Origin: Clostridia bacterium | GTDB taxonomy: Bacteria; Bacillota; Clostridia; UBA1381; UBA9506 | Assembly: GCA_045597205.1 (NCBI GenBank) | Contig: JAZODT010000073.1 | Span: 1-49,459, forward strand | DNA length: 49,459 bases | Direction: 5' to 3' | Shown: piece by piece, positions 1 to 49,459 of the stretch | How the letters are laid out: every line of letters starts with the position of its first letter | Numbering within the stretch: position 1 is the stretch's first letter | The notes under the pieces: model-generated | Told to the model about the DNA's origin: nothing | What the model saw: only the letters and a program-made list of their open reading frames with translations | The model's database searches: none | Made by a program: the position numbers and the translations under genes

Positions 1-1
1 T

Positions 2-1567
2 GAATATTTTGTACATGGTGCTCTTTGTATTTCCTATTCCGGTCAATGTTTAATGAGCAGCATTTTAGGCGGTCGCAGCGGTAACCGTGGGGGTTGTGCC
101 CAACCCTGCCGTTTGCCCTATACGTTGTTAAAAGATGGTAAACCGGTTACAGAAACTTTGCCACTTTTGTGCCCTAAAGATTTGTGCCTGGCAGATAGGG
201 TGAAAGAACTCAAGGCATTGGGTGTGGCTTCACTAAAAATTGAGGGACGCATGAAAAGCCCTGAATATGTGGCGATGGTTACACAGATATATAAACAGGC
301 CACTCTTGGTGAGGTGTCAGAACAAGATGTTAAGAGTATGCTAAAATTTTTCTCACGGGGTGGCTCCTGCCATGGATATTTTGATGGGTGTACTTATGGA
401 AAGATGATGGATACGGCGGGGGGTAACAAAATTGCCGGCACATTGCCTAAATTGGAAGGACAAAAAAAAGTCCAGCCCTTACAACTTGCATTTATGGCAA
501 AGGTTGGTGCGCCTTTAAAACTTTCAGCACAATTACAAAATGGCACAGGCGTTTCGGTTTGTGGTGAATTGTGTCAGCAGGCTCATACCCGCCCCACAGA
601 AAAAAACCGGATAGAAGAACAACTTGCCAAATTAGGCGGCACATCCTTTTATGCTGAACGTGTTGTGGTGGAATCTGATTCTGATGCTATGGTGCCCATT
701 AAAGACATAAACGCCCTGCGGCGTCAAGCGGTGGAACAACTGGAACACAAGATAACAGAAAGCTTTCGCCGCCAGATAAAAACGGCAAAATTAACTAAAG
801 CGTGTGTCAATCCAAGACAAAGCGTAATCCCGGGATTGTGTGCAGAGGTGTTGACAGAAGAACAATTGCAGGCAGCGAAAGATATGGGCATTGAACGCAT
901 TTACCTTGCCGGCAACTTGCTTAAAAAGGCAGAAAAAGTAAAGGAAGCAGTATGGTTATTGCCACCCTTTACCAAAGAACTAGGCCCGTTTTCAGAACTT
1001 GAAAAAGAGTCGGTTTGCATTCAAAATATTGGTCAGTTGACAAAAATGGCGGGCAGAGAAATTACAGCCGGACAACGGTTGAATATTACAAATAGCCAAA
1101 GCATTGCATGGCTTGAAGAACGTGGTGTTCGTCGGTTTGTATTGTCACCGGAATTGAATTTAAAAGGCTTAGAGACTTTGCTTGCCGAAACAGAGGCCTG
1201 CACAGAAGTGATCGGTTACGGTCGATTACCGTTAATGCTTTTAGAAAACTGCGTTATTAAAAGTGCTTATGGATGTGTGTGTGACCAGGGTAATTTTGCT
1301 TTATTAGACAGAAAAAATGAAATGTTTCCCATTTTGCCAAGACATTGCGGCAATGTGATTTATAATTCCAAGCCGGTTTATATGGCGGATAGGATAGCTG
1401 ATCTCAAAAAATTAAAAATTAGTGATATTAGATTGTGTTTCACCCTTGAAAATTATGAAACTTGTTGTATAATAATAAGGGAATATCAAGAGGCTTTGAA
1501 AGGAAATCTTCCGAAGCCGCCTGCGGGTGGTTTTACCCGGGGGCATTATTACCGTGGCATGCAATAA
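2..1567 (+). CDS. U32 family peptidase (collagenase-like), 5' end cut by window edge
   Basis: The frame is open from nt 2 (EYFVHGALCISYSGQCLMSS precedes the listed ATG at 53). This is the U32 signature E-x-F-x2-G-A-L-C-x4-G-x-C, followed by GGRSGNRGGCAQPCR. Confidence 0.85.
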   Translation, partial: EYFVHGALCISYSGQCLMSSILGGRSGNRGGCAQPCRLPYTLLKDGKPVTETLPLLCPKDLCLADRVKELKALGVASLKIEGRMKSPEYVAMVTQIYKQATLGEVSEQDVKSMLKFFSRGGSCHGYFDGCTYGKMMDTAGGNKIAGTLPKLEGQKKVQPLQLAFMAKVGAPLKLSAQLQNGTGVSVCGELCQQAHTRPTEKNRIEEQLAKLGGTSFYAERVVVESDSDAMVPIKDINALRRQAVEQLEHKITESFRRQIKTAKLTKACVNPRQSVIPGLCAEVLTEEQLQAAKDMGIERIYLAGNLLKKAEKVKEAVWLLPPFTKELGPFSELEKESVCIQNIGQLTKMAGREITAGQRLNITNSQSIAWLEERGVRRFVLSPELNLKGLETLLAETEACTEVIGYGRLPLMLLENCVIKSAYGCVCDQGNFALLDRKNEMFPILPRHCGNVIYNSKPVYMADRIADLKKLKISDIRLCFTLENYETCCIIIREYQEALKGNLPKPPAGGFTRGHYYRGMQ

Positions 1568-1617
1568 ACAGGAGGGAAAGCTGTGAATCCTGTGGTGGAT
1601 TGTAACAGCCTTGTGGC

Positions 1618-1989
1618 ATGATGACGAAATGGGATAAAGTGATTTTTATAATACTTATCATCGCCTCGCTGGCCGGCTTGTTGCTGCAAGGCAGTTTCTT
1701 TGCAGAAAGACAAGGCTTGCAAGCAGTGGTGGAAGTTGACGGTGCGTTATACGGTCGATATTCTTTAGAAGAAAAAAATGGCAAGACTCTTGCAATCACA
1801 ACAGAATTTGGTTATAATAAAATAGTAATTGAAAATGGTTGTGTTCGGGTGACAGAATCAACCTGTCCCGATCAATTAGAAATTCTGACAGGTGAAATTC
1901 GAAAGAGTGGCGAAATGCTGGTTTGTTTACCCAATCGTCTGGTTGTTCGGATTGAGGGCGAAGGGAGCGTTGATGGTGTCGTTTATTAA
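1618..1989 (+). CDS. NusG domain II-containing small membrane-anchored protein (DUF1312-like)
   Basis: 123 aa with an N-terminal TM helix followed by a beta-rich domain (VEVDG..Y..L..N....I...G.N.I.IENG.V.V....CPDQ.C). It is typically paired with the downstream Gx transporter. Confidence 0.55.
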   Translation: MMTKWDKVIFIILIIASLAGLLLQGSFFAERQGLQAVVEVDGALYGRYSLEEKNGKTLAITTEFGYNKIVIENGCVRVTESTCPDQLEILTGEIRKSGEMLVCLPNRLVVRIEGEGSVDGVVY

Positions 1990-2482
1990 AAAAACGGGAG
2001 CAAAACGAATTGCTTTTGCCGGCATTTTGGTTTCCATTGGGTTGGTTTTGCATTACCTAGAAAGTCTAATGCCTATTTTTCAAATTATCCCGAGTGGCAA
2101 ATTGGGTCTTGCTAACATTGTTACGCTGTTGGCCTTTGCCTGGTTTGGACCCGGTTTTGCCTTGTTGGTGGGGATACTTCGTTGTGTGTTGAGTAGCCTT
2201 TTTTCAGGGGCAGTTACCATGATTTTATATAGCGGTGCAGGAACTGTTTTAAGTGTACTTTTTATGGCAGGTGCTAAAAAAATAGTCCCTCATGCTATCA
2301 GCGCGGTGGGGCGGAGCATGTTAGGTGCTTTTGCTTTTAACGTGGGTCAGGTTTTGGTTTGCGCCTTGGTGCTGGAAAATATATATGTATTTTCTTATCT
2401 GCCGCCACTTACTGTTTTGGCGGCTGTTTGTGGATTGCTTACAGGCATAGCAGCCAAACGAACAGAAAAGATTTTATATTGA
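1973..2482 (+). CDS. Gx transporter family / heptaprenyl diphosphate synthase component I-like membrane protein
   Basis: Polytopic hydrophobic ORF. The internal ATG at 1973 (MVSFIKKTGAKRIAFAGILV) overlaps the stop of the upstream gene and is a more plausible start than 1892. Confidence 0.55.
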   Translation: MVSFIKKTGAKRIAFAGILVSIGLVLHYLESLMPIFQIIPSGKLGLANIVTLLAFAWFGPGFALLVGILRCVLSSLFSGAVTMILYSGAGTVLSVLFMAGAKKIVPHAISAVGRSMLGAFAFNVGQVLVCALVLENIYVFSYLPPLTVLAAVCGLLTGIAAKRTEKILY

Positions 2483-2495
2483 TTAGGAGTTTATC

Positions 2496-3119
2496 ATGAA
2501 TCAGGCAAGAATTAAATTGCCGCCCTCTGTGCATATTGTGCTGGCTTCCGGTTCGCCCAGAAGGCGGGAACTGTTAGAACAGATTGGTTTGCCATTTTCG
2601 GTGGTGCCTTCTTGTGCAGATGAAACCATTCCGCCGGGTTTAACACCTCATTTGGCGGTGCAAAGTCTTTCTTTGTTAAAAGCAGCCGATGTAGCAAAAA
2701 AACAACAAGATGATGCACTGATTATTGGTGCTGATACCATTGTGGTATTAGAAGATGAAATCCTAACAAAGCCGCAGGATGCACAAGATGCAGCCAACAT
2801 GTTAAGGCGCTTATCCGGCAAGCGGCACAGTGTGCTCACAGGCCTAACGGTATTTCGCAGAAAAGATGGTAAAAGTGTGAGTGTAACCGAAGAAACAGCG
2901 GTTTATTTTAAAGAATTAACAGAGCAAGAAATCGCTTCTTATATCAATTCTAAAGAACCCTTAGACAAAGCCGGCGCTTACGGCATTCAGGGTTTGGGCG
3001 GTTTGTGGATTGATAAAATTGATGGCGATTATTATAATGTGGTGGGTTTGCCACTTTCAAGATTGGGCAAGCTACTACATGAAGAATTTGAAATTGAATT
3101 AATTTGGGAGGTTGTATAA
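2496..3119 (+). CDS. maf: Maf family nucleoside triphosphate pyrophosphatase (septum formation protein)
   Basis: LASGSPRRRELL motif, GADT, KAGAYGIQG. It sits immediately upstream of mreBCD, as in many Firmicutes. Confidence 0.9.
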   Translation: MNQARIKLPPSVHIVLASGSPRRRELLEQIGLPFSVVPSCADETIPPGLTPHLAVQSLSLLKAADVAKKQQDDALIIGADTIVVLEDEILTKPQDAQDAANMLRRLSGKRHSVLTGLTVFRRKDGKSVSVTEETAVYFKELTEQEIASYINSKEPLDKAGAYGIQGLGGLWIDKIDGDYYNVVGLPLSRLGKLLHEEFEIELIWEVV

Positions 3120-4142
3120 ATGTCATTAGCAAAGGATATTGGTATTGATTTAGGAACAGCAAACACTTTGGTTTATTTAAAGGGTAAGGGAATTATTCTC
3201 CGCGAACCCTCAGTTGTGGCTGTGAACAAAAGTGAAGGTAAAATTTTAAAGGTGGGTAATGAAGCAAAAGAAATGATTGGCCGTACCCCCGGTAATGTGG
3301 TGGCTATTCGTCCTTTGAAAGACGGTGTAATTGCTGATTTTGCCAGCACACAGGCTATGCTTAAATATTTTATTAAAAAAGCATACCCATCTTCTTTCTT
3401 TAAACCCACGGTTGTGGTTTGTATTCCTTTTGGGGTAACTGAAGTTGAGCGTCGCGCTGTAGAAGAATCGGTTTTATCTGCCGGCGGTAAAAACGCTTAT
3501 CTGATTGAAGAACCTATGGCGGCAGCCATCGGTGCCGGCTTGCCGGTATCTGAACCCACCGGCAGTATGGTTGTTGATATTGGTGGTGGCACTACCGAAG
3601 TGGCCGTTATCTCTTACGGTGGTATTGTTGCCAGCCAGTCTTTACGCATTGCCGGTGATGAACTGGATGACGACATTGTGGATTATATTAAAAAAGAATA
3701 TAATTTGATGATTGGTGAGCGCACTGCAGAAGAAATTAAATTTGGTATTGGGTCTGCTTATGAATATGAAAACGAGGGCACCATTGAAGTAAAAGGTCGT
3801 GACTTGATTTCTGGTCTGCCCAGAACCGTAGCTTTAACCAGCCGTGAAATCCGCGGTGCCTTATCCGAATCTATTTTTGCCATTGTGGATGCGATTAAAA
3901 ACACGCTGGAAAAAACACCGCCGGAATTGGCGGCTGACGTTATGAACCGCGGTATTACTTTAACTGGTGGCGGTGCACTGATTCGCGGTTTGGATGTTTT
4001 AATTGCCGAAGAAACGGGCATTCCCGTATATGTGGCAGACAACGCATTGGATTGCGTGGCATTGGGTACAGGCCTGGCGCTTTCTGCTTTAGAAAAAGCA
4101 GGTCAAGGCATTTTAAGTAATCGTGGCAGACGCTGGAGATAA
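3120..4142 (+). CDS. mreB: Rod shape-determining protein MreB
   Basis: Actin-fold motifs [20 protein letters not shown] and [14 protein letters not shown]; 340 aa. Confidence 0.95.
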
Positions 4143-4174
4143 ATTAAAGTAAAAAAATATAGGGAGGGGAGAGC

Positions 4175-4999
4175 ATGGAACGAAAAGGTAAATTGCGTAT
4201 TGTCGTTTTAATTATTACCATTGTGATTTTTGTTTTGATGGGCATTTCTTTTGCCGTGCAAGGCTCTTCTCCCTCAGGCAGTATTTTGGGAACAGTACTG
4301 AGTCCGGTGCAACAGTTGTTTTCTCGTATGGGGAACAGTGTGGGCGGATTTTTTGGTTTTATCGGTGATATGAAAGATTTTCAGCAGGAAAATCTGGAAC
4401 TGAAAGAGCAGGTGGATGCTTTATCACAACAGGTGCGCGAACTAGAAGACTATAAAGATGAAAATGAACGCTTGCGCCAGCTTCTTGCCTTAAAAACCAA
4501 CACGCAAGATATGGATATGGTGGGGTGTGAGATTATTGCTAAAGATCCGGGCAACTGGTTTCATACCTTCACAGTAGATAAAGGCAGTCATGATGGCATT
4601 CAAGTTGATGATTCTGTTGTTTCTGGTCAAGGCCTTGTGGGCAAGGTTACAGAGGTTGGGCCTAACTGGGCAAAGGTACTGACAATTATTGACAGTAATA
4701 GTTCTGTTGGCGCTATGATTAGCCGCACGCAGGATTTTGCTATTATCGATGGCGAACTTTCTTTAGCAGACAAGGGCCAATGCAAACTGAATTACATTAC
4801 TCAGGATTCCAGCCTTGTGGTGGTGGGAGATGCAGTTGTAACGTCTGGCTTGGGTGGTGTATATCCCGCAGGCCTTTTAATTGGTACCGTTTCTGAAATT
4901 AAAAGTGATGCTTTGGGTTATTCTCAATATGCCATTATCGATACTTCTGTTGACTTTGAAAGGATCCGGGAAGTTATGATCATCCGGAAAAATGGATAA
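4175..4999 (+). CDS. mreC: Rod shape-determining protein MreC
   Basis: N-terminal TM helix, coiled coil (ENLELKEQVDALSQQVRELEDYKDENERLRQLL) and a beta-barrel region with GLVGKV; lies between mreB and mreD. Confidence 0.85.
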   Translation: MERKGKLRIVVLIITIVIFVLMGISFAVQGSSPSGSILGTVLSPVQQLFSRMGNSVGGFFGFIGDMKDFQQENLELKEQVDALSQQVRELEDYKDENERLRQLLALKTNTQDMDMVGCEIIAKDPGNWFHTFTVDKGSHDGIQVDDSVVSGQGLVGKVTEVGPNWAKVLTIIDSNSSVGAMISRTQDFAIIDGELSLADKGQCKLNYITQDSSLVVVGDAVVTSGLGGVYPAGLLIGTVSEIKSDALGYSQYAIIDTSVDFERIREVMIIRKNG

Positions 5000-5522
5000 A
5001 ATGATGAATCAGTTTAAACAAACCAGACCGGTACTTACCTGGCTGTTTACAGCCATTTTAATCGTGTTAACCGCAACACTTCAAACTACGGTTATTCGTG
5101 GTCTTGAAGTGTTTCGTGTCATCCCCAATCTTTTGTTTATTGTTGTGGTTTCTTATGGCATTTTGCATGATGATTACAGTTCATTAATTGTGGGTGCTGT
5201 TTGTGGCTTAATTTTAGATGTGCTTGGTGGCCGGGTGGTGGGCATTAATACATTACTTTGTACTTATGTGGCATATTTATGCTTATTAATTAGTGATAAT
5301 TTGTTTAACAACAATGCCTTTGTTGCTATGGTTTTTGTTCTTCTTTTATCTATTCCTTATGAGGTATTAACCTATTTGTTTTACTTTGTTATTTGGGGCA
5401 AAGGTTCTTTGTGGTATGCTGTTTTTCACAAAATTTTACCCATCACCATTTATAATTTTCTTTTTACATTGCTCCTTTATCCCATTGTTAAAAAAGTCAC
5501 GGGGCAAACAGAAGTGTACTAG
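4992..5522 (+). CDS. mreD: Rod shape-determining protein MreD
   Basis: 176-aa polytopic membrane protein that overlaps the mreC stop; call is by conserved operon position. Confidence 0.7.
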   Translation: MDKMMNQFKQTRPVLTWLFTAILIVLTATLQTTVIRGLEVFRVIPNLLFIVVVSYGILHDDYSSLIVGAVCGLILDVLGGRVVGINTLLCTYVAYLCLLISDNLFNNNAFVAMVFVLLLSIPYEVLTYLFYFVIWGKGSLWYAVFHKILPITIYNFLFTLLLYPIVKKVTGQTEVY

Positions 5523-5584
5523 TAACGATTACTGTAATGGCAACGTTTTTACGCTGTTTTTTGTATCCTAAAGGGGGTCAGAAC

Positions 5585-7645
5585 ATGGAAAACCAACAAT
5601 TGAAAAAACGATGCACCATTCTCTATGTTCTGGTCGTATTGTTAGCCTTAGTTGCTGTGGGGCGGCTATTTTATTTGCAGATTATTGAAGGTGCGAACTA
5701 TCGGGCTATTTCGGATAGTCGTTTGGCAAGAAACATTCCTATCAAGGCTCCCCGCGGAGAAATATTAGACCGCTATGGTCGCGCTTTGGTAACCAATCGT
5801 GAGGGTTATACGGTTGCAATTGCGAAAATTAACGATGATAAACAAGCACTCAACCAAGTGATTTTAAATATGGCCAACCTTTTTTTAGAAAAAGGATTGG
5901 CCTATGAGGATTCTTTGCCCATCAGTAAAGAAGCGCCTTTTTCTTTTCAGTTTACAGGCAATGATGAAGAAGCACAGTTAAAAGCAAAGCAAACCTTTTT
6001 ATCTGATAAAAAATATCCGGCGGATATTACACCAGAGGGTGTTCTTCAAAAATATAAACAAAAATATGCCATGAGTGATGAATATTCCCTTGAAGAATTA
6101 CGTATGATCGCCGGTGTTCGTTATGAGATGGAAAAACGTAATTTTTCTTCTAACAATGCCTATGTTTTTGCACAGGATGTGGATATTGAAACCATTACCA
6201 CCATTAAAGAAAAACGGGAACAGTTTTTTTGTGTAACGGTGTATAGCGAACCGATTCGTCAGTATGCGGGCGGTTCTTTGGCGGCACACATTTTGGGTCG
6301 TGTAGGTATCATTAATCCCGAAGAGTATGCTGAGCTGAAAGACGAAAACTATGGCATGAATGATTATTTGGGCAAAGAAGGGGCCGAAAAGGCTTTTGAA
6401 AAATATTTAAAAGGAACAGATGGAACCAACAGTATTGAGAGAAAAATCCGTGAAGGCGAAACCGAGGTTGTTTATTCCCGTGACCCTGTACCGGGTAATT
6501 CTGTTATGCTTACCATTGATATGGACCTGCAATGGACAGCAGAAAAATCTTTACAGGATAACATTCAGCGAATTGCGGCCAATAGTGCCTATGGCAGTGG
6601 TCATGATGCCTGTGCCGGTGCAGCCGTTGCAGTAGATTTAAACACCGGTGAGGTGCTGGCGATTGCATCTTATCCTACTTATGATCCTGAGCGGTTCTAT
6701 GAAGATTATAATTCTCTTTTAAATAATCCCAACCGGCCAATGTTTAACCGAGCTTTAAACGGAATTTATGAACCTGGTTCAACCTTTAAATTGTGTACGG
6801 CGTTGGCGGCGCTTGAGACAGGTGTTGTTACACCGGCAGAACAAATGAAAACCACAGGCGTTTATAATTATTTAGGCCATGACTTTATGTGCCATATCTA
6901 TCGCAGTAGCGGTGGTAACCATGGCACCATTAACATTTCACAGGCCATTCAGTATTCTTGTAACCATTTCTTTTATGAAATGGGACGACGAACCGGCATT
7001 GAAACCATTGATGAATATGCAGCCAAGTTGGGCTTGGGAGAATATACCGGTATAGAACTGGCTGGTGAGGAAAAAGGGCAAATTGCCGGGCCGGAACTGC
7101 GTGAAAAAACCGGTCGTGAGTGGTATCCCGGTGACGTACTACAGGCGGCCATTGGTCAGTCGGACAATTTATTTACTCCCTTGCAAATGGCAAATTATGT
7201 TGCAACCCTTGCCAATGGCGGCACAAATTATGAATTGCATTTGCTCAAGGCAGTTAAATCGAATACAGATAATACAATTATTTATGAAAATGAACCCAAA
7301 GTTAAAAATACAATTTCGGTTAAAGAAGAAAATATAAAAGCTGTTTTAGCCGGCATGCAATTGGCAACGTCAGAAGGTACGGCCAGTGCGGCATTTGCCG
7401 ATTTTCCTTTTAAAACGGGAGGTAAAACCGGCAGCGCACAAGTGTCTCGTGGCTCCAGTAACGGCATTTATGTTGGCTATGCTCCTTATGATAATCCTCA
7501 GATTGCTGTGGCAGTGGTGATAGAACACGGCGGCGGTGGCGGCAATGCTTCTTATATAGCCAGAGATATTTTTTGGGAGTATTTCTTTGGTGGGACAGGC
7601 ACAGAGAAGGCATCGATCACGCCGGAGAATACATGGCTGCCCTAA
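5585..7645 (+). CDS. mrdA: Penicillin-binding protein 2 (elongation transpeptidase)
   Basis: TM anchor, RGEILDRYGR dimerisation region, and transpeptidase motifs STFK, SCN (SxN) and KTGS. ATG 5585 has the RBS AAAGGGGG and is preferred over 5537. Confidence 0.9.
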   Translation: MENQQLKKRCTILYVLVVLLALVAVGRLFYLQIIEGANYRAISDSRLARNIPIKAPRGEILDRYGRALVTNREGYTVAIAKINDDKQALNQVILNMANLFLEKGLAYEDSLPISKEAPFSFQFTGNDEEAQLKAKQTFLSDKKYPADITPEGVLQKYKQKYAMSDEYSLEELRMIAGVRYEMEKRNFSSNNAYVFAQDVDIETITTIKEKREQFFCVTVYSEPIRQYAGGSLAAHILGRVGIINPEEYAELKDENYGMNDYLGKEGAEKAFEKYLKGTDGTNSIERKIREGETEVVYSRDPVPGNSVMLTIDMDLQWTAEKSLQDNIQRIAANSAYGSGHDACAGAAVAVDLNTGEVLAIASYPTYDPERFYEDYNSLLNNPNRPMFNRALNGIYEPGSTFKLCTALAALETGVVTPAEQMKTTGVYNYLGHDFMCHIYRSSGGNHGTINISQAIQYSCNHFFYEMGRRTGIETIDEYAAKLGLGEYTGIELAGEEKGQIAGPELREKTGREWYPGDVLQAAIGQSDNLFTPLQMANYVATLANGGTNYELHLLKAVKSNTDNTIIYENEPKVKNTISVKEENIKAVLAGMQLATSEGTASAAFADFPFKTGGKTGSAQVSRGSSNGIYVGYAPYDNPQIAVAVVIEHGGGGGNASYIARDIFWEYFFGGTGTEKASITPENTWLP

Positions 7646-7679
7646 CTAAAAGAGTAACAAGGTTTATATATGATTCAAT

Positions 7680-7717
7680 GACTGTAATGGTATATATGTT
7701 CATTACAGTCGTTTTTA
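7680..7717 (+). terminator. Intrinsic terminator after the mre/mrdA operon
   Basis: Perfect 10-bp stem GACTGTAATG/CATTACAGTC (7680-7689 / 7701-7710) followed by GTTTTTA. Confidence 0.7.
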
Positions 7718-7849
7718 TATGTATTTTATGTGAATTTTTTATAAAAATATATAGACAGAAGAAACAAAATATGGTACAATATACTTACTTTAAATATGAC
7801 AATAAATAACACAATATAAAACCTATGATGGGGGAAAGGAAAGCAAACA

Positions 7850-8254
7850 ATGAATATTGCACTGATTGCACATGATAAGAAAAAAGAGTTAATGGTTCAG
7901 TTTTGCATTGCTTATAAAGGCATTTTAGAAAAGCATACGCTGTGTGCTACAGGCACAACCGGTGGTTTGGTTCAAGAAGCAACCGGTCTTGATATTCATC
8001 GTTTTTTGTCCGGTCCTCAGGGAGGCGACCAGCAAATTGGCGCCCGCATTGCCTATAATGAAATTGATTTGGTGTTATTTTTCAGAGACCCGCTAACAGC
8101 ACAGCCTCATGAACCGGATGTTGCAGCGCTGTTCCGCCTTTGCGATGTACACAACGTGCCCTTAGCAACCAATGTGGCAACGGCAGAGGTTTTGGTACAC
8201 GGTTTAGACCGTGGTGACCTTGACTGGCGGGATATTGTCAATCCTAAATCTTAA
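7850..8254 (+). CDS. mgsA: Methylglyoxal synthase
   Basis: [16 protein letters not shown] and [10 protein letters not shown] motifs; 134 aa. Confidence 0.92.
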
Positions 8255-8269
8255 TGTAGGCTATTTTTT

Positions 8270-8302
8270 GCACTCTGTTGCCCCGCGGCAGAGTGCTTTT
8301 TT
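8270..8302 (+). terminator. Intrinsic terminator after mgsA
   Basis: GCACTCTG (8270-8277) pairs with CAGAGTGC (8289-8296), followed by T6. Confidence 0.7.
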
Positions 8303-8318
8303 AGATGTTAAACGATAA

Positions 8319-10311
<1,993 letters not shown>

Positions 10312-10313
<2 letters not shown>

Positions 10314-10357
10314 AAAAAAGGAGATGTAAAAAAACATTTTTTTACATCTCCTTTTTT
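10312..10357. terminator. Bidirectional terminator between convergent ligA and the 10367-11227 gene
   Basis: A-run, then the stem AGGAGATGTAAAAAAA/TTTTTTTACATCTCCT (10319-10352), then a T-run. Confidence 0.75.
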
Positions 10358-10366
10358 AAAAAAACG

Positions 10367-11227
10367 TTAAGAGAGTGCCTGCATAGAGGTCTTAACAGCC
10401 TCCGGTGACATATCGCACCGCAAACGATAAACCGGCAGACTTTCTATAATTTTTGCAATAATATCCAGATTTTTTTCGGCCAGTGCCGGAACAACAGGCT
10501 TTCTAATGGCCTCAAACAATTGCCAAACAGCATCTAAAGAATCCATAGGAGCAAGTGAACAAGCGGTATCCCGTTCTAAAAAAACAATGGCTTTTAACGG
10601 CACGCGCACGTTTTTGTGAATCGAATTCTTACCACTCCAGGGGGCGCCGTAAAGATAAGGAGCACCGTTTTCGATGCAGACAATGGGCATATCATCATTC
10701 ACAATGATAGTGCCGGGAACATATTTTGTCCACAAATCGGTGTGGGTGGATTTTCCTGTGCCGGAGGGGGCAGAAAACAACAACCCCTTATTGTCATAAG
10801 CCAAAGAGGAACCATGAATAATGGTGCCGTTGTGGAACAAAAAGGCATATCGTAACAATTCTTGCATTAAGTGGTAGGGACGCTGTTCTTCTATAAGTTG
10901 TAAAAGCCTGCCGGGACAAAGCCAAAGCTCTATATGCCGAAACGTTTCGTCAGCTTGCATCAAATTTATAATTTTATCGGAAAATTCTTCAATTTTATCT
11001 ACAAAGGCATAACCATTTTTGGTTTTATACCATCGGCGTTTATTAACTTCAGCAATCAGGTTACCCACCGGTTCTGGAATGTTTTCGCAATCGGTATGTA
11101 CTACAAAAGTAATATCCGGATTTTGTGTGGCATTTGTTTCGTAAAAAGCAAGATGATAGAGTCCTTCCGGATGGAAATAGTTTTCGGTTTGTACGGTTAG
11201 CCCGCCGAATTGATAAAATAAAGGCAT
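10367..11227 (-). CDS. HprK-related P-loop kinase-like protein
   Basis: LLFSAPSGTGKSTHTDLW resembles the P-loop of HPr kinase / HprK-related kinases; 286 aa. The family call is tentative. Confidence 0.45.
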   Translation of the reverse strand: MPLFYQFGGLTVQTENYFHPEGLYHLAFYETNATQNPDITFVVHTDCENIPEPVGNLIAEVNKRRWYKTKNGYAFVDKIEEFSDKIINLMQADETFRHIELWLCPGRLLQLIEEQRPYHLMQELLRYAFLFHNGTIIHGSSLAYDNKGLLFSAPSGTGKSTHTDLWTKYVPGTIIVNDDMPIVCIENGAPYLYGAPWSGKNSIHKNVRVPLKAIVFLERDTACSLAPMDSLDAVWQLFEAIRKPVVPALAEKNLDIIAKIIESLPVYRLRCDMSPEAVKTSMQALS

Positions 11228-11389
11228 ACAATCGCTCCAAACATTCTAATGATAACCATATTCTAACATGAAGAAAAATGATTGTCAATCATTTAATGGC
11301 TGTAATTTTATATAAGAGAGGTCTTGTTTTTGTAGCTGTTTTATGTTACAATAAATTGAATAGTGTATTAATTAAAAGGGGCGAGTGGA

Positions 11390-12610
11390 TTGACAAACGT
11401 ATTTGATACTTTAAAAGAGCGCGGTTTGATTGCGCAGACAACACATGAAGATGAAATTAGGGAGCTTTTAGGCAAAGAAAAAGTAACCTTTTATATTGGT
11501 TTTGACCCCACGGCAGATAGTCTGCACGTTGGCCACTTTTTGCAAATGGTGGTTATGCGTCATATGCAGGATGCCGGTCACAGACCCATTGCGTTGGTGG
11601 GTGGCGGTACCGGCATGGTGGGTGACCCCTCCGGCCGTACCGATATGCGCCAAATGATGACGGTGGAAACCATTAATTATAACTGCGAGCGTTTCAAAAA
11701 GCAGCTATCTTCTATTATCGATTTTTCTAATGGTAAGGCCATAATGGTGAACAATGCTGATTGGCTTCGCGAACTGAATTATATTGAATTTTTGAGAGAT
11801 ATTGGCTCCTGCTTCTCTGTAAATGAAATGCTAAGAGCAAAATGCTTCCAGACCCGTTTGGAAAAAGGTCTTTCCTTTATTGAATTTAATTATATGTTAA
11901 TGCAGAGCTACGATTTTCTGCAGCTTTATAAGCAATATGGTTGCCAGATGGAATTAGGCGGCGACGACCAGTGGAGTAACATCTTAGGCGGTATTGATTT
12001 GGTTCGCCGTAAGGAAAACAAGCAGGTTTATGGTATGACTTTTACGTTGCTCACCACCTCAGATGGTAAAAAAATGGGCAAAACCGCTAAGGGTGCCCTG
12101 TGGCTTGACCCTGAAAAGGTTTCCCCCTACGAGTTCTACCAGTATTGGAGAAATGTGGATGATGCTGATGTTTTACGTTTGATGAAAATGGTTACCTTTG
12201 TGCCCATGGAAGAAATTCGCGAAATGGAAAAGTGGGAAGGGGCAGAGTTGAATAAAGCAAAAGTACGCCTTGCTTATGAAATTACGAAATTAGTGCACGG
12301 TGAAGAAGAAGCAACTAAAGCCAAAGCAACAGCAGAAGGTATTTTTGGAGGCGGTGCCGGCGGCGAAATGCCCACCACAGAGCTTGCTCTTTCAGAACTT
12401 TCTGATGAAATGGGATTGTTGGATATTATGCTTGCATCTAAGCTCATCCCTTCTAAGGGCGAAGGTCGTCGTTTGATTCAGCAGGGCGGTGTATCGGTGG
12501 ATGATGAAAAAGTGGCAGACCCCAACCTGATGATCGGCAAGGATAAGCTAACTGCAGGCATTGTTATTAAAAAAGGTAAAAAAGTATATCATAAAGTCAT
12601 CGCAAAATAA
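11390..12610 (+). CDS. tyrS: Tyrosine--tRNA ligase
   Basis: HVGH (HIGH) and KMGKT (KMSKS) motifs and a C-terminal S4-like domain; TTG start. Confidence 0.95.
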
Positions 12611-12643
12611 TCGTTATAGATATGAAGGCAAAGGAGTGATCAG

Positions 12644-13561
12644 ATGCCGATTAAGATACCCAATAAGCTGCCGGCGACAAAAACGCTGACGGAAGAAAAC
12701 ATTTTTGTTATTACAGAAACAAGGGCATTAACCCAAGACATCCGACCGCTTAAAATAGCCATTTTAAACCTGATGCCCACGAAAATAGAAACCGAAACGC
12801 AATTGGCACGCCTTTTGGGCAACACACCTTTGCAGGTAGAACTCACGCTTTTGCATACGGAAAGCTATAAATCCAAAAATGTAGCAGAGGAGCACATGCT
12901 CTCTTTTTATAAAACCTTTGCAGAGGTTAAGGATGAAACCTTTGACGGCATGGTGATTACCGGTGCGCCGGTAGAGCAGATGCACTTTAAAGAGGTGACT
13001 TATTGGGAGGAACTTTGTCAAATTTTTGAGTGGACAAAAACCCATGTAACCAGCACTTTTCATATTTGCTGGGGTGCTCAGGCAGGGCTCTATTATCATT
13101 ATGGTGTGCCTAAATATCCATTGGAGAAAAAACTGTTTGGCGTATATTCTCACAAAGTGGAGCATAAGTCTTCTATTTTGTTCCGCGGGTTTGATGATGA
13201 ATTTATGGCACCCCATTCCCGCCATACGGAAATCCGTCGGGAAGATGTGGAGAAGGTGCCGGAATTGAAGATTTTATCCGCTTCCGATGAAGCAGGGTTG
13301 TATGTGGTCAGTACCAAACGGGGACGGCAAATTTTTGTTACCGGTCATTCAGAGTATGATGCCGGTACGCTTAAAAAAGAATATGTCCGTGATGTTAATG
13401 CCGGCTTGCCTATTGAAGTGCCGAAGAATTATTTTCCTGATGACAACCCAGACAAAGAACCGTTAGTCACTTGGCGCAGTCATGCAAATTTGCTGTATTC
13501 TAACTGGCTGAACTATTTTGTATATCAGGTGACGCCGTATGACATCAGTAAAATAAAATAA
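12644..13561 (+). CDS. metA: Homoserine O-acyltransferase (MetA family)
   Basis: N-terminus MPIKIP..LPA...L..ENIFV, ILNLMP, and the catalytic-region sequence [11 protein letters not shown]; 305 aa. Confidence 0.9.
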
Positions 13562-13612
13562 ACAGTAAAGGCTGTAGTAAAGCGTAAAATGTTATAAGAG
13601 TAAAAATTATGA

Positions 13613-13645
13613 TAGGCATTTGTCATTGGACGAATGCCTATTTTT
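13613..13645 (+). terminator. Intrinsic terminator after metA
   Basis: TAGGCATT (13613-13620) pairs with AATGCCTA (13633-13640), followed by T5. Confidence 0.65.
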
Positions 13646-13686
13646 GTGTCTTGCTTGCCGGGCAGACATGCTTTTGTTAGGCAAAT

Positions 13687-13724
13687 GAAAAAGGTGCTGT
13701 TGCCCATGCAACAGCACCTTTTTA
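13687..13724 (-). terminator. Terminator for the NagB-family gene
   Basis: 13-bp stem AAGGTGCTGTTGC/GCAACAGCACCTT (13691-13720) flanked by A and T runs. Confidence 0.7.
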
Positions 13725-13729
13725 TACAG

Positions 13730-14680
13730 TTAATTACATTCAGCATTTAAAGGACCAGCCAGCTCGTTTAAGAAGAAAAGCTTACCGGGCAGAGTGGGAA
13801 TGTAGCTGGAGGTAATCCAGGGTGTGGGACCGTAACGCAGAGTCATCCATAGGCTCATGCCCTGCCACTGCATACCGCGAGACAGTGCACCATCACAACC
13901 GCCGATAATGGTATCGGCCTGCATAAAGATGCCGGGTCCAATAGTGTTAGCACGGCAAGGAACCAAAGTGGTTCTTGACTTAAAGCTGGTGATGGCATTT
14001 TGCTCTATGGTCAAAGGATGGAGTTTAGCACCTAAACGGTAGGGCTGTTTCATCCATTCTTCTTCGCTCTGAAATTCAGCCGCGAACTGGGGTTCCCAGA
14101 ATGCAATGTGGCACATTCTGCCGATACCGAAAATGAGCACCATTTTAGCGCCTTCGGCCTTTAATTTAGCAATTTTTTCGGGGTATTTAGGCAGATTTTC
14201 TTTGGTAGCAAAGTTTCTCTGTTCCTTGGGAACGGTCAGTTCGCCTAAGGGATTATAGAATGCCTGCTCCATAGCGTTAGTAAAGGCTGCCGGGTCGTTG
14301 GATGCTAAGGTGTTACCATCAGCGTCAGACCATTCATCCATGTTAAAGCAATGGAGATGGTCACATTTAATGTTCCATTCTTTTAAGAAGAACACAGCCC
14401 ATTTATACATACCCATAGGACCAACAGGCAGAATCATAATCAGCTTTTCGCCGGCTTCACGAGCCTTTTTGATGGTGTTAGCAATTTCGTGACCCATCAG
14501 CATATCAAACTCGGTTACATTTTCACAGGAAATGGGTGTGAAATCCTTGTGCCAAAAAGTTTGGCGATCAAAAATAGATTCCGGGGGATTAGAACAACAT
14601 GCATCAATCTTTTCCATGTCCCAACCGGTGGGGTAGAAGCCCTCTAATAAAGAGCCTTTAACAGTACTTGCAAAATTCAT
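13730..14680 (-). CDS. Glucosamine-6-phosphate deaminase/isomerase (NagB/SugarP_isomerase) family protein
   Basis: 316 aa. LPVGPMGMY and NMDEW motifs are typical of the NagB/6-phosphogluconolactonase fold. Confidence 0.65.
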
Positions 14681-14773
14681 TTTTCTTCCTCCTATTTTTT
14701 ATAATAAATCATTATTTAACGTTTTTAACCTTAACCTGTGCGATAAGCTCGAGATAAAAACAAATTAATTATG

Positions 14774-15187
14774 TTAAAGAGCAGAAGATAAAAACTCTTC
14801 TAATAATGAAGCAGTATATCCAACTAATTCGTGGCAGTTTTTCTTTTCATTGCTCATTTGCGCTAAAGCAATTAACTCACGGCATAGCATAGAACCGTTT
14901 TCAGTTTGAAAGGCTTCTGCCAAAGAGCGAACTTTTTCATAACAGGTGGCTTTTTCCTGTGGAGTGGGCGCTTCATTTATGGCACTTGCCAAACCAAGCA
15001 CCATAAAGGCGCCTGTCAGGGCCCCGCAGGTTTCACGCATTTGCCCCATGCCACCGCCAAAAGGCAAAGACAAACTGGCAGCTATTTCTTTGGACAACCC
15101 ATAATCTTCACAAAAAGCCAAAAGAACCGATTGGGCACAATTATAACCTTGTGCGTGGATTGCCATTGCAATGTCACGCTTGCTCAT
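14774..15187 (-). CDS. C_GCAxxG_C_C family protein
   Basis: GYNCAQSVLLAF, CGALTGAFMVLG and a C-terminal CxxL; 137 aa. Confidence 0.75.
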   Translation of the reverse strand: MSKRDIAMAIHAQGYNCAQSVLLAFCEDYGLSKEIAASLSLPFGGGMGQMRETCGALTGAFMVLGLASAINEAPTPQEKATCYEKVRSLAEAFQTENGSMLCRELIALAQMSNEKKNCHELVGYTASLLEEFLSSAL

Positions 15188-15222
15188 AAAATCCCTCTTT
15201 CGTCATGGTATGCTACTTATTT

Positions 15223-15251
15223 ATTATATATCGAAATATGGATGTTGTCAA
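15223..15251 (-). promoter_or_regulatory. Consensus sigma-A promoter for the C_GCAxxG gene
   Basis: The minus strand reads TTGACA (15251-15246), a 17-nt spacer, then TATAAT (15228-15223), about 35 nt upstream of the ATG. Confidence 0.65.
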
Positions 15252-15363
15252 GAGAACAAAGTGGATAGAAATGGAAGGAAAGTCATATTTTTAGAAAAAG
15301 AAGAGAGACGCAAAACCCCTCTCGGGTCAAGAGGTCTCGTATTCAGCCGATGCAAACCCAAAT

Positions 15364-15403
15364 AAAAAAACGAGTCACACCTTGCGGTATAACTCGTTTT
15401 TTT
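15364..15403. terminator. Terminator abutting the tRNA fragment
   Basis: A7, then ACGAGT ... ACTCGT, then T8; it lies directly 3' of the tRNA-derived CCA end. Confidence 0.6.
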
Positions 15404-15448
<45 letters not shown>

Positions 15449-15503
15449 GCAAACACAAAATAGCGTATTATGCGTGTTTTAAGGTCGTTTTGTTGCCTAC
15501 CTG

Positions 15504-16667
15504 TTACCAACCGAAAGACAAATGTTCGTCAACTTCCTTTATTAAATTTTCAATATCATCCCCGGTTATGTGGGTATAGAAATCTATAGTTGTTTCGTAC
15601 TGCTCGTGTCCTACGATGCGCTGCAGATATTCTGGTTTAGAATCGTTTTTAACCATCTCAGAAATAAATGTATGACGGGTGGAATGCGGTGTTAAGCGAG
15701 GCGGTTTCGCGTTTTTCTCCAAAATCTTGATTTCTTCCAAAAAAGGATAAAAATACCTGTTTCTGAAATTATCAACATCCATCTTATTGCCGCGTTGGTT
15801 GCACAACAGGCATTTTCGGTTTTTGTTTTCTTCCATCCAAACGATTATGAACGGCAGAACATCTTTGTGTATAGGGATGATTCGCTCTTTGCCCGCATCG
15901 GTTTTAGAACCGCCGACCATGTATCGTTTATCTATATGAACGTTTTCAATTTCCATGGAAAATAACTCGTTGATTCTTACCCCAGTATATATCAGAACCA
16001 ATATAATTTGCGCTGTTCTATTGTCGCTATTCTTCCATAATAATGCAATTTCGTCTTTTTTAAATATCTCTTTTTCTTTATTTGTTTCTTCCGGCAGAAC
16101 AACAAACTGAGCATAGTCCTTATTGATAATATCGTCCTGCATAGCTTGCTTGCAGATTTTACTGGCGACAATCTTAATTTTCTTGCAGGTTGAAAGCCCC
16201 TTACCGCTTTCCCGGGCACTGTCGATAGCGGCTTGTATATGCTGGCTGGTAATCGATCTCATTTTAATCTGGCTGTAAGGCTCTAAATATAACCATGCGG
16301 CCCGGTATGAATTCTCTGTCGATTTGTCGATTTTCTTGTAATGCTTATCAGACCATGCGTCATAAACCTCTTTAATTGTTAGGTTATAACCATCCGGGAT
16401 CGGGCTGATTCTAGCGGCGTCCAGCGCATTTATAGCTTCCGTTCTGGTGGCATAATAGCCAATGATCGTCTTTGTCTGCTCAAAATTTACTGTTTTTGAG
16501 ATAGTGGCAACATACGGCCTACGGCGCCGGCCCGAAAGCTTGTATACTGTTCCGGTACCGTTAGCGCGTTTTAAGGCCTTTCTGGTTTCTTTTATTTGTT
16601 TTTTTCCGCAGTGTTGACAAAAAAGGCTGTCCTCTGCAATTTCCTTGTGACATTTTATGCATATCAT
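15504..16667 (-). CDS. int: Tyrosine-type site-specific integrase with N-terminal zinc ribbon
   Basis: CIKCHKEIAEDSLFCQHCGKK at the N-terminus; catalytic R (TGVRINEL), HSTRHTF and GHEQYETTIDFYTH (R-H-R-Y). Confidence 0.95.
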   Translation of the reverse strand: MICIKCHKEIAEDSLFCQHCGKKQIKETRKALKRANGTGTVYKLSGRRRRPYVATISKTVNFEQTKTIIGYYATRTEAINALDAARISPIPDGYNLTIKEVYDAWSDKHYKKIDKSTENSYRAAWLYLEPYSQIKMRSITSQHIQAAIDSARESGKGLSTCKKIKIVASKICKQAMQDDIINKDYAQFVVLPEETNKEKEIFKKDEIALLWKNSDNRTAQIILVLIYTGVRINELFSMEIENVHIDKRYMVGGSKTDAGKERIIPIHKDVLPFIIVWMEENKNRKCLLCNQRGNKMDVDNFRNRYFYPFLEEIKILEKNAKPPRLTPHSTRHTFISEMVKNDSKPEYLQRIVGHEQYETTIDFYTHITGDDIENLIKEVDEHLSFGW

Positions 16668-16764
16668 AAAGGCAAGCTCCTTTTTAGGGTTGACTTTTAA
16701 GGAGTGTTTATGATATACTTACCTTGGATTGTGGGTGCGTATATCATATGCACTCCTTATGTGA

Positions 16765-16808
16765 CCCCTGTCTGTGTTGGTAGCACAGCGGGGGTTGTTT
16801 TTATTTTT
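16765..16808 (+). terminator. Intrinsic terminator oriented for plus-strand transcription
   Basis: CCCCTG(T)CTGTG/CACAGCGGGG stem (16765-16794, one bulge, one G-U) followed by TTGTTTTTATTTTT on the plus strand only. Confidence 0.5.
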
Positions 16809-17535
16809 AATTCTCTTTTACATCAAAAATTTTTTCTTTTCTACCATTATCTGATATTTGAATTTGCGTGACTTGGAACTCTTTATTATATACGGCTAAT
16901 TTTAATATATAACAATTTTTATGATACCAAAAGACCAGGTCACCTTTTGCAACATTTCCAAATTTATCAAAATATAATTCAGCGGACGAGTTAGTGGTTG
17001 CCCCGAAACCGAGCAATAAGGAATACGGATATTTAGCCGTCTGTCCTGCAGGAGTTAAAGGATGGTGAAAAATTTTACAAACGACCCCTCCATAATTTAT
17101 TGATTCTTCAAAAGATAATAAGTTTGGGTCGTAGGTAAAGCGCGGAAAGTTTGTGTGGTCTTTGTTGAAATTTTCTAATGTGAGATTAAGATTTAATAAG
17201 AAGCAGTTTGCAACCTTTTCCTTGTCTTGCGGACTTGTTATATAATACACATCCGTTCCGGTGCCATTATTATTTTCGCAAGAGTAGCGAAAAGTCAAAT
17301 CGCTCAAAAGAAAGTGATAAAAAACATTGCTTTTCATAGACGGATGGTGTATAGCCTTATTCAACTTGCTTTCTTCATATTCGTTTGCCCAATCTTGATA
17401 TTCTTGAATGTATGGGTCGCAATTGGGGCGTCGCTTTAAAATGTCTTTTGTTTCCTGATTTTCCTGATTTTCAGTACTGTTTTTATATAATATAATCGCT
17501 AAGATAATAGCAACTACAACAATCAAAAACCACAC
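16807..17535 (-). CDS. Membrane-anchored hypothetical protein (lysogeny-module accessory gene)
   Basis: GTG start 9 nt after AAAGGAG; N-terminal TM helix (WFLIVVVAIILAIILY). It is visibly AT-rich compared with int and cI and lies 22 nt downstream of the repressor on the same strand. Confidence 0.6.
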   Translation of the reverse strand: MWFLIVVVAIILAIILYKNSTENQENQETKDILKRRPNCDPYIQEYQDWANEYEESKLNKAIHHPSMKSNVFYHFLLSDLTFRYSCENNNGTGTDVYYITSPQDKEKVANCFLLNLNLTLENFNKDHTNFPRFTYDPNLLSFEESINYGGVVCKIFHHPLTPAGQTAKYPYSLLLGFGATTNSSAELYFDKFGNVAKGDLVFWYHKNCYILKLAVYNKEFQVTQIQISDNGRKEKIFDVKEN

Positions 17536-17557
17536 GATGTCATTCTCCTTTATTGTC

Positions 17558-18208
17558 TTAATTTATTTCCCTTATTACCAATTTGGGTATGCCAAGGACA
17601 CGGCAATGTTCCAAAGCTTCATTTTCTATTGTTATGGGCGGGAAGTTGGGGTTTACCGGCACCAGCCGGAGCCAGTCTTCTCCGTTTACATATTCCACGC
17701 GTTTTAAGGTAGCGCAATCGTCTTCGTATATAATAGCACCGATTTGCCCGCTATAATTTAAGGTTGTTTGCTTTAAAATCAGCACTTTGTCCCCATCCTG
17801 ATAGGTGGGGTACATACTTTCTCCTTTAACCAACAAAACAAAAAATTCAGTTGGTTTTCGGCCACCTAAGTATGAATTAGGAATGTCTATCTTTTCCCCA
17901 TCCCAGTTTTCTACGGCAATGCGGTCATAGCCTGCTGCGATTTCGCCAATGACCGGAAATGTGGTATAGTCCTCTGTGATGCCAGGGGAGGGGAAACGTT
18001 CGTCTTCCTCTTCCCATCCCATCAGGTAGGCAGGAGTTGTATTTAACTTATCGGCAAGCAATTTAATTTTGCTTGCAGGTATATTAGAAATAATTCCGGT
18101 TTCGTATTTATGGATTGTTTGTTTAGTGGTTCCTGCAGCAAACGCCAACTCTTCCTGGGTTAATTCGTGGCGGATTCGCAGGAGCTTAATTTTTTCTCCT
18201 ATATTCAA
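17558..18208 (-). CDS. CI/LexA-like phage repressor (XRE HTH + S24 peptidase)
   Basis: HTH LTQEELAFAAGTTKQTIHKYETG; S24 Ser (GESMYPT) and Lys (ATLKRV); TTG start after GAGGTGAG. Confidence 0.9.
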   Translation of the reverse strand: MNIGEKIKLLRIRHELTQEELAFAAGTTKQTIHKYETGIISNIPASKIKLLADKLNTTPAYLMGWEEEDERFPSPGITEDYTTFPVIGEIAAGYDRIAVENWDGEKIDIPNSYLGGRKPTEFFVLLVKGESMYPTYQDGDKVLILKQTTLNYSGQIGAIIYEDDCATLKRVEYVNGEDWLRLVPVNPNFPPITIENEALEHCRVLGIPKLVIREIN

Positions 18209-18230
18209 TGAAACTCACCTCTTCACCAAC

Positions 18231-18259
18231 AGTATAGCAATAAAAAAGTCACTTGTCAA
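18231..18259 (-). promoter_or_regulatory. Leftward promoter for repressor (P_RM-like)
   Basis: The minus strand reads TTGACA (18259-18254), 17 nt, then TATACT (18236-18231). Confidence 0.6.
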
Positions 18260-18292
18260 GAAATTTTTTTCGTAATTTTATTAAAAAAGTGC

Positions 18293-18321
18293 TTGACAAG
18301 TTACAAAAACCGTGCTATGAT
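18293..18321 (+). promoter_or_regulatory. Rightward early promoter (P_R-like)
   Basis: TTGACA (18293-18298), 17 nt, then TATGAT (18316-18321), 36 nt upstream of the cro-like ATG. Confidence 0.65.
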
Positions 18322-18325
18322 GGTA

Positions 18326-18341
18326 GTAACTTAAAAGTTAC
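18326..18341. promoter_or_regulatory. Candidate operator, perfect 16-bp palindrome GTAACTTAAAAGTTAC
   Basis: Lies immediately downstream of the -10 of the rightward promoter. An identical copy is at 18556-18571. Confidence 0.5.
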
Positions 18342-18357
18342 GAGAAGAGGTGAAGTT

Positions 18358-18564
18358 ATGCTTGACATCAAAGCTTTGCGTGCAGAGATGGCGCGAAATG
18401 GTTATACTCAAACGGCGCTGGCAAAGGAAATCGGAGTATCTGACAGAACTTTTGGAACCCGCTTAAAGACAGGGGATTTTGGTGTAAAAGAAATCGAAAT
18501 TATGATAGAAGTTTTGCACCTTAAGGATCCATTAGCCATTTTTTTTGCTCAAGAAGTAACTTAA
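18358..18564 (+). CDS. Cro-like HTH regulator
   Basis: 68 aa from ATG 18358 (RBS GAGGTGAAG); HTH YTQTALAKEIGVSDRTFGTRLK; divergent from the repressor. Confidence 0.75.
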   Translation: MLDIKALRAEMARNGYTQTALAKEIGVSDRTFGTRLKTGDFGVKEIEIMIEVLHLKDPLAIFFAQEVT

Positions 18565-18571
18565 AAGTTAC
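18556..18571. promoter_or_regulatory. Second copy of the 16-bp palindrome GTAACTTAAAAGTTAC
   Basis: Exact repeat (17 nt shared, AGTAACTTAAAAGTTAC) that overlaps the cro-like stop codon. Confidence 0.45.
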
Positions 18572-18615
18572 AAACAGAGAGAGGAAGAGAAAAGAGAGGA
18601 AGGAGGGGAGTAGCC

Positions 18616-18840
18616 ATGCTTGAAGCAGAACTGATGACAGCAGCAGAAGCAGCCAGAATTTTAGGAACCACACCACTGAAAATATCCAAAGCCATTCATG
18701 ACGGCGTTCTTCCTATTGGCGTAGTGGTAGAAGCAGAGCCGGGAAAAAACGAGAGAAACCGAACCATTATTATTAAAAAACGGCTTGAGCGCTGGCTGAA
18801 CGGTGAGGATCTTAAGCTGGTAGCGGGCAATGAAGACTAG
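18616..18840 (+). CDS. Excisionase/HTH_17-like DNA-binding protein
   Basis: 74 aa; LMTAAEAARILGTTPLKISKAIHDGVLP resembles excisionase/MerR-type winged HTH domains. Confidence 0.55.
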   Translation: MLEAELMTAAEAARILGTTPLKISKAIHDGVLPIGVVVEAEPGKNERNRTIIIKKRLERWLNGEDLKLVAGNED

Positions 18841-18855
18841 AGGAAGGAGAAAACC

Positions 18856-18987
18856 ATGTCAGACAAGGAAAAGCGGGATAAGCTAATTCAGATTCTTCGG
18901 GATTGGGCACTGAAGGCAAACGATGGCATTTCGTTTGAAAGCATAGCGGAGCATTTACTTGTAAACGGCGTGGAAGTGCCAGATTAA
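18856..18987 (+). CDS. Small hypothetical protein (43 aa)
   Basis: ATG is 6 nt after AGGAAGGAGAAAA. It reads MSDKEKRDKLIQILRDWALKANDGISFESIAEHLLVNGVEVPD, is below the ORF-track cutoff, and fits tightly between its neighbours. Confidence 0.35.
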   Translation: MSDKEKRDKLIQILRDWALKANDGISFESIAEHLLVNGVEVPD

Positions 18988-19007
18988 ACTTCAAGGGAGG
19001 AAAACAA

Positions 19008-19277
19008 ATGAAAAGACGGATTCAGATAGCGGCAGCATTGTGTCTTCTGGTGATTGTGGTTGTGTTGCTCTTGGGTTTGGCCACAAAGTCAACGGAAAAA
19101 GAGTGGACCACATACACCGTCCGTCCCGGGGACAAGCTTTGGGATATAGCGGAGGAGCTGGAGGTTCAGAACTGGGACAAATGGCGCTATGAGACCTGCC
19201 AGGTGAACAACATCCAGCAGGGTGGTTTAATATTTCCCGGCCAAGAGCTAGTCGTTTATGTGTCATCACAAAAATAG
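19008..19277 (+). CDS. Membrane-anchored LysM domain protein
   Basis: TM helix (IAAALCLLVIVVVLLLGL) followed by the LysM motif YTVRPGDKLWDIAEEL...GGLIFPGQELVV. Confidence 0.8.
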   Translation: MKRRIQIAAALCLLVIVVVLLLGLATKSTEKEWTTYTVRPGDKLWDIAEELEVQNWDKWRYETCQVNNIQQGGLIFPGQELVVYVSSQK

Positions 19278-19398
19278 GGCTCCCGCAAAACCCGATAGGT
19301 TTTGTGGGAAAGAGGAAGAACCGCCCGTCAAGCGTAGCGCCGGAGAATATACGGCGCAAGATACAAGGGCGTGTTCTGACGAGAGGGAGGTGAGATAA

Positions 19399-19676
19399 AT
19401 GTTTAAATCCATTACGTACGATCAGCCGATTAGGAAAAGAATCCGGCCGAACAAGTACCAGGCAGAAATTGAGGCTGTTCACGAGTTTAATTCCTCGAAG
19501 CATACCAATATGCTTATGGAATATGATTCGGGGGGGGCGCTAGGAATGCCTATTGTTTTATGAAACGGTATTTGGCAGATGCCAAGATGCCTTTGGAGGC
19601 AAAAGTCAGAAATACGGTTTTTGTGGTTATTGAACGAAAGAAAATTAACGAAAGCGAGGAAAAGATTAATGATTAA
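19399..19676 (+). CDS. Hypothetical early protein interrupted at a G8 tract
   Basis: The frame runs from ATG 19399 (RBS GGGAGG) and stops at 19563. The -1 frame continues smoothly from the G8 run (19530-19537) to TAA 19676, whose ATGATTAA junction overlaps the next start codon. Confidence 0.4.
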
Positions 19677-19892
19677 ACTTGAAACAAAAGAAGCTGAAGG
19701 ATACTCCCTGGAAATGCGGGGGGGGTATTAGAGCTCTTGGCCGAACTTGGATCTGCGGTCACTGGAGCTCTTAATAGGATGACTGATAACGAAAAGGATT
19801 TTAGAAAACTAAAGGACATGTTAATTTCTGCACTTATTAACTGTGCGGAATTTTGTCCAAAACCAAAGGAGGAAAACAATGGGAATGAGTAA
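19669..19892 (+). CDS. Hypothetical early protein interrupted at a G8 tract
   Basis: ATG 19669 gives only 20 codons (stop at 19731). After the G8 run (19718-19725) the -1 frame reads VLELLAELGSAVTGALNRMTDNEKDFRKLKDMLISALINCAEF... and ends at 19892. Confidence 0.4.
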
Positions 19893-20523
19893 AGAAGAAT
19901 TTACCCGGCAGTTTATGGCCGACCAGACTAAAAAGCGAACCGGGGGGGGTATCGAAAAACCCTTTACAAAGTGGACGCGTGAGTTGACCTCGGATTTGTA
20001 CCGGCTTTATGAGCAGAAGCTTTCTGCAGAAGAAATTGCCGAACGGCTTGGAGTTGATGTTAAGGCCGTAAAAAACAAACTGAGGAATGATAAACAACGT
20101 GCCAAGCAGGCCCAAAAGAAAAGACAACAGCCTGCGCCGGTGCAGGAGACGAAAAAGGGCGTGGACGAGCAGTACATAGAGCATTTGGAGGGAGAGTTTG
20201 CTAAGTGTAAACTGGAACTGAATGATGCGAACGAATTGAACCGCCAGCTTGCTGAAGAGGTTGCGAAGCTTAACAGTCGTTTAAAAGGTTATGTAGAGCA
20301 AATTGACGTTGAGCGTGATAGCAAGTTTCAGGATTTGTTTTTCGAAGCAGAATGTTTGGTTGATTGCATTAGAGGGATTAATACGGACGAAATGAAAGAG
20401 CCTGCCAATACACATATTTTATTTGATTTGTTGGATTCTAAATTAGATGCAATCTACAGGCAAGTGCCGAGAGTGAAAAAAGAAGACTCCGAAACTGCTG
20501 GAACAGCTCCGGAGCCCAAATGA
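19879..20523 (+). CDS. Hypothetical early protein with HTH-like segment and coiled coil
   Basis: ATG is 6 nt after AGGAGG. LSAEEIAERLGVDVKAVKNKLRN resembles sigma region-4/HTH. It contains an in-frame G8 run (19942-19949). Confidence 0.65.
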   Translation: MGMSKEEFTRQFMADQTKKRTGGGIEKPFTKWTRELTSDLYRLYEQKLSAEEIAERLGVDVKAVKNKLRNDKQRAKQAQKKRQQPAPVQETKKGVDEQYIEHLEGEFAKCKLELNDANELNRQLAEEVAKLNSRLKGYVEQIDVERDSKFQDLFFEAECLVDCIRGINTDEMKEPANTHILFDLLDSKLDAIYRQVPRVKKEDSETAGTAPEPK

Positions 20524-20547
20524 AAAATTTAATAACGATGTGCCTTC

Positions 20548-20576
20548 ATTGTAACATAGAGAGGGCGATTTGTCAA
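20548..20576 (-). promoter_or_regulatory. Leftward (antisense) sigma-A-like promoter
   Basis: The minus strand reads TTGACA (20576-20571), 17 nt, then TACAAT (20553-20548). It points into the 3' end of the 19879-20523 gene. Confidence 0.4.
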
Positions 20577-20667
20577 GAGGGGATGGATATGGAATCCCCT
20601 CGCCACTTCGTGGCCCTCTCCCCTTTAGACAAGGGGCGCCGAAGCACATAGAAAGGAGTTTGTCAAG

Positions 20668-20859
20668 ATGAGATACAGAGAATGCTCAGTGTGCGGCCAG
20701 TCGCTAGACCCGGCTGAAATTTGCGATTGCCGCCGGCATGAACAGACGGACGAAACCTATGATGGTGCGACACAAGATACAAGAAAGTTTATACTTAAAG
20801 TAGGTTCAGATGTCTTTCGGATGGATACGGAAGGGAGGCTATACTGTTGTTCGAGATAA
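20668..20859 (+). CDS. Small Cys-rich hypothetical protein
   Basis: 63 aa; CSVCGQSLDPAEICDC is zinc-ribbon-like; RBS AAAGGAG lies upstream. Confidence 0.5.
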   Translation: MRYRECSVCGQSLDPAEICDCRRHEQTDETYDGATQDTRKFILKVGSDVFRMDTEGRLYCCSR

Positions 20860-20972
20860 CAGACAAAAATATAGATGATTTTTATGGTGAATGTGAACGT
20901 CCAAAACGGTGGTCCATGAGCTGGCCGTATCAGGATGAGGAACTGGATGATTTTGAGGAGGATGATGCGTAA
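20847..20972 (+). CDS. Small acidic hypothetical protein (41 aa, TTG start)
   Basis: GGGAGG lies 8 nt upstream of the TTG, and the stop overlaps the next ATG (TAATG). It ends in DEELDDFEEDDA. Not in the ORF track. Confidence 0.3.
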   Translation: MFEITDKNIDDFYGECERPKRWSMSWPYQDEELDDFEEDDA

Positions 20973-22087
20973 TGGCGATGTCAGTATACCGTCAATTAGT
21001 CACCGGCCAGGCAGAATGTTTGCAGGCGATTAAAAACGAAATCGGCATGAAGACGAACTGTATGCCTTTCGCTATTAAGCTGATGACAGCATTATCTGAC
21101 CTTGCACCCAAAACCGTCCAGGAGGAATTATATGCCGCCAATGTTCTGCTTGCAGGTCTGCAGACCTTAATGCAGGGCGGAATTATAGCAGAAGACTATG
21201 ACAAAATCGATTTTGTCAAGCGGGGAAAGGCTGTTGTTGCATCTGCAAGAGTAGAGGCCTTTCTCCGGGCTTCGGCCCGAAAGGGGTACCGTATTACCGA
21301 TACGATCGTAGCGGTACCGCGAGAAGACTATGAGACAACATTTTTTAAGGAAAATTTCTTTAATGGAGATATCGTGTACACATTAGAGGACCGGCGCATT
21401 AATGCGGACAGGGCTGTTACTGCTAAGCGCCTGGCGGACAGATATTTTGAAAAGTTTATCTGCAGATTGGACATTCACGAAGTGCAGAGCGGTAAGCGCG
21501 TGGCCATGACGGTTTGCGAAATGTCTATTGATGAGCTGTTGGCTATTGCGTCCGCCAGTGAACAGGGTCTTTTCAAATCCCATTGGGAAGAATATGAAAC
21601 CAAGTGGGGCACTAAGAAAAGGAAAGTCATCACAGATAAACTGAACGAGGACACCTTCTGGGTGAAATGGGCCGGTGAAATGGTCAACAAAACCATTATC
21701 AGAAGAGCCTTAAAGCGCGTGAAAGAGGTTCTGCCGGAGCTGACCGATTCAATTTATGCCTTCGAGCAGGATGAATACATAGAAGATGAGGTTAAGAAGG
21801 AAACTGTGGCCATTGATGTTCCTGTGGAGTATGTGGATGAGGATGATGTTAATCTGCATCAGCTGACAAAGGAACAGCAGGCAGAATGCACGGAGCTTTA
21901 TGAACTTTATAAAGCAAATCCTAAATTGGCTGAGGATAAGTTTGCCGAGATTATGGGGCTGATTGAAGAAGGCTATGCACCGCAGGATATCATCAACAAA
22001 GAATATGCCGGTTTAGTGGTTTTAAAGCGCTCAAAGGCAAAATGGGACAAGATTGGAGGGTATTTTGATGAAAAGAACAAAACTTAA
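20972..22087 (+). CDS. RecT-like single-strand annealing recombinase
   Basis: EAFLRASARKGYRITDTIVAV and MVNKTIIRRALKRV resemble conserved RecT segments. It is paired with a downstream YqaJ-type exonuclease. Confidence 0.6.
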   Translation: MAMSVYRQLVTGQAECLQAIKNEIGMKTNCMPFAIKLMTALSDLAPKTVQEELYAANVLLAGLQTLMQGGIIAEDYDKIDFVKRGKAVVASARVEAFLRASARKGYRITDTIVAVPREDYETTFFKENFFNGDIVYTLEDRRINADRAVTAKRLADRYFEKFICRLDIHEVQSGKRVAMTVCEMSIDELLAIASASEQGLFKSHWEEYETKWGTKKRKVITDKLNEDTFWVKWAGEMVNKTIIRRALKRVKEVLPELTDSIYAFEQDEYIEDEVKKETVAIDVPVEYVDEDDVNLHQLTKEQQAECTELYELYKANPKLAEDKFAEIMGLIEEGYAPQDIINKEYAGLVVLKRSKAKWDKIGGYFDEKNKT

Positions 22088-23108
22088 GCAAGGTACCCTT
22101 GATTGGGAACGAGCCAGAGAGACCCGCATTGGCAGCAGTGAAGTGTTTGACATTGTAAAGTACTATGCCACAGATAACGAACTGCAGTATTGCGGTTTTA
22201 ACCCGGAAGCCTTTCGGGCAGAGAAACCTTATACCACCGTGTGGGCACTTTACCACAAAATGTTGGGTGATGGCTTCTATAAAAGAGAGGCTTTACCCCC
22301 AGAGTTTTCAGAATACGGACACGCCGTAGAACCATACGGCGTGCGTGCTCTGCAGAAAGGCCGGCAGAAGAAGCTCAAGCCGGGGCCGGTATATGCCAAT
22401 GACAGGCTGATTGCGAGTTTAGACATCGAAGGCATTGCTGAGGCGGTGGATGTGGTGCCCTTCCATTATGGGAAGGGTACACCGAAAATAGGGCAGCGGT
22501 TTGTGTGTGAGCAGAAATCTATGCTGCCCGCCGTTGTGAAAAACGGCCTGCCGTTTAAATATATCCTGCAGGCACAGTATCAGCTTATGCAGACGAAAGC
22601 AGACTTTTTTATCCTGCAGCTGATGGTATTAAAGGATGACACGGTGTTTAACCGGGGAAAGATATGCCAGATGTCAAACAGGTCGCGGTATACCTATTTA
22701 GAAGACAAAGTGATTGTGTCCCATTATTATTTTCAGAGCAACGAACATTTATCAAAACTCATTGAAAAATGCCTTGGTTTGTTTTTTAAGGACGTGGATA
22801 ACAGAAAAGAGCCTACACCGTTTATAGAGTATGACAGCGCGAAAAATATTATTGAAAGCATCCGGCTGAACGCTTTATACAACGACAAGATGACACTTCC
22901 TTTTGATTTGGCAGCGTATCGGCAGGCCAAGGAAGAAGAGGAACAGGCTATTAATCGGCGGAAAGCAATTCTGCAGAGTATTGTGGAGCTTGCCAAAGAA
23001 AGCAACGCCTGCCGGTTTCGTTCAGAGGACGGTACAACGGCAGCCTTTGCAAAGGACGGCAGCTTCAGGATGAGACTTCCGGCAGAGGAGGTGGCGGTAT
23101 GCAATTAA
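22068..23108 (+). CDS. YqaJ-like (lambda Exo-type) recombination exonuclease
   Basis: N-terminus KQGTLDWERARETRIGSSEV is typical of the YqaJ family. ATG 22068 lies 7 nt after GGAGGG. Confidence 0.7.
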   Translation: MKRTKLKQGTLDWERARETRIGSSEVFDIVKYYATDNELQYCGFNPEAFRAEKPYTTVWALYHKMLGDGFYKREALPPEFSEYGHAVEPYGVRALQKGRQKKLKPGPVYANDRLIASLDIEGIAEAVDVVPFHYGKGTPKIGQRFVCEQKSMLPAVVKNGLPFKYILQAQYQLMQTKADFFILQLMVLKDDTVFNRGKICQMSNRSRYTYLEDKVIVSHYYFQSNEHLSKLIEKCLGLFFKDVDNRKEPTPFIEYDSAKNIIESIRLNALYNDKMTLPFDLAAYRQAKEEEEQAINRRKAILQSIVELAKESNACRFRSEDGTTAAFAKDGSFRMRLPAEEVAVCN

Positions 23109-24658
23109 GACCTTATCAAGACCAAGCGGTGACCCATGCCACGGATATGCTTTCTGAACGTGGCAATTCTTTAATCGTAGCCGGTACCGGTGCAGGAAAG
23201 ACCATTATGCTGGCGGCGGTGATTGGTCGATTCTTTAACGGATTTCGTGCTATTCATAAAAGAAGTCCGCACATTTTGGTGCTTGTGCACAGAGAAGAGA
23301 TTCACAATCAGAATCACAAGAAGTTTTCTTTGGTGTGCCCCAACATTTCCACTTCCGAAATTACTGCTGTGCGGAAAAGCCTTCACGGCAACGTGCATTT
23401 CGGCATGGTGCAGACAGTGGGCAATTTGCTTCACGAGTTTGCAAAAGCCGGCAGTTATTTCGATTTAATTGTTATTGACGAGGCGCATCATGCTGCAGCT
23501 TCTACCTATGAAGAAATTATTAAGTGGAACAAAGCAGGCAAGCCTGATGCGGCATTATTAGGCGTGACGGCTACACCCAACCGAGGCGACAAACTACCGC
23601 TGATACATCTGTTTGATAACTATTATCAGATCAGCGTGAAATTTTTAATTGAAAGTCATTATTTGGTGCGGCCTGCCTTTTTGGATTTGTCTCCGGTGTT
23701 TAACATTGGCGATAAGTCAGAAACCGGCCATCTTGCCAAAAACTGCAAGGATGATGTGGAAGGACGTGCTATGATAGATAATCTGTGTGATTTCTTTTTA
23801 GAAAGGAAAGAACCGGGAAAGAGCATTATCTTTGCGCCAAACCACGAATTTTGCGAAAGGATCTATGACCGGCTTAAAAGCTCCGGGAGAAATCCGGCTT
23901 ATTTGGGATTGGGTCTTGATGATGCTTCCAGGAAAGCGGAGCTTGACCGGTTCGAAAACGGCGAATGCGAAGAGCTGATTAATGTGGATATCTGCACGGA
24001 AGGCTATGATTACCCCGACCTTCGCAACCTTGTTGATTTTGACACCAACGGTACCCATGGGCAATGGGTGCAGAAGGTTGGCCGGGTTCTTCGCACAGCG
24101 CCAGGGAAAGCATCCTGCACCGTTATCGATTTTGGCGGGAATGTGGCCTTATATCCTGACGGCATTGAAACAGATGTAGCCTTAGAGGGTGCGGTTAAAA
24201 AAGAAAAAGGCCAGAAGCTCATGGAGCGGGATCTGTTTAAAAACGGTACCGAAAAAGTTACAGCCCAAGTGATTGATGAAACAGATGAGACGTTTACACC
24301 GTACCATCTGCCACCGGGGTTTGAGACTGTTAATGATGCAGATTATGGGATTGTGTTTGTCTCCTGCGGAGAAAAAAAGGATTGCATTATCGTGCCGGAT
24401 GGAGATGCTTTCATATTATATCGAGGGAATAAAAAAGAGCTTCGCCAGAGTATGCGTGCTGATTTTAATGCCTGCATGGGAACGGCGGTTCTTTGCAGCG
24501 ACGCCCCGCCTGCAAGCGGGAGGATCATCAGTAACCTGCAGATTAAAATGTTGGCGCCGGAATATCCTACTTCTGCTCTGACATGGGAAGGTGCCAACTG
24601 CTGCATTTGCTGGAAGACATGGAAGAGTGTTATTTCATCGGATGGTGCAGGCTTATGA
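23099..24658 (+). CDS. SF2 DEAD/DEAH-box helicase
   Basis: Walker A AGTGAGKT, motif II VIDEAHH, GVTATP, and a later TEGYDYP..L helicase C region. Confidence 0.88.
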   Translation: MQLRPYQDQAVTHATDMLSERGNSLIVAGTGAGKTIMLAAVIGRFFNGFRAIHKRSPHILVLVHREEIHNQNHKKFSLVCPNISTSEITAVRKSLHGNVHFGMVQTVGNLLHEFAKAGSYFDLIVIDEAHHAAASTYEEIIKWNKAGKPDAALLGVTATPNRGDKLPLIHLFDNYYQISVKFLIESHYLVRPAFLDLSPVFNIGDKSETGHLAKNCKDDVEGRAMIDNLCDFFLERKEPGKSIIFAPNHEFCERIYDRLKSSGRNPAYLGLGLDDASRKAELDRFENGECEELINVDICTEGYDYPDLRNLVDFDTNGTHGQWVQKVGRVLRTAPGKASCTVIDFGGNVALYPDGIETDVALEGAVKKEKGQKLMERDLFKNGTEKVTAQVIDETDETFTPYHLPPGFETVNDADYGIVFVSCGEKKDCIIVPDGDAFILYRGNKKELRQSMRADFNACMGTAVLCSDAPPASGRIISNLQIKMLAPEYPTSALTWEGANCCICWKTWKSVISSDGAGL

Positions 24659-25299
24659 TATTGGGAAATATTGTTGCTTATGATGGCAGCATTTTAACAG
24701 TTAAAGCCCGATTTCGCGATACAGAGCAGATGATCAGGAAGGGCATTCACACGGCGCAGGTGATATTGGAAGATGGGCGGCATATTTCATTAGAACAAAG
24801 AAAAAAGATATATGCTACCTTTAATGACATAGCAAATTACACTGGGTACGTGCCTGAGGAGGTTAAGGCATTTGCAAAATGCGATTTCATAGCGGCTACC
24901 GGATATGATGATTTCTCTTTATCGGATGTGGATATGAGTACTGCCAGAGCCTTTTTAGAGCATTTAATAGAGTTTTGTCTTTTGTGGGGCATCCCCACCA
25001 AAGATTCCCTTTTAGATCGTGCGCCGGATGTAGCGCGGTACATTTACAAGTGCGCACTGCATAAAAAGTGCTGCATCTCCGGCAAGAAGGCGGAACTCCA
25101 TCATTTGGATGCGGTGGGCATGGGCCGGAACCGGAAGGACATTATCCATATTGGGATGGAAGTGATTCCGCTGTCAGCGGCGTTGCATCAGGAAGCGCAC
25201 ACTATAGGCAAGAAAAGCTTTTGCGAGAAGTATCATGTGTTTGGTGTACGGGCAGATGAGGAAATCTGCAGAACATATAAATTGAAAGGAAGAGATTAA
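24655..25299 (+). CDS. Putative HNH-type nuclease (phage HNHc-like)
   Basis: ATG 24655 overlaps the helicase stop. The C-terminal sequence CCISGKKAELHHLDAVGMGRNRK...HQEAH is HNH-like. Confidence 0.7.
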   Translation: MILGNIVAYDGSILTVKARFRDTEQMIRKGIHTAQVILEDGRHISLEQRKKIYATFNDIANYTGYVPEEVKAFAKCDFIAATGYDDFSLSDVDMSTARAFLEHLIEFCLLWGIPTKDSLLDRAPDVARYIYKCALHKKCCISGKKAELHHLDAVGMGRNRKDIIHIGMEVIPLSAALHQEAHTIGKKSFCEKYHVFGVRADEEICRTYKLKGRD

Positions 25300-25719
25300 A
25301 TGAACAAAGTCGAACTGAAGGAAATGATTGGCGGCGGTTTGCAGGAGCAGTTTGGGAAATCTTTTGAAAAAGTGGTCGAGAACCTTTTGAATCCCAACAC
25401 GCCCTATAAGAAAGTCGTGAAATCACCATTAAGCTGAAATTTACACAGAATGAAGCAAGGGACGATGTGAAATGCGCCGTGCAGGTTTCTGAAAAATTAG
25501 CGCCGCAGGCACCCATGGAGACTGCTTTTGCAATAGGGAAGAATCTGCGTGACGGTAAGTTGTATGCCGAAGAATACGGCAAGCAGTTAAAGGGGTCAAA
25601 TGTCACTGGATGACACAGAGCAGCCAAAAGTGGTTTCTGTGGATACGGAGACAGGTGAAATCCTTGGAGAGCAACAGCGCGGAACGGTTATTAATTTTAG
25701 AAAAGCAGCAGCACAATAA
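25300..25719 (+). pseudogene. Phage hypothetical gene split over two frames (apparent double frameshift)
   Basis: Frame 1 runs 25300-25437 (MNKVELKEMIGGGLQEQFGKSFEKVVENLLNPNTPYKK..). Frame 0 is open 25410-25613 with no start codon (REITIKLKFTQNEARDDVKCAVQVSEKLAPQAPMETAFAIGKNLRDGKLYAEEYGKQLKG). Frame 1 resumes at 25597 and runs to 25719 (QMSLDDTEQPKVVSVDTETGEILGEQQRGTVINFRKAAAQ). Confidence 0.55.
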
Positions 25720-25730
25720 GAAAGGAATAG

Positions 25731-26462
25731 GTGAGAAAAATGATTGAAAAAGCATTACGATATTTAAACAGCATGGTGACTCCTACCATTAGAGAGATTA
25801 ACGGCGAACAGTACTCGGATAAGCCATTACACAGAATATACCGCAACCCTAAGGCCAGCGCAATAGAAATGAATACATTATCCAGCTTGGTTGATTACAT
25901 TAAATCCGATGTGGATGAGATGAAAGGCAATATGATTATTCATATTCAGAGCCCCACAAGGGTGGAGTTATATTCATGCCTGGATGATGAAAGGGAACGA
26001 GAGCATATTGCGGTTGTTTATGCGCGTGTTCCGGATTTTAAATTCGGGCAATTTATGGAACACGAAAACTTTTGCATTAATTTGCAATCTAAATTCATTA
26101 GTGACCCAGATACTGATAAGGAGCTGCTTTTAAAATTTGCCGGAACCGTTGAAGCCGGAAGTGTAGCAGAATACGGCGATGATGGCGTGACACAAAAGGC
26201 AACAGTGAAAACAGGTATTACATCTAAGGAGGATGCTGTTGTTCCCAGTCCTGCATTCTTAATTCCTTACAGAACCTTTATCGAAGTAGAACAGCCGGGT
26301 TCACAGTTTATCTTCAGGATGAAAGACGGAAAATATGATGGTGTGCAATGCGCTCTGTTCGAAGCTGATGGCGGTGCATGGGAGATTGAGGCCATGGACA
26401 ATATCAAGACCTATTTAGAGGTTCAATTGGAAGGTATTGAAAATTTTATCATTATCTCATAA
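25731..26462 (+). CDS. Hypothetical phage protein
   Basis: 243-aa ORF in the replication/recombination module, starting at GTG 25731 or ATG 25740. No motif recognised. Confidence 0.6.
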   Translation: MRKMIEKALRYLNSMVTPTIREINGEQYSDKPLHRIYRNPKASAIEMNTLSSLVDYIKSDVDEMKGNMIIHIQSPTRVELYSCLDDEREREHIAVVYARVPDFKFGQFMEHENFCINLQSKFISDPDTDKELLLKFAGTVEAGSVAEYGDDGVTQKATVKTGITSKEDAVVPSPAFLIPYRTFIEVEQPGSQFIFRMKDGKYDGVQCALFEADGGAWEIEAMDNIKTYLEVQLEGIENFIIIS

Positions 26463-26472
26463 ATTAAACGTT

Positions 26473-26500
26473 GCCCTTGCCGGTGCATGCCGGCAAGGGC
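26473..26500 (+). terminator. Strong hairpin after the 25731-26462 gene (weak T tail)
   Basis: Perfect 11-bp stem GCCCTTGCCGG/CCGGCAAGGGC, followed only by TTTCC. Confidence 0.35.
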
Positions 26501-26518
26501 TTTCCGGAAGGTGATTAT

Positions 26519-26914
26519 ATGAACAAGGTGATTTTAGTAGGCAGACTTGCAAAAGATCCGGAGCTTCGTGCCACACAGAGCGGTACTTCGGTGGTTAGTT
26601 TTACAGTAGCGTGTGACCGTAAGTTTACAGAAGAGGGCGAACGGTCTGCCGACTTCATCAGCTGCATTGCCTGGGGTAAGACAGCTGAGTTTATCAGCCG
26701 GTATTTTACTAAAGGGATGCGGATTGCGCTGTCAGGTCGGATTCAGGTGCGGAGCTGGGAGGATGACAAGGGCAATAAGCGGTATGCCACAGAGGTTGTG
26801 GCGGAAGATGTGGAATTTGCACAGAGTAAGAACGAAGGCGGACAAGCTCCATCAGCGCCAAATGCGGACCTGGATGGATTTATGCCGGTAGAGGATGAGG
26901 ATTTGCCGTTTTAA
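26519..26914 (+). CDS. ssb: Single-stranded DNA-binding protein
   Basis: MNKVILVGRLAKDPELR OB-fold N-terminus and an acidic tail ending in DEDLPF. Confidence 0.95.
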   Translation: MNKVILVGRLAKDPELRATQSGTSVVSFTVACDRKFTEEGERSADFISCIAWGKTAEFISRYFTKGMRIALSGRIQVRSWEDDKGNKRYATEVVAEDVEFAQSKNEGGQAPSAPNADLDGFMPVEDEDLPF

Positions 26915-26932
26915 AATTGGAGGGGGCTAACG

Positions 26933-27613
26933 TTGAAAAACAGTTTAATTTTATATCATGCTTATTCAGAACACTTTGAGCTTTTAACTGATGAAGAGTT
27001 AGGGCAACTCCTTCGTGCGATAATGCTTTATGATGAGCAGGGCATTATTACAGAACTTGAAGGCATGGCGAAGATGGCATTTTCTTTTATTAAAAAAGAT
27101 TTAGATATTTCTCGGGAAAAGTATGCGGCTAAATGTGAAAAGAACCGGGAGAACGGCGAAAAAGGCGGTCGAGGTAATAAAAAGGAAATTGAAGAACAAA
27201 GCGAACGCAAAAACGAAGAAAGCGAAAAAAGCGAACGCTTTTCCGAAAAACCCAAAAAAGCCGATAATGATAATGATAATGAAAATAATAATGAGCATGA
27301 TAATGATAATGTAAAGCGTAAACGCTTTAAGGCGCCTGCTCTTTCGGAAGTGCAGGCCTACTGTGCCGAGCGTAAAAACAATGTTGACCCTGAGCGGTTT
27401 ATGGCCTATTATACATCCAATGGCTGGAAGGTAGGGAAGAATCCTATGAAGGATTGGAAGGCAGCGGTAAGAAGCTGGGAAAAGAACGAGCTTGACATAG
27501 GCAGCTCGGCAGGGCAGAGAGCGGCACCGGCAAAACCGTCCAGGCATGACTATGAGGAGCTGCAGCGTAAAGCGTTTATGAATTTGAACAGCGGAGGGAT
27601 AAAGGATGATTAA
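26933..27613 (+). CDS. Replisome-organizer-like phage protein with conserved phage C-terminal domain
   Basis: The C-terminus VQAYCAERKNNVDPERFMAYYTSNGWKVGKNPMKDWKAAVRSWEKN matches the conserved phage C-terminal motif seen in replication-module proteins. A central D/N/E low-complexity linker is present. TTG start after GGAGGGGG. Confidence 0.5.
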   Translation: MKNSLILYHAYSEHFELLTDEELGQLLRAIMLYDEQGIITELEGMAKMAFSFIKKDLDISREKYAAKCEKNRENGEKGGRGNKKEIEEQSERKNEESEKSERFSEKPKKADNDNDNENNNEHDNDNVKRKRFKAPALSEVQAYCAERKNNVDPERFMAYYTSNGWKVGKNPMKDWKAAVRSWEKNELDIGSSAGQRAAPAKPSRHDYEELQRKAFMNLNSGGIKDD

Positions 27614-27959
27614 AATTACAGTGCCTAATATTCCGCCGTCAAACAACGAGTTTATGGGGAACAGCCATTCCTTTCGAGTTTATCAGGAACGGAAGGAAGA
27701 ATGGCATTGGCTTGTGAAAGCAGCTATCAGAGAAAGACCTGTCCGGCCCTTTGCTAAGGCAACGGTGACCATTACATATTTCTTCCCGGACAGAAGGCGG
27801 AGAGACCTGGACAATTATAGCGGGAAGTTTATTTTAGATGCCCTGGTGAAAGAAGGCATCATCGCAGATGATAACTTTTTCGTGATTAACCTTCAGCTGA
27901 AGGCGGAGATAGATAGGGCAAGAGTGAGAACGGAGATTATGGTGGAAGGAGAAGCATGA
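27606..27959 (+). CDS. rusA: RusA family Holliday junction resolvase
   Basis: RRRDLDNYSGKFILDALVKEGIIADDN motif; 117 aa. Confidence 0.85.
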   Translation: MIKITVPNIPPSNNEFMGNSHSFRVYQERKEEWHWLVKAAIRERPVRPFAKATVTITYFFPDRRRRDLDNYSGKFILDALVKEGIIADDNFFVINLQLKAEIDRARVRTEIMVEGEA

Positions 27960-28279
27960 TGAATTTAACTGAATTTGCAAAAAAGGTACATCAGAACGCA
28001 GTGGAGCATGGCTGGTGGGAGGAAGAGCGGAGTTTTGGAGATATTGTTGCATTGTGTCATTCTGAACTGTCTGAAGCTTTGGAGGAATACAGAAAAAATA
28101 ATCCGCATTTTTACTATGACGGTGAAAAGCCAGAAGGGATAGCGGTTGAATTGGCGGATTGTATCATTCGAATTTTGGACTATTGCGGCCGAGAAGAAAT
28201 TGATATCGAGGCTATCATCCTGGAGAAACATGAGTTTAATAAGACCAGGCCGTATAAACATGGTGGGAAGGTGATGTAG
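27956..28279 (+). CDS. MazG-like nucleotide pyrophosphohydrolase
   Basis: EHGWWEE, LCHSELSEALEEYR and AVELADCIIRILDY are typical of phage MazG-like all-alpha NTP-PPases. Confidence 0.65.
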   Translation: MMNLTEFAKKVHQNAVEHGWWEEERSFGDIVALCHSELSEALEEYRKNNPHFYYDGEKPEGIAVELADCIIRILDYCGREEIDIEAIILEKHEFNKTRPYKHGGKVM

Positions 28280-28441
28280 CGTGAGAAAATGCATTCATGA
28301 ATGCAAATACAGTGCACACGGATGGCGTGGAATCCGGTGCAAGACTACAGGAACATTCAGACATGGTTGCGAATGGAGACGATGCCGGTGGTTTCGGCCG
28401 ACGCTGTGGTTCAGGTTGTTTGGGAAATGGTGGTGAGGAAG

Positions 28442-28993
28442 ATGACAGATAACGAGATTATAAAGCTTTATGAAGTGTGCAAAAAATTAACAGAATGCAG
28501 GGGTTGTGGGGCTTACGACACAGAGTTTTGTCTTGATAAACACCCTGAAATGATAACAGACCTAATCAACCGCCAAAAAGCAGAGATTGTCGAGTTGCAA
28601 CACAAAATTGAGAGTTGCAATTCAGAGATTAAGAGGTTGGAAGAAGCAGGGGAAGAAGCCGTTTCTTGTTTTACTCGCATGGAAACACTTTATAAAATCA
28701 AATGCAAGGAATTAGAGGTTGTAAAAAACCGTAGCAATTCAGTTTTGTTACCGGACTTAAAGTATCGGCAGACGGTATACCTAATTTACGGAGGCAAAGT
28801 AAAGCCTTTAGAAGTTAGCTCCTACACAATAAGGCCTGAATATAATAATTTATTACAGATTCATCTATATAAAAACGGATTTAATGGTTGTTGTACGATG
28901 GAGGATTTTGGCAAAACAGTATTCCTCGCCAAGGAGGAAGCCGAACAGGCATTGAGAAAGGATGATGGGAATGAAAGCAAAACTGAAATTTGA
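28442..28993 (+). CDS. Hypothetical coiled-coil protein
   Basis: The ORF track starts it at 28301. ATG 28442 follows GGTGAGGAAG, and the 28281-28436 stretch can instead encode a 51-aa Cys-rich ORF in another frame, so the true start is uncertain. Confidence 0.5.
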   Translation: MTDNEIIKLYEVCKKLTECRGCGAYDTEFCLDKHPEMITDLINRQKAEIVELQHKIESCNSEIKRLEEAGEEAVSCFTRMETLYKIKCKELEVVKNRSNSVLLPDLKYRQTVYLIYGGKVKPLEVSSYTIRPEYNNLLQIHLYKNGFNGCCTMEDFGKTVFLAKEEAEQALRKDDGNESKTEI

Positions 28994-29300
28994 TTGCAAA
29001 AACTGTATTGACGATATAACCATTGAAGTAGATTTTGTTGGAAAAACAATGACGGATTTTACCAAAATAAGAGGAATAGCACATAAGCAAGGATGGTCTA
29101 TCGGGAGAGATTGCTATTGCCCGTCTTGTTATGCTAATCTTCCAGCCCATTGTGGTACTTGCGAACATTTTGAGGGGAATAAGTCGATGGGTGGTTTGCT
29201 GTGCCGAAAGGATGGGAATTTTACAACATCATATGACTATTGCGAAAGTTACCAACCTTTTCACGGATATAAAGAGAAAGGCGGTGCGGAGGATGCGTGA
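28962..29300 (+). CDS. Cys-rich hypothetical protein
   Basis: CKNC, CYCPSC and CGTCEHF clusters suggest zinc binding. ATG 28971 is an alternative start. Confidence 0.5.
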   Translation: MMGMKAKLKFDCKNCIDDITIEVDFVGKTMTDFTKIRGIAHKQGWSIGRDCYCPSCYANLPAHCGTCEHFEGNKSMGGLLCRKDGNFTTSYDYCESYQPFHGYKEKGGAEDA

Positions 29301-29667
29301 AATTTTATGCAGAGGAAAAAGTGAAGACACTCTCCAATGGGTTGAGGGCTGGTATTACAAAACCTATTGTAAAACCGGAATACAGGAGAGAGGACATTTC
29401 AAATACATAAACTGTTTACCAGAGACAATAGGACAATACACAGGCTTAACCGACAAGAACGGCAGGAAGATTTTTGAGGGGGATATTGGAAGAGGCGTTG
29501 ATGGATTGTTTCTTGTTCGTTGGAGCGAAGGAAAATCTGCATTTGTTATGAATTTTTATGATTATCCGTGTGAAGAATTATATCTTGAAGAAATGTGGGA
29601 TGATAGCGAAGTAATCGGCAACATACACGATAATCCGGAACTATTGGAAGGCGGTGGGGAGGGATGA
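29293..29667 (+). CDS. YopX family protein
   Basis: GQYTGLTDKNGRKIFEGDI and VIGNIHDNPELL are hallmark YopX motifs. ATG 29293 is preferred over 29131. Confidence 0.8.
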   Translation: MREILCRGKSEDTLQWVEGWYYKTYCKTGIQERGHFKYINCLPETIGQYTGLTDKNGRKIFEGDIGRGVDGLFLVRWSEGKSAFVMNFYDYPCEELYLEEMWDDSEVIGNIHDNPELLEGGGEG

Positions 29668-29819
29668 CATTACATGACATATCTAATATTCGTAGATTTA
29701 TTGGTATGGTAGAGGGAGTTACATTTTCTTTGCCTGAACAGGCACAATCTTTGATATATGATTATATCGAGGTTGTAGATGCTATTCTTGACCGAGAAGA
29801 GAAAGAAGGTGCGGAGTGA
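29664..29819 (+). CDS. Small hypothetical protein (51 aa)
   Basis: The ATG overlaps the YopX stop (GGATGA) and its own stop overlaps the next start (GTGATG). Not in the ORF track. Confidence 0.35.
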   Translation: MTLHDISNIRRFIGMVEGVTFSLPEQAQSLIYDYIEVVDAILDREEKEGAE

Positions 29820-30094
29820 TGGCAAATAGAGTGTGTGAAAGGTGCATCCATTATGACGTATGCTTATTGCATGAAGATAATTTTATTGAGGATGTTGCTA
29901 AGAATGGCTTTTGTGGCAAATTCAAAAACAAGGACGACGTTGCGGAAGTAAAGCATGGGTATTGGATAGGTCAACATCCTAAAGTGCCAAAATGTAGCGT
30001 TTGCGGTGCTATAGATTGGAATAAAGGCGATTATTGCAGATATTGCGGTGCAAAAATGGATGGGGAGGAGAATAACCATGGTAAACAACAATAA
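29819..30094 (+). CDS. Cys-rich hypothetical protein (zinc-ribbon-like)
   Basis: CERCIHYDVC ... CSVCGA ... CRYCGAKM. Confidence 0.5.
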   Translation: MANRVCERCIHYDVCLLHEDNFIEDVAKNGFCGKFKNKDDVAEVKHGYWIGQHPKVPKCSVCGAIDWNKGDYCRYCGAKMDGEENNHGKQQ

Positions 30095-30290
30095 ACTGCG
30101 GGGAAGAATTGTAGAAAAGGGTTTGAGTATTGGCAAGGTAGCGGAAGATATTGGGCTTTCAGCATCCACCCTTGGCCGGAAGCTCCGGGGGATAGCGGAT
30201 ATGACATTAAGGGAAGCAGAGATGCTTTGTCATGTGTTGGATATTCCCAAAAACGAAATTTTAAATTACTTTTTTGTACAGGAGGGATAA
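30078..30290 (+). CDS. Small XRE-like HTH protein
   Basis: LSIGKVAEDIGLSASTLGRKLRG HTH; ATG 30078 follows GGGGAGGAG. Confidence 0.6.
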   Translation: MVNNNKLRGRIVEKGLSIGKVAEDIGLSASTLGRKLRGIADMTLREAEMLCHVLDIPKNEILNYFFVQEG

Positions 30291-30291
30291 T

Positions 30292-30459
30292 GTGCCTGGT
30301 GTAAAGACGAATTGTTTTGGGTTTCATCCTAAGACTAAGGAATGTAAAATTATGACGGAGACAATCTGCAGGAAGAGAAAATGCAGTTTTTTTAAAACAG
30401 AAAAGGCTTATCTGGATGGATTAAAAAAATATCCTATAAAAGAAAAGGCTAAACAGTAA
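30292..30459 (+). CDS. Small hypothetical protein
   Basis: GTG 30292 lies 5 nt after GGAGGG, directly after the upstream stop. Contains C..C / C....C pairs. Confidence 0.35.
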   Translation: MPGVKTNCFGFHPKTKECKIMTETICRKRKCSFFKTEKAYLDGLKKYPIKEKAKQ

Positions 30460-30485
30460 AGTTTAAGATGTAAACAGGAGGAGCT

Positions 30486-30929
30486 ATGCCGAGAGAGTAT
30501 CAGATTAAAAGGAGTAATCCGTATCACATAGAAAACAGTAATACATATCGGGAAACGCTGTATATTGTCAAAGATTATCATAATCTGTTAAAACAACGAG
30601 AGCAAATATTAATTGAAAGCCCAGCTCCTCCGGATGGGATGCCGAGAGCCAGCGGGACATCAGACTCAACGTTTTATAAAGCTTCAGTCCTAGCGACTGT
30701 TAATACAAAAATTGAAGCAATCGAGCAGACAATTTCTGTCTTGAGGGGAAAATACGCAGATACCTGCACAGGGGAAGTTTTCGATGCGTATGAATCCTTC
30801 CTTGATTATGCAGTGTTTTGTTATTATCGTAGCAGGCCGGATAGGGATGTTGCTCCTGGTATGAGGACATGGTTAAGATACCGTTCGGAATTTGTGTGGA
30901 ATGTGGCAAAAAAACTAAACTTTTTTTAA
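30486..30929 (+). CDS. Putative late-gene regulator (ArpU/RinA-like or antiterminator)
   Basis: 147 aa and the last gene before terS. PPDGMPRASGTSDSTFYKA and IEAIEQTISVL resemble ArpU/RinA-type activators. The function is inferred mainly from position. Confidence 0.4.
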   Translation: MPREYQIKRSNPYHIENSNTYRETLYIVKDYHNLLKQREQILIESPAPPDGMPRASGTSDSTFYKASVLATVNTKIEAIEQTISVLRGKYADTCTGEVFDAYESFLDYAVFCYYRSRPDRDVAPGMRTWLRYRSEFVWNVAKKLNFF

Positions 30930-30955
30930 AAATGTCACTTTGGGAACATTTCAAG

Positions 30956-30964
30956 TGGTATAAT
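30956..30964 (+). promoter_or_regulatory. Extended -10 element TGgTATAAT (candidate late promoter)
   Basis: Perfect TATAAT with an upstream TG; no convincing -35 at 17 nt. It is flanked by CACTT(12 nt)AAGTG. Confidence 0.4.
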
Positions 30965-30990
30965 AGGTACAATGAGAAAAATATTTAAAG

Positions 30991-31020
30991 GCGTCTGTCG
31001 ATTATGGCAGGCGCTTTTTT
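30991..31020 (+). terminator. Intrinsic terminator between late regulator and terS
   Basis: GCGTCTG/CAGGCGC stem (one G-U), 10-nt loop, then T6. Confidence 0.6.
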
Positions 31021-31068
31021 GGTGCCGAAAGTCGGCGGATGAGGATGGCGGGTAGTAGTTAAGGAGAG

Positions 31069-31536
31069 GTGGTGAGTTTGGCGAATGTAGATTGGATTGC
31101 AATTAAAAATGAATATATAAGCACAAATGTAAGTTACAAAGAGTTATCTGATAAATATCCGGTTAGTAAAACAGCGATTGCCAACAGAGCAAAAAAAGAA
31201 AAATGGGTTGAACTTCGGGAAGAAAACTTGAACGCGACTTATACAAAAGTTGTACAAGAAACACAAGATAAAATTGTGAGTGCTGAGGTCGATCGTGTCA
31301 CAAAGTTATTGGAGCTGACAGACGATGTGCAGGAAAAGATAGCGATAGCATTAGGTCAGTTGAATATGTATATTGATTTGTCCGGCAAAGCGCAGCGATG
31401 TGACATGATTGATGTGAGCAGGCTCAAAAAACTTGTGGCAGCTCTGAAGGATGTGAAGGAAATTGTGCGGATTGATAATCAGAATGATATTGACAAGCTG
31501 GATGCGGTGCTTGCAAAAATTGAGGGCAACATATGA
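31069..31536 (+). CDS. terS: Terminase small subunit
   Basis: N-terminal HTH-like sequence WIAIKNEYISTNVSYKELSDKYPVSKTAIANRAKKEKW; lies directly upstream of and overlapping terL. Confidence 0.75.
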   Translation: MVSLANVDWIAIKNEYISTNVSYKELSDKYPVSKTAIANRAKKEKWVELREENLNATYTKVVQETQDKIVSAEVDRVTKLLELTDDVQEKIAIALGQLNMYIDLSGKAQRCDMIDVSRLKKLVAALKDVKEIVRIDNQNDIDKLDAVLAKIEGNI

Positions 31537-32750
31537 CGGGCTTTTCCAAAAAACAACAGGAATATTTGAATAATGCAACGCGGAGATGGAATATCAAATC
31601 CGGTGCCACGAGAAGCGGGAAAACTTATCTTGATTATTTTGTTATCCCGAAGCGCATCAGAAGAGTTAAGGACTTGGACGGCCTTGTTGTTTTGCTGGGG
31701 AATACAAAAGGGACATTGCAACGAAATATCATTGACCCTCTTCAAAAGCTCTGGGGGGAGCGCTATGTTACGGAAATCAGCTCGGATAACACGGCCTATA
31801 TGTTTGGTGAGAAGGTTTATTGCCTTGGTGCTGATAAAATAAATCAGGTAGACAAGATAAGAGGATCCTCTATCAAATACTGTTATGGAGATGAGGTCGT
31901 AACCTGGCATAAAGAAGTTTTCGATATGCTGAAATCCCGCTTGGATAAAGACTACAGTAAATTTGATGGAACGTGCAACCCTGATAATCCTCAGCATTGG
32001 TTCAAGCAGTTTCTTAATAACGAAAACGGCGTGGACCTTTATCTGCAGGAATACACCATTGATGACAATCCGTTCCTGCCACTTTCAGTGAAAGAAAACT
32101 TAAAGCGGGAATATTTCGGCACAGTTCTTTATGACCGTTATATCCTTGGGAAATGGGTTAATGCACAAGGCCTTATTTATCCGCTTTTGGCGGATAATCC
32201 TGCACGATACACAATCGGTAAATCGCAATTAGGCAATATGTATGATTACAGTATAGGTATAGATTTCGGCGGCAATAAATCAGGGCACGCTATGGTGCTG
32301 AGCTCCATAGGACGGTCAAACAACCTTTTATTCCTTAAATCCGATTATCGGAAGGCGACCGGTACCAGAGCGGAAGATGTTGTATCGTGGTGCGTTGAAC
32401 AACCGGAGAAGTATTATAAAGAATATCCGTACCTATATTCGATTTATCCCGATAGTGCTGAACAGCTTCTGATTAACTCTATTGCGGCCAGGTCTCGCTT
32501 CAATGTATATAATAGTCTTAAGAAACCCATTATTGACCGTGTTCGTTGCATGCAGACATTGTTGGCAAACGATAGAGTGAAGTTTGTTGACGGCGAATGT
32601 GATGAACTGATAAAGGCGTTTTCAGAAGCTTTGTGGGATGATAAATCGTTGGTCGATAAACGCCTGGATAATGGTACTTTTAATAACGACATTATTGACG
32701 CTGCAGAATACAGCTTTGAATATAATCTTGATAGGTTGGTGAATTTTTGA
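31533..32750 (+). CDS. terL: Terminase large subunit (PBSX-like)
   Basis: Walker A GATRSGKT; nuclease-region acidic residues (DFGG.., YPDSAE); 405 aa. Confidence 0.92.
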   Translation: MTGFSKKQQEYLNNATRRWNIKSGATRSGKTYLDYFVIPKRIRRVKDLDGLVVLLGNTKGTLQRNIIDPLQKLWGERYVTEISSDNTAYMFGEKVYCLGADKINQVDKIRGSSIKYCYGDEVVTWHKEVFDMLKSRLDKDYSKFDGTCNPDNPQHWFKQFLNNENGVDLYLQEYTIDDNPFLPLSVKENLKREYFGTVLYDRYILGKWVNAQGLIYPLLADNPARYTIGKSQLGNMYDYSIGIDFGGNKSGHAMVLSSIGRSNNLLFLKSDYRKATGTRAEDVVSWCVEQPEKYYKEYPYLYSIYPDSAEQLLINSIAARSRFNVYNSLKKPIIDRVRCMQTLLANDRVKFVDGECDELIKAFSEALWDDKSLVDKRLDNGTFNNDIIDAAEYSFEYNLDRLVNF

Positions 32751-34060
32751 TGTGGAAGAATATATGGCAATGGGTTTTAAAGCAACTCGGAATTAAAAAA
32801 TCCAAAACGACAGAAAAACAACTGGATGAAAATGTTAAAAATGCTATGGATTACTCTTCGACAGAAGGATATAATTTCAATGCTATTTTTTCAAATCGGC
32901 TGGCAAGCCTGGCCACATCCGATAGCGATTTTGTTCTGGAGAAGGATAACAAGCGCGGAGAGCTACTTTGCGACGCAGGCAATGCCGTATGGCAAAATAA
33001 AAAGAAAATCGTAGCAACTGCTTTAGGTACCGGAGGATGTCTGATCGTTCCATATGTTCAAAACGGAGCCATTCAATCCGATATGGCATCCCAGGACAGG
33101 TTTTGCATTCATGCGAAACAGGGTGAAAAGATTACCCATGCTACCGTGTTGGCGGACAGCATTGTTTTAAATCGTATCCGCTACTACCGGTTTGTGGACT
33201 ATAAGGTTGAAAACGGCACTCTTTCGATTATAAACAAAGTGGTAACCGAGAATGGTCGGCCGGCCGCGGTGGAGCAGTGGCAGGATATTCAGGATATGAC
33301 CATTGCCAATGTTGACAGGGTGCCGTTCGGCTTTATAAAATCTCCCATTGATAACCGGCGTTGTACGGATGATTATGGCGTGCCGGTTACATACGGTTGC
33401 GAAACAATTATCCGCGAAATTATCACCTGCCTTAAGCAAATTGAGGACGAATTTGATATGAAAGAGGTTCGTCTTCAGCTGGATGCACGTGCCTTTGACA
33501 GAGACAAAGACGGCAAGCCGGTTTTGAAAAGTAAGTTGTTCATGAAAGGTCACAATGTCAACAATGAAAATATGTTTAATATTTTTGACCCGGCAATTCG
33601 CGAAAGCAGTTATTATGCCCGACTGAATAATTTGTTTGAGCTATTGGAGAAAACAATTGGAACAAGCCGGGGCATTTTGACAAAGGCAGAGGCAACCTAT
33701 GAAAATCTGGAGGCCATCCGGGCGGCGAACCGTGATACCTGGTCATTGGTTTCCGATATCCGTGAGGCTATAGAAAAAGGGTTTAAGGATTTCCTGTACG
33801 CCTGTGACGTTCTGGCGAATTGTTATAATCTCACCCCGCCAGGTGATTATACCTATTCTTTCGATTGGGACTATTCCGTTATTGAGCGCACAGCAGATAC
33901 CTGGCAACAGCTTAAGGACGGTCAGTCTATCGGTATCAGGAGTAAAGCCGAGCTCCGAGCCTGGCAGACAGGCGAAAGCATAGAAGATGCGCAGAAGGCA
34001 ATTGATGAAATTGCGAAGAGAGAGCCGAACGTGCAGACGCTTATGGGAATGAGTGAGTGA
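32747..34060 (+). CDS. Portal protein
   Basis: 437 aa, immediately after terL and before the MuF-like gene. The call rests on size and position. Confidence 0.8.
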   Translation: MMWKNIWQWVLKQLGIKKSKTTEKQLDENVKNAMDYSSTEGYNFNAIFSNRLASLATSDSDFVLEKDNKRGELLCDAGNAVWQNKKKIVATALGTGGCLIVPYVQNGAIQSDMASQDRFCIHAKQGEKITHATVLADSIVLNRIRYYRFVDYKVENGTLSIINKVVTENGRPAAVEQWQDIQDMTIANVDRVPFGFIKSPIDNRRCTDDYGVPVTYGCETIIREIITCLKQIEDEFDMKEVRLQLDARAFDRDKDGKPVLKSKLFMKGHNVNNENMFNIFDPAIRESSYYARLNNLFELLEKTIGTSRGILTKAEATYENLEAIRAANRDTWSLVSDIREAIEKGFKDFLYACDVLANCYNLTPPGDYTYSFDWDYSVIERTADTWQQLKDGQSIGIRSKAELRAWQTGESIEDAQKAIDEIAKREPNVQTLMGMSE

Positions 34061-35819
34061 CATGCTTACAGAACATCAAATTAATATGTTGCCGGAACGG
34101 ATTGCACAGCGTTTACAGCGGATCAATACGGAATATTTAGAAAGCGTAGGCAGAGTTCTAAAGGAAATCGGCGAGCTTCGCCCAAGTGATGTGCATAGGC
34201 TGCAACAACTATATAACTACGGTGCTGACCTGCAGCGTATCACCTATAAGCTGGCCGAGGCGAGTAATAAAAACGTTCAGGATATTTATGACATCTTCGA
34301 TGTGGTTGCCAAAGAAAATTATAGTTATTCGCAGCCGTTCTATAAAGCGACTGGGAAGGCCTTTATTCCCTATGAGGACAACGAGGACCTGCAGCGATAT
34401 GTTCAATCCTTGGCCAAGCAGACAGCCGGTGAATATGTTAATTTAACACAGCATACGGCTTTTGCGGTGTTTGATAGTACCGGCAAGCACATTGCGCCAC
34501 TTTATGAGGCAGACAAAATTAAAGCGGCGACAACTCTTTCTGATACATATACACAGATAGTTGATTATGCAGTGACAAAAGCGCAGCTGGGAGGGGACGG
34601 ATACCAAAAGGCGGTTCAGGATGTGTGCCGCGCTATGGTGCATAGCGGGATTAAAACGGTTGATTATGCCACAGGGTATAAAAGGCGGCTAGAATCCGCC
34701 GTGAGGCAGAATGTGCTTTGGGGCATCAAACAATGCAACCAGAACACAGCAGACATGATAGGCGAGGATTTTGGGGCCGATGGCTACGAAATCAGTTATC
34801 ACTCCAACCCGAGACCGAGCCACGCGGATATGGCAGGTAAGATATATGCTATCGGCCGGGCGCGAACGGTAAACGGTATTTATTATCCGTCCTTTTCTGA
34901 TGTGGCGCATCTTTTGGAAGAATACGGTTGCCTGCACTTTAAATTTTCGGTGCTATTGGGAATTTCTGAACCGGCTTACACCAGAGAGCAGCTGGAGGAA
35001 CTAAAAGCACAGGATGGGCAGATGTTCGACTTCGAAGGTGAAACATATACAAGGCAAAAGGGGAAGGAGCTACAGGGCAGATTGGAAAGCGCCATGGTGC
35101 AGCAGAAGGAGCTTGCTACTATGGCAGAGGCAGCAGGGGATGAAGAGCTCAGGTGTGAGGCGCAGGGGAAATTAAATCTCTTATCGGGCAAATATGCCAG
35201 ACTTTCCAAGGAATCGGGTTTGCCGACTAAGACGGAGAGGATGAAGGCGGCAACAGTGAAAGGCCTTGACAAACCTGGAAATAGTGGTATAATAAAAGAA
35301 GATAAGTTAGGAACAGAATTATGGACAGAAGAAAAACGCATAAAGATTAGGCAAACCGAAAAGATTCTTTCAGGAAATAAATATGAAACAGCTGTTGTTT
35401 ATGACGAAAATGGAGATGTCGTATTCAAGAAAAAAGGGGATTCCAGTTCCGTCAAATTTACGAAAATTGAGATTAAACAAATGAAGGGTAAGGTTGTGAC
35501 GCATAACCATCCCAACGACTCTTGTTTTTCAAGTGCCGATATCGATATGCTTAGAAAAGCAAAAGTGTGTGAATTGAGAGCGGCCGCAAGTGATGGTACA
35601 TATGTCCTGCGATACAGCGGAACATGGAATAATAACTATAATTCCTTAGCGAAAATCAAGGATAGATATTATGAGATTGACGAGGAAATCTCAAAAGGAT
35701 ATGCAGAGATTGCGGCGCGGGAAGGCAAGACGATTTTTGACTACGATAGAGAAATACAAGAAAAAACTATTGCTAAATTAAGCAAAGAAATAGGCATTGT
35801 TTTCAGCAAGGAGAATTGA
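34053..35819 (+). CDS. Minor capsid / head morphogenesis protein (MuF/SPP1 gp7-like) with C-terminal JAB/RadC-like extension
   Basis: The N-terminal ~400 aa follow the portal gene, as MuF/minor-capsid-protein-2 genes do. The C-terminal ~165 aa contain YETAVVYDENG...VVTHNHPNDSCFSSADI. Confidence 0.75.
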   Translation: MSDMLTEHQINMLPERIAQRLQRINTEYLESVGRVLKEIGELRPSDVHRLQQLYNYGADLQRITYKLAEASNKNVQDIYDIFDVVAKENYSYSQPFYKATGKAFIPYEDNEDLQRYVQSLAKQTAGEYVNLTQHTAFAVFDSTGKHIAPLYEADKIKAATTLSDTYTQIVDYAVTKAQLGGDGYQKAVQDVCRAMVHSGIKTVDYATGYKRRLESAVRQNVLWGIKQCNQNTADMIGEDFGADGYEISYHSNPRPSHADMAGKIYAIGRARTVNGIYYPSFSDVAHLLEEYGCLHFKFSVLLGISEPAYTREQLEELKAQDGQMFDFEGETYTRQKGKELQGRLESAMVQQKELATMAEAAGDEELRCEAQGKLNLLSGKYARLSKESGLPTKTERMKAATVKGLDKPGNSGIIKEDKLGTELWTEEKRIKIRQTEKILSGNKYETAVVYDENGDVVFKKKGDSSSVKFTKIEIKQMKGKVVTHNHPNDSCFSSADIDMLRKAKVCELRAAASDGTYVLRYSGTWNNNYNSLAKIKDRYYEIDEEISKGYAEIAAREGKTIFDYDREIQEKTIAKLSKEIGIVFSKEN

Positions 35820-35820
35820 T

Positions 35821-35964
35821 ATGCGAGAAAGAGAGAATGAAATTAATATATCTGATATACCGGACAACAAAGGGATTGATGATTATCCTGATGATACTAT
35901 TTTTGTATTTGACGACAAACCAGTAAAAAGAGACCCGAATACCGGGCTAGTTATTCGAGAGTAA
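35821..35964 (+). CDS. Small acidic hypothetical protein (47 aa)
   Basis: The ATG is adjacent to the MuF stop (TGATATG). It is followed by two terminators and is not in the ORF track. Confidence 0.35.
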   Translation: MRERENEINISDIPDNKGIDDYPDDTIFVFDDKPVKRDPNTGLVIRE

Positions 35965-36007
35965 TAAAAAGGGTCATTCGAGGTGGGAGAGTACGTTCCA
36001 TATAACC

Positions 36008-36040
36008 AAAAAAGGGATTGCTTCGTGCAGTCCCTTTTCT
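36008..36040 (+). terminator. Intrinsic terminator 1 inside the head module
   Basis: A6, then GGGATTGC/GCAGTCCC (8 bp, one G-U), then TTTTCT. Confidence 0.6.
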
Positions 36041-36062
36041 AATATCAAATTTAATAATTAAG

Positions 36063-36091
36063 GCATTATGCGTTTGCATAGTGCTTTTTTT
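36063..36091 (+). terminator. Intrinsic terminator 2 inside the head module
   Basis: GCATTATGC/GCATAGTGC (9 bp, one G-U), GTTT loop, then T7. Confidence 0.65.
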
Positions 36092-36173
36092 ATACTCAAA
36101 ATTGGGCGGAATCCCGAAAAACTATCAATCCGGTGCGGAAAGAAACCGCGAGAACAAACTGAAAGGAGATATT

Positions 36174-36746
36174 ATGACAAGAGAGGAACTGAAAGGCATT
36201 ATTGAGGGTATTACCGATGAACAGCTCAAATCCATTCTGGATATTAACACGGCGGACATCGGCAAAGCAAAGGGCGATTTTGCCAAGATTAAGGCTGAAA
36301 ATGATGCCCTGAAGGCTAGTGAGCAGGAGCTCAAAAGCAAAATTGCCGAACTGAGTGAAAAGTCGGGCACAGCTGACGACTATAAAAAGCAGCTGGAGGA
36401 TTTAAAGGCAGAGATTTCGGCCAAAGAAGAGGCGGCGAAAGCTGCAGCTGAGGACAAGGCTCTGACCGAGGCGATTGAGGCTGTATTTGGCGATAAACAA
36501 TTCACTTCCGATTATGTTCGGCAGGGATTAATTGCTGATATGAAGACTGAGATTGCTAAGGGTGAGAACAAAGGCAAGGGCTACAGCGAAATCTTTGACG
36601 CTTTAACCAAGGACAAGGAAGGTCTGTTTGCTAATCCAAACCCGCCGGCAGATATGACGGGGCTTGGAGGTGTAGATAAACCGAGTGAACTTGAAAATTT
36701 AGACATGGCAGATTATATTGCTGCCAGACAGAAAATGAAAGGATGA
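36174..36746 (+). CDS. Scaffolding protein
   Basis: ATG 36174 after GAAAGGAG. Alanine/glutamate-rich coiled coil; lies directly upstream of the capsid gene. Confidence 0.75.
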   Translation: MTREELKGIIEGITDEQLKSILDINTADIGKAKGDFAKIKAENDALKASEQELKSKIAELSEKSGTADDYKKQLEDLKAEISAKEEAAKAAAEDKALTEAIEAVFGDKQFTSDYVRQGLIADMKTEIAKGENKGKGYSEIFDALTKDKEGLFANPNPPADMTGLGGVDKPSELENLDMADYIAARQKMKG

Positions 36747-36752
36747 TGAATT

Positions 36753-37616
36753 ATGGCTAATACAATTTTAACACCTTCTATTATTGCAAAAGAAGCTTTG
36801 ATGGTGCTTCGAAACAACGCTGTGATGGCAAATTTGGTACATCGTGACTTCTCTGATGAGTTTGTCCCCGGTGTTGGTGATGAAATTTCAATCAGAAAGC
36901 CGGCCCAGTTTGAGGCTAAGGAGTTCAACGGAACCAGTATTGATGTTCAGGATGCAACAGAAAACAGCATTACCGTTACAATGGATAAGCACCTGGATGT
37001 ATCCTTTGCTGTTACATCCAAGCAGATGGCTATGGATATTGCAGACTTTTCTGCTCAGTTTTTAGTTCCTGCTATGCAGGCTTTTTCTGATAAGATTGAT
37101 AAGTGTATTCTTGGTCTTGCGACAGACATAACCAATCGTGTTTCAGCAACCGGTTCTGTGCAGAATGATGTTGTTGACGCGAGAGCCTTTTTCACTAAAA
37201 ATGCGGCGCCTCTTACCCAGCGTAACCTTGTTTACGGCTCCGACATGGAAACAAAGCTTTTGAAAACCGACCTCTTTACTCATGCAGATAAGGTCGGCGA
37301 TGAAGGCACGGCTCTGCGTGAAGCGTCTATTGGCAGAAAGTATGGTATGGATTTTTATGTTGACCAGAATGTGGATGGCGGAAACATTGATGGTATTGCC
37401 TTCCACAAAAATGCATTTGCTCTTGTTACCAGACCCTTGGAACAGCCGCAGGGTGCAGCAAAATCCGCCATTATGAGCTATGACGGTTTTGGCCTTCGTG
37501 TTGTATATGATTATGATATCAATACAAAGAAAGACACCATTTCCATTGATATGCTTTGCGGTTTCAAAACGTTAGATGCAAGACTTGCATCTGTCATCGA
37601 AAGTGCAGGTGTTTGA
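36753..37616 (+). CDS. Major capsid protein
   Basis: 287 aa. The N-terminus ANTILTPSIIAKEALMVLRNN is typical of coat proteins; lies after the scaffold gene. Confidence 0.8.
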   Translation: MANTILTPSIIAKEALMVLRNNAVMANLVHRDFSDEFVPGVGDEISIRKPAQFEAKEFNGTSIDVQDATENSITVTMDKHLDVSFAVTSKQMAMDIADFSAQFLVPAMQAFSDKIDKCILGLATDITNRVSATGSVQNDVVDARAFFTKNAAPLTQRNLVYGSDMETKLLKTDLFTHADKVGDEGTALREASIGRKYGMDFYVDQNVDGGNIDGIAFHKNAFALVTRPLEQPQGAAKSAIMSYDGFGLRVVYDYDINTKKDTISIDMLCGFKTLDARLASVIESAGV

Positions 37617-37618
37617 TT

Positions 37619-37831
37619 ATGTACAAAGTAATTAAGTATTTTGAAGACCTGCAGGATGGCGGTTATGCCTACGAAGAAGGGGATGTATTCCCTCGTGAGG
37701 GGTTAGAGGTCTCAGACGAAAGAATTAAAGAGCTTTCCGGCAAAAAAAATAAGCGGGGGACACCTTTAATTATCGAAAAGAAGGACCCGGGTACTCCTGA
37801 TGACGACAAAAAGGGAGACAGCGAAAAATAG
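37619..37831 (+). CDS. Small head-associated hypothetical protein
   Basis: ATG 37619 overlaps the capsid stop region; 70 aa with a basic/acidic tail. Confidence 0.5.
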   Translation: MYKVIKYFEDLQDGGYAYEEGDVFPREGLEVSDERIKELSGKKNKRGTPLIIEKKDPGTPDDDKKGDSEK

Positions 37832-37843
37832 GGAGGTGCTTTT

Positions 37844-38203
37844 ATGTACTTAACCTACGAAGAATATCAGGTTGATATGTGCGGTACACTTTCGGCTGAG
37901 GTGTTCGGCCGGTTGGAATTTAAGGCACGGAAAGCAGTGGATGCGGCTACCTTTGGCCGCATCGCTGCCGAACAACCTGTGCGTGAGTCTGTTAAGAGAC
38001 TAGCATTTGAATTGGTTCAGCTGTATGCAGACGGTGACGAAGAAACGCTTGTAACCAGCGCATCGGCGGATGGTTTCAGCGAAACTTATGCAGTGCTTTC
38101 GGAACAGGAGCTGCAGCAAAAAGCGGATGATTTGATTTCTTTGTATCTTTCCGACGAAAGAACGGCAGACGGCACTCCTCTTTTATATTTGGGGGTGAGC
38201 TGA
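37844..38203 (+). CDS. Head-tail connector/adaptor protein
   Basis: Call rests on position and size (119 aa) in the neck module. Confidence 0.55.
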   Translation: MYLTYEEYQVDMCGTLSAEVFGRLEFKARKAVDAATFGRIAAEQPVRESVKRLAFELVQLYADGDEETLVTSASADGFSETYAVLSEQELQQKADDLISLYLSDERTADGTPLLYLGVS

Positions 38204-38204
38204 T

Positions 38205-38585
38205 ATGCCCCGGTGGTGGAAAGATATAATAACGGTTTATCATCAATCGTCTAAAATCGAAAACGGAAAACGGATTCACAGCTGGTCAAGCATCACGCTG
38301 ACAGATTGTTTTTTCGGTACGCAGGACGCGCAGGACTTAAATGGCAACACCTTGTCCATGGCAAGCAGTTATGTGGTCAGAATCCCATTTAAGGGGCAGA
38401 GGTTGGATATTGCCCCCGGGGATATTATCGTGCGTGGGCGTGTACACGACATAATTGCTGATGAACAGGGGAAACGTGTGACGGATTTGCTACAGAAGTA
38501 TCAGCCGGATTGTTTTACTGTTCGAACTGTTTCGGATAACACCAAAATCAAGCGCCTGGCACACTATAAGCTGACAGGGGTGTGA
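38205..38585 (+). CDS. Head closure / neck protein
   Basis: Call rests on position and size (126 aa), tightly packed with its neighbours. Confidence 0.5.
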   Translation: MPRWWKDIITVYHQSSKIENGKRIHSWSSITLTDCFFGTQDAQDLNGNTLSMASSYVVRIPFKGQRLDIAPGDIIVRGRVHDIIADEQGKRVTDLLQKYQPDCFTVRTVSDNTKIKRLAHYKLTGV

Positions 38586-38589
38586 GGCC

Positions 38590-39027
38590 ATGGCGTTCAG
38601 GGCGACAGTTCAAAACAATATCGATATACCCAAGCATATTAAAGACGTGAAGGATCCGGATTTTTGGAAATTTGGCGCTAATGAGTGGTGGAAGGACATC
38701 ACACCGTATGCGCCTATGGAGAGCGGGACCATGTCCGAGAGCGTCAAGATAAAGGGCGAAAGCGGTAATGGTTCTATCGAGTACATTGCGCCGCAAGCTC
38801 ATTATCTTTACAAAGGTGAGCTGATGGTTGACCCGGACACAGGCAGTTCTTATGCAAAAGCCGGTTCCAAAAAGATATATGCCGGCAAACCATTAAAAAT
38901 CAGCAAGTCAAAGCATCCTCTGGCGTCTAAAGAGTGGGATAAGGCTGCAGAGCCTACCCAAAAGCCGAAGCTGATTCGTGCGATGCAGAGGTATATTGAT
39001 AGCGGGAGGTTAAAACTGAATGAGTAA
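38590..39027 (+). CDS. Neck/tail completion protein
   Basis: Call rests on position and size (145 aa). Confidence 0.5.
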   Translation: MAFRATVQNNIDIPKHIKDVKDPDFWKFGANEWWKDITPYAPMESGTMSESVKIKGESGNGSIEYIAPQAHYLYKGELMVDPDTGSSYAKAGSKKIYAGKPLKISKSKHPLASKEWDKAAEPTQKPKLIRAMQRYIDSGRLKLNE

Positions 39028-39457
39028 ATTTCAAGCGGTGTTGGATTTTATCAGTTGTTGTCCGTTGGTTGGACGTGATATGTATTTTAATTTTGTTGAT
39101 GAAACAAACGCAGGGAGCAATACATCACTTCTGACGGATGGTTATGGCGCTTTGGTCAAGACCTATGTTGACGGCGAAAAGCTGAAAAAATTCCAGTGTG
39201 TGATACGGCAGAACAAGCCTTTGTCCCGGTATTCCAATACAAGCGAAAACACAGAACAGATGCAAATTGTTCAGGAGTTTTTGGATTGGGTTAACGAGCA
39301 GGGGCAGCAGGGAAATTTCCCTGATTTTGGTGCAAAATGTACCGTACAAAGCTTAGGAACGCCTGAGGGTGTGGAATATCCCATGCTGGCAGGCTATGAC
39401 GAGGGGACGGCTCTTTATTCCTTCCCCTTTGAAATTTTATATACAGAAAGGATGTAA
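39020..39457 (+). CDS. Tail completion protein
   Basis: Call rests on position and size (145 aa); overlaps the upstream stop. Confidence 0.5.
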   Translation: MSKFQAVLDFISCCPLVGRDMYFNFVDETNAGSNTSLLTDGYGALVKTYVDGEKLKKFQCVIRQNKPLSRYSNTSENTEQMQIVQEFLDWVNEQGQQGNFPDFGAKCTVQSLGTPEGVEYPMLAGYDEGTALYSFPFEILYTERM

Positions 39458-39462
39458 GATTT

Positions 39463-39939
39463 ATGAACAACATTGTTAAACGAAGTGACGTTGTAGCGTT
39501 TTACGGCGTGCCCGGTGAACAGGGCGTTACTTACCACAGAATGAGAGGCTTTACCGAATTCAGCCTTTCAAAAAATCCAAAGGAGTATTCCAGGCAGTAT
39601 GTAGACGAAGCCTTTGAGCGGTCTGATGTAGTGGGCTACAGCCCGTCTATTTCTTACGGCTTCGACCTGTTACGCGGCAATGCTGTGCATCAGGATATTG
39701 TGGAGATTACCGACCAGGAAAAAACCGGCGCTGATACGGTGAGAGAAATCGTCATTGTGGACCTTTCTACCAACGAGGCTAAAAAGCGCAGTTTTACCAT
39801 TATTCCGGATTCTGAGGGTGATTCTTTAGATGCATATACCTACAGCGGCAGCTTAAAGGCCTCTGGCGTTGTTGCCTTTGGTACGGCAACCTATGACGAA
39901 GAGGCTGAAACCATTACCTTCTCAGAGGGCGCTTCCTGA
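39463..39939 (+). CDS. Major tail protein
   Basis: 158 aa and the last gene before the chaperone pair and TMP. It is followed by a hairpin terminator at 40032-40065. Confidence 0.7.
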   Translation: MNNIVKRSDVVAFYGVPGEQGVTYHRMRGFTEFSLSKNPKEYSRQYVDEAFERSDVVGYSPSISYGFDLLRGNAVHQDIVEITDQEKTGADTVREIVIVDLSTNEAKKRSFTIIPDSEGDSLDAYTYSGSLKASGVVAFGTATYDEEAETITFSEGAS

Positions 39940-40031
39940 AAGGAAGACAGCGGCGCTGAACCGGCTTTGATTGATGAAGGGCCGGAAGGCGAACCTGCTG
40001 ACAGCGAGGAAGAAACCGAAGAGTAACAAAA

Positions 40032-40065
40032 CAGCACCCGCGGGGCCGACGTTTTGCGGGTGCTG
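40032..40065 (+). terminator. Hairpin after the major tail gene
   Basis: Perfect 10-bp stem CAGCACCCGC/GCGGGTGCTG with a 14-nt loop; T-poor tail (CTTATTTA). Confidence 0.45.
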
Positions 40066-40093
40066 CTTATTTATCATTTAGGAGGGTGCATAT

Positions 40094-40492
40094 ATGTCAC
40101 TTATTATTGATGGAAAAGAACACAGCGCAAAAAAACACACAATTACCGTAAACGGCATTACATACGAATTGCCGGCGCGTACCGGCAGATTGGAAAAATT
40201 ACTCCTGCAGCACGATAAAAATGCTGCTAAATTATCTGAATACGAAAGCAACAAGGCTTTGATTGAATTGCTCCTGGGGGAAGATGCATTTGCAGCGATT
40301 TTCCCTGAGGGCGAGGACGCAAATCTTGATCATATTTCCACTCTTGCCTATTATGCCGTAGAGGCGTTTAATGCCAACCAGAAAGCATTAGAGGCAGAGC
40401 ATATCAACAGACAGGTCGCACCGATTCAACCGGTGGTTGATGTGATAAAACAAATGAACAAACGGACAAAGAAGCGGGTGCCGGAGGCATGA
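40094..40492 (+). CDS. Tail assembly chaperone
   Basis: 132 aa, positioned between the major tail and TMP genes. Confidence 0.55.
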   Translation: MSLIIDGKEHSAKKHTITVNGITYELPARTGRLEKLLLQHDKNAAKLSEYESNKALIELLLGEDAFAAIFPEGEDANLDHISTLAYYAVEAFNANQKALEAEHINRQVAPIQPVVDVIKQMNKRTKKRVPEA

Positions 40493-41058
40493 GTATTTTA
40501 ACGGAAACGCCGCCGGGAACGGTAGAAATTGGCGGACAAAGCTGCCCTATCCGTACAGATTTTAAGGTGTGGATACAGTTTGCTAAACTGGCAGAAGAAA
40601 ACGACATGGGCACACCGGACAGATTAGTGCAGATAATTAAGTTGGTTTATGGCTATTTACCACCGAGGCTAGATGAGGCTGTATCGGCTCTTCTATGGTT
40701 CTATGGTGCAGGACACAAACCAAAGCCCGGCACAACTAAAACGGATGCACAAGAACGGATTTTTGATTACGAGGCGGATGCAGAGTATATTTATGCGGCG
40801 TTTCTTACCCAATATAACATTGATTTGAGTACAGCTTCCTTGCATTGGTGGAAGTTTAAGGCACTGATGTCTGCCCTGGATGAATCTACGCAGTTTATGA
40901 AAATTTTAGGGTATCGTTCTGTTGAGCTTTCCAAAATTAAGGATAAAGAGCAGCGTGGATTTTACCGGCGGATGCAGAAAATGTATGCTCTTCCTGACAT
41001 GCGAACAGACGAGGAAAAGGACGTAGCGGTGGTGGATGCACTGCAACAACTTTTTTAA
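40489..41058 (+). CDS. Gp15-like tail-module protein
   Basis: GGQSCPIRTDFKVWIQF near the N-terminus resembles the bacteriophage Gp15 family. It has its own RBS (GGAGG) and an ATGA overlap. Confidence 0.55.
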   Translation: MSILTETPPGTVEIGGQSCPIRTDFKVWIQFAKLAEENDMGTPDRLVQIIKLVYGYLPPRLDEAVSALLWFYGAGHKPKPGTTKTDAQERIFDYEADAEYIYAAFLTQYNIDLSTASLHWWKFKALMSALDESTQFMKILGYRSVELSKIKDKEQRGFYRRMQKMYALPDMRTDEEKDVAVVDALQQLF

Positions 41059-41081
41059 CATAATTGCTGCACATCTTTCTC

Positions 41082-41110
41082 TTGCAAAATTTACCTGGTT
41101 GTGATACAAT
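41082..41110 (+). promoter_or_regulatory. Promoter of the tail-module moron
   Basis: TTGCAA (41082-41087), 17 nt, then TGaTACAAT (extended -10 ending at 41110). Confidence 0.55.
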
Positions 41111-41138
41111 GAAGGAAATATTGTAAGGAGTGGTAATT

Positions 41139-41534
41139 ATGGAGCAAGAAAAAAAGGGCGCTACAAAGAAAGATATTATATTTTTTGTTTGCAGCATGAG
41201 TATATTTCTTTTGGTGATCGTGTATATGGTTTCTTTGTCCGCAGGTGACAGAGATGTACTGAGCAAAGAGAAGAAAGAGGATTTAAAAGAAGTGGTTGCT
41301 ATCGTTGATGATGTTCTGGATGAAAAAATCAGTGCTGATAATGCCTATGACAGAATTGATGATATAAGCGACCACTATGAGGATGAAGAAGTTTCTACCC
41401 ATAAATTTAGCTTTTACGTATTGAGCGTAAAAACGGATTTGTTAGGTTATCCTGACCGCACAACAACAACGGAACTGCGTGAAAGCAGGAATGATTTGGC
41501 AAAAGAAGTTGGCATAAAAAAGAGAAAAGATTAA
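41139..41534 (+). CDS. Membrane-anchored acidic hypothetical protein (moron)
   Basis: ATG lies 8 nt after AAGGAG. TM helix IIFFVCSMSIFLLVIVYMVSL followed by an acidic soluble domain. It is bracketed by its own promoter and terminators. Confidence 0.65.
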   Translation: MEQEKKGATKKDIIFFVCSMSIFLLVIVYMVSLSAGDRDVLSKEKKEDLKEVVAIVDDVLDEKISADNAYDRIDDISDHYEDEEVSTHKFSFYVLSVKTDLLGYPDRTTTTELRESRNDLAKEVGIKKRKD

Positions 41535-41540
41535 AAGTAT

Positions 41541-41569
41541 AAGCACCCAACAGGGTGCTTTTCTTTTTG
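41541..41569 (+). terminator. Moron terminator 1
   Basis: AAGCACCC/GGGTGCTT stem, AACA loop, then TTTCTTTTT. Confidence 0.7.
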
Positions 41570-41586
41570 CTTGAAATGCATATTTG

Positions 41587-41617
41587 AGCACTTGCCGAAG
41601 GGTGAGTGCTTTTTTTC
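41587..41617 (+). terminator. Moron terminator 2
   Basis: AGCACTTGCC/GGTGAGTGCT stem with a GAAG loop, then T7. Confidence 0.6.
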
Positions 41618-41658
41618 ATACATAAAAAAAGGGGGCGAGGGTTATTGCTAAGGGGTTA

Positions 41659-44600
41659 GTGATTAAGGTGGACGGTGATACCAAGCCGTTAGAAAAGTCG
41701 TTAGGGAAAATCGGCAGCGTTGCTCAAAAGGGGTTAGGCGTAACCGTTAAAGGTATTGCTGCCATCAGTACCGGTTTTGCGGCAGCTACCGGTGCAGCTT
41801 TAAAATTCAGAGGTGAGTTGGAGCAAAACTTAGGCGGTTCCAAAGCAGTTTTCAAAGAGTTTGCCGATGATATTCAGGAAAATGCAGAAAGAGCCTTTAG
41901 CAAGGCGGGGCTTTCAGCATCTAATTACTTGGCCACAGCCAACAAAATGGGCGCACTGTTCCAGGGCGCAGGATTTACCATAAAGGAATCAGCGGATTTG
42001 ACAACGCAGGCAATGCAAAGAGCAGCAGACGTTGCTTCTATTATGGGTATCGAAACCAGCTGGGCTATGGAATCCATCGCCGGTGCGGCCAAGGGCAATT
42101 TTACCATGATGGATAATTTAGGCGTTGCTATGAATGAAACCACGCTGAATGCATATGCACTGGAAAAGGGCATTGGGAAAACGACGTCTCAGATGACCAA
42201 TCAGGAAAAGATTGGCCTAGCTATGGAGTTGTTTTTAGAAAGAACAGCCTATGCTGCCGGCAACTATGCCAAGGAAAACGAAACCCTGGCCGGCTCCTTA
42301 GGTACCGCCAAGGCATCGCTTGAAAACTTTATGGCCGGTGCCGGTAATGTGGATGATGTTGTTGATTCTATTTTAAATGCCGGCAAAGTGATTGCAAAAA
42401 ATATTAAGGAGTTACTTCCGGAGCTGGGCCAGGGTCTTTCCGAAGGTCTGCGTCAAATTTTGGCCGAGGTTCCCGGATTCATTGACGATAACGCAGAGGA
42501 ATTTGCACAAGGCGCGGCCGATTTGGTCGTGGTGCTGGTAAATGCTATCATAGACGGCGCACCGGAGATGGCGGAGGCTGCCTCTAAGCTTTTGGTGGTG
42601 TTTGCAGACGAGCTAGGGGAAGCTGTGCCTATTTTAAAACCAGTAACAGAGGTTATCAGTTTTTTAGGCGAAAATTTAGAGACAACTGCAAAGGTGGCTA
42701 TAGCGACAGGTGTAGCCTTTGAGACCTATACGATAACAGCAGGGGCAGCGAAAGCCGCAACGGTTGCGTATGCCACGGCTAAGCAGACGCTTGCTACCCA
42801 CGAGGCGGCGCACCGTTTAACACTGCTTGCCTCTAACGGCGCGTTGACAGCCCAGGAACTGTTAGTGGGGGTGCTCACGGGAAAAATCCCTTTGCTGATA
42901 GCGGCTAAAGGGCTTGCGACTAAAGCGCAGATAGCGCTGAATGCGGCCTGGACGGCCAATCCTGTTGGTATCGTTGTTGCGGTCGTGGCAGCACTGGCCG
43001 TCGGCTTGGGCGTTTTATATGCAGCGACCAGGAAACAAACTGAAGCCGAGCAGGAACAAGCGGCAAGACTGAAAGAGGTTACAGAAAAAACAAAGGAGCT
43101 GACGGAGGCTTCTAAAGAGCAGGAGGCGGCTTATCTCTCAAGCATTGATTCAATTAACAAGTCAACAAGTGCAGAGCTGGCAGAGCTTTCTTGTGTAGAA
43201 AGTCTGGCAGATGAGCTGTTCACATTGGCAGATGAATCCGGCCGTGTGGATGAAGCAAACCGCGCCAGAGCGTCCTTTATCCTCGGGGAATTAAACGAGG
43301 CTATGGGCACAGAGTATACGCTGACAGGCAATCAAATCAGTAAATACGGCGAATTGAAGACCTCTATTTATGATACTATTGACGCTATGCAGGCGAAAAT
43401 TGTGTTAGCAGCCTATGAAGATATGTTGACGGAGGCTATTAAGCGGCAAGCAGAAGCTCAAAAAAACGCAACAGGAGCGTATACTGCGTTAACGGAAGCA
43501 GAGCAGTCGCAAGATGCTGCTATTTCTGCTTTTATATCAAAATACGAACAGCTACATGGTGTTACGCTTGATGCGGTGGCGGCGGAGGAACAACTGAAAA
43601 AAGGCAAAGCGCAGAATGGTGCGTTGCTCTGGGGGATTATAGACGATTATAATGAAGCCAGTGCAGCTATTGCAAGCAACACCGCCCTGATAGAGGAAAG
43701 CGGGCAAGCATCACAAGAAGTTGCAGAGCTCAGAGCGGCAGTTTCCTCTGCTACAACGGCCATAGAACTTGGCAATTTTGAAGAGGTTGTTAATGGCTAT
43801 CAAATGAGCGAGGATGCTAAAAAAGCTATTGCATCCGGCAGTGAAGCAGAAATTCTTGCTACAATTGTTAAGAAAAATGCTGAAATTGAAGACCTGGAGG
43901 CGCGGAAAAACGCAGCTACTACAGAAGAGGAGAAAAAAGGTTGGCAAGCTCTGATTGATGCAGCAGCCAAAGATGGCGCCAACCTGGTGGCCGAATACGA
44001 AAAGACAGGAAAAAATGCTACAGAAGGCCTGGCGCAACATTTCCGAGATGGTGGCACCGCCATTGAAGCCGCCAAAACATTAGCGCAGAATATTATTAAT
44101 AAAATTAAGGGTGTGTTTGACGAACATTCTCCTTCCCGGGTTATGCGCTATGACGTGGCAGGCAACGCAACAAAAGGGATTGTACTCGGTTTTAAGGATG
44201 GCGAAAAAGAGGTTTATGCCGCTGCGGAAAAGCTGGCGGAAAAGGGCATAGATGGCTACAACGCCGGCCAGGAAGCAAATTCGCCGGCCAAGGAATATAT
44301 TAAAGCCTCTAAAAATAGTATTGACGGTTTGATTAAAGGCATCGATGACAATGCGGACCGTTTGATGGACCGGATGGAGGAGCTGAGTGACGAGGCGCTA
44401 ACGGCTGAAATAACCGGCAATGATGCTTTATTGGATGCAGAACGCAAATACCTTTCTGAAAGCCGGCGGATGGAGCGGGAAAAGGAAGAAAAGGAATACA
44501 AGGAAAAACTGGCTGCTGCCAAAACAGCTGAGGCAGCTCAAAAAATTAAAAATGAACGGTTGCAAAAACTGCAGGAGGAAGCGGATGAGCGTTATCTCGA

Positions 44601-45423
44601 TCAGCTTCGAGAAACTGCAGAGGCTGAACGTGAATCGGTAGAAGAACGGAAAAACAAAATCATTGATACGTTTCAGGATGCGGCCGATGCGGCTATGGAT
44701 GCTGTTGAAGATCTGGCAGACAGACAAGAGAGTTTTCGAGAAAAGCTTCTTGGCGATGTGAAACTGTTCAAAAAAGTAACCTTTAAAGGTGCCGGCGAGG
44801 ACGGAACAGACTTGCAGTTTACCGATTTGGCGGATTTGGATAAACAAAGCCGGGCGTTAGAGGAGTATGCCGATTTGCTTCTTAAGGTGCGGGACCGCGA
44901 GGAGCTGCCTAATGGCTTTTTTGATGAGCTTCGGGAAATGTCCATCGAAGAGGGAACAGCTTTCGCTAAAACGCTTCTGGACGCTGATGACGATACTTTT
45001 GCAAGGTATATACAATCGTGGAATGATATCCAAAATACAGGCGACCGGCTGGCTAAAGAGGTATTCGGCGAAGATACAGAGGAGTTAAAGGGAAAATTTG
45101 AAGAGGAGTTAAAGCGAAAATTTGAAGAGGAGTTCGGTCAGCTGCCGGAGGACTTCTTTAAACTGGGCGAGGATAGCATTCAGCAATTCGGCAGCGGCTT
45201 TATGAGTAAACTGCAGGAGCTTATGCGGAATGTTAAGCAAGAAATTGAGAGAAGTCTTTCTTATCTTTCTCCGGTACCGATAGCGGGAGCGGTTGCCGGC
45301 AGTGCGGGAACCGGCAACACAAGCTTTCATACGGTGTATAATTTTTCATCCTCCGGGGAGACGGTGCATCAGCAGTTGCAGACGGCGCGTGACGCTGATA
45401 CCGTGAAGCAACTCAGAGGATAA
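41659..45423 (+). CDS. Tape measure protein
   Basis: 1254 aa. Central hydrophobic segment, long Ala/Glu-rich helices, and position after the chaperones. Confidence 0.9.
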   Translation: MIKVDGDTKPLEKSLGKIGSVAQKGLGVTVKGIAAISTGFAAATGAALKFRGELEQNLGGSKAVFKEFADDIQENAERAFSKAGLSASNYLATANKMGALFQGAGFTIKESADLTTQAMQRAADVASIMGIETSWAMESIAGAAKGNFTMMDNLGVAMNETTLNAYALEKGIGKTTSQMTNQEKIGLAMELFLERTAYAAGNYAKENETLAGSLGTAKASLENFMAGAGNVDDVVDSILNAGKVIAKNIKELLPELGQGLSEGLRQILAEVPGFIDDNAEEFAQGAADLVVVLVNAIIDGAPEMAEAASKLLVVFADELGEAVPILKPVTEVISFLGENLETTAKVAIATGVAFETYTITAGAAKAATVAYATAKQTLATHEAAHRLTLLASNGALTAQELLVGVLTGKIPLLIAAKGLATKAQIALNAAWTANPVGIVVAVVAALAVGLGVLYAATRKQTEAEQEQAARLKEVTEKTKELTEASKEQEAAYLSSIDSINKSTSAELAELSCVESLADELFTLADESGRVDEANRARASFILGELNEAMGTEYTLTGNQISKYGELKTSIYDTIDAMQAKIVLAAYEDMLTEAIKRQAEAQKNATGAYTALTEAEQSQDAAISAFISKYEQLHGVTLDAVAAEEQLKKGKAQNGALLWGIIDDYNEASAAIASNTALIEESGQASQEVAELRAAVSSATTAIELGNFEEVVNGYQMSEDAKKAIASGSEAEILATIVKKNAEIEDLEARKNAATTEEEKKGWQALIDAAAKDGANLVAEYEKTGKNATEGLAQHFRDGGTAIEAAKTLAQNIINKIKGVFDEHSPSRVMRYDVAGNATKGIVLGFKDGEKEVYAAAEKLAEKGIDGYNAGQEANSPAKEYIKASKNSIDGLIKGIDDNADRLMDRMEELSDEALTAEITGNDALLDAERKYLSESRRMEREKEEKEYKEKLAAAKTAEAAQKIKNERLQKLQEEADERYLDQLRETAEAERESVEERKNKIIDTFQDAADAAMDAVEDLADRQESFREKLLGDVKLFKKVTFKGAGEDGTDLQFTDLADLDKQSRALEEYADLLLKVRDREELPNGFFDELREMSIEEGTAFAKTLLDADDDTFARYIQSWNDIQNTGDRLAKEVFGEDTEELKGKFEEELKRKFEEEFGQLPEDFFKLGEDSIQQFGSGFMSKLQELMRNVKQEIERSLSYLSPVPIAGAVAGSAGTGNTSFHTVYNFSSSGETVHQQLQTARDADTVKQLRG

Positions 45424-45440
45424 ATGAAAGGAGCAAATAT

Positions 45441-46340
45441 ATGGGTTATGTAGTAAATTTTACGGATAATAGTTTGGTGACGGCAGATTATCTGAACGAT
45501 ACAGCAGCAGAGCTGGGCGGTGGTGTTCTTGCCTTTGGCGACGATATGACCTATGGTGTGGATGATTTAAACGGCATATCGGCTGAACTGATTACCAAGG
45601 GCGTAACAAGAGGATGCGGATTAAGTGTTGCAGGTAATCAGGTGACCATAGCGGAGGGCGTTCTATACATGAGTGACGGCCGGCGTGTGGTGATAGATAC
45701 TGACGGTGTAACTCTTGATTATACGGCCGGAAGCATTAATTATGTGTGGTTTGACTATGATGCGGTGACCGGCTTTGTGGCGCCACGGTGCACAGTGGAA
45801 GAGCCTGCAGCTGATGATTATGTTATTTTAGGAAGAATTACTGCTGAAGGAACTATTGAAGGGAAACCGGACAGGGCCGTGATGAAAAATCCTTTTTTGG
45901 GGCTGCATGGATTTGAAACTTTTACAAAGACATTTGGTTGGAATGGCATTTTAGAGGAAACTCTTTTATGGGAATTAGAGCTTGCCGATTTAGGCTATCA
46001 ACAGGTCATAATTTATTCTGAGGGGACACCCAATGGAACCTATATTCATAACGCCTGTTGCGGTACGGTTAATCTGGCAGATAAAACGGCATTTAGCTCT
46101 TTGTGTACCATAGCTTACGGCTATGACGGGCAGATAGGGATGAAACATACATCTGACAATTGTGAGATATTGGCGGCTTATTCAGTTTATTCTTCGGTCG
46201 CTAATCGCTACCATCGCGTGTATTTACGCTTTGAATTAGGTACAGATAACGTACTTAGAGTGTATCAACGAGCGGCAAATACAGGCGGTGCAGGGTATAA
46301 TAACTCGCCGGCGGTGCAACTGAAAATTATTGTATGTTAG
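45441..46340 (+). CDS. Hypothetical tail protein
   Basis: 299-aa ORF between the TMP and Dit genes. No motif recognised. Confidence 0.5.
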   Translation: MGYVVNFTDNSLVTADYLNDTAAELGGGVLAFGDDMTYGVDDLNGISAELITKGVTRGCGLSVAGNQVTIAEGVLYMSDGRRVVIDTDGVTLDYTAGSINYVWFDYDAVTGFVAPRCTVEEPAADDYVILGRITAEGTIEGKPDRAVMKNPFLGLHGFETFTKTFGWNGILEETLLWELELADLGYQQVIIYSEGTPNGTYIHNACCGTVNLADKTAFSSLCTIAYGYDGQIGMKHTSDNCEILAAYSVYSSVANRYHRVYLRFELGTDNVLRVYQRAANTGGAGYNNSPAVQLKIIVC

Positions 46341-46350
46341 GAGGCGGCAC

Positions 46351-47217
46351 ATGTTTGAAGCAAGGTATGAAAACGAGCGCGGATTGATACGTTTTTCCGG
46401 CGGTAACGGCTCCATCTTCCGTACGCTGAAGGTTGCCGGACTGGGTCCGCCGGTGAAAGAATTTAATGTGACCGGTTATGCCGGACAACCCGGGCAAACG
46501 TTAATTTCTGAAAAAGACCTGGCAAGGATTATCACCCTGTCCGGCGATGTTACGGTGCCGGAGGTGATTCATCAGGAGCTCTCCCGGATGATGCGCATTT
46601 TATATTATCCCGGTAAGCTGACGATTGCTTCAGGAAGCCGAAAACGTTCCATCAACTGCCGGTGCACAACCTTTGATGAGCCGGAGCGCCACGGACGCAA
46701 TATTGCATCCATTGTTCTGCAGTTCACCTGCGACCATCCTTATTTTACAGATGAAGAGCCACGGACTGTTAATTTGTTTTACAGGCAGGATTTAATACAG
46801 TCCTCTTTTACATTGCCTTGTGTTTTTACAGAACGTGTTCATAGGCAGGAGGTTGATAATGCCGGAGATTTTCGTGCAGAGCCGGTTATTACCGTATATA
46901 ACGAATATCAACCGGCAGGTGCTTCTCTTCTTTCGTTAGATTTTGGTATTGAGATTATCAACCATACCACCGGGCAGAAGATTTTACTGGAGCGGGAGAC
47001 GGTACCGGGAGAAGTTGTTATCATTGACATCCCTAAGCGCAGGATTACATCCAATTTGGCGGGAGATATTACTGCATCTATTTCACAAGATACGTTTTTA
47101 AGCGATTTTTGGCTGGAAACAGGCAGGAACGACATTGAGGCTATCAACTATAGTCTGGGCGAAAACATTTGTGTTGTGATGCAATATGACAACCAATATA
47201 TAGAGGCGGTGATTTGA
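46351..47217 (+). CDS. Distal tail protein (Dit-like phage tail family protein)
   Basis: ATG 46351 after AGGAGG. Size and position upstream of the Tal-like gene. Confidence 0.65.
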   Translation: MFEARYENERGLIRFSGGNGSIFRTLKVAGLGPPVKEFNVTGYAGQPGQTLISEKDLARIITLSGDVTVPEVIHQELSRMMRILYYPGKLTIASGSRKRSINCRCTTFDEPERHGRNIASIVLQFTCDHPYFTDEEPRTVNLFYRQDLIQSSFTLPCVFTERVHRQEVDNAGDFRAEPVITVYNEYQPAGASLLSLDFGIEIINHTTGQKILLERETVPGEVVIIDIPKRRITSNLAGDITASISQDTFLSDFWLETGRNDIEAINYSLGENICVVMQYDNQYIEAVI

Positions 47218-48371
47218 TGGAAGATGTGCGCATTTATGATTATGAATTCAACCTCCTGCACATAGAGCATGACATTGTTTCCTGCAACTGGACGATTTAT
47301 GAAAATGCCATCGGCTCGTTTGAGATGCATTTCCCTTTAACCAGCAATTTGGTAAGTGTGATTATGCAGAACCGGTACCTGGTGGCAGTGCAGGGCAAAA
47401 AACAGGCTATCATCACCGGCCGGCAGGTGAATACAGAGGGCATCCTGTACGGCCGAACGTGTAACTGGCTTCTTTCGAGGTTTTGCATGCATGAAACATT
47501 TGATACGGATGCTTTGCTTTCAGAAGGACGTATTGCCTCATCAGATGCCCAAACGGTTTGTGCCTACATAATGCATACGGTCATGGACGGCTTAATGGTT
47601 TTTGAAGAAAACGCGGAATCTGTCTTTGGTGATGTGTATATGGAAAACAAAGCGGTTACACCGGTGTCTGAGCTGGTGCAAAATTGCCTGGCAAAAGACG
47701 GCGCCGGTCACGAGGTTTGGTTTGATGTAAAAAACAAACGATGGGTATTCCGTTTAACCAAAGGGAAGGAGCTTCCGGCTATTCTGTCAGAAGATAATCG
47801 AAATGCCTATGAAATAACTTATACAGAAGATATGCAGGATTATTTTACCGGTGGCTGGTATAGTCAGGAAGTAGAAAATATGGGCGATTGGGATGCATCT
47901 GCCAACAGTCCGTATTTATATAATAATCAACCTTCCAATTTTGCAAAAGCATATCGCGTGAGTGTTGCCGGCAATAAATTTGGTATTCCCTTTGCCGAAG
48001 GTGATTACATAATTTGCAAGGATGCAAACGGCGCATGGGAGAGAGCAGAGAAGATAGAAAGTTTTCTTGTGCATATTCCTTCCGGTCTTTCCGGAATATA
48101 TGCCTGGGAAACGGACCTTTCCGGCAGCACAAATGATAAAGCCCAACAGACGCTACGCGATAAGAAAATCACACAGACGATTACGGCCAAGGTTCGCAAT
48201 ATGAAATACGGAACCGATTATCAGCTGGGTGATATAGTCAGGGTAGAAATGAAAAAGGAAGAGTTTAGGGCCGGTATGTGCAAAAGAATAACCGGAGTAA
48301 ATTTATGGTATGAAAATAACGACATCGGCGAGCAGCCGATTATAGAGGAGGCAGACAATGATAGAATATAA
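47217..48371 (+). CDS. Tail-associated (Tal / ReqiPepy6 Gp37-like) protein
   Basis: N-terminus MEDVRIYDYEFNLLHIE...; lies after Dit with an ATGA overlap. Confidence 0.65.
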   Translation: MEDVRIYDYEFNLLHIEHDIVSCNWTIYENAIGSFEMHFPLTSNLVSVIMQNRYLVAVQGKKQAIITGRQVNTEGILYGRTCNWLLSRFCMHETFDTDALLSEGRIASSDAQTVCAYIMHTVMDGLMVFEENAESVFGDVYMENKAVTPVSELVQNCLAKDGAGHEVWFDVKNKRWVFRLTKGKELPAILSEDNRNAYEITYTEDMQDYFTGGWYSQEVENMGDWDASANSPYLYNNQPSNFAKAYRVSVAGNKFGIPFAEGDYIICKDANGAWERAEKIESFLVHIPSGLSGIYAWETDLSGSTNDKAQQTLRDKKITQTITAKVRNMKYGTDYQLGDIVRVEMKKEEFRAGMCKRITGVNLWYENNDIGEQPIIEEADNDRI

Positions 48372-49459
48372 CATCAGGATTAATCTGCAGGGTGACCGTG
48401 AACAGTATTCTAACATTACCTTTACCACCGGCGACAAGCAGGGGTATCGGCTCAATTTTGCGTTTTATTCTTATGGCAATCGGTTGGATGTATCAACCCT
48501 TGCTATGACAGTAAAAGCAAAACGGTCAGATGGGCAGGTCATTTTAGACAGCGGCATAACAGAAGCAGAAGGCGCTTATTACGTGGTTGCAGATAACGCT
48601 TATAACATCGAGGGGCCGGTTGCTTTTGAGGTGGCTTTAGTAAAAATGGACGGCTCTTTAGTAACAGCGCATGTTGTTCATGCTTATGTGCGTGAAGGGT
48701 TCGGCGAGAAGGGACTTGCACCTGAAGACGTGAACCCTATTTTAGCTAAGGCTGCTGTGGCCGTGGAATCTGCCATGACGGCAGCTGAAAGCGCCAATAA
48801 GATTGCAGCCGAAGCGGCCGAGGAGACGGAAAAAGCCAAGCAAGCTGCAGAGGATGCCTTGGCTTCGGCAGAGCTGGCAGAAGAAATTTCTCAAAAAGCA
48901 GCTGAAGCAGAAGGGGAACGTTCTGCTGCAGAAACGCAGCGGAATGAAAACGAAACAAAACGTGTTGCAGCGGAGGCAGAGAGGCAGGCGGCATATGAGC
49001 AGATGCAGGGTGCTTTTGCCAATGCATTGGTTGGTAGTGCATCTGGTTCTTCTATCTATTTGGATGATGTTTCGCCCATAGAGCATGTTTTAGGGGTTAA
49101 GTTATCAAGTAAGAATTTAATACCATTTCCTTATCATGACAAAAGCAAAACACATTATGGTGTTGAGTATGTAGTAAATGATGATGGTTCCGTAGTATGT
49201 AACGGTACTTCAACCGGTGGCTCACAATTCCTGTTTGTATCTGCTACTGTACCAATTAAATTTCCAAAAGGGATATATTATTGGAGTTGTTTGCAGCAAG
49301 AACAAACAGGCGTATCATCTTGGGCAAGAATTGGCGGAACTACTTATAGAGATACTGGAAACGGTATAGTTGTAAATTTAACTGAAGATACAGAGTTGTA
49401 TTTCTATGTATCTATTGCTACTGGTACAAAAGTTGAAAATCTTGTATTAAAGCCACAGT
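48358..49459 (+). CDS. Tail fiber / baseplate upper protein (BppU-like N-terminus), 3' end beyond window
   Basis: This ORF is absent from the track because it runs off the window. ATG 48358 gives 367 codons with no stop. The order is an N-terminal domain (INLQGDREQYSNITFTTGDKQGYRLNF), an Ala/Glu coiled coil, and an AT-rich distal domain. Confidence 0.7.
   Translation, partial: MIEYNIRINLQGDREQYSNITFTTGDKQGYRLNFAFYSYGNRLDVSTLAMTVKAKRSDGQVILDSGITEAEGAYYVVADNAYNIEGPVAFEVALVKMDGSLVTAHVVHAYVREGFGEKGLAPEDVNPILAKAAVAVESAMTAAESANKIAAEAAEETEKAKQAAEDALASAELAEEISQKAAEAEGERSAAETQRNENETKRVAAEAERQAAYEQMQGAFANALVGSASGSSIYLDDVSPIEHVLGVKLSSKNLIPFPYHDKSKTHYGVEYVVNDDGSVVCNGTSTGGSQFLFVSATVPIKFPKGIYYWSCLQQEQTGVSSWARIGGTTYRDTGNGIVVNLTEDTELYFYVSIATGTKVENLVLKPQ

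Follow-up and report, generated by a model that had tools for sequence, protein, structure and literature searches.

Three poly-G tracts in adjacent early genes of a temperate Clostridia prophage as candidate ON/OFF switches

Why do three consecutive small genes of one prophage each contain a run of eight G residues, two of which leave the gene out of frame? We addressed this question in the window, a complete contig of 49,459 nt from an NCBI assembly of a Clostridia bacterium, in which G8 runs are located at 19530-19537, 19718-19725 and 19942-19949, one each in gene 1, gene 2 and gene 3. A preceding sequence-only reading had reported these runs at these positions, with CGGGGGGGGTAT shared by the last two, and both points were confirmed on the sequence, the shared segment by repeat-family comparison. 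Its remark that the stretch holds no other long G/C run also proved correct: in a census of the whole window, the three G8 runs were the sole G/C runs longer than 6 nt, with no G7, three G6 and C runs of at most 5 nt. All three runs lie inside 420 nt. The reading frames were likewise as described. The zero frame of gene 1 meets a TGA 8 codons past the last all-G codon (ORF end 19563), and its -1 frame runs on to a TAA at 19674-19676; in gene 2 the run is followed in the zero frame by TAT TAG, with the stop TAG at 19729-19731, and the -1 frame reaches 19892. One added G restores gene 1 and, likewise, gene 2, and gene 3 is already in frame. Both frame breaks have the exact "one G short" pattern of a homopolymer undercall.

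The first part of the contig, from position 1 to about 15,300, is an ordinary Firmicute chromosome with intact genes for U32 peptidase, Maf, MreB, PBP2, LigA and TyrRS. This host part is free of G/C tracts of such length, and the three tracts are confined to prophage DNA. The prophage begins at an integrase gene (15504-16667, minus strand) and continues onward. A CI/LexA-like repressor with HTH_3 and Peptidase_S24 domains (17558-18208, minus strand) is divergent from the early operon that contains genes 1-3, and a divergent pair of promoter-like sites was found at 18231-18259 (minus strand) and 18293-18321 (plus strand). The latter (TTGACA-17-TATGAT, 11/12 matches), which is a consensus match only, faces the cro-like gene and genes 1-3. 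After the promoters follow the Cro-like gene, an Xis-like HTH gene, a gene for a small LysM protein and genes 1-3, and 3' of these lie RecT, a RecE-like exonuclease, a helicase, SSB, RusA and structural genes. The scanned host and phage proteins match their own Pfam/PHROG families, mostly over the whole profile. Elsewhere in the contig, no homopolymer of at least 7 nt breaks a gene, and about 25 A/T runs of 7-8 nt sit in intact long ORFs without breaking a frame. The intact A/T runs and the family-matching proteins therefore indicate that the contig has no general homopolymer problem.

A dinucleotide shuffle (n = 100), which ignores codon structure, gave a mean of 1.49 G8 matches and at least three in 21/100 shuffles, so the number of runs is unimpressive alone. 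Based on the real run-length decay, the expected number of runs of at least 8 nt was about 0.1-0.3 (analytic), corresponding to a Poisson P(≥3) of about 1e-4 to 4e-3, and the probability for three uniformly placed points to fall within 420 nt was about 2e-4. Given the encoded peptide and the codon usage of the contig, the probability of a run of at least 8 nt was 0.015, 0.005 and 0.015 for genes 1, 2 and 3, respectively. GGG is the rarest Gly codon in the contig (12.4%), and GGG-GGG occurs in 1/63 Gly-Gly pairs in 31 long ORFs, that one being tract 3 itself. This preference for the least frequent glycine codon in the tracts suggests that the homopolymer as such is being maintained. In addition, all three tracts are placed in the first half of their ORF, at loop or linker positions, as is also the case in known contingency genes. 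No motif common to the tracts was found beyond the run itself and a (mostly) preceding C, their surroundings showed neither iterons nor significant repeats, and an Rfam scan of 17000-22000 returned only a chance-level EBER2 match.

Gene 1 (19399-19676, plus strand) consists of an ORF of 54 aa (19399-19563) and its continuation in the -1 frame. Tract 1 (19530-19537, plus strand) is one G short of frame, and with G9 the repaired translation is a 92-aa protein, in a family of 80-92 aa proteins. The repaired protein has three close homologues (P0001-P0003) with identities of 79-88%, each encoded by a single ORF of 88-92 aa. Further profile search against 1.84 billion representatives yielded 49 family members, nearly all full-length with 74-89 aa, the exceptions being the window's own 38-aa fragment and one protein of 123 aa. 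AlphaFold2 modelling of the joined 92-aa protein, for which 29 of the 49 family members were aligned, gave a pLDDT of 86.9, and above 94 for residues 21-80. The predicted fold comprises a helix (residues 21-32), a strand (37-41), a second helix (45-61) and two further strands (66-71 and 75-80), and the residues encoded by tract 1 (42-44) form the predicted loop between strand 37-41 and helix 45-61. Because the predicted sheet combines the strand before the tract (37-41) with the strands after it (66-80), residues from both sides would be needed. The homologues and the predicted fold thus indicate that the joined frame of gene 1 encodes a real protein. Searches for its function gave no significant match in Pfam, NCBIfam, the PDB sequence profile, or by Foldseek against PDB and BFVD; the only weak match was to phrog_25485 (function unknown). 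The predicted trans-frame peptides of genes 1 and 2 include EYDSGGGAR, EMRGGVLELLAELGSAVTGALNR, …EYDSGGGARNAY… and …EMRGGVLELL…. A 440-aa transporter (P0009) that clustered with the 54-aa fragment of gene 1 was dismissed as a clustering artefact.

For comparison with related DNA, ten short contigs (L001-L010) were available, among which the independent lineages number only about five and are mutually related, so that conservation statistics are weak. Public sequencing runs with relatives are SRR32129108, SRR31077521, ERZ28653904, ERZ27297704, ERZ28633522, ERZ28654221 and ERZ28653803. Gene 2 (19669-19892, plus strand; 74 aa with G9) has a GAGG ribosome-binding site, and its ATG (19669-19671) lies where the gene overlaps the stop of gene 1, in AATGATTAA. 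Tract 2 (19718-19725, plus strand) is a G8 run in which +1 nt restores the frame; its counterpart in L001 and L002, where the DNA of gene 2 is present, is T + G6 and needs -1 or +2 nt. Gene 2 is therefore out of frame in both known lineages, with different offsets, and its ON state was never seen in these two. Compared with L001, the downstream frame of gene 2 had a dN/dS of 0.20 at a dS of 1.15, and the other two frames had values >1. Moreover, the eight codons directly after tract 2 (ELLAELGS) showed five synonymous and zero replacement changes. These comparisons indicate that the downstream frame of gene 2 is under purifying selection. An internal start was also considered and rejected, the only nearby in-frame start, TTG at 19737, being TTA in L001. 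Based on this change and on the conservation of ELLAELGS, the frame must be entered no later than the tract, from the ATG at 19669. A homologue search for gene 2 gave no candidate, and exact look-up of the repaired, shortened or internally started protein among about 15 billion proteins gave none. The sequence-only reading had taken the shifted frames to be the real ones, and this view is borne out for gene 1 by the single-ORF homologues and the model confidence, and for gene 2 by its dN/dS.

Gene 3 (19879-20523, plus strand) is intact; its 214-aa product combines a helix-turn-helix domain (sigma-70 region 4-like) with a coiled-coil-like tail and appears to be a core regulator. Tract 3 (19942-19949, plus strand) is in frame as ACC GGG GGG GGT ATC and is located in a variable N-terminal linker. 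Among the relatives, the corresponding run is G8 in L001, L002 and L008, G7 in L003, G5 in L006 and G3 in L007, all in frame, and gene 3 is ON in 7/7 contigs in which it was seen. The length of tract 3 tracks lineage, being G7-G8 where a gene 1 with G9 is present and G5 in L006, which is without gene 1. That an always-ON gene tolerates a G8 run is as compatible with a tract maintained for its own sake as with a switch.

The relatives are decisive for the interpretation of the tracts. Five contigs (L001, L002, L003, L004 and L005), which represent five samples and three distinct gene 1 sequences, have an in-frame G9 (tcG GGG GGG GGy). In L010, whose gene 1 homologue is 56% identical, an in-frame G8 (ccG GGG GGG Gca) occupies the same loop in a different codon register (CAG CCG GGG GGG GCA vs TCG GGG GGG GGC), its position being shifted by one codon. 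Gene 1 is thus in frame in these six related contigs (five lineages) and ON in 6/7 contigs. The sequence-only reading had proposed to check whether homologues lack a G tract here; the close clade retains it. Between the window and L003 the flanks of tract 1 are identical, and therefore the difference in the window is a clean single G. Among the degenerate, amino-acid-conserved codons of gene 1, 29/49 vary among the relatives, whereas codons 38-46, the 27 nt up to and through the tract, are invariant; the next four codons all vary. In distant family members the loop residues vary and are without Gly-Gly (consensus xxxEA), which indicates that the homopolymer is not dictated by the protein. On these comparisons, the homopolymer of tract 1 is clade-specific and is kept although the protein does not require it. 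Heterogeneity of length within a population was not seen. Tract lengths are the same in L001 and L002 and in L004 and L005, across samples, which shows only that the majority alleles are stable. In L009, an unrelated frameshift was observed in RecT. Searches of genome_contigs, viral_contigs and metagenome_contigs found no further gene 1 relatives and no match to a 35-nt degenerate pattern at the start of gene 3; neither blastn of 18200-22200 against phage records nor tblastn with the two repaired proteins (genes 1 and 2) gave a match.

How, then, are the two breaks to be explained? The sequence-only reading had offered a phase-variable switch, a sequencing error and programmed frameshifting or transcriptional slippage. 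We think it distinctly improbable that recoding on a fixed template, by RNA polymerase slippage or -1 ribosomal slippage, provides a share of full-length protein from genes 1 and 2 and sets a ratio of short and long products. Slippage of two tRNA-Gly by -1 on tcG GGG GGG would give exactly the SGGGA of the relatives, and gene 2, whose frame is under purifying selection, is nevertheless never intact in either lineage. Moreover, tracts of 8-9 nt match the RNA-DNA hybrid in length, and it is at this length that slippage in transcription becomes possible, a rule known from A/T tracts (Thermus dnaX, IS elements). However, six related contigs have gene 1 in frame, so that the two-frame layout lacks conservation, and the shift required by gene 2 is -1 in the window and +1 in L001 and L002, where the tract is only G6, too short in L001 for transcriptional slippage. 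Nor are the alternative-frame tails alike between lineages, and they end within nine codons. The claim that G GGG GGG is a slippery heptamer holds for the X XXY YYZ pattern formally, but in canonical heptamers Y is A or U, so that the run is only formally slippery. Slippage of bacterial RNA polymerase is documented mainly on A/T runs, although it may also occur on a G8-G9 template. Folding of the 80 nt after tracts 1, 2 and 3 gave z-scores of -1.0, -1.9 and +0.3, with no significant structure after tract 1 or tract 3, and a hairpin after tract 2 (z -1.9 to -2.5) was rejected as a frameshift-stimulating structure, its 3' arm not being complementary in L001. The locus does resemble programmed -1 frameshifting in dnaX and in the phage tail chaperone genes G/GT, in that a -1 change at a formally slippery run would yield a real trans-frame product, but it differs from both in having neither a conserved 0/-1 layout nor a conserved downstream stimulator nor a heptamer with A or U as Y. 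It likewise resembles the known cases of transcriptional slippage (Thermus dnaX A9, A/T runs of IS elements, Shigella mxiE/spa13) in having a homopolymer of hybrid length in an ORF that needs a frame change. Those cases, however, are A/T runs that are conserved out of frame, whereas the present runs consist of G and the homologues are mostly in frame, the relatives of gene 1 having an in-frame G9. For gene 2, neither lineage has an in-frame template, but the offsets differ and L001 has only G6. Taken together, the sequence comparisons do not support conserved programmed -1 frameshifting, and of the mechanisms offered earlier the phase-variable switch and the miscall are the two that stay live.

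Of these two live options, the switch is favoured over sequencing error. That tracts 1 and 2 are in truth G9 in this prophage, with all three genes intact and two lengths miscalled in sequencing or assembly, is in our judgement rather doubtful. Long G/C homopolymers are a classic site of length miscalls, exactly one G cures both breaks, and G9 is the state in every close relative of gene 1, including L003 with its identical flanks. Against a miscall, none of the about 25 A/T homopolymers of 7-8 nt in intact ORFs is frame-breaking, tract 3, also called as G8, agrees with three independent contigs, and gene 2 is also out of frame in the short-read contigs L001 and L002, which come from different runs. 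Out-of-frame states at these tracts therefore occur elsewhere. If the miscall were true, nothing would be broken here, and the tracts would still be a real conserved oddity, an unusual but harmless choice of codons. Another explanation, which we regard as improbable, is that the G runs are kept for a role at the nucleic-acid level or by a mutational bias of the lineage, and that the breaks are ordinary inactivation in a dormant prophage. The runs might, for instance, serve as a site for protein binding or pausing, or as an R-loop-prone cluster of G located before the replication genes on the non-template strand. All seven contigs in which gene 3 was seen have it ON despite its mutation-prone G8, a cost that asks for a compensating benefit, and the dependence of its tract length on lineage (G7-G8 with gene 1, G5 in L006) and the invariance at synonymous sites of the 27 nt that end with tract 1 point the same way; for plain decay, the RecT frameshift of L009 shows that prophages of this group do decay. 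On the other side, no common motif, iterons, significant repeats or Rfam match accompany the tracts, and tract 1 is displaced by one codon in L010, which is unexpected for a fixed binding site.

Our favoured reading, which we hold with about evenly balanced confidence, is that the tracts are true hypermutable poly-G tracts which, through DNA slippage, toggle early accessory genes between ON and OFF. The clade would maintain three slippage-prone poly-G tracts in consecutive genes of an early lytic operon, which lies 3' of a CI/Cro-type switch and 5' of the RecT, exonuclease and helicase genes. Slippage of DNA polymerase would alter the length of a tract by one or more G and thereby bring the gene into or out of frame, the intact products being predicted to have 92 aa (gene 1, G9), 74 aa (gene 2, G9) and 214 aa (gene 3, G8). 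Here, the prophage would then have gene 1 OFF, gene 2 OFF and gene 3 ON. As the operon is oriented away from the CI-like repressor, it is presumably repressed in the lysogen, so that OFF states would be cost-free during dormancy and would accumulate; they would revert at an equally high rate. In such a case, the G8 calls would be true and switching would be frequent, reversible and useful to the phage as bet-hedging on accessory early proteins. The sequence-level features of a contingency locus, whose defining behaviour is reversible length heterogeneity at a high rate within one population, are found at these genes. Mononucleotide tracts of about 7 nt or more lie inside the ORFs (three G8), and tract length differs between close relatives with otherwise the same flanks (G8 vs G9 at tract 1, L003). 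A change in length toggles an intact, selected frame, as suggested by the 92-aa and 74-aa repairs, the predicted fold and the dN/dS of 0.20. The tracts are also kept in the relatives against codon usage and beyond the need of the protein, a comparison with limited power at about five lineages. With gene 3 ON in 7/7 contigs and gene 1 ON in 6/7, the distribution looks more like tolerated tracts than free switching.

A wider version of the favoured reading is that a cassette of three contingency tracts diversifies the infection programme of a temperate phage of gut Clostridia, each induced or infecting genome expressing a different subset of early accessory proteins. We consider this version unlikely. 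Products within such a cassette may be, for example, anti-defence factors that are also able to trigger abortive-infection systems. If it were true, phage-encoded phase variation would extend beyond the receptor-binding genes of Campylobacter phages to the early genes of Firmicute prophages.

A few bacterial pathogens are well known for phase variation driven by homopolymers, and in phages, to our knowledge, it has so far been documented for the receptor-binding genes of Campylobacter phages. Hypermutable polyG tracts have reportedly been described in Campylobacter (Fletchervirus) phages. A passage in PMC12823448 cites Sorensen 2021 (Cell Rep 35:109214) on the polyG tracts of Campylobacter phages. 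Those phages and the present prophage are alike in having intragenic poly-G runs in phage genes, several per genome. In the Campylobacter phages, changes in tract length shift the frame and produce ON/OFF phage subpopulations, as we propose for the prophage. The two also differ in setting: the Campylobacter phages are virulent myoviruses of a host that is itself polyG phase-variable, and their tracts lie in receptor-binding or structural genes, whereas here three adjacent small early genes beside the lysis-lysogeny switch of a temperate Clostridia prophage are concerned. In bacteria, polyG/polyC contingency loci with tracts of at least 7 nt are found in Campylobacter jejuni, Neisseria and Haemophilus (PMC4965091, PMC8355987). 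They share with the present tracts intragenic G runs of at least 7 nt near the 5' part of the ORF that are kept against codon preference, and in them slipped-strand mispairing gives reversible frameshifts, a mechanism that we propose for the prophage tracts. In contrast to the tracts here, which are within 420 nt of prophage DNA, those loci are mostly in genes for surface structures or restriction-modification and are scattered over the chromosome. The differences thus lie in the setting, a temperate Clostridia prophage, and in the targets, three adjacent small early genes instead of receptor-binding or surface genes. Should the tracts indeed switch, contingency loci would be found in temperate phages of gut Firmicutes as well, and such loci could sit in the early operon by the lysis-lysogeny switch, where they would diversify the first-expressed genes.

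In addition, the locus illustrates how such genes are handled by annotation pipelines. Gene 1 is recorded as two separate proteins of 54 aa and 38 aa, and gene 2 is left uncalled. Because pipelines split genes of this kind, small proteins are lost from databases.

The start of gene 3, the third of the consecutive early prophage genes (19879-20523), has different upstream neighbours in related phages. Gene 3 is preceded by gene 2 in the window and in L001, a short contig with related phage sequence, and by gene 1 in a second such contig, L003. Whichever gene precedes it in these three sequences, that gene ends in …NGNE*, and this end overlaps the start of gene 3. The junction itself, AATGGGAATGAGTAA, is conserved between the window (19878-19892) and L003 (about 1494-1507). 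The ending and overlap common to different preceding genes suggest that early-gene modules recombine at the AATGGGAATGAGTAA junction by the gene 3 start.

Related phages also carry a second conserved sequence, located in the spacing between their early genes. Its copies were aligned; the element, of ~130 nt (…ATGGAGTAAGGCTTTGTGCCGAG..GCGACAGCAGAAAGCGCTTAATCCAG.CGTTCTTTCAGCAGGG…), occurs once in contig L004 (655-815), once in L005 (709-867) and twice in L006 (5040-5200 and 5530-5690). A search of the window for this element found no copy, and comparison with Rfam gave no match. Candidate identities for the element are a small RNA and a recombination junction.

In public annotation, gene 1 (19399-19676) is represented by two proteins of 54 aa and 38 aa, whereas gene 2 (19669-19892) has no protein record at all, be it for the 50-aa ORF, the 51-aa ORF or a repaired form. 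The 54-aa fragment of gene 1 shares a cluster with P0009, a 440-aa transporter protein that is unrelated and was placed there by a clustering artefact.

Around tract 2, the G8 run of gene 2, two features were noted. One is an inverted repeat, CGGCCAAGAGCT/AGCTCTTGGCCG, whose 12-nt arms match perfectly: the first arm is at the end of the small upstream LysM gene (19238-19249) and the second shortly after tract 2 (19732-19743), with 482 nt separating them. Chance alone would give about 0.1 such pairs in 1.8 kb. Tract 2 and the upstream sequence AUACUCCCU are also predicted to form an RNA hairpin of 9-10 bp (19700-19729), and the 81-nt fold of the window RNA containing it gave a z of -2.5. The upstream arm, AUACUCCCU, is not conserved in L001.

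In the related contig L009, the homologue of the RecT gene, which lies downstream of gene 3, is divided into two ORFs of 178 aa and 193 aa by a change from TTTT (window 21445-21448) to TTT (L009, about 770). This break is a frameshift at a short run, unrelated to the poly-G tracts; its source is decay of that prophage or, alternatively, faulty assembly of the L009 metagenome.

Two tandem repeats occur elsewhere in the prophage. The hexanucleotide GATAAT is repeated 8.2 times at 27263-27311, within an ORF (26933-27613) weakly matching PHROG primosomal-protein families, and is in frame because its unit length is a multiple of three; it could represent origin iterons or an Asp-Asn repeat. A 24-nt repeat (2.4 copies, 96% matches) at 45078-45134 lies close to the 3' end of a 1254-aa ORF (41659-45423), which probably encodes the tape-measure protein.

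Follow-up and report, generated by a model that had tools for sequence, protein, structure and literature searches.

The window analysed here is a stretch of 49,459 nucleotides from a Clostridia bacterium, and it contains a phage head module whose genes, as identified with PHROGs, run in the order TerS, TerL, portal, fusion gene, scaffold, major capsid protein, and adaptor. An integrase gene adjoins host housekeeping genes, indicating a prophage context, and the 10 kb around the fusion gene gave no megablast match among GenBank phages. All features described below lie on the forward (+) strand. The portal gene (32747..34060; phrog_533, E 8.9e-49) is directly 5′ of the fusion gene and overlaps its start by 8 nt. 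The fusion gene itself (34053..35819), as read from the ORF list and the sequence, starts with GTG and encodes a protein of 588 aa that joins a MuF2 minor capsid protein to a JAB-like domain. It is followed by a 47-aa acidic ORF, two terminator-like hairpins, and a scaffolding protein gene (36171..36746; PF06810, E 3.7e-19; phrog_194). This last gene, the next head gene to be conserved, bounds a variable cassette on its downstream side.

Residues 5–383 of the fusion protein (34065..35201) match the MuF2/Phage_min_cap2 family (PF06152, E 9e-54) over profile positions 1–363 of 366, and the minor head protein profile phrog_581 matches aa 4–545 (E 4.7e-50). PF06152 is included in the MuF superfamily as MuF2 (PMC5576092). 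This region is presumed to be the capsid-targeting, portal-binding module of the protein. A preliminary description of this DNA had placed a MuF/minor-capsid protein after the portal and had proposed that it is fused to a RadC/JAB-like domain; the ORF was found as described, and the PF06152 match together with the phrog_533 portal upstream bears out the identity of its N-terminal part. Between the two domains, a linker of aa 384–419 (35202..35309) ends in a conserved ‘...LPTKTERM...GNSGIIKE’ junction. Residues 411–414 have low pLDDT in the AF2 model.

Sequence models were silent on the C-terminal part of the protein. Used either as a single sequence or as a profile of 116 sequences, the C-terminal fragment had no significant match in Pfam, NCBIfam, or the PDB. 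The RadC family PF04002 (gathering score 22.1 bits) gave no match to the window protein even at E≤10, and no Pfam DUF4329 match was reported for it. We regard the weak matches of the fragment to ArlS_N, Mucin_bdg, and phrog_5057 as noise. Despite this silence, the structural check that the preliminary description had proposed for aa ~420–588 yielded a JAB/RadC (deaminase-like) fold by AF2 and Foldseek, and a RadC/JAB-like domain at 35310..35816 is also supported by hhalign and BFVD. The domain had been placed from 35320 onward; it is present, but its fold begins slightly earlier, at aa ~420 (nt ~35310).

In the AF2 model, aa ~420–588 form a separate and confident fold (pLDDT 95.6, pTM 0.90) in which a JAB alpha/beta core is followed, toward the C-terminus, by two long helices and a last strand. 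The top Foldseek match in the PDB is RadC (2qlc; E 5.8e-3, prob 1.0, TM 0.49–0.52 on target), with the archaeal isopeptidase PfJAMM1 (5ld9/5lda) close behind at E 1.1e-2, then AF2198 (1oi0), and then deaminases of the same fold. The first seven matches have probabilities of 0.96–1.0 and TM scores of 0.43–0.52 on target, and their overall strength is moderate (E ~1e-2, TM ~0.5). Matches in BFVD include phage RadC/MPN proteins, among them an ‘MPN domain-containing protein’. Comparison with a YicR/RadC profile by hhalign gave a probability of 86.3% (E 4.8e-6) with the HNHP...S..D residues in register, a figure qualified by the low diversity of the template, which was built from E. coli YicR and close enterobacterial relatives. 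RadC/YicR (PF04002, 2qlc) is thus the best structural match to the domain and shares its motif in profile register. In contrast to the RadC pattern HNHPSGxxxPSxxD, however, the window protein lacks the ‘SG’ and the Pro before Ser, and its spacer is one residue shorter. It also lacks the N-terminal HhH/UPF0758 region (PF20582) that YicR relatives carry, its N-terminus being Phage_min_cap2, and it differs further in the C-terminal two-helix-plus-strand extension and in its fusion to a capsid protein.

The motif in the C-terminal domain reads THNHPNDSCFSSADIDML. The predicted metal-binding and catalytic residues H484-N-H486-P...S493-x-x-D496, assigned by conservation and the RadC alignment, span 35502..35540, with H484 encoded at 35502–35504, H486 at 35508–35510, S493 at 35529–35531, and D496 at 35538–35540. 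These are exactly the positions given for HNHP..S..D in the preliminary description, and the sequence also agrees with its remark that 6 rather than the canonical 7 residues separate the second His from the Ser. In a cyanophage homologue the same spacer is 17 residues, and loop length is therefore variable within the domain family. The AF2 secondary structure has HxH at the end of a strand and SxxD at the start of a helix. The ‘HNH’ string was also considered as an HNH (beta-beta-alpha-Me) nuclease motif and rejected, since AF2 and Foldseek identify it as the HxH of a JAB fold.

Conservation around this site is pronounced. Fragment residues H74, N75, H76, P77, and S83 (aa 484–487 and 493) are invariant in the 116 homologues, and E35 (E445) and D86 (D496) are kept in at least 90% of them, so that the Glu, both His, the Ser, and the Asp, whose conservation the preliminary description had proposed to check, all stand at one of these two levels. 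Such conservation of the five catalytic-type positions across diverse sequences argues for a retained active site. The predicted catalytic Glu, E445 of ‘YETAVVYD’ (35385..35387), stands where the first core beta-strand begins (the strand runs from fragment residue 36 in the AF2 model), and from this topology we infer that it is the equivalent of the JAMM Glu; hhalign puts the neighbouring conserved E436, not E445, opposite the RadC ‘EERE’ segment.

The 47-aa ORF (35821..35964; MRERENEINISDIPDNKGIDDYPDDTIFVFDDKPVKRDPNTGLVIRE) begins 1 nt past the TGA of the fusion gene and encodes an acidic protein (pI 4.34; 13 D+E vs 7 K+R). A Shine-Dalgarno sequence, AAGGAG (35808..35813), lies inside the end of the fusion gene, 7 nt before the ATG at 35821, and the ORF is predicted from the sequence to be translationally coupled to the cargo-domain gene. 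Downstream, a first terminator-like hairpin (36010..36038), AAAGGGA...TCCCTTT followed by TCT, was found by RNA folding and missed by a simple scan, while a second (36060..36094), with a 12-bp stem (36060–36087) and a T-run, was found by both a terminator scan and folding. The folding z-score of the hairpin region is −4.96. Both the acidic ORF and the pair of terminators had been pointed out in the preliminary description; the hairpins at 36010–36038 and 36060–36087 correspond to the latter, and the ORF proved real, with a strong ribosome-binding site and a tie to the domain.

That tie was seen in the genomic neighbourhood of its homologues, which phmmer detected with E down to 2.8e-7. A jackhmmer search covering 14,936 open frames gave matches that lie directly after a domain-bearing gene in every case (38/38, the window ORF included), and no homologue is present at L084–L087, loci that lack the domain. 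Of the 82 loci with the domain, about 30 show a different small ORF, or no small ORF at all, behind the gene. Likewise, large genes of 316–453 aa take the place of a small acidic ORF behind the standalone homologues of the domain in the cyanophage-type loci L002 (with L070 and L080) and L091–L093. The domain family thus does not everywhere depend on an immunity partner. Modelled by AF2 from its single sequence, the 47-aa protein has a small beta structure at a middling pLDDT of 73. It was also considered as a ubiquitin-like substrate, which was rejected because 47 aa are too few for a beta-grasp fold and no conserved C-terminal Gly-Gly is present.

Comparison with other head modules revealed how the domain and the small ORF are inherited. 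The loci L084–L087 are close relatives of the window (TerL 70–73% and portal 51–57% identical), and the MuF N-terminus is 63–72% identical in L084, L085, and L086, as is the scaffold (69–72%) in L084 and L086. In all of L084–L087 the domain is missing along with the small ORF, and different C-termini with different small ORFs stand in their place. In L084, L085, and L086 the sequences are conserved through the ‘SGI(I/S)K’ junction and unrelated beyond it, and one of the replacement C-termini in these close relatives is a zincin-like HExxH domain. Conversely, loci L003–L022 and the Dorea phage locus L001 keep the domain (28–44% identity) together with the small ORF, whereas their head genes are distant or undetectable. 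Because close relatives swap the domain and the small ORF while distant phages share only that pair, the two behave as a mobile cassette. This is the MuF pattern of polymorphic C-termini that had been suspected in the preliminary description, with C-termini and small ORFs switching together. Because the C-termini of L084 and L085 contain HxH...S/T..D-like strings, they were examined as possible members of the domain family. Their HMM scores did not reach significance (≤7 bits) and Pfam returned no match, and we count them as separate domains that may be further JAB variants.

The domain is widespread. An exhaustive HMMER search (E≤1e-3) placed it in 1,735 representative clusters. Weak Pfam RadC matches occur in 13 of the 116 homologues (best E 0.038), and the RadC gathering score, with its threshold of 22.1, is passed only by the multi-copy giants P0143 (28.8 bits) and P0171 (23.5 bits). 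Giant proteins combine the domain with MuF, with DRAT or ADPrib_exo_Tox ADP-ribosyltransferases, with a PI3/4-kinase-like domain, and with InPase. The pair of domain and small ORF is found behind both PF06152-type and PF04233-type N-termini. Standalone copies in the cyanophage-type loci sit among head-tail and tail genes, and some temperate phages encode the domain as a gene by itself, away from the head module.

The reading that we favour, and that we regard as fairly probable when all of its parts are taken together, is that the fusion gene product is a MuF-superfamily minor head protein of a temperate siphovirus-like prophage, that its residues ~420–588 belong, as a divergent RadC-like domain, to the JAB/MPN metal-hydrolase superfamily, that this domain and the 47-aa ORF constitute a two-gene cassette exchanged between otherwise unrelated head modules, and that the architecture would by analogy be that of MuF polymorphic toxin/effector systems. 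Jamet et al. 2017 (PMC5576092) described the polymorphic MuF toxins of temperate phages, and the characterised ones, the (p)ppApp synthetase Apk2 and the ADP-ribosyltransferase Bxa, are bound by small, non-enzymatic immunity proteins encoded next to them (PMC11699363). Like these, the window protein has a MuF-superfamily N-terminus (here MuF2/PF06152) encoded directly after the portal in a prophage, a variable C-terminus on a conserved N-terminus, and a small adjacent ORF that co-varies with the C-terminus. Unlike the domains listed for MuF toxins, its cargo is JAB/RadC-like and the partner is only 47 aa and acidic. PMC5576092 makes no mention of JAB or RadC, and the window protein would fall under its class ‘C-terminal extension with unknown domain’.

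Under this favoured reading, the MuF domain would bring the fusion protein into the procapsid via the portal, as for SPP1 gp7, and the protein would exit the capsid along with the DNA at infection. SPP1 gp7 is a model for portal-mediated head incorporation and exit with DNA. Together with gpF of phage Mu, the prototype short MuF, it is homologous to the N-terminal superfamily of the window protein and shares the position after the portal, but both lack an enzymatic C-terminal cargo of the window type. PMC5512222 supports head incorporation of MuF proteins and their exit with DNA. Once in the infected cell, the JAB-like domain could hydrolyse a host or nucleic-acid target, its substrate being perhaps nucleic acid, perhaps peptide, with the help of a metal ion, probably Zn2+, and might thereby be toxic. 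In the producing cell the acidic protein would bind the domain and hold it inactive in the manner of an immunity protein or inhibitor, or else chaperone it, and it is accordingly named here as a candidate inhibitor/immunity protein or chaperone for the JAB-like domain. At 47 aa it is very small for an immunity protein, which counts against the favoured reading. Also against it are the silence of the Pfam, NCBIfam, and PDB sequence models on the domain, the moderate fold match, the shallow RadC template, the 6-residue spacer, and the domain-bearing loci where this small ORF is missing.

The fold class and the conserved E...HxH...S..D set are shared with JAMM/MPN+ isopeptidases (Rpn11, AMSH, PfJAMM1 5ld9, CBASS Cap3). 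In line with the capsid-delivered isopeptidase proposed in the preliminary description, the domain could be a genuine JAMM isopeptidase, present in the capsid or produced late, that strips ubiquitin-like or Cap2-type conjugates and so counters Bil or type II CBASS under the control of the small ORF. The full JAMM residue set is conserved, the match to the SAMP2 isopeptidase PfJAMM1 (5ld9/5lda) lies near that of RadC (E 1.1e-2 vs 5.8e-3), and a phage ‘MPN domain-containing protein’ is among the BFVD matches. Ubiquitin-like conjugation by the Bil system is said to disturb the phage assembly step, and expression beside structural genes would coincide with that step. We nevertheless consider an isopeptidase quite unlikely. 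The best sequence and profile links lead to RadC, for which we know of no peptidase activity, and not to deubiquitinase clades; the spacer is 6 residues rather than 7; no ubiquitin-like or E1/E2 gene was found among the ORFs examined; and a literature search returned no report of such a phage enzyme. The replacement of the cassette in close relatives by unrelated domains, the zincin-like HExxH domain among them, fits interchangeable effectors better. RadC-like and toxin JAB clades are, moreover, argued to lack the groove for a ubiquitin-like tail (PMC5512222, PMC3482391). It is equally doubtful that the cassette disables a host immune pathway (for example by Ubl/Cap2 deconjugation) through a JAB isopeptidase or hydrolase that is delivered in the virion or made late, with the 47-aa protein as an inhibitor or substrate mimic released on ejection, or that it offers a handle on RadC activity in which the acidic peptide occupies the active-site groove as a mimic of nucleic acid.

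A role in virion housekeeping is unlikely in our view, although the domain is very common in head modules and lies partly inside the PHROG profile phrog_581 (aa 4–545). Here the domain would be a metal-dependent protease or DNA-end enzyme for head maturation, scaffold removal, or ejection, and the small ORF an ordinary assembly factor. No prohead protease gene is evident from the portal to the major capsid protein, the cyanophage-type standalone copies keep company with head-tail and tail genes, and wide conservation in head modules (~1,700 clusters) could mean that the domain serves morphogenesis or DNA handling and is not a toxin. However, relatives with 63–73% identical head genes manage without the domain; since these close relatives carry different C-termini, the domain is not required for this capsid type. 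The pairing with ADP-ribosyltransferase and other effector domains in giant proteins, the standalone genes outside the head module in some temperate phages, and the fact that the small ORF tracks the domain and not the capsid lineage also speak against housekeeping. Inactive JAB/MPN- and inactive RadC versions are known (PMC3239186), and with the non-canonical spacer they would be in keeping with a catalytically silent JAB-fold module that binds, for example, DNA or RNA, the downstream ORF being linked to it by proximity only. Given the near-invariance of the five catalytic-type positions in 116 diverse sequences, and a small ORF whose presence follows that of the domain through unrelated head modules, with no occurrence elsewhere among the 14,936 open frames, this is highly improbable.

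Temperate phages of gut bacteria commonly carry MuF effectors, which are polymorphic and associated with the capsid. To our knowledge, the characterised MuF cargo is of only two types, (p)ppApp synthetase and ADP-ribosyltransferase. RadC-like JAB domains, for which we know of no defined biochemical activity, are found everywhere among bacteria, phages, and plasmids. Judged from its sequence and modelled structure, the cassette appears to fit the known pattern of capsid-carried phage effectors, with a JAB-like candidate enzyme as its cargo. It offers a compact two-gene system in which activity (nuclease or peptidase), inhibition, and capsid delivery can be tested. The result would improve the annotation of many ‘minor capsid proteins’ and could reveal a RadC-type role during infection. 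Current domain libraries leave some 1,700 clusters of JAB-like cargo unannotated.

The preliminary description had called this fusion uncharacterised. Experimentally that is so, but its class has been anticipated by the RadC of polyvalent proteins in prophages, by Tox-JAB domains, and by MuF toxins with unknown C-termini. Polyvalent proteins of phages and conjugative elements include RadC among their domains (Iyer et al. 2017, PMC5512222), and the parallel extends to a JAB-type domain in prophage proteins thought to be injected with the DNA and to a predicted nucleic-acid or nucleotide substrate. The giant homologues match the polyvalent proteins. The window protein differs in being a plain fusion of two domains, one of them MuF2, that has a small partner gene of its own; the available text of that paper describes neither this partner nor, specifically, this subfamily. 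Nucleic-acid substrates are predicted for RadC-like and toxin JAB clades (PMC3239186, PMC3482391, and PMC5512222). Tox-JAB-1 and Tox-JAB-2 (DUF4329) are C-terminal modules of polymorphic toxins, predicted to be nucleases and accompanied by immunity genes (Zhang et al. 2012, PMC3482391). Compared by description, they resemble the window domain in their divergent JAB sequence and in having the E, HxH, S, and D residues, but their delivery is by RHS, T6SS, or T7SS with Imm65 or Imm-NTF2-2 as immunity proteins, whereas here a MuF capsid protein and another partner are found. NCLDVs such as iridoviruses carry Tox-JAB-2 (PMC3482391), and iridovirus and other NCLDV proteins are also among the fold matches of the domain.

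The fusion gene (34053-35819, plus strand, 588-aa ORF) sits between the portal and scaffold genes of a standard head module, which PHROG profiles resolve as small terminase (31069-31536), large terminase (31533-32750), portal (32747-34060, E 8.9e-49), fusion gene, scaffold (36171-36746), major head protein (36753-37616) and, last in order, head-tail adaptor. Residues 5-383 of its product match Pfam Phage_min_cap2 (PF06152, E 9e-54), the 'MuF2' member of a MuF superfamily that also includes Phage_Mu_F (PF04233, 'MuF1') and whose genes lie directly 3' of portal genes (Jamet et al., PMC5576092). One nucleotide past the TGA of the fusion gene is the ATG of a small acidic ORF (35821-35964, 47 aa, pI 4.34), which has AAGGAG seven nucleotides upstream and is translationally coupled to the fusion gene. 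Ahead of the scaffold gene, still within the late structural region, come two strong terminator-like hairpins, at 36010-36038 and at 36060-36087 (the second with a U-run); the folding z-score is -4.96. This consecutive pair (36010-36094) suggests separate or attenuated transcription of the terminase-portal-MuF-small ORF block. This arrangement agrees with the preliminary description, which had a MuF-like minor capsid gene following that of the portal, with a 47-aa acidic ORF against its stop codon and two terminators beyond.

Host chromosome occupies the leftmost 15 kb of the window, where the housekeeping genes include a U32 peptidase (53-1567), a penicillin-binding protein (5537-7645), an NAD-dependent DNA ligase (8331-10313) and TyrS (11390-12610). 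Next to these genes, a tyrosine integrase (15504-16667, minus strand) closes the left part of the window (1-16667); the element is therefore a prophage, extending from the integrase to the window's end. Megablast found no match among GenBank phages, and gut metagenomes, an uncultured Ruminococcus and a Dorea phage supply the closest homologues. A ResIII/DEAD/SNF2-type helicase gene (23099-24658) belongs to the prophage's early region. A 71-aa ORF (37616-37831) that separates the major capsid gene from the head-tail adaptor matches 'Arc-like repressor' PHROG families (E 6.5e-20), an unexpected label for a position in the middle of a structural operon.

The last ~170 residues of the fusion protein had no match in Pfam (E<=10), in NCBIfam or among PDB sequences, the latter queried with both the single sequence and a 116-sequence profile. 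The domain profile nevertheless retrieved 275 proteins from a 5.8-billion-protein collection. Among 1.84 billion cluster representatives, scanned exhaustively with HMMER, 1,735 matched at E<=1e-3, of which 305 reached E<=1e-10. The region is a real and common domain, though absent from the libraries queried. Across the 116-sequence alignment H484, N485, H486, P487 and S493 are invariant, and E436, E445, D496, E507 and R509 are kept in at least 90% of sequences (numbering is that of the alignment fragment plus 410). A cyanophage homologue has an 11-residue insertion between the His and Ser positions, so this loop tolerates changes in length.

An AlphaFold2 model of the domain built from this alignment is very confident (pLDDT 95.6, pTM 0.90). 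Its elements run helix, beta-hairpin, helix, a strand ending in HNH, a helix starting with S-x-x-D, and a second hairpin, closed by two long helices and a terminal strand that are specific to this family. Foldseek against the PDB ranked Chlorobium tepidum RadC first (2qlc, E 5.8e-3, prob 1.0, TM ~0.5 on target), followed by the Pyrococcus SAMP2 isopeptidase JAMM1 (5ld9/5lda) and, lower in the list, AF2198 and cytidine/dCMP deaminases, which have this fold too. Among predicted viral structures the best matches were the C-termini of other 'minor capsid proteins'; proteins of iridoviruses and other NCLDVs came next, ahead of phage proteins labeled 'RadC-like JAB' and 'MPN domain'.

The sequence-profile evidence leads to RadC. 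When the domain was compared, profile to profile, with an enterobacterial YicR/RadC alignment (86% probability, E 4.8e-6), its HNHP...S..D fell in register with RadC HNHPSG..PS..D. Weak Pfam RadC matches occur in 13 of the 116 homologues, and two giant proteins bearing several domain copies score above the RadC gathering cutoff; the window domain falls outside Pfam RadC when judged by that cutoff, but is related to it at profile level. By fold and motif the domain belongs to the JAB superfamily, as a divergent RadC-like JAB/MPN member with intact catalytic-type residues. We infer from the topology that E445, which opens the first core strand, is the JAMM glutamate; hhalign instead sets the neighboring conserved E436 opposite the RadC glutamates. 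The initial proposal of a RadC/JAB-like domain with a six-residue His-to-Ser spacer is upheld, and the residues whose conservation it asked to see checked are conserved: both His residues, the Ser, D496 and, on our assignment of the Glu, E445.

To follow the small ORF we examined 82 loci encoding the domain (80 from IMG/VR and two GenBank phages), in many of which the domain-bearing gene has a stop codon that adjoins a short ORF or lies within it. A phmmer search with the window peptide retrieved downstream small ORFs with E down to 2.8e-7 (at a nominal database size of 1e5), including ORFs 3' of MuF1-type fusions. An iterated search through every open frame of the window and the loci (14,936 in total) gave 38 matches, the window's own included; there was one per locus, and each shared the strand of the domain-bearing gene and lay at its stop codon. 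The resulting profile identifies a clear family member in 41 of the 82 loci and a borderline one in eleven more, with the conserved core (K/E)-I-x-I-S-D/E-I-P-D/E-x3-4-D/E-x-Y/L-P-x-D/G-T/V-x-F/I-V/I; the window ORF is without the C-terminal 'FPRY...DPRY..ALTREE' part of its nearest relatives. After more distant versions of the domain, other small-ORF families hold the same position (loci L058, L060, L062, L063 and L065; L056, L061, L064 and L066), one of them Cys-rich (CxxC...C...H, ~66-75 aa) and another acidic (57-64 aa, N-terminus 'MDDSIxFTEEE'), which suggests several alternative partner families.

Comparison of head genes separates this cassette from the capsid that carries it. Four viral contigs closely related to the window phage (L084-L087) share 70-73% identity in TerL, 51-57% in the portal, 63-72% in the MuF N-terminus and 69-72% in the scaffold, and in them both the JAB-like domain and the small ORF are undetectable, the L085 contig ending within the MuF gene. 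Their MuF proteins are conserved up to a '...LPTK(T/M)ERM...SGI(I/S)K' junction, beyond which the C-termini are unrelated: L084 (3444-5237) has 'GHTHPGIGNNCLQASPGD', L085 (3024-4777) has 'IAIHNHGTNNPPTGSDF' and L086 (1737-3677) has a zincin-like 'FHEHGH' domain, none of them with a Pfam match. L084 and L086 have their own downstream small ORFs (89 and 69 aa), different from that of the window. The L084 and L085 C-termini bear other HxH...S/T..D-like strings, and two of these alternative C-termini may be further JAB variants. Conversely, loci L003-L022 and the Dorea phage DO134P1 retain the domain (28-44% identity) together with the small ORF, yet their terminase, portal and MuF N-terminus show only 23-31% identity to the window or are undetectable. 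The DO134P1 N-terminus has the MuF/SPP1-gp7-type HPNCRC motif, and closely related fusions are annotated PF04233 (MuF1) in the protein collection. Domain and small ORF are thus passed on as a pair, whatever the capsid lineage, which is the signature of polymorphic toxin/effector cassettes. The organization matches that of Apk2 and Bxa, the two characterized MuF toxins, each of which is bound by a small non-enzymatic immunity protein encoded next to it (PMC11699363), and the locus bears the testable hallmarks of the MuF polymorphic toxin/effector family.

Going by the MuF literature (SPP1 gp7; PMC5512222; PMC5576092), the N-terminal domain would carry the fusion protein into the procapsid and the protein would exit with the DNA; the conserved residues suggest that the C-terminal domain is an active metal-dependent hydrolase. 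Aravind and colleagues argue that the targets of RadC-like and toxin-type JAB domains are nucleic acids or nucleotides, not ubiquitin-like tails (PMC3239186, PMC3482391, PMC5512222). Peptidase activity is possible, because the modeled fold matches a true isopeptidase almost as well as it matches RadC. Action against ubiquitin-like systems, as first proposed, is the most exciting of the remaining possibilities, and we regard it as a long shot. In the simplest reading the small acidic protein would be an inhibitor or immunity factor protecting the producing cell; as speculation, an acidic protein of this kind could mimic a nucleic-acid substrate. There is some evidence that the two do not form an obligatory toxin-immunity pair, since about 30 of the 82 loci have a different small ORF or none after the domain-bearing gene, and standalone copies of the cyanophage type are followed by large genes, not by a small acidic ORF.

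JAB domains as toxin modules (2012), MuF proteins with uncharacterized C-terminal extensions (2017) and RadC domains within injected polyvalent proteins (2017) are already in the literature. Our literature search found no description of, or experiment on, the abundant MuF-associated JAB subfamily carried here or its small acidic partner family. The system is compact and widespread, and could reveal what RadC-type enzymes do.

Besides MuF fusions of ~450-650 aa, the domain occurs in standalone proteins of ~150-250 aa and in giant proteins. The giants combine MuF with a DRAT-type ADP-ribosyltransferase and several domain copies (P0143), Phage_min_cap2 with the domain and ADPrib_exo_Tox (P0187), a PI3/4-kinase-like domain with MuF and the domain (P0192), or InPase with the domain (P0153). 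Some (P0143, P0238, P0240 and P0153; 1,232-3,010 aa) hold three to seven tandem copies, and such multi-copy giants pair the domain with MuF, ADP-ribosyltransferase, kinase-like or pyrophosphatase domains. These giants are 'polyvalent proteins' as Iyer et al. 2017 (PMC5512222) use the term; those authors include RadC in the domain repertoire of such proteins and propose that the invading DNA brings them along. Standalone copies are found upstream of packaging genes in temperate phages (L088-L090) and in cyanophage structural modules (L002, L091-L093). Near the 190-aa standalone homologue P0067 of the temperate phages, neighboring genes start with the same 'MAKTSGGV(R/K)' leader (L088 3696-5313; L089 3696-5301), carried by a 101-aa ORF and the JAB-like protein in L088 and by a 170-aa ORF in L089; the gene corresponding to the latter has a weak CdiA_C match in L088 and L090. 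The leader could be a common signal for capsid targeting or for processing.
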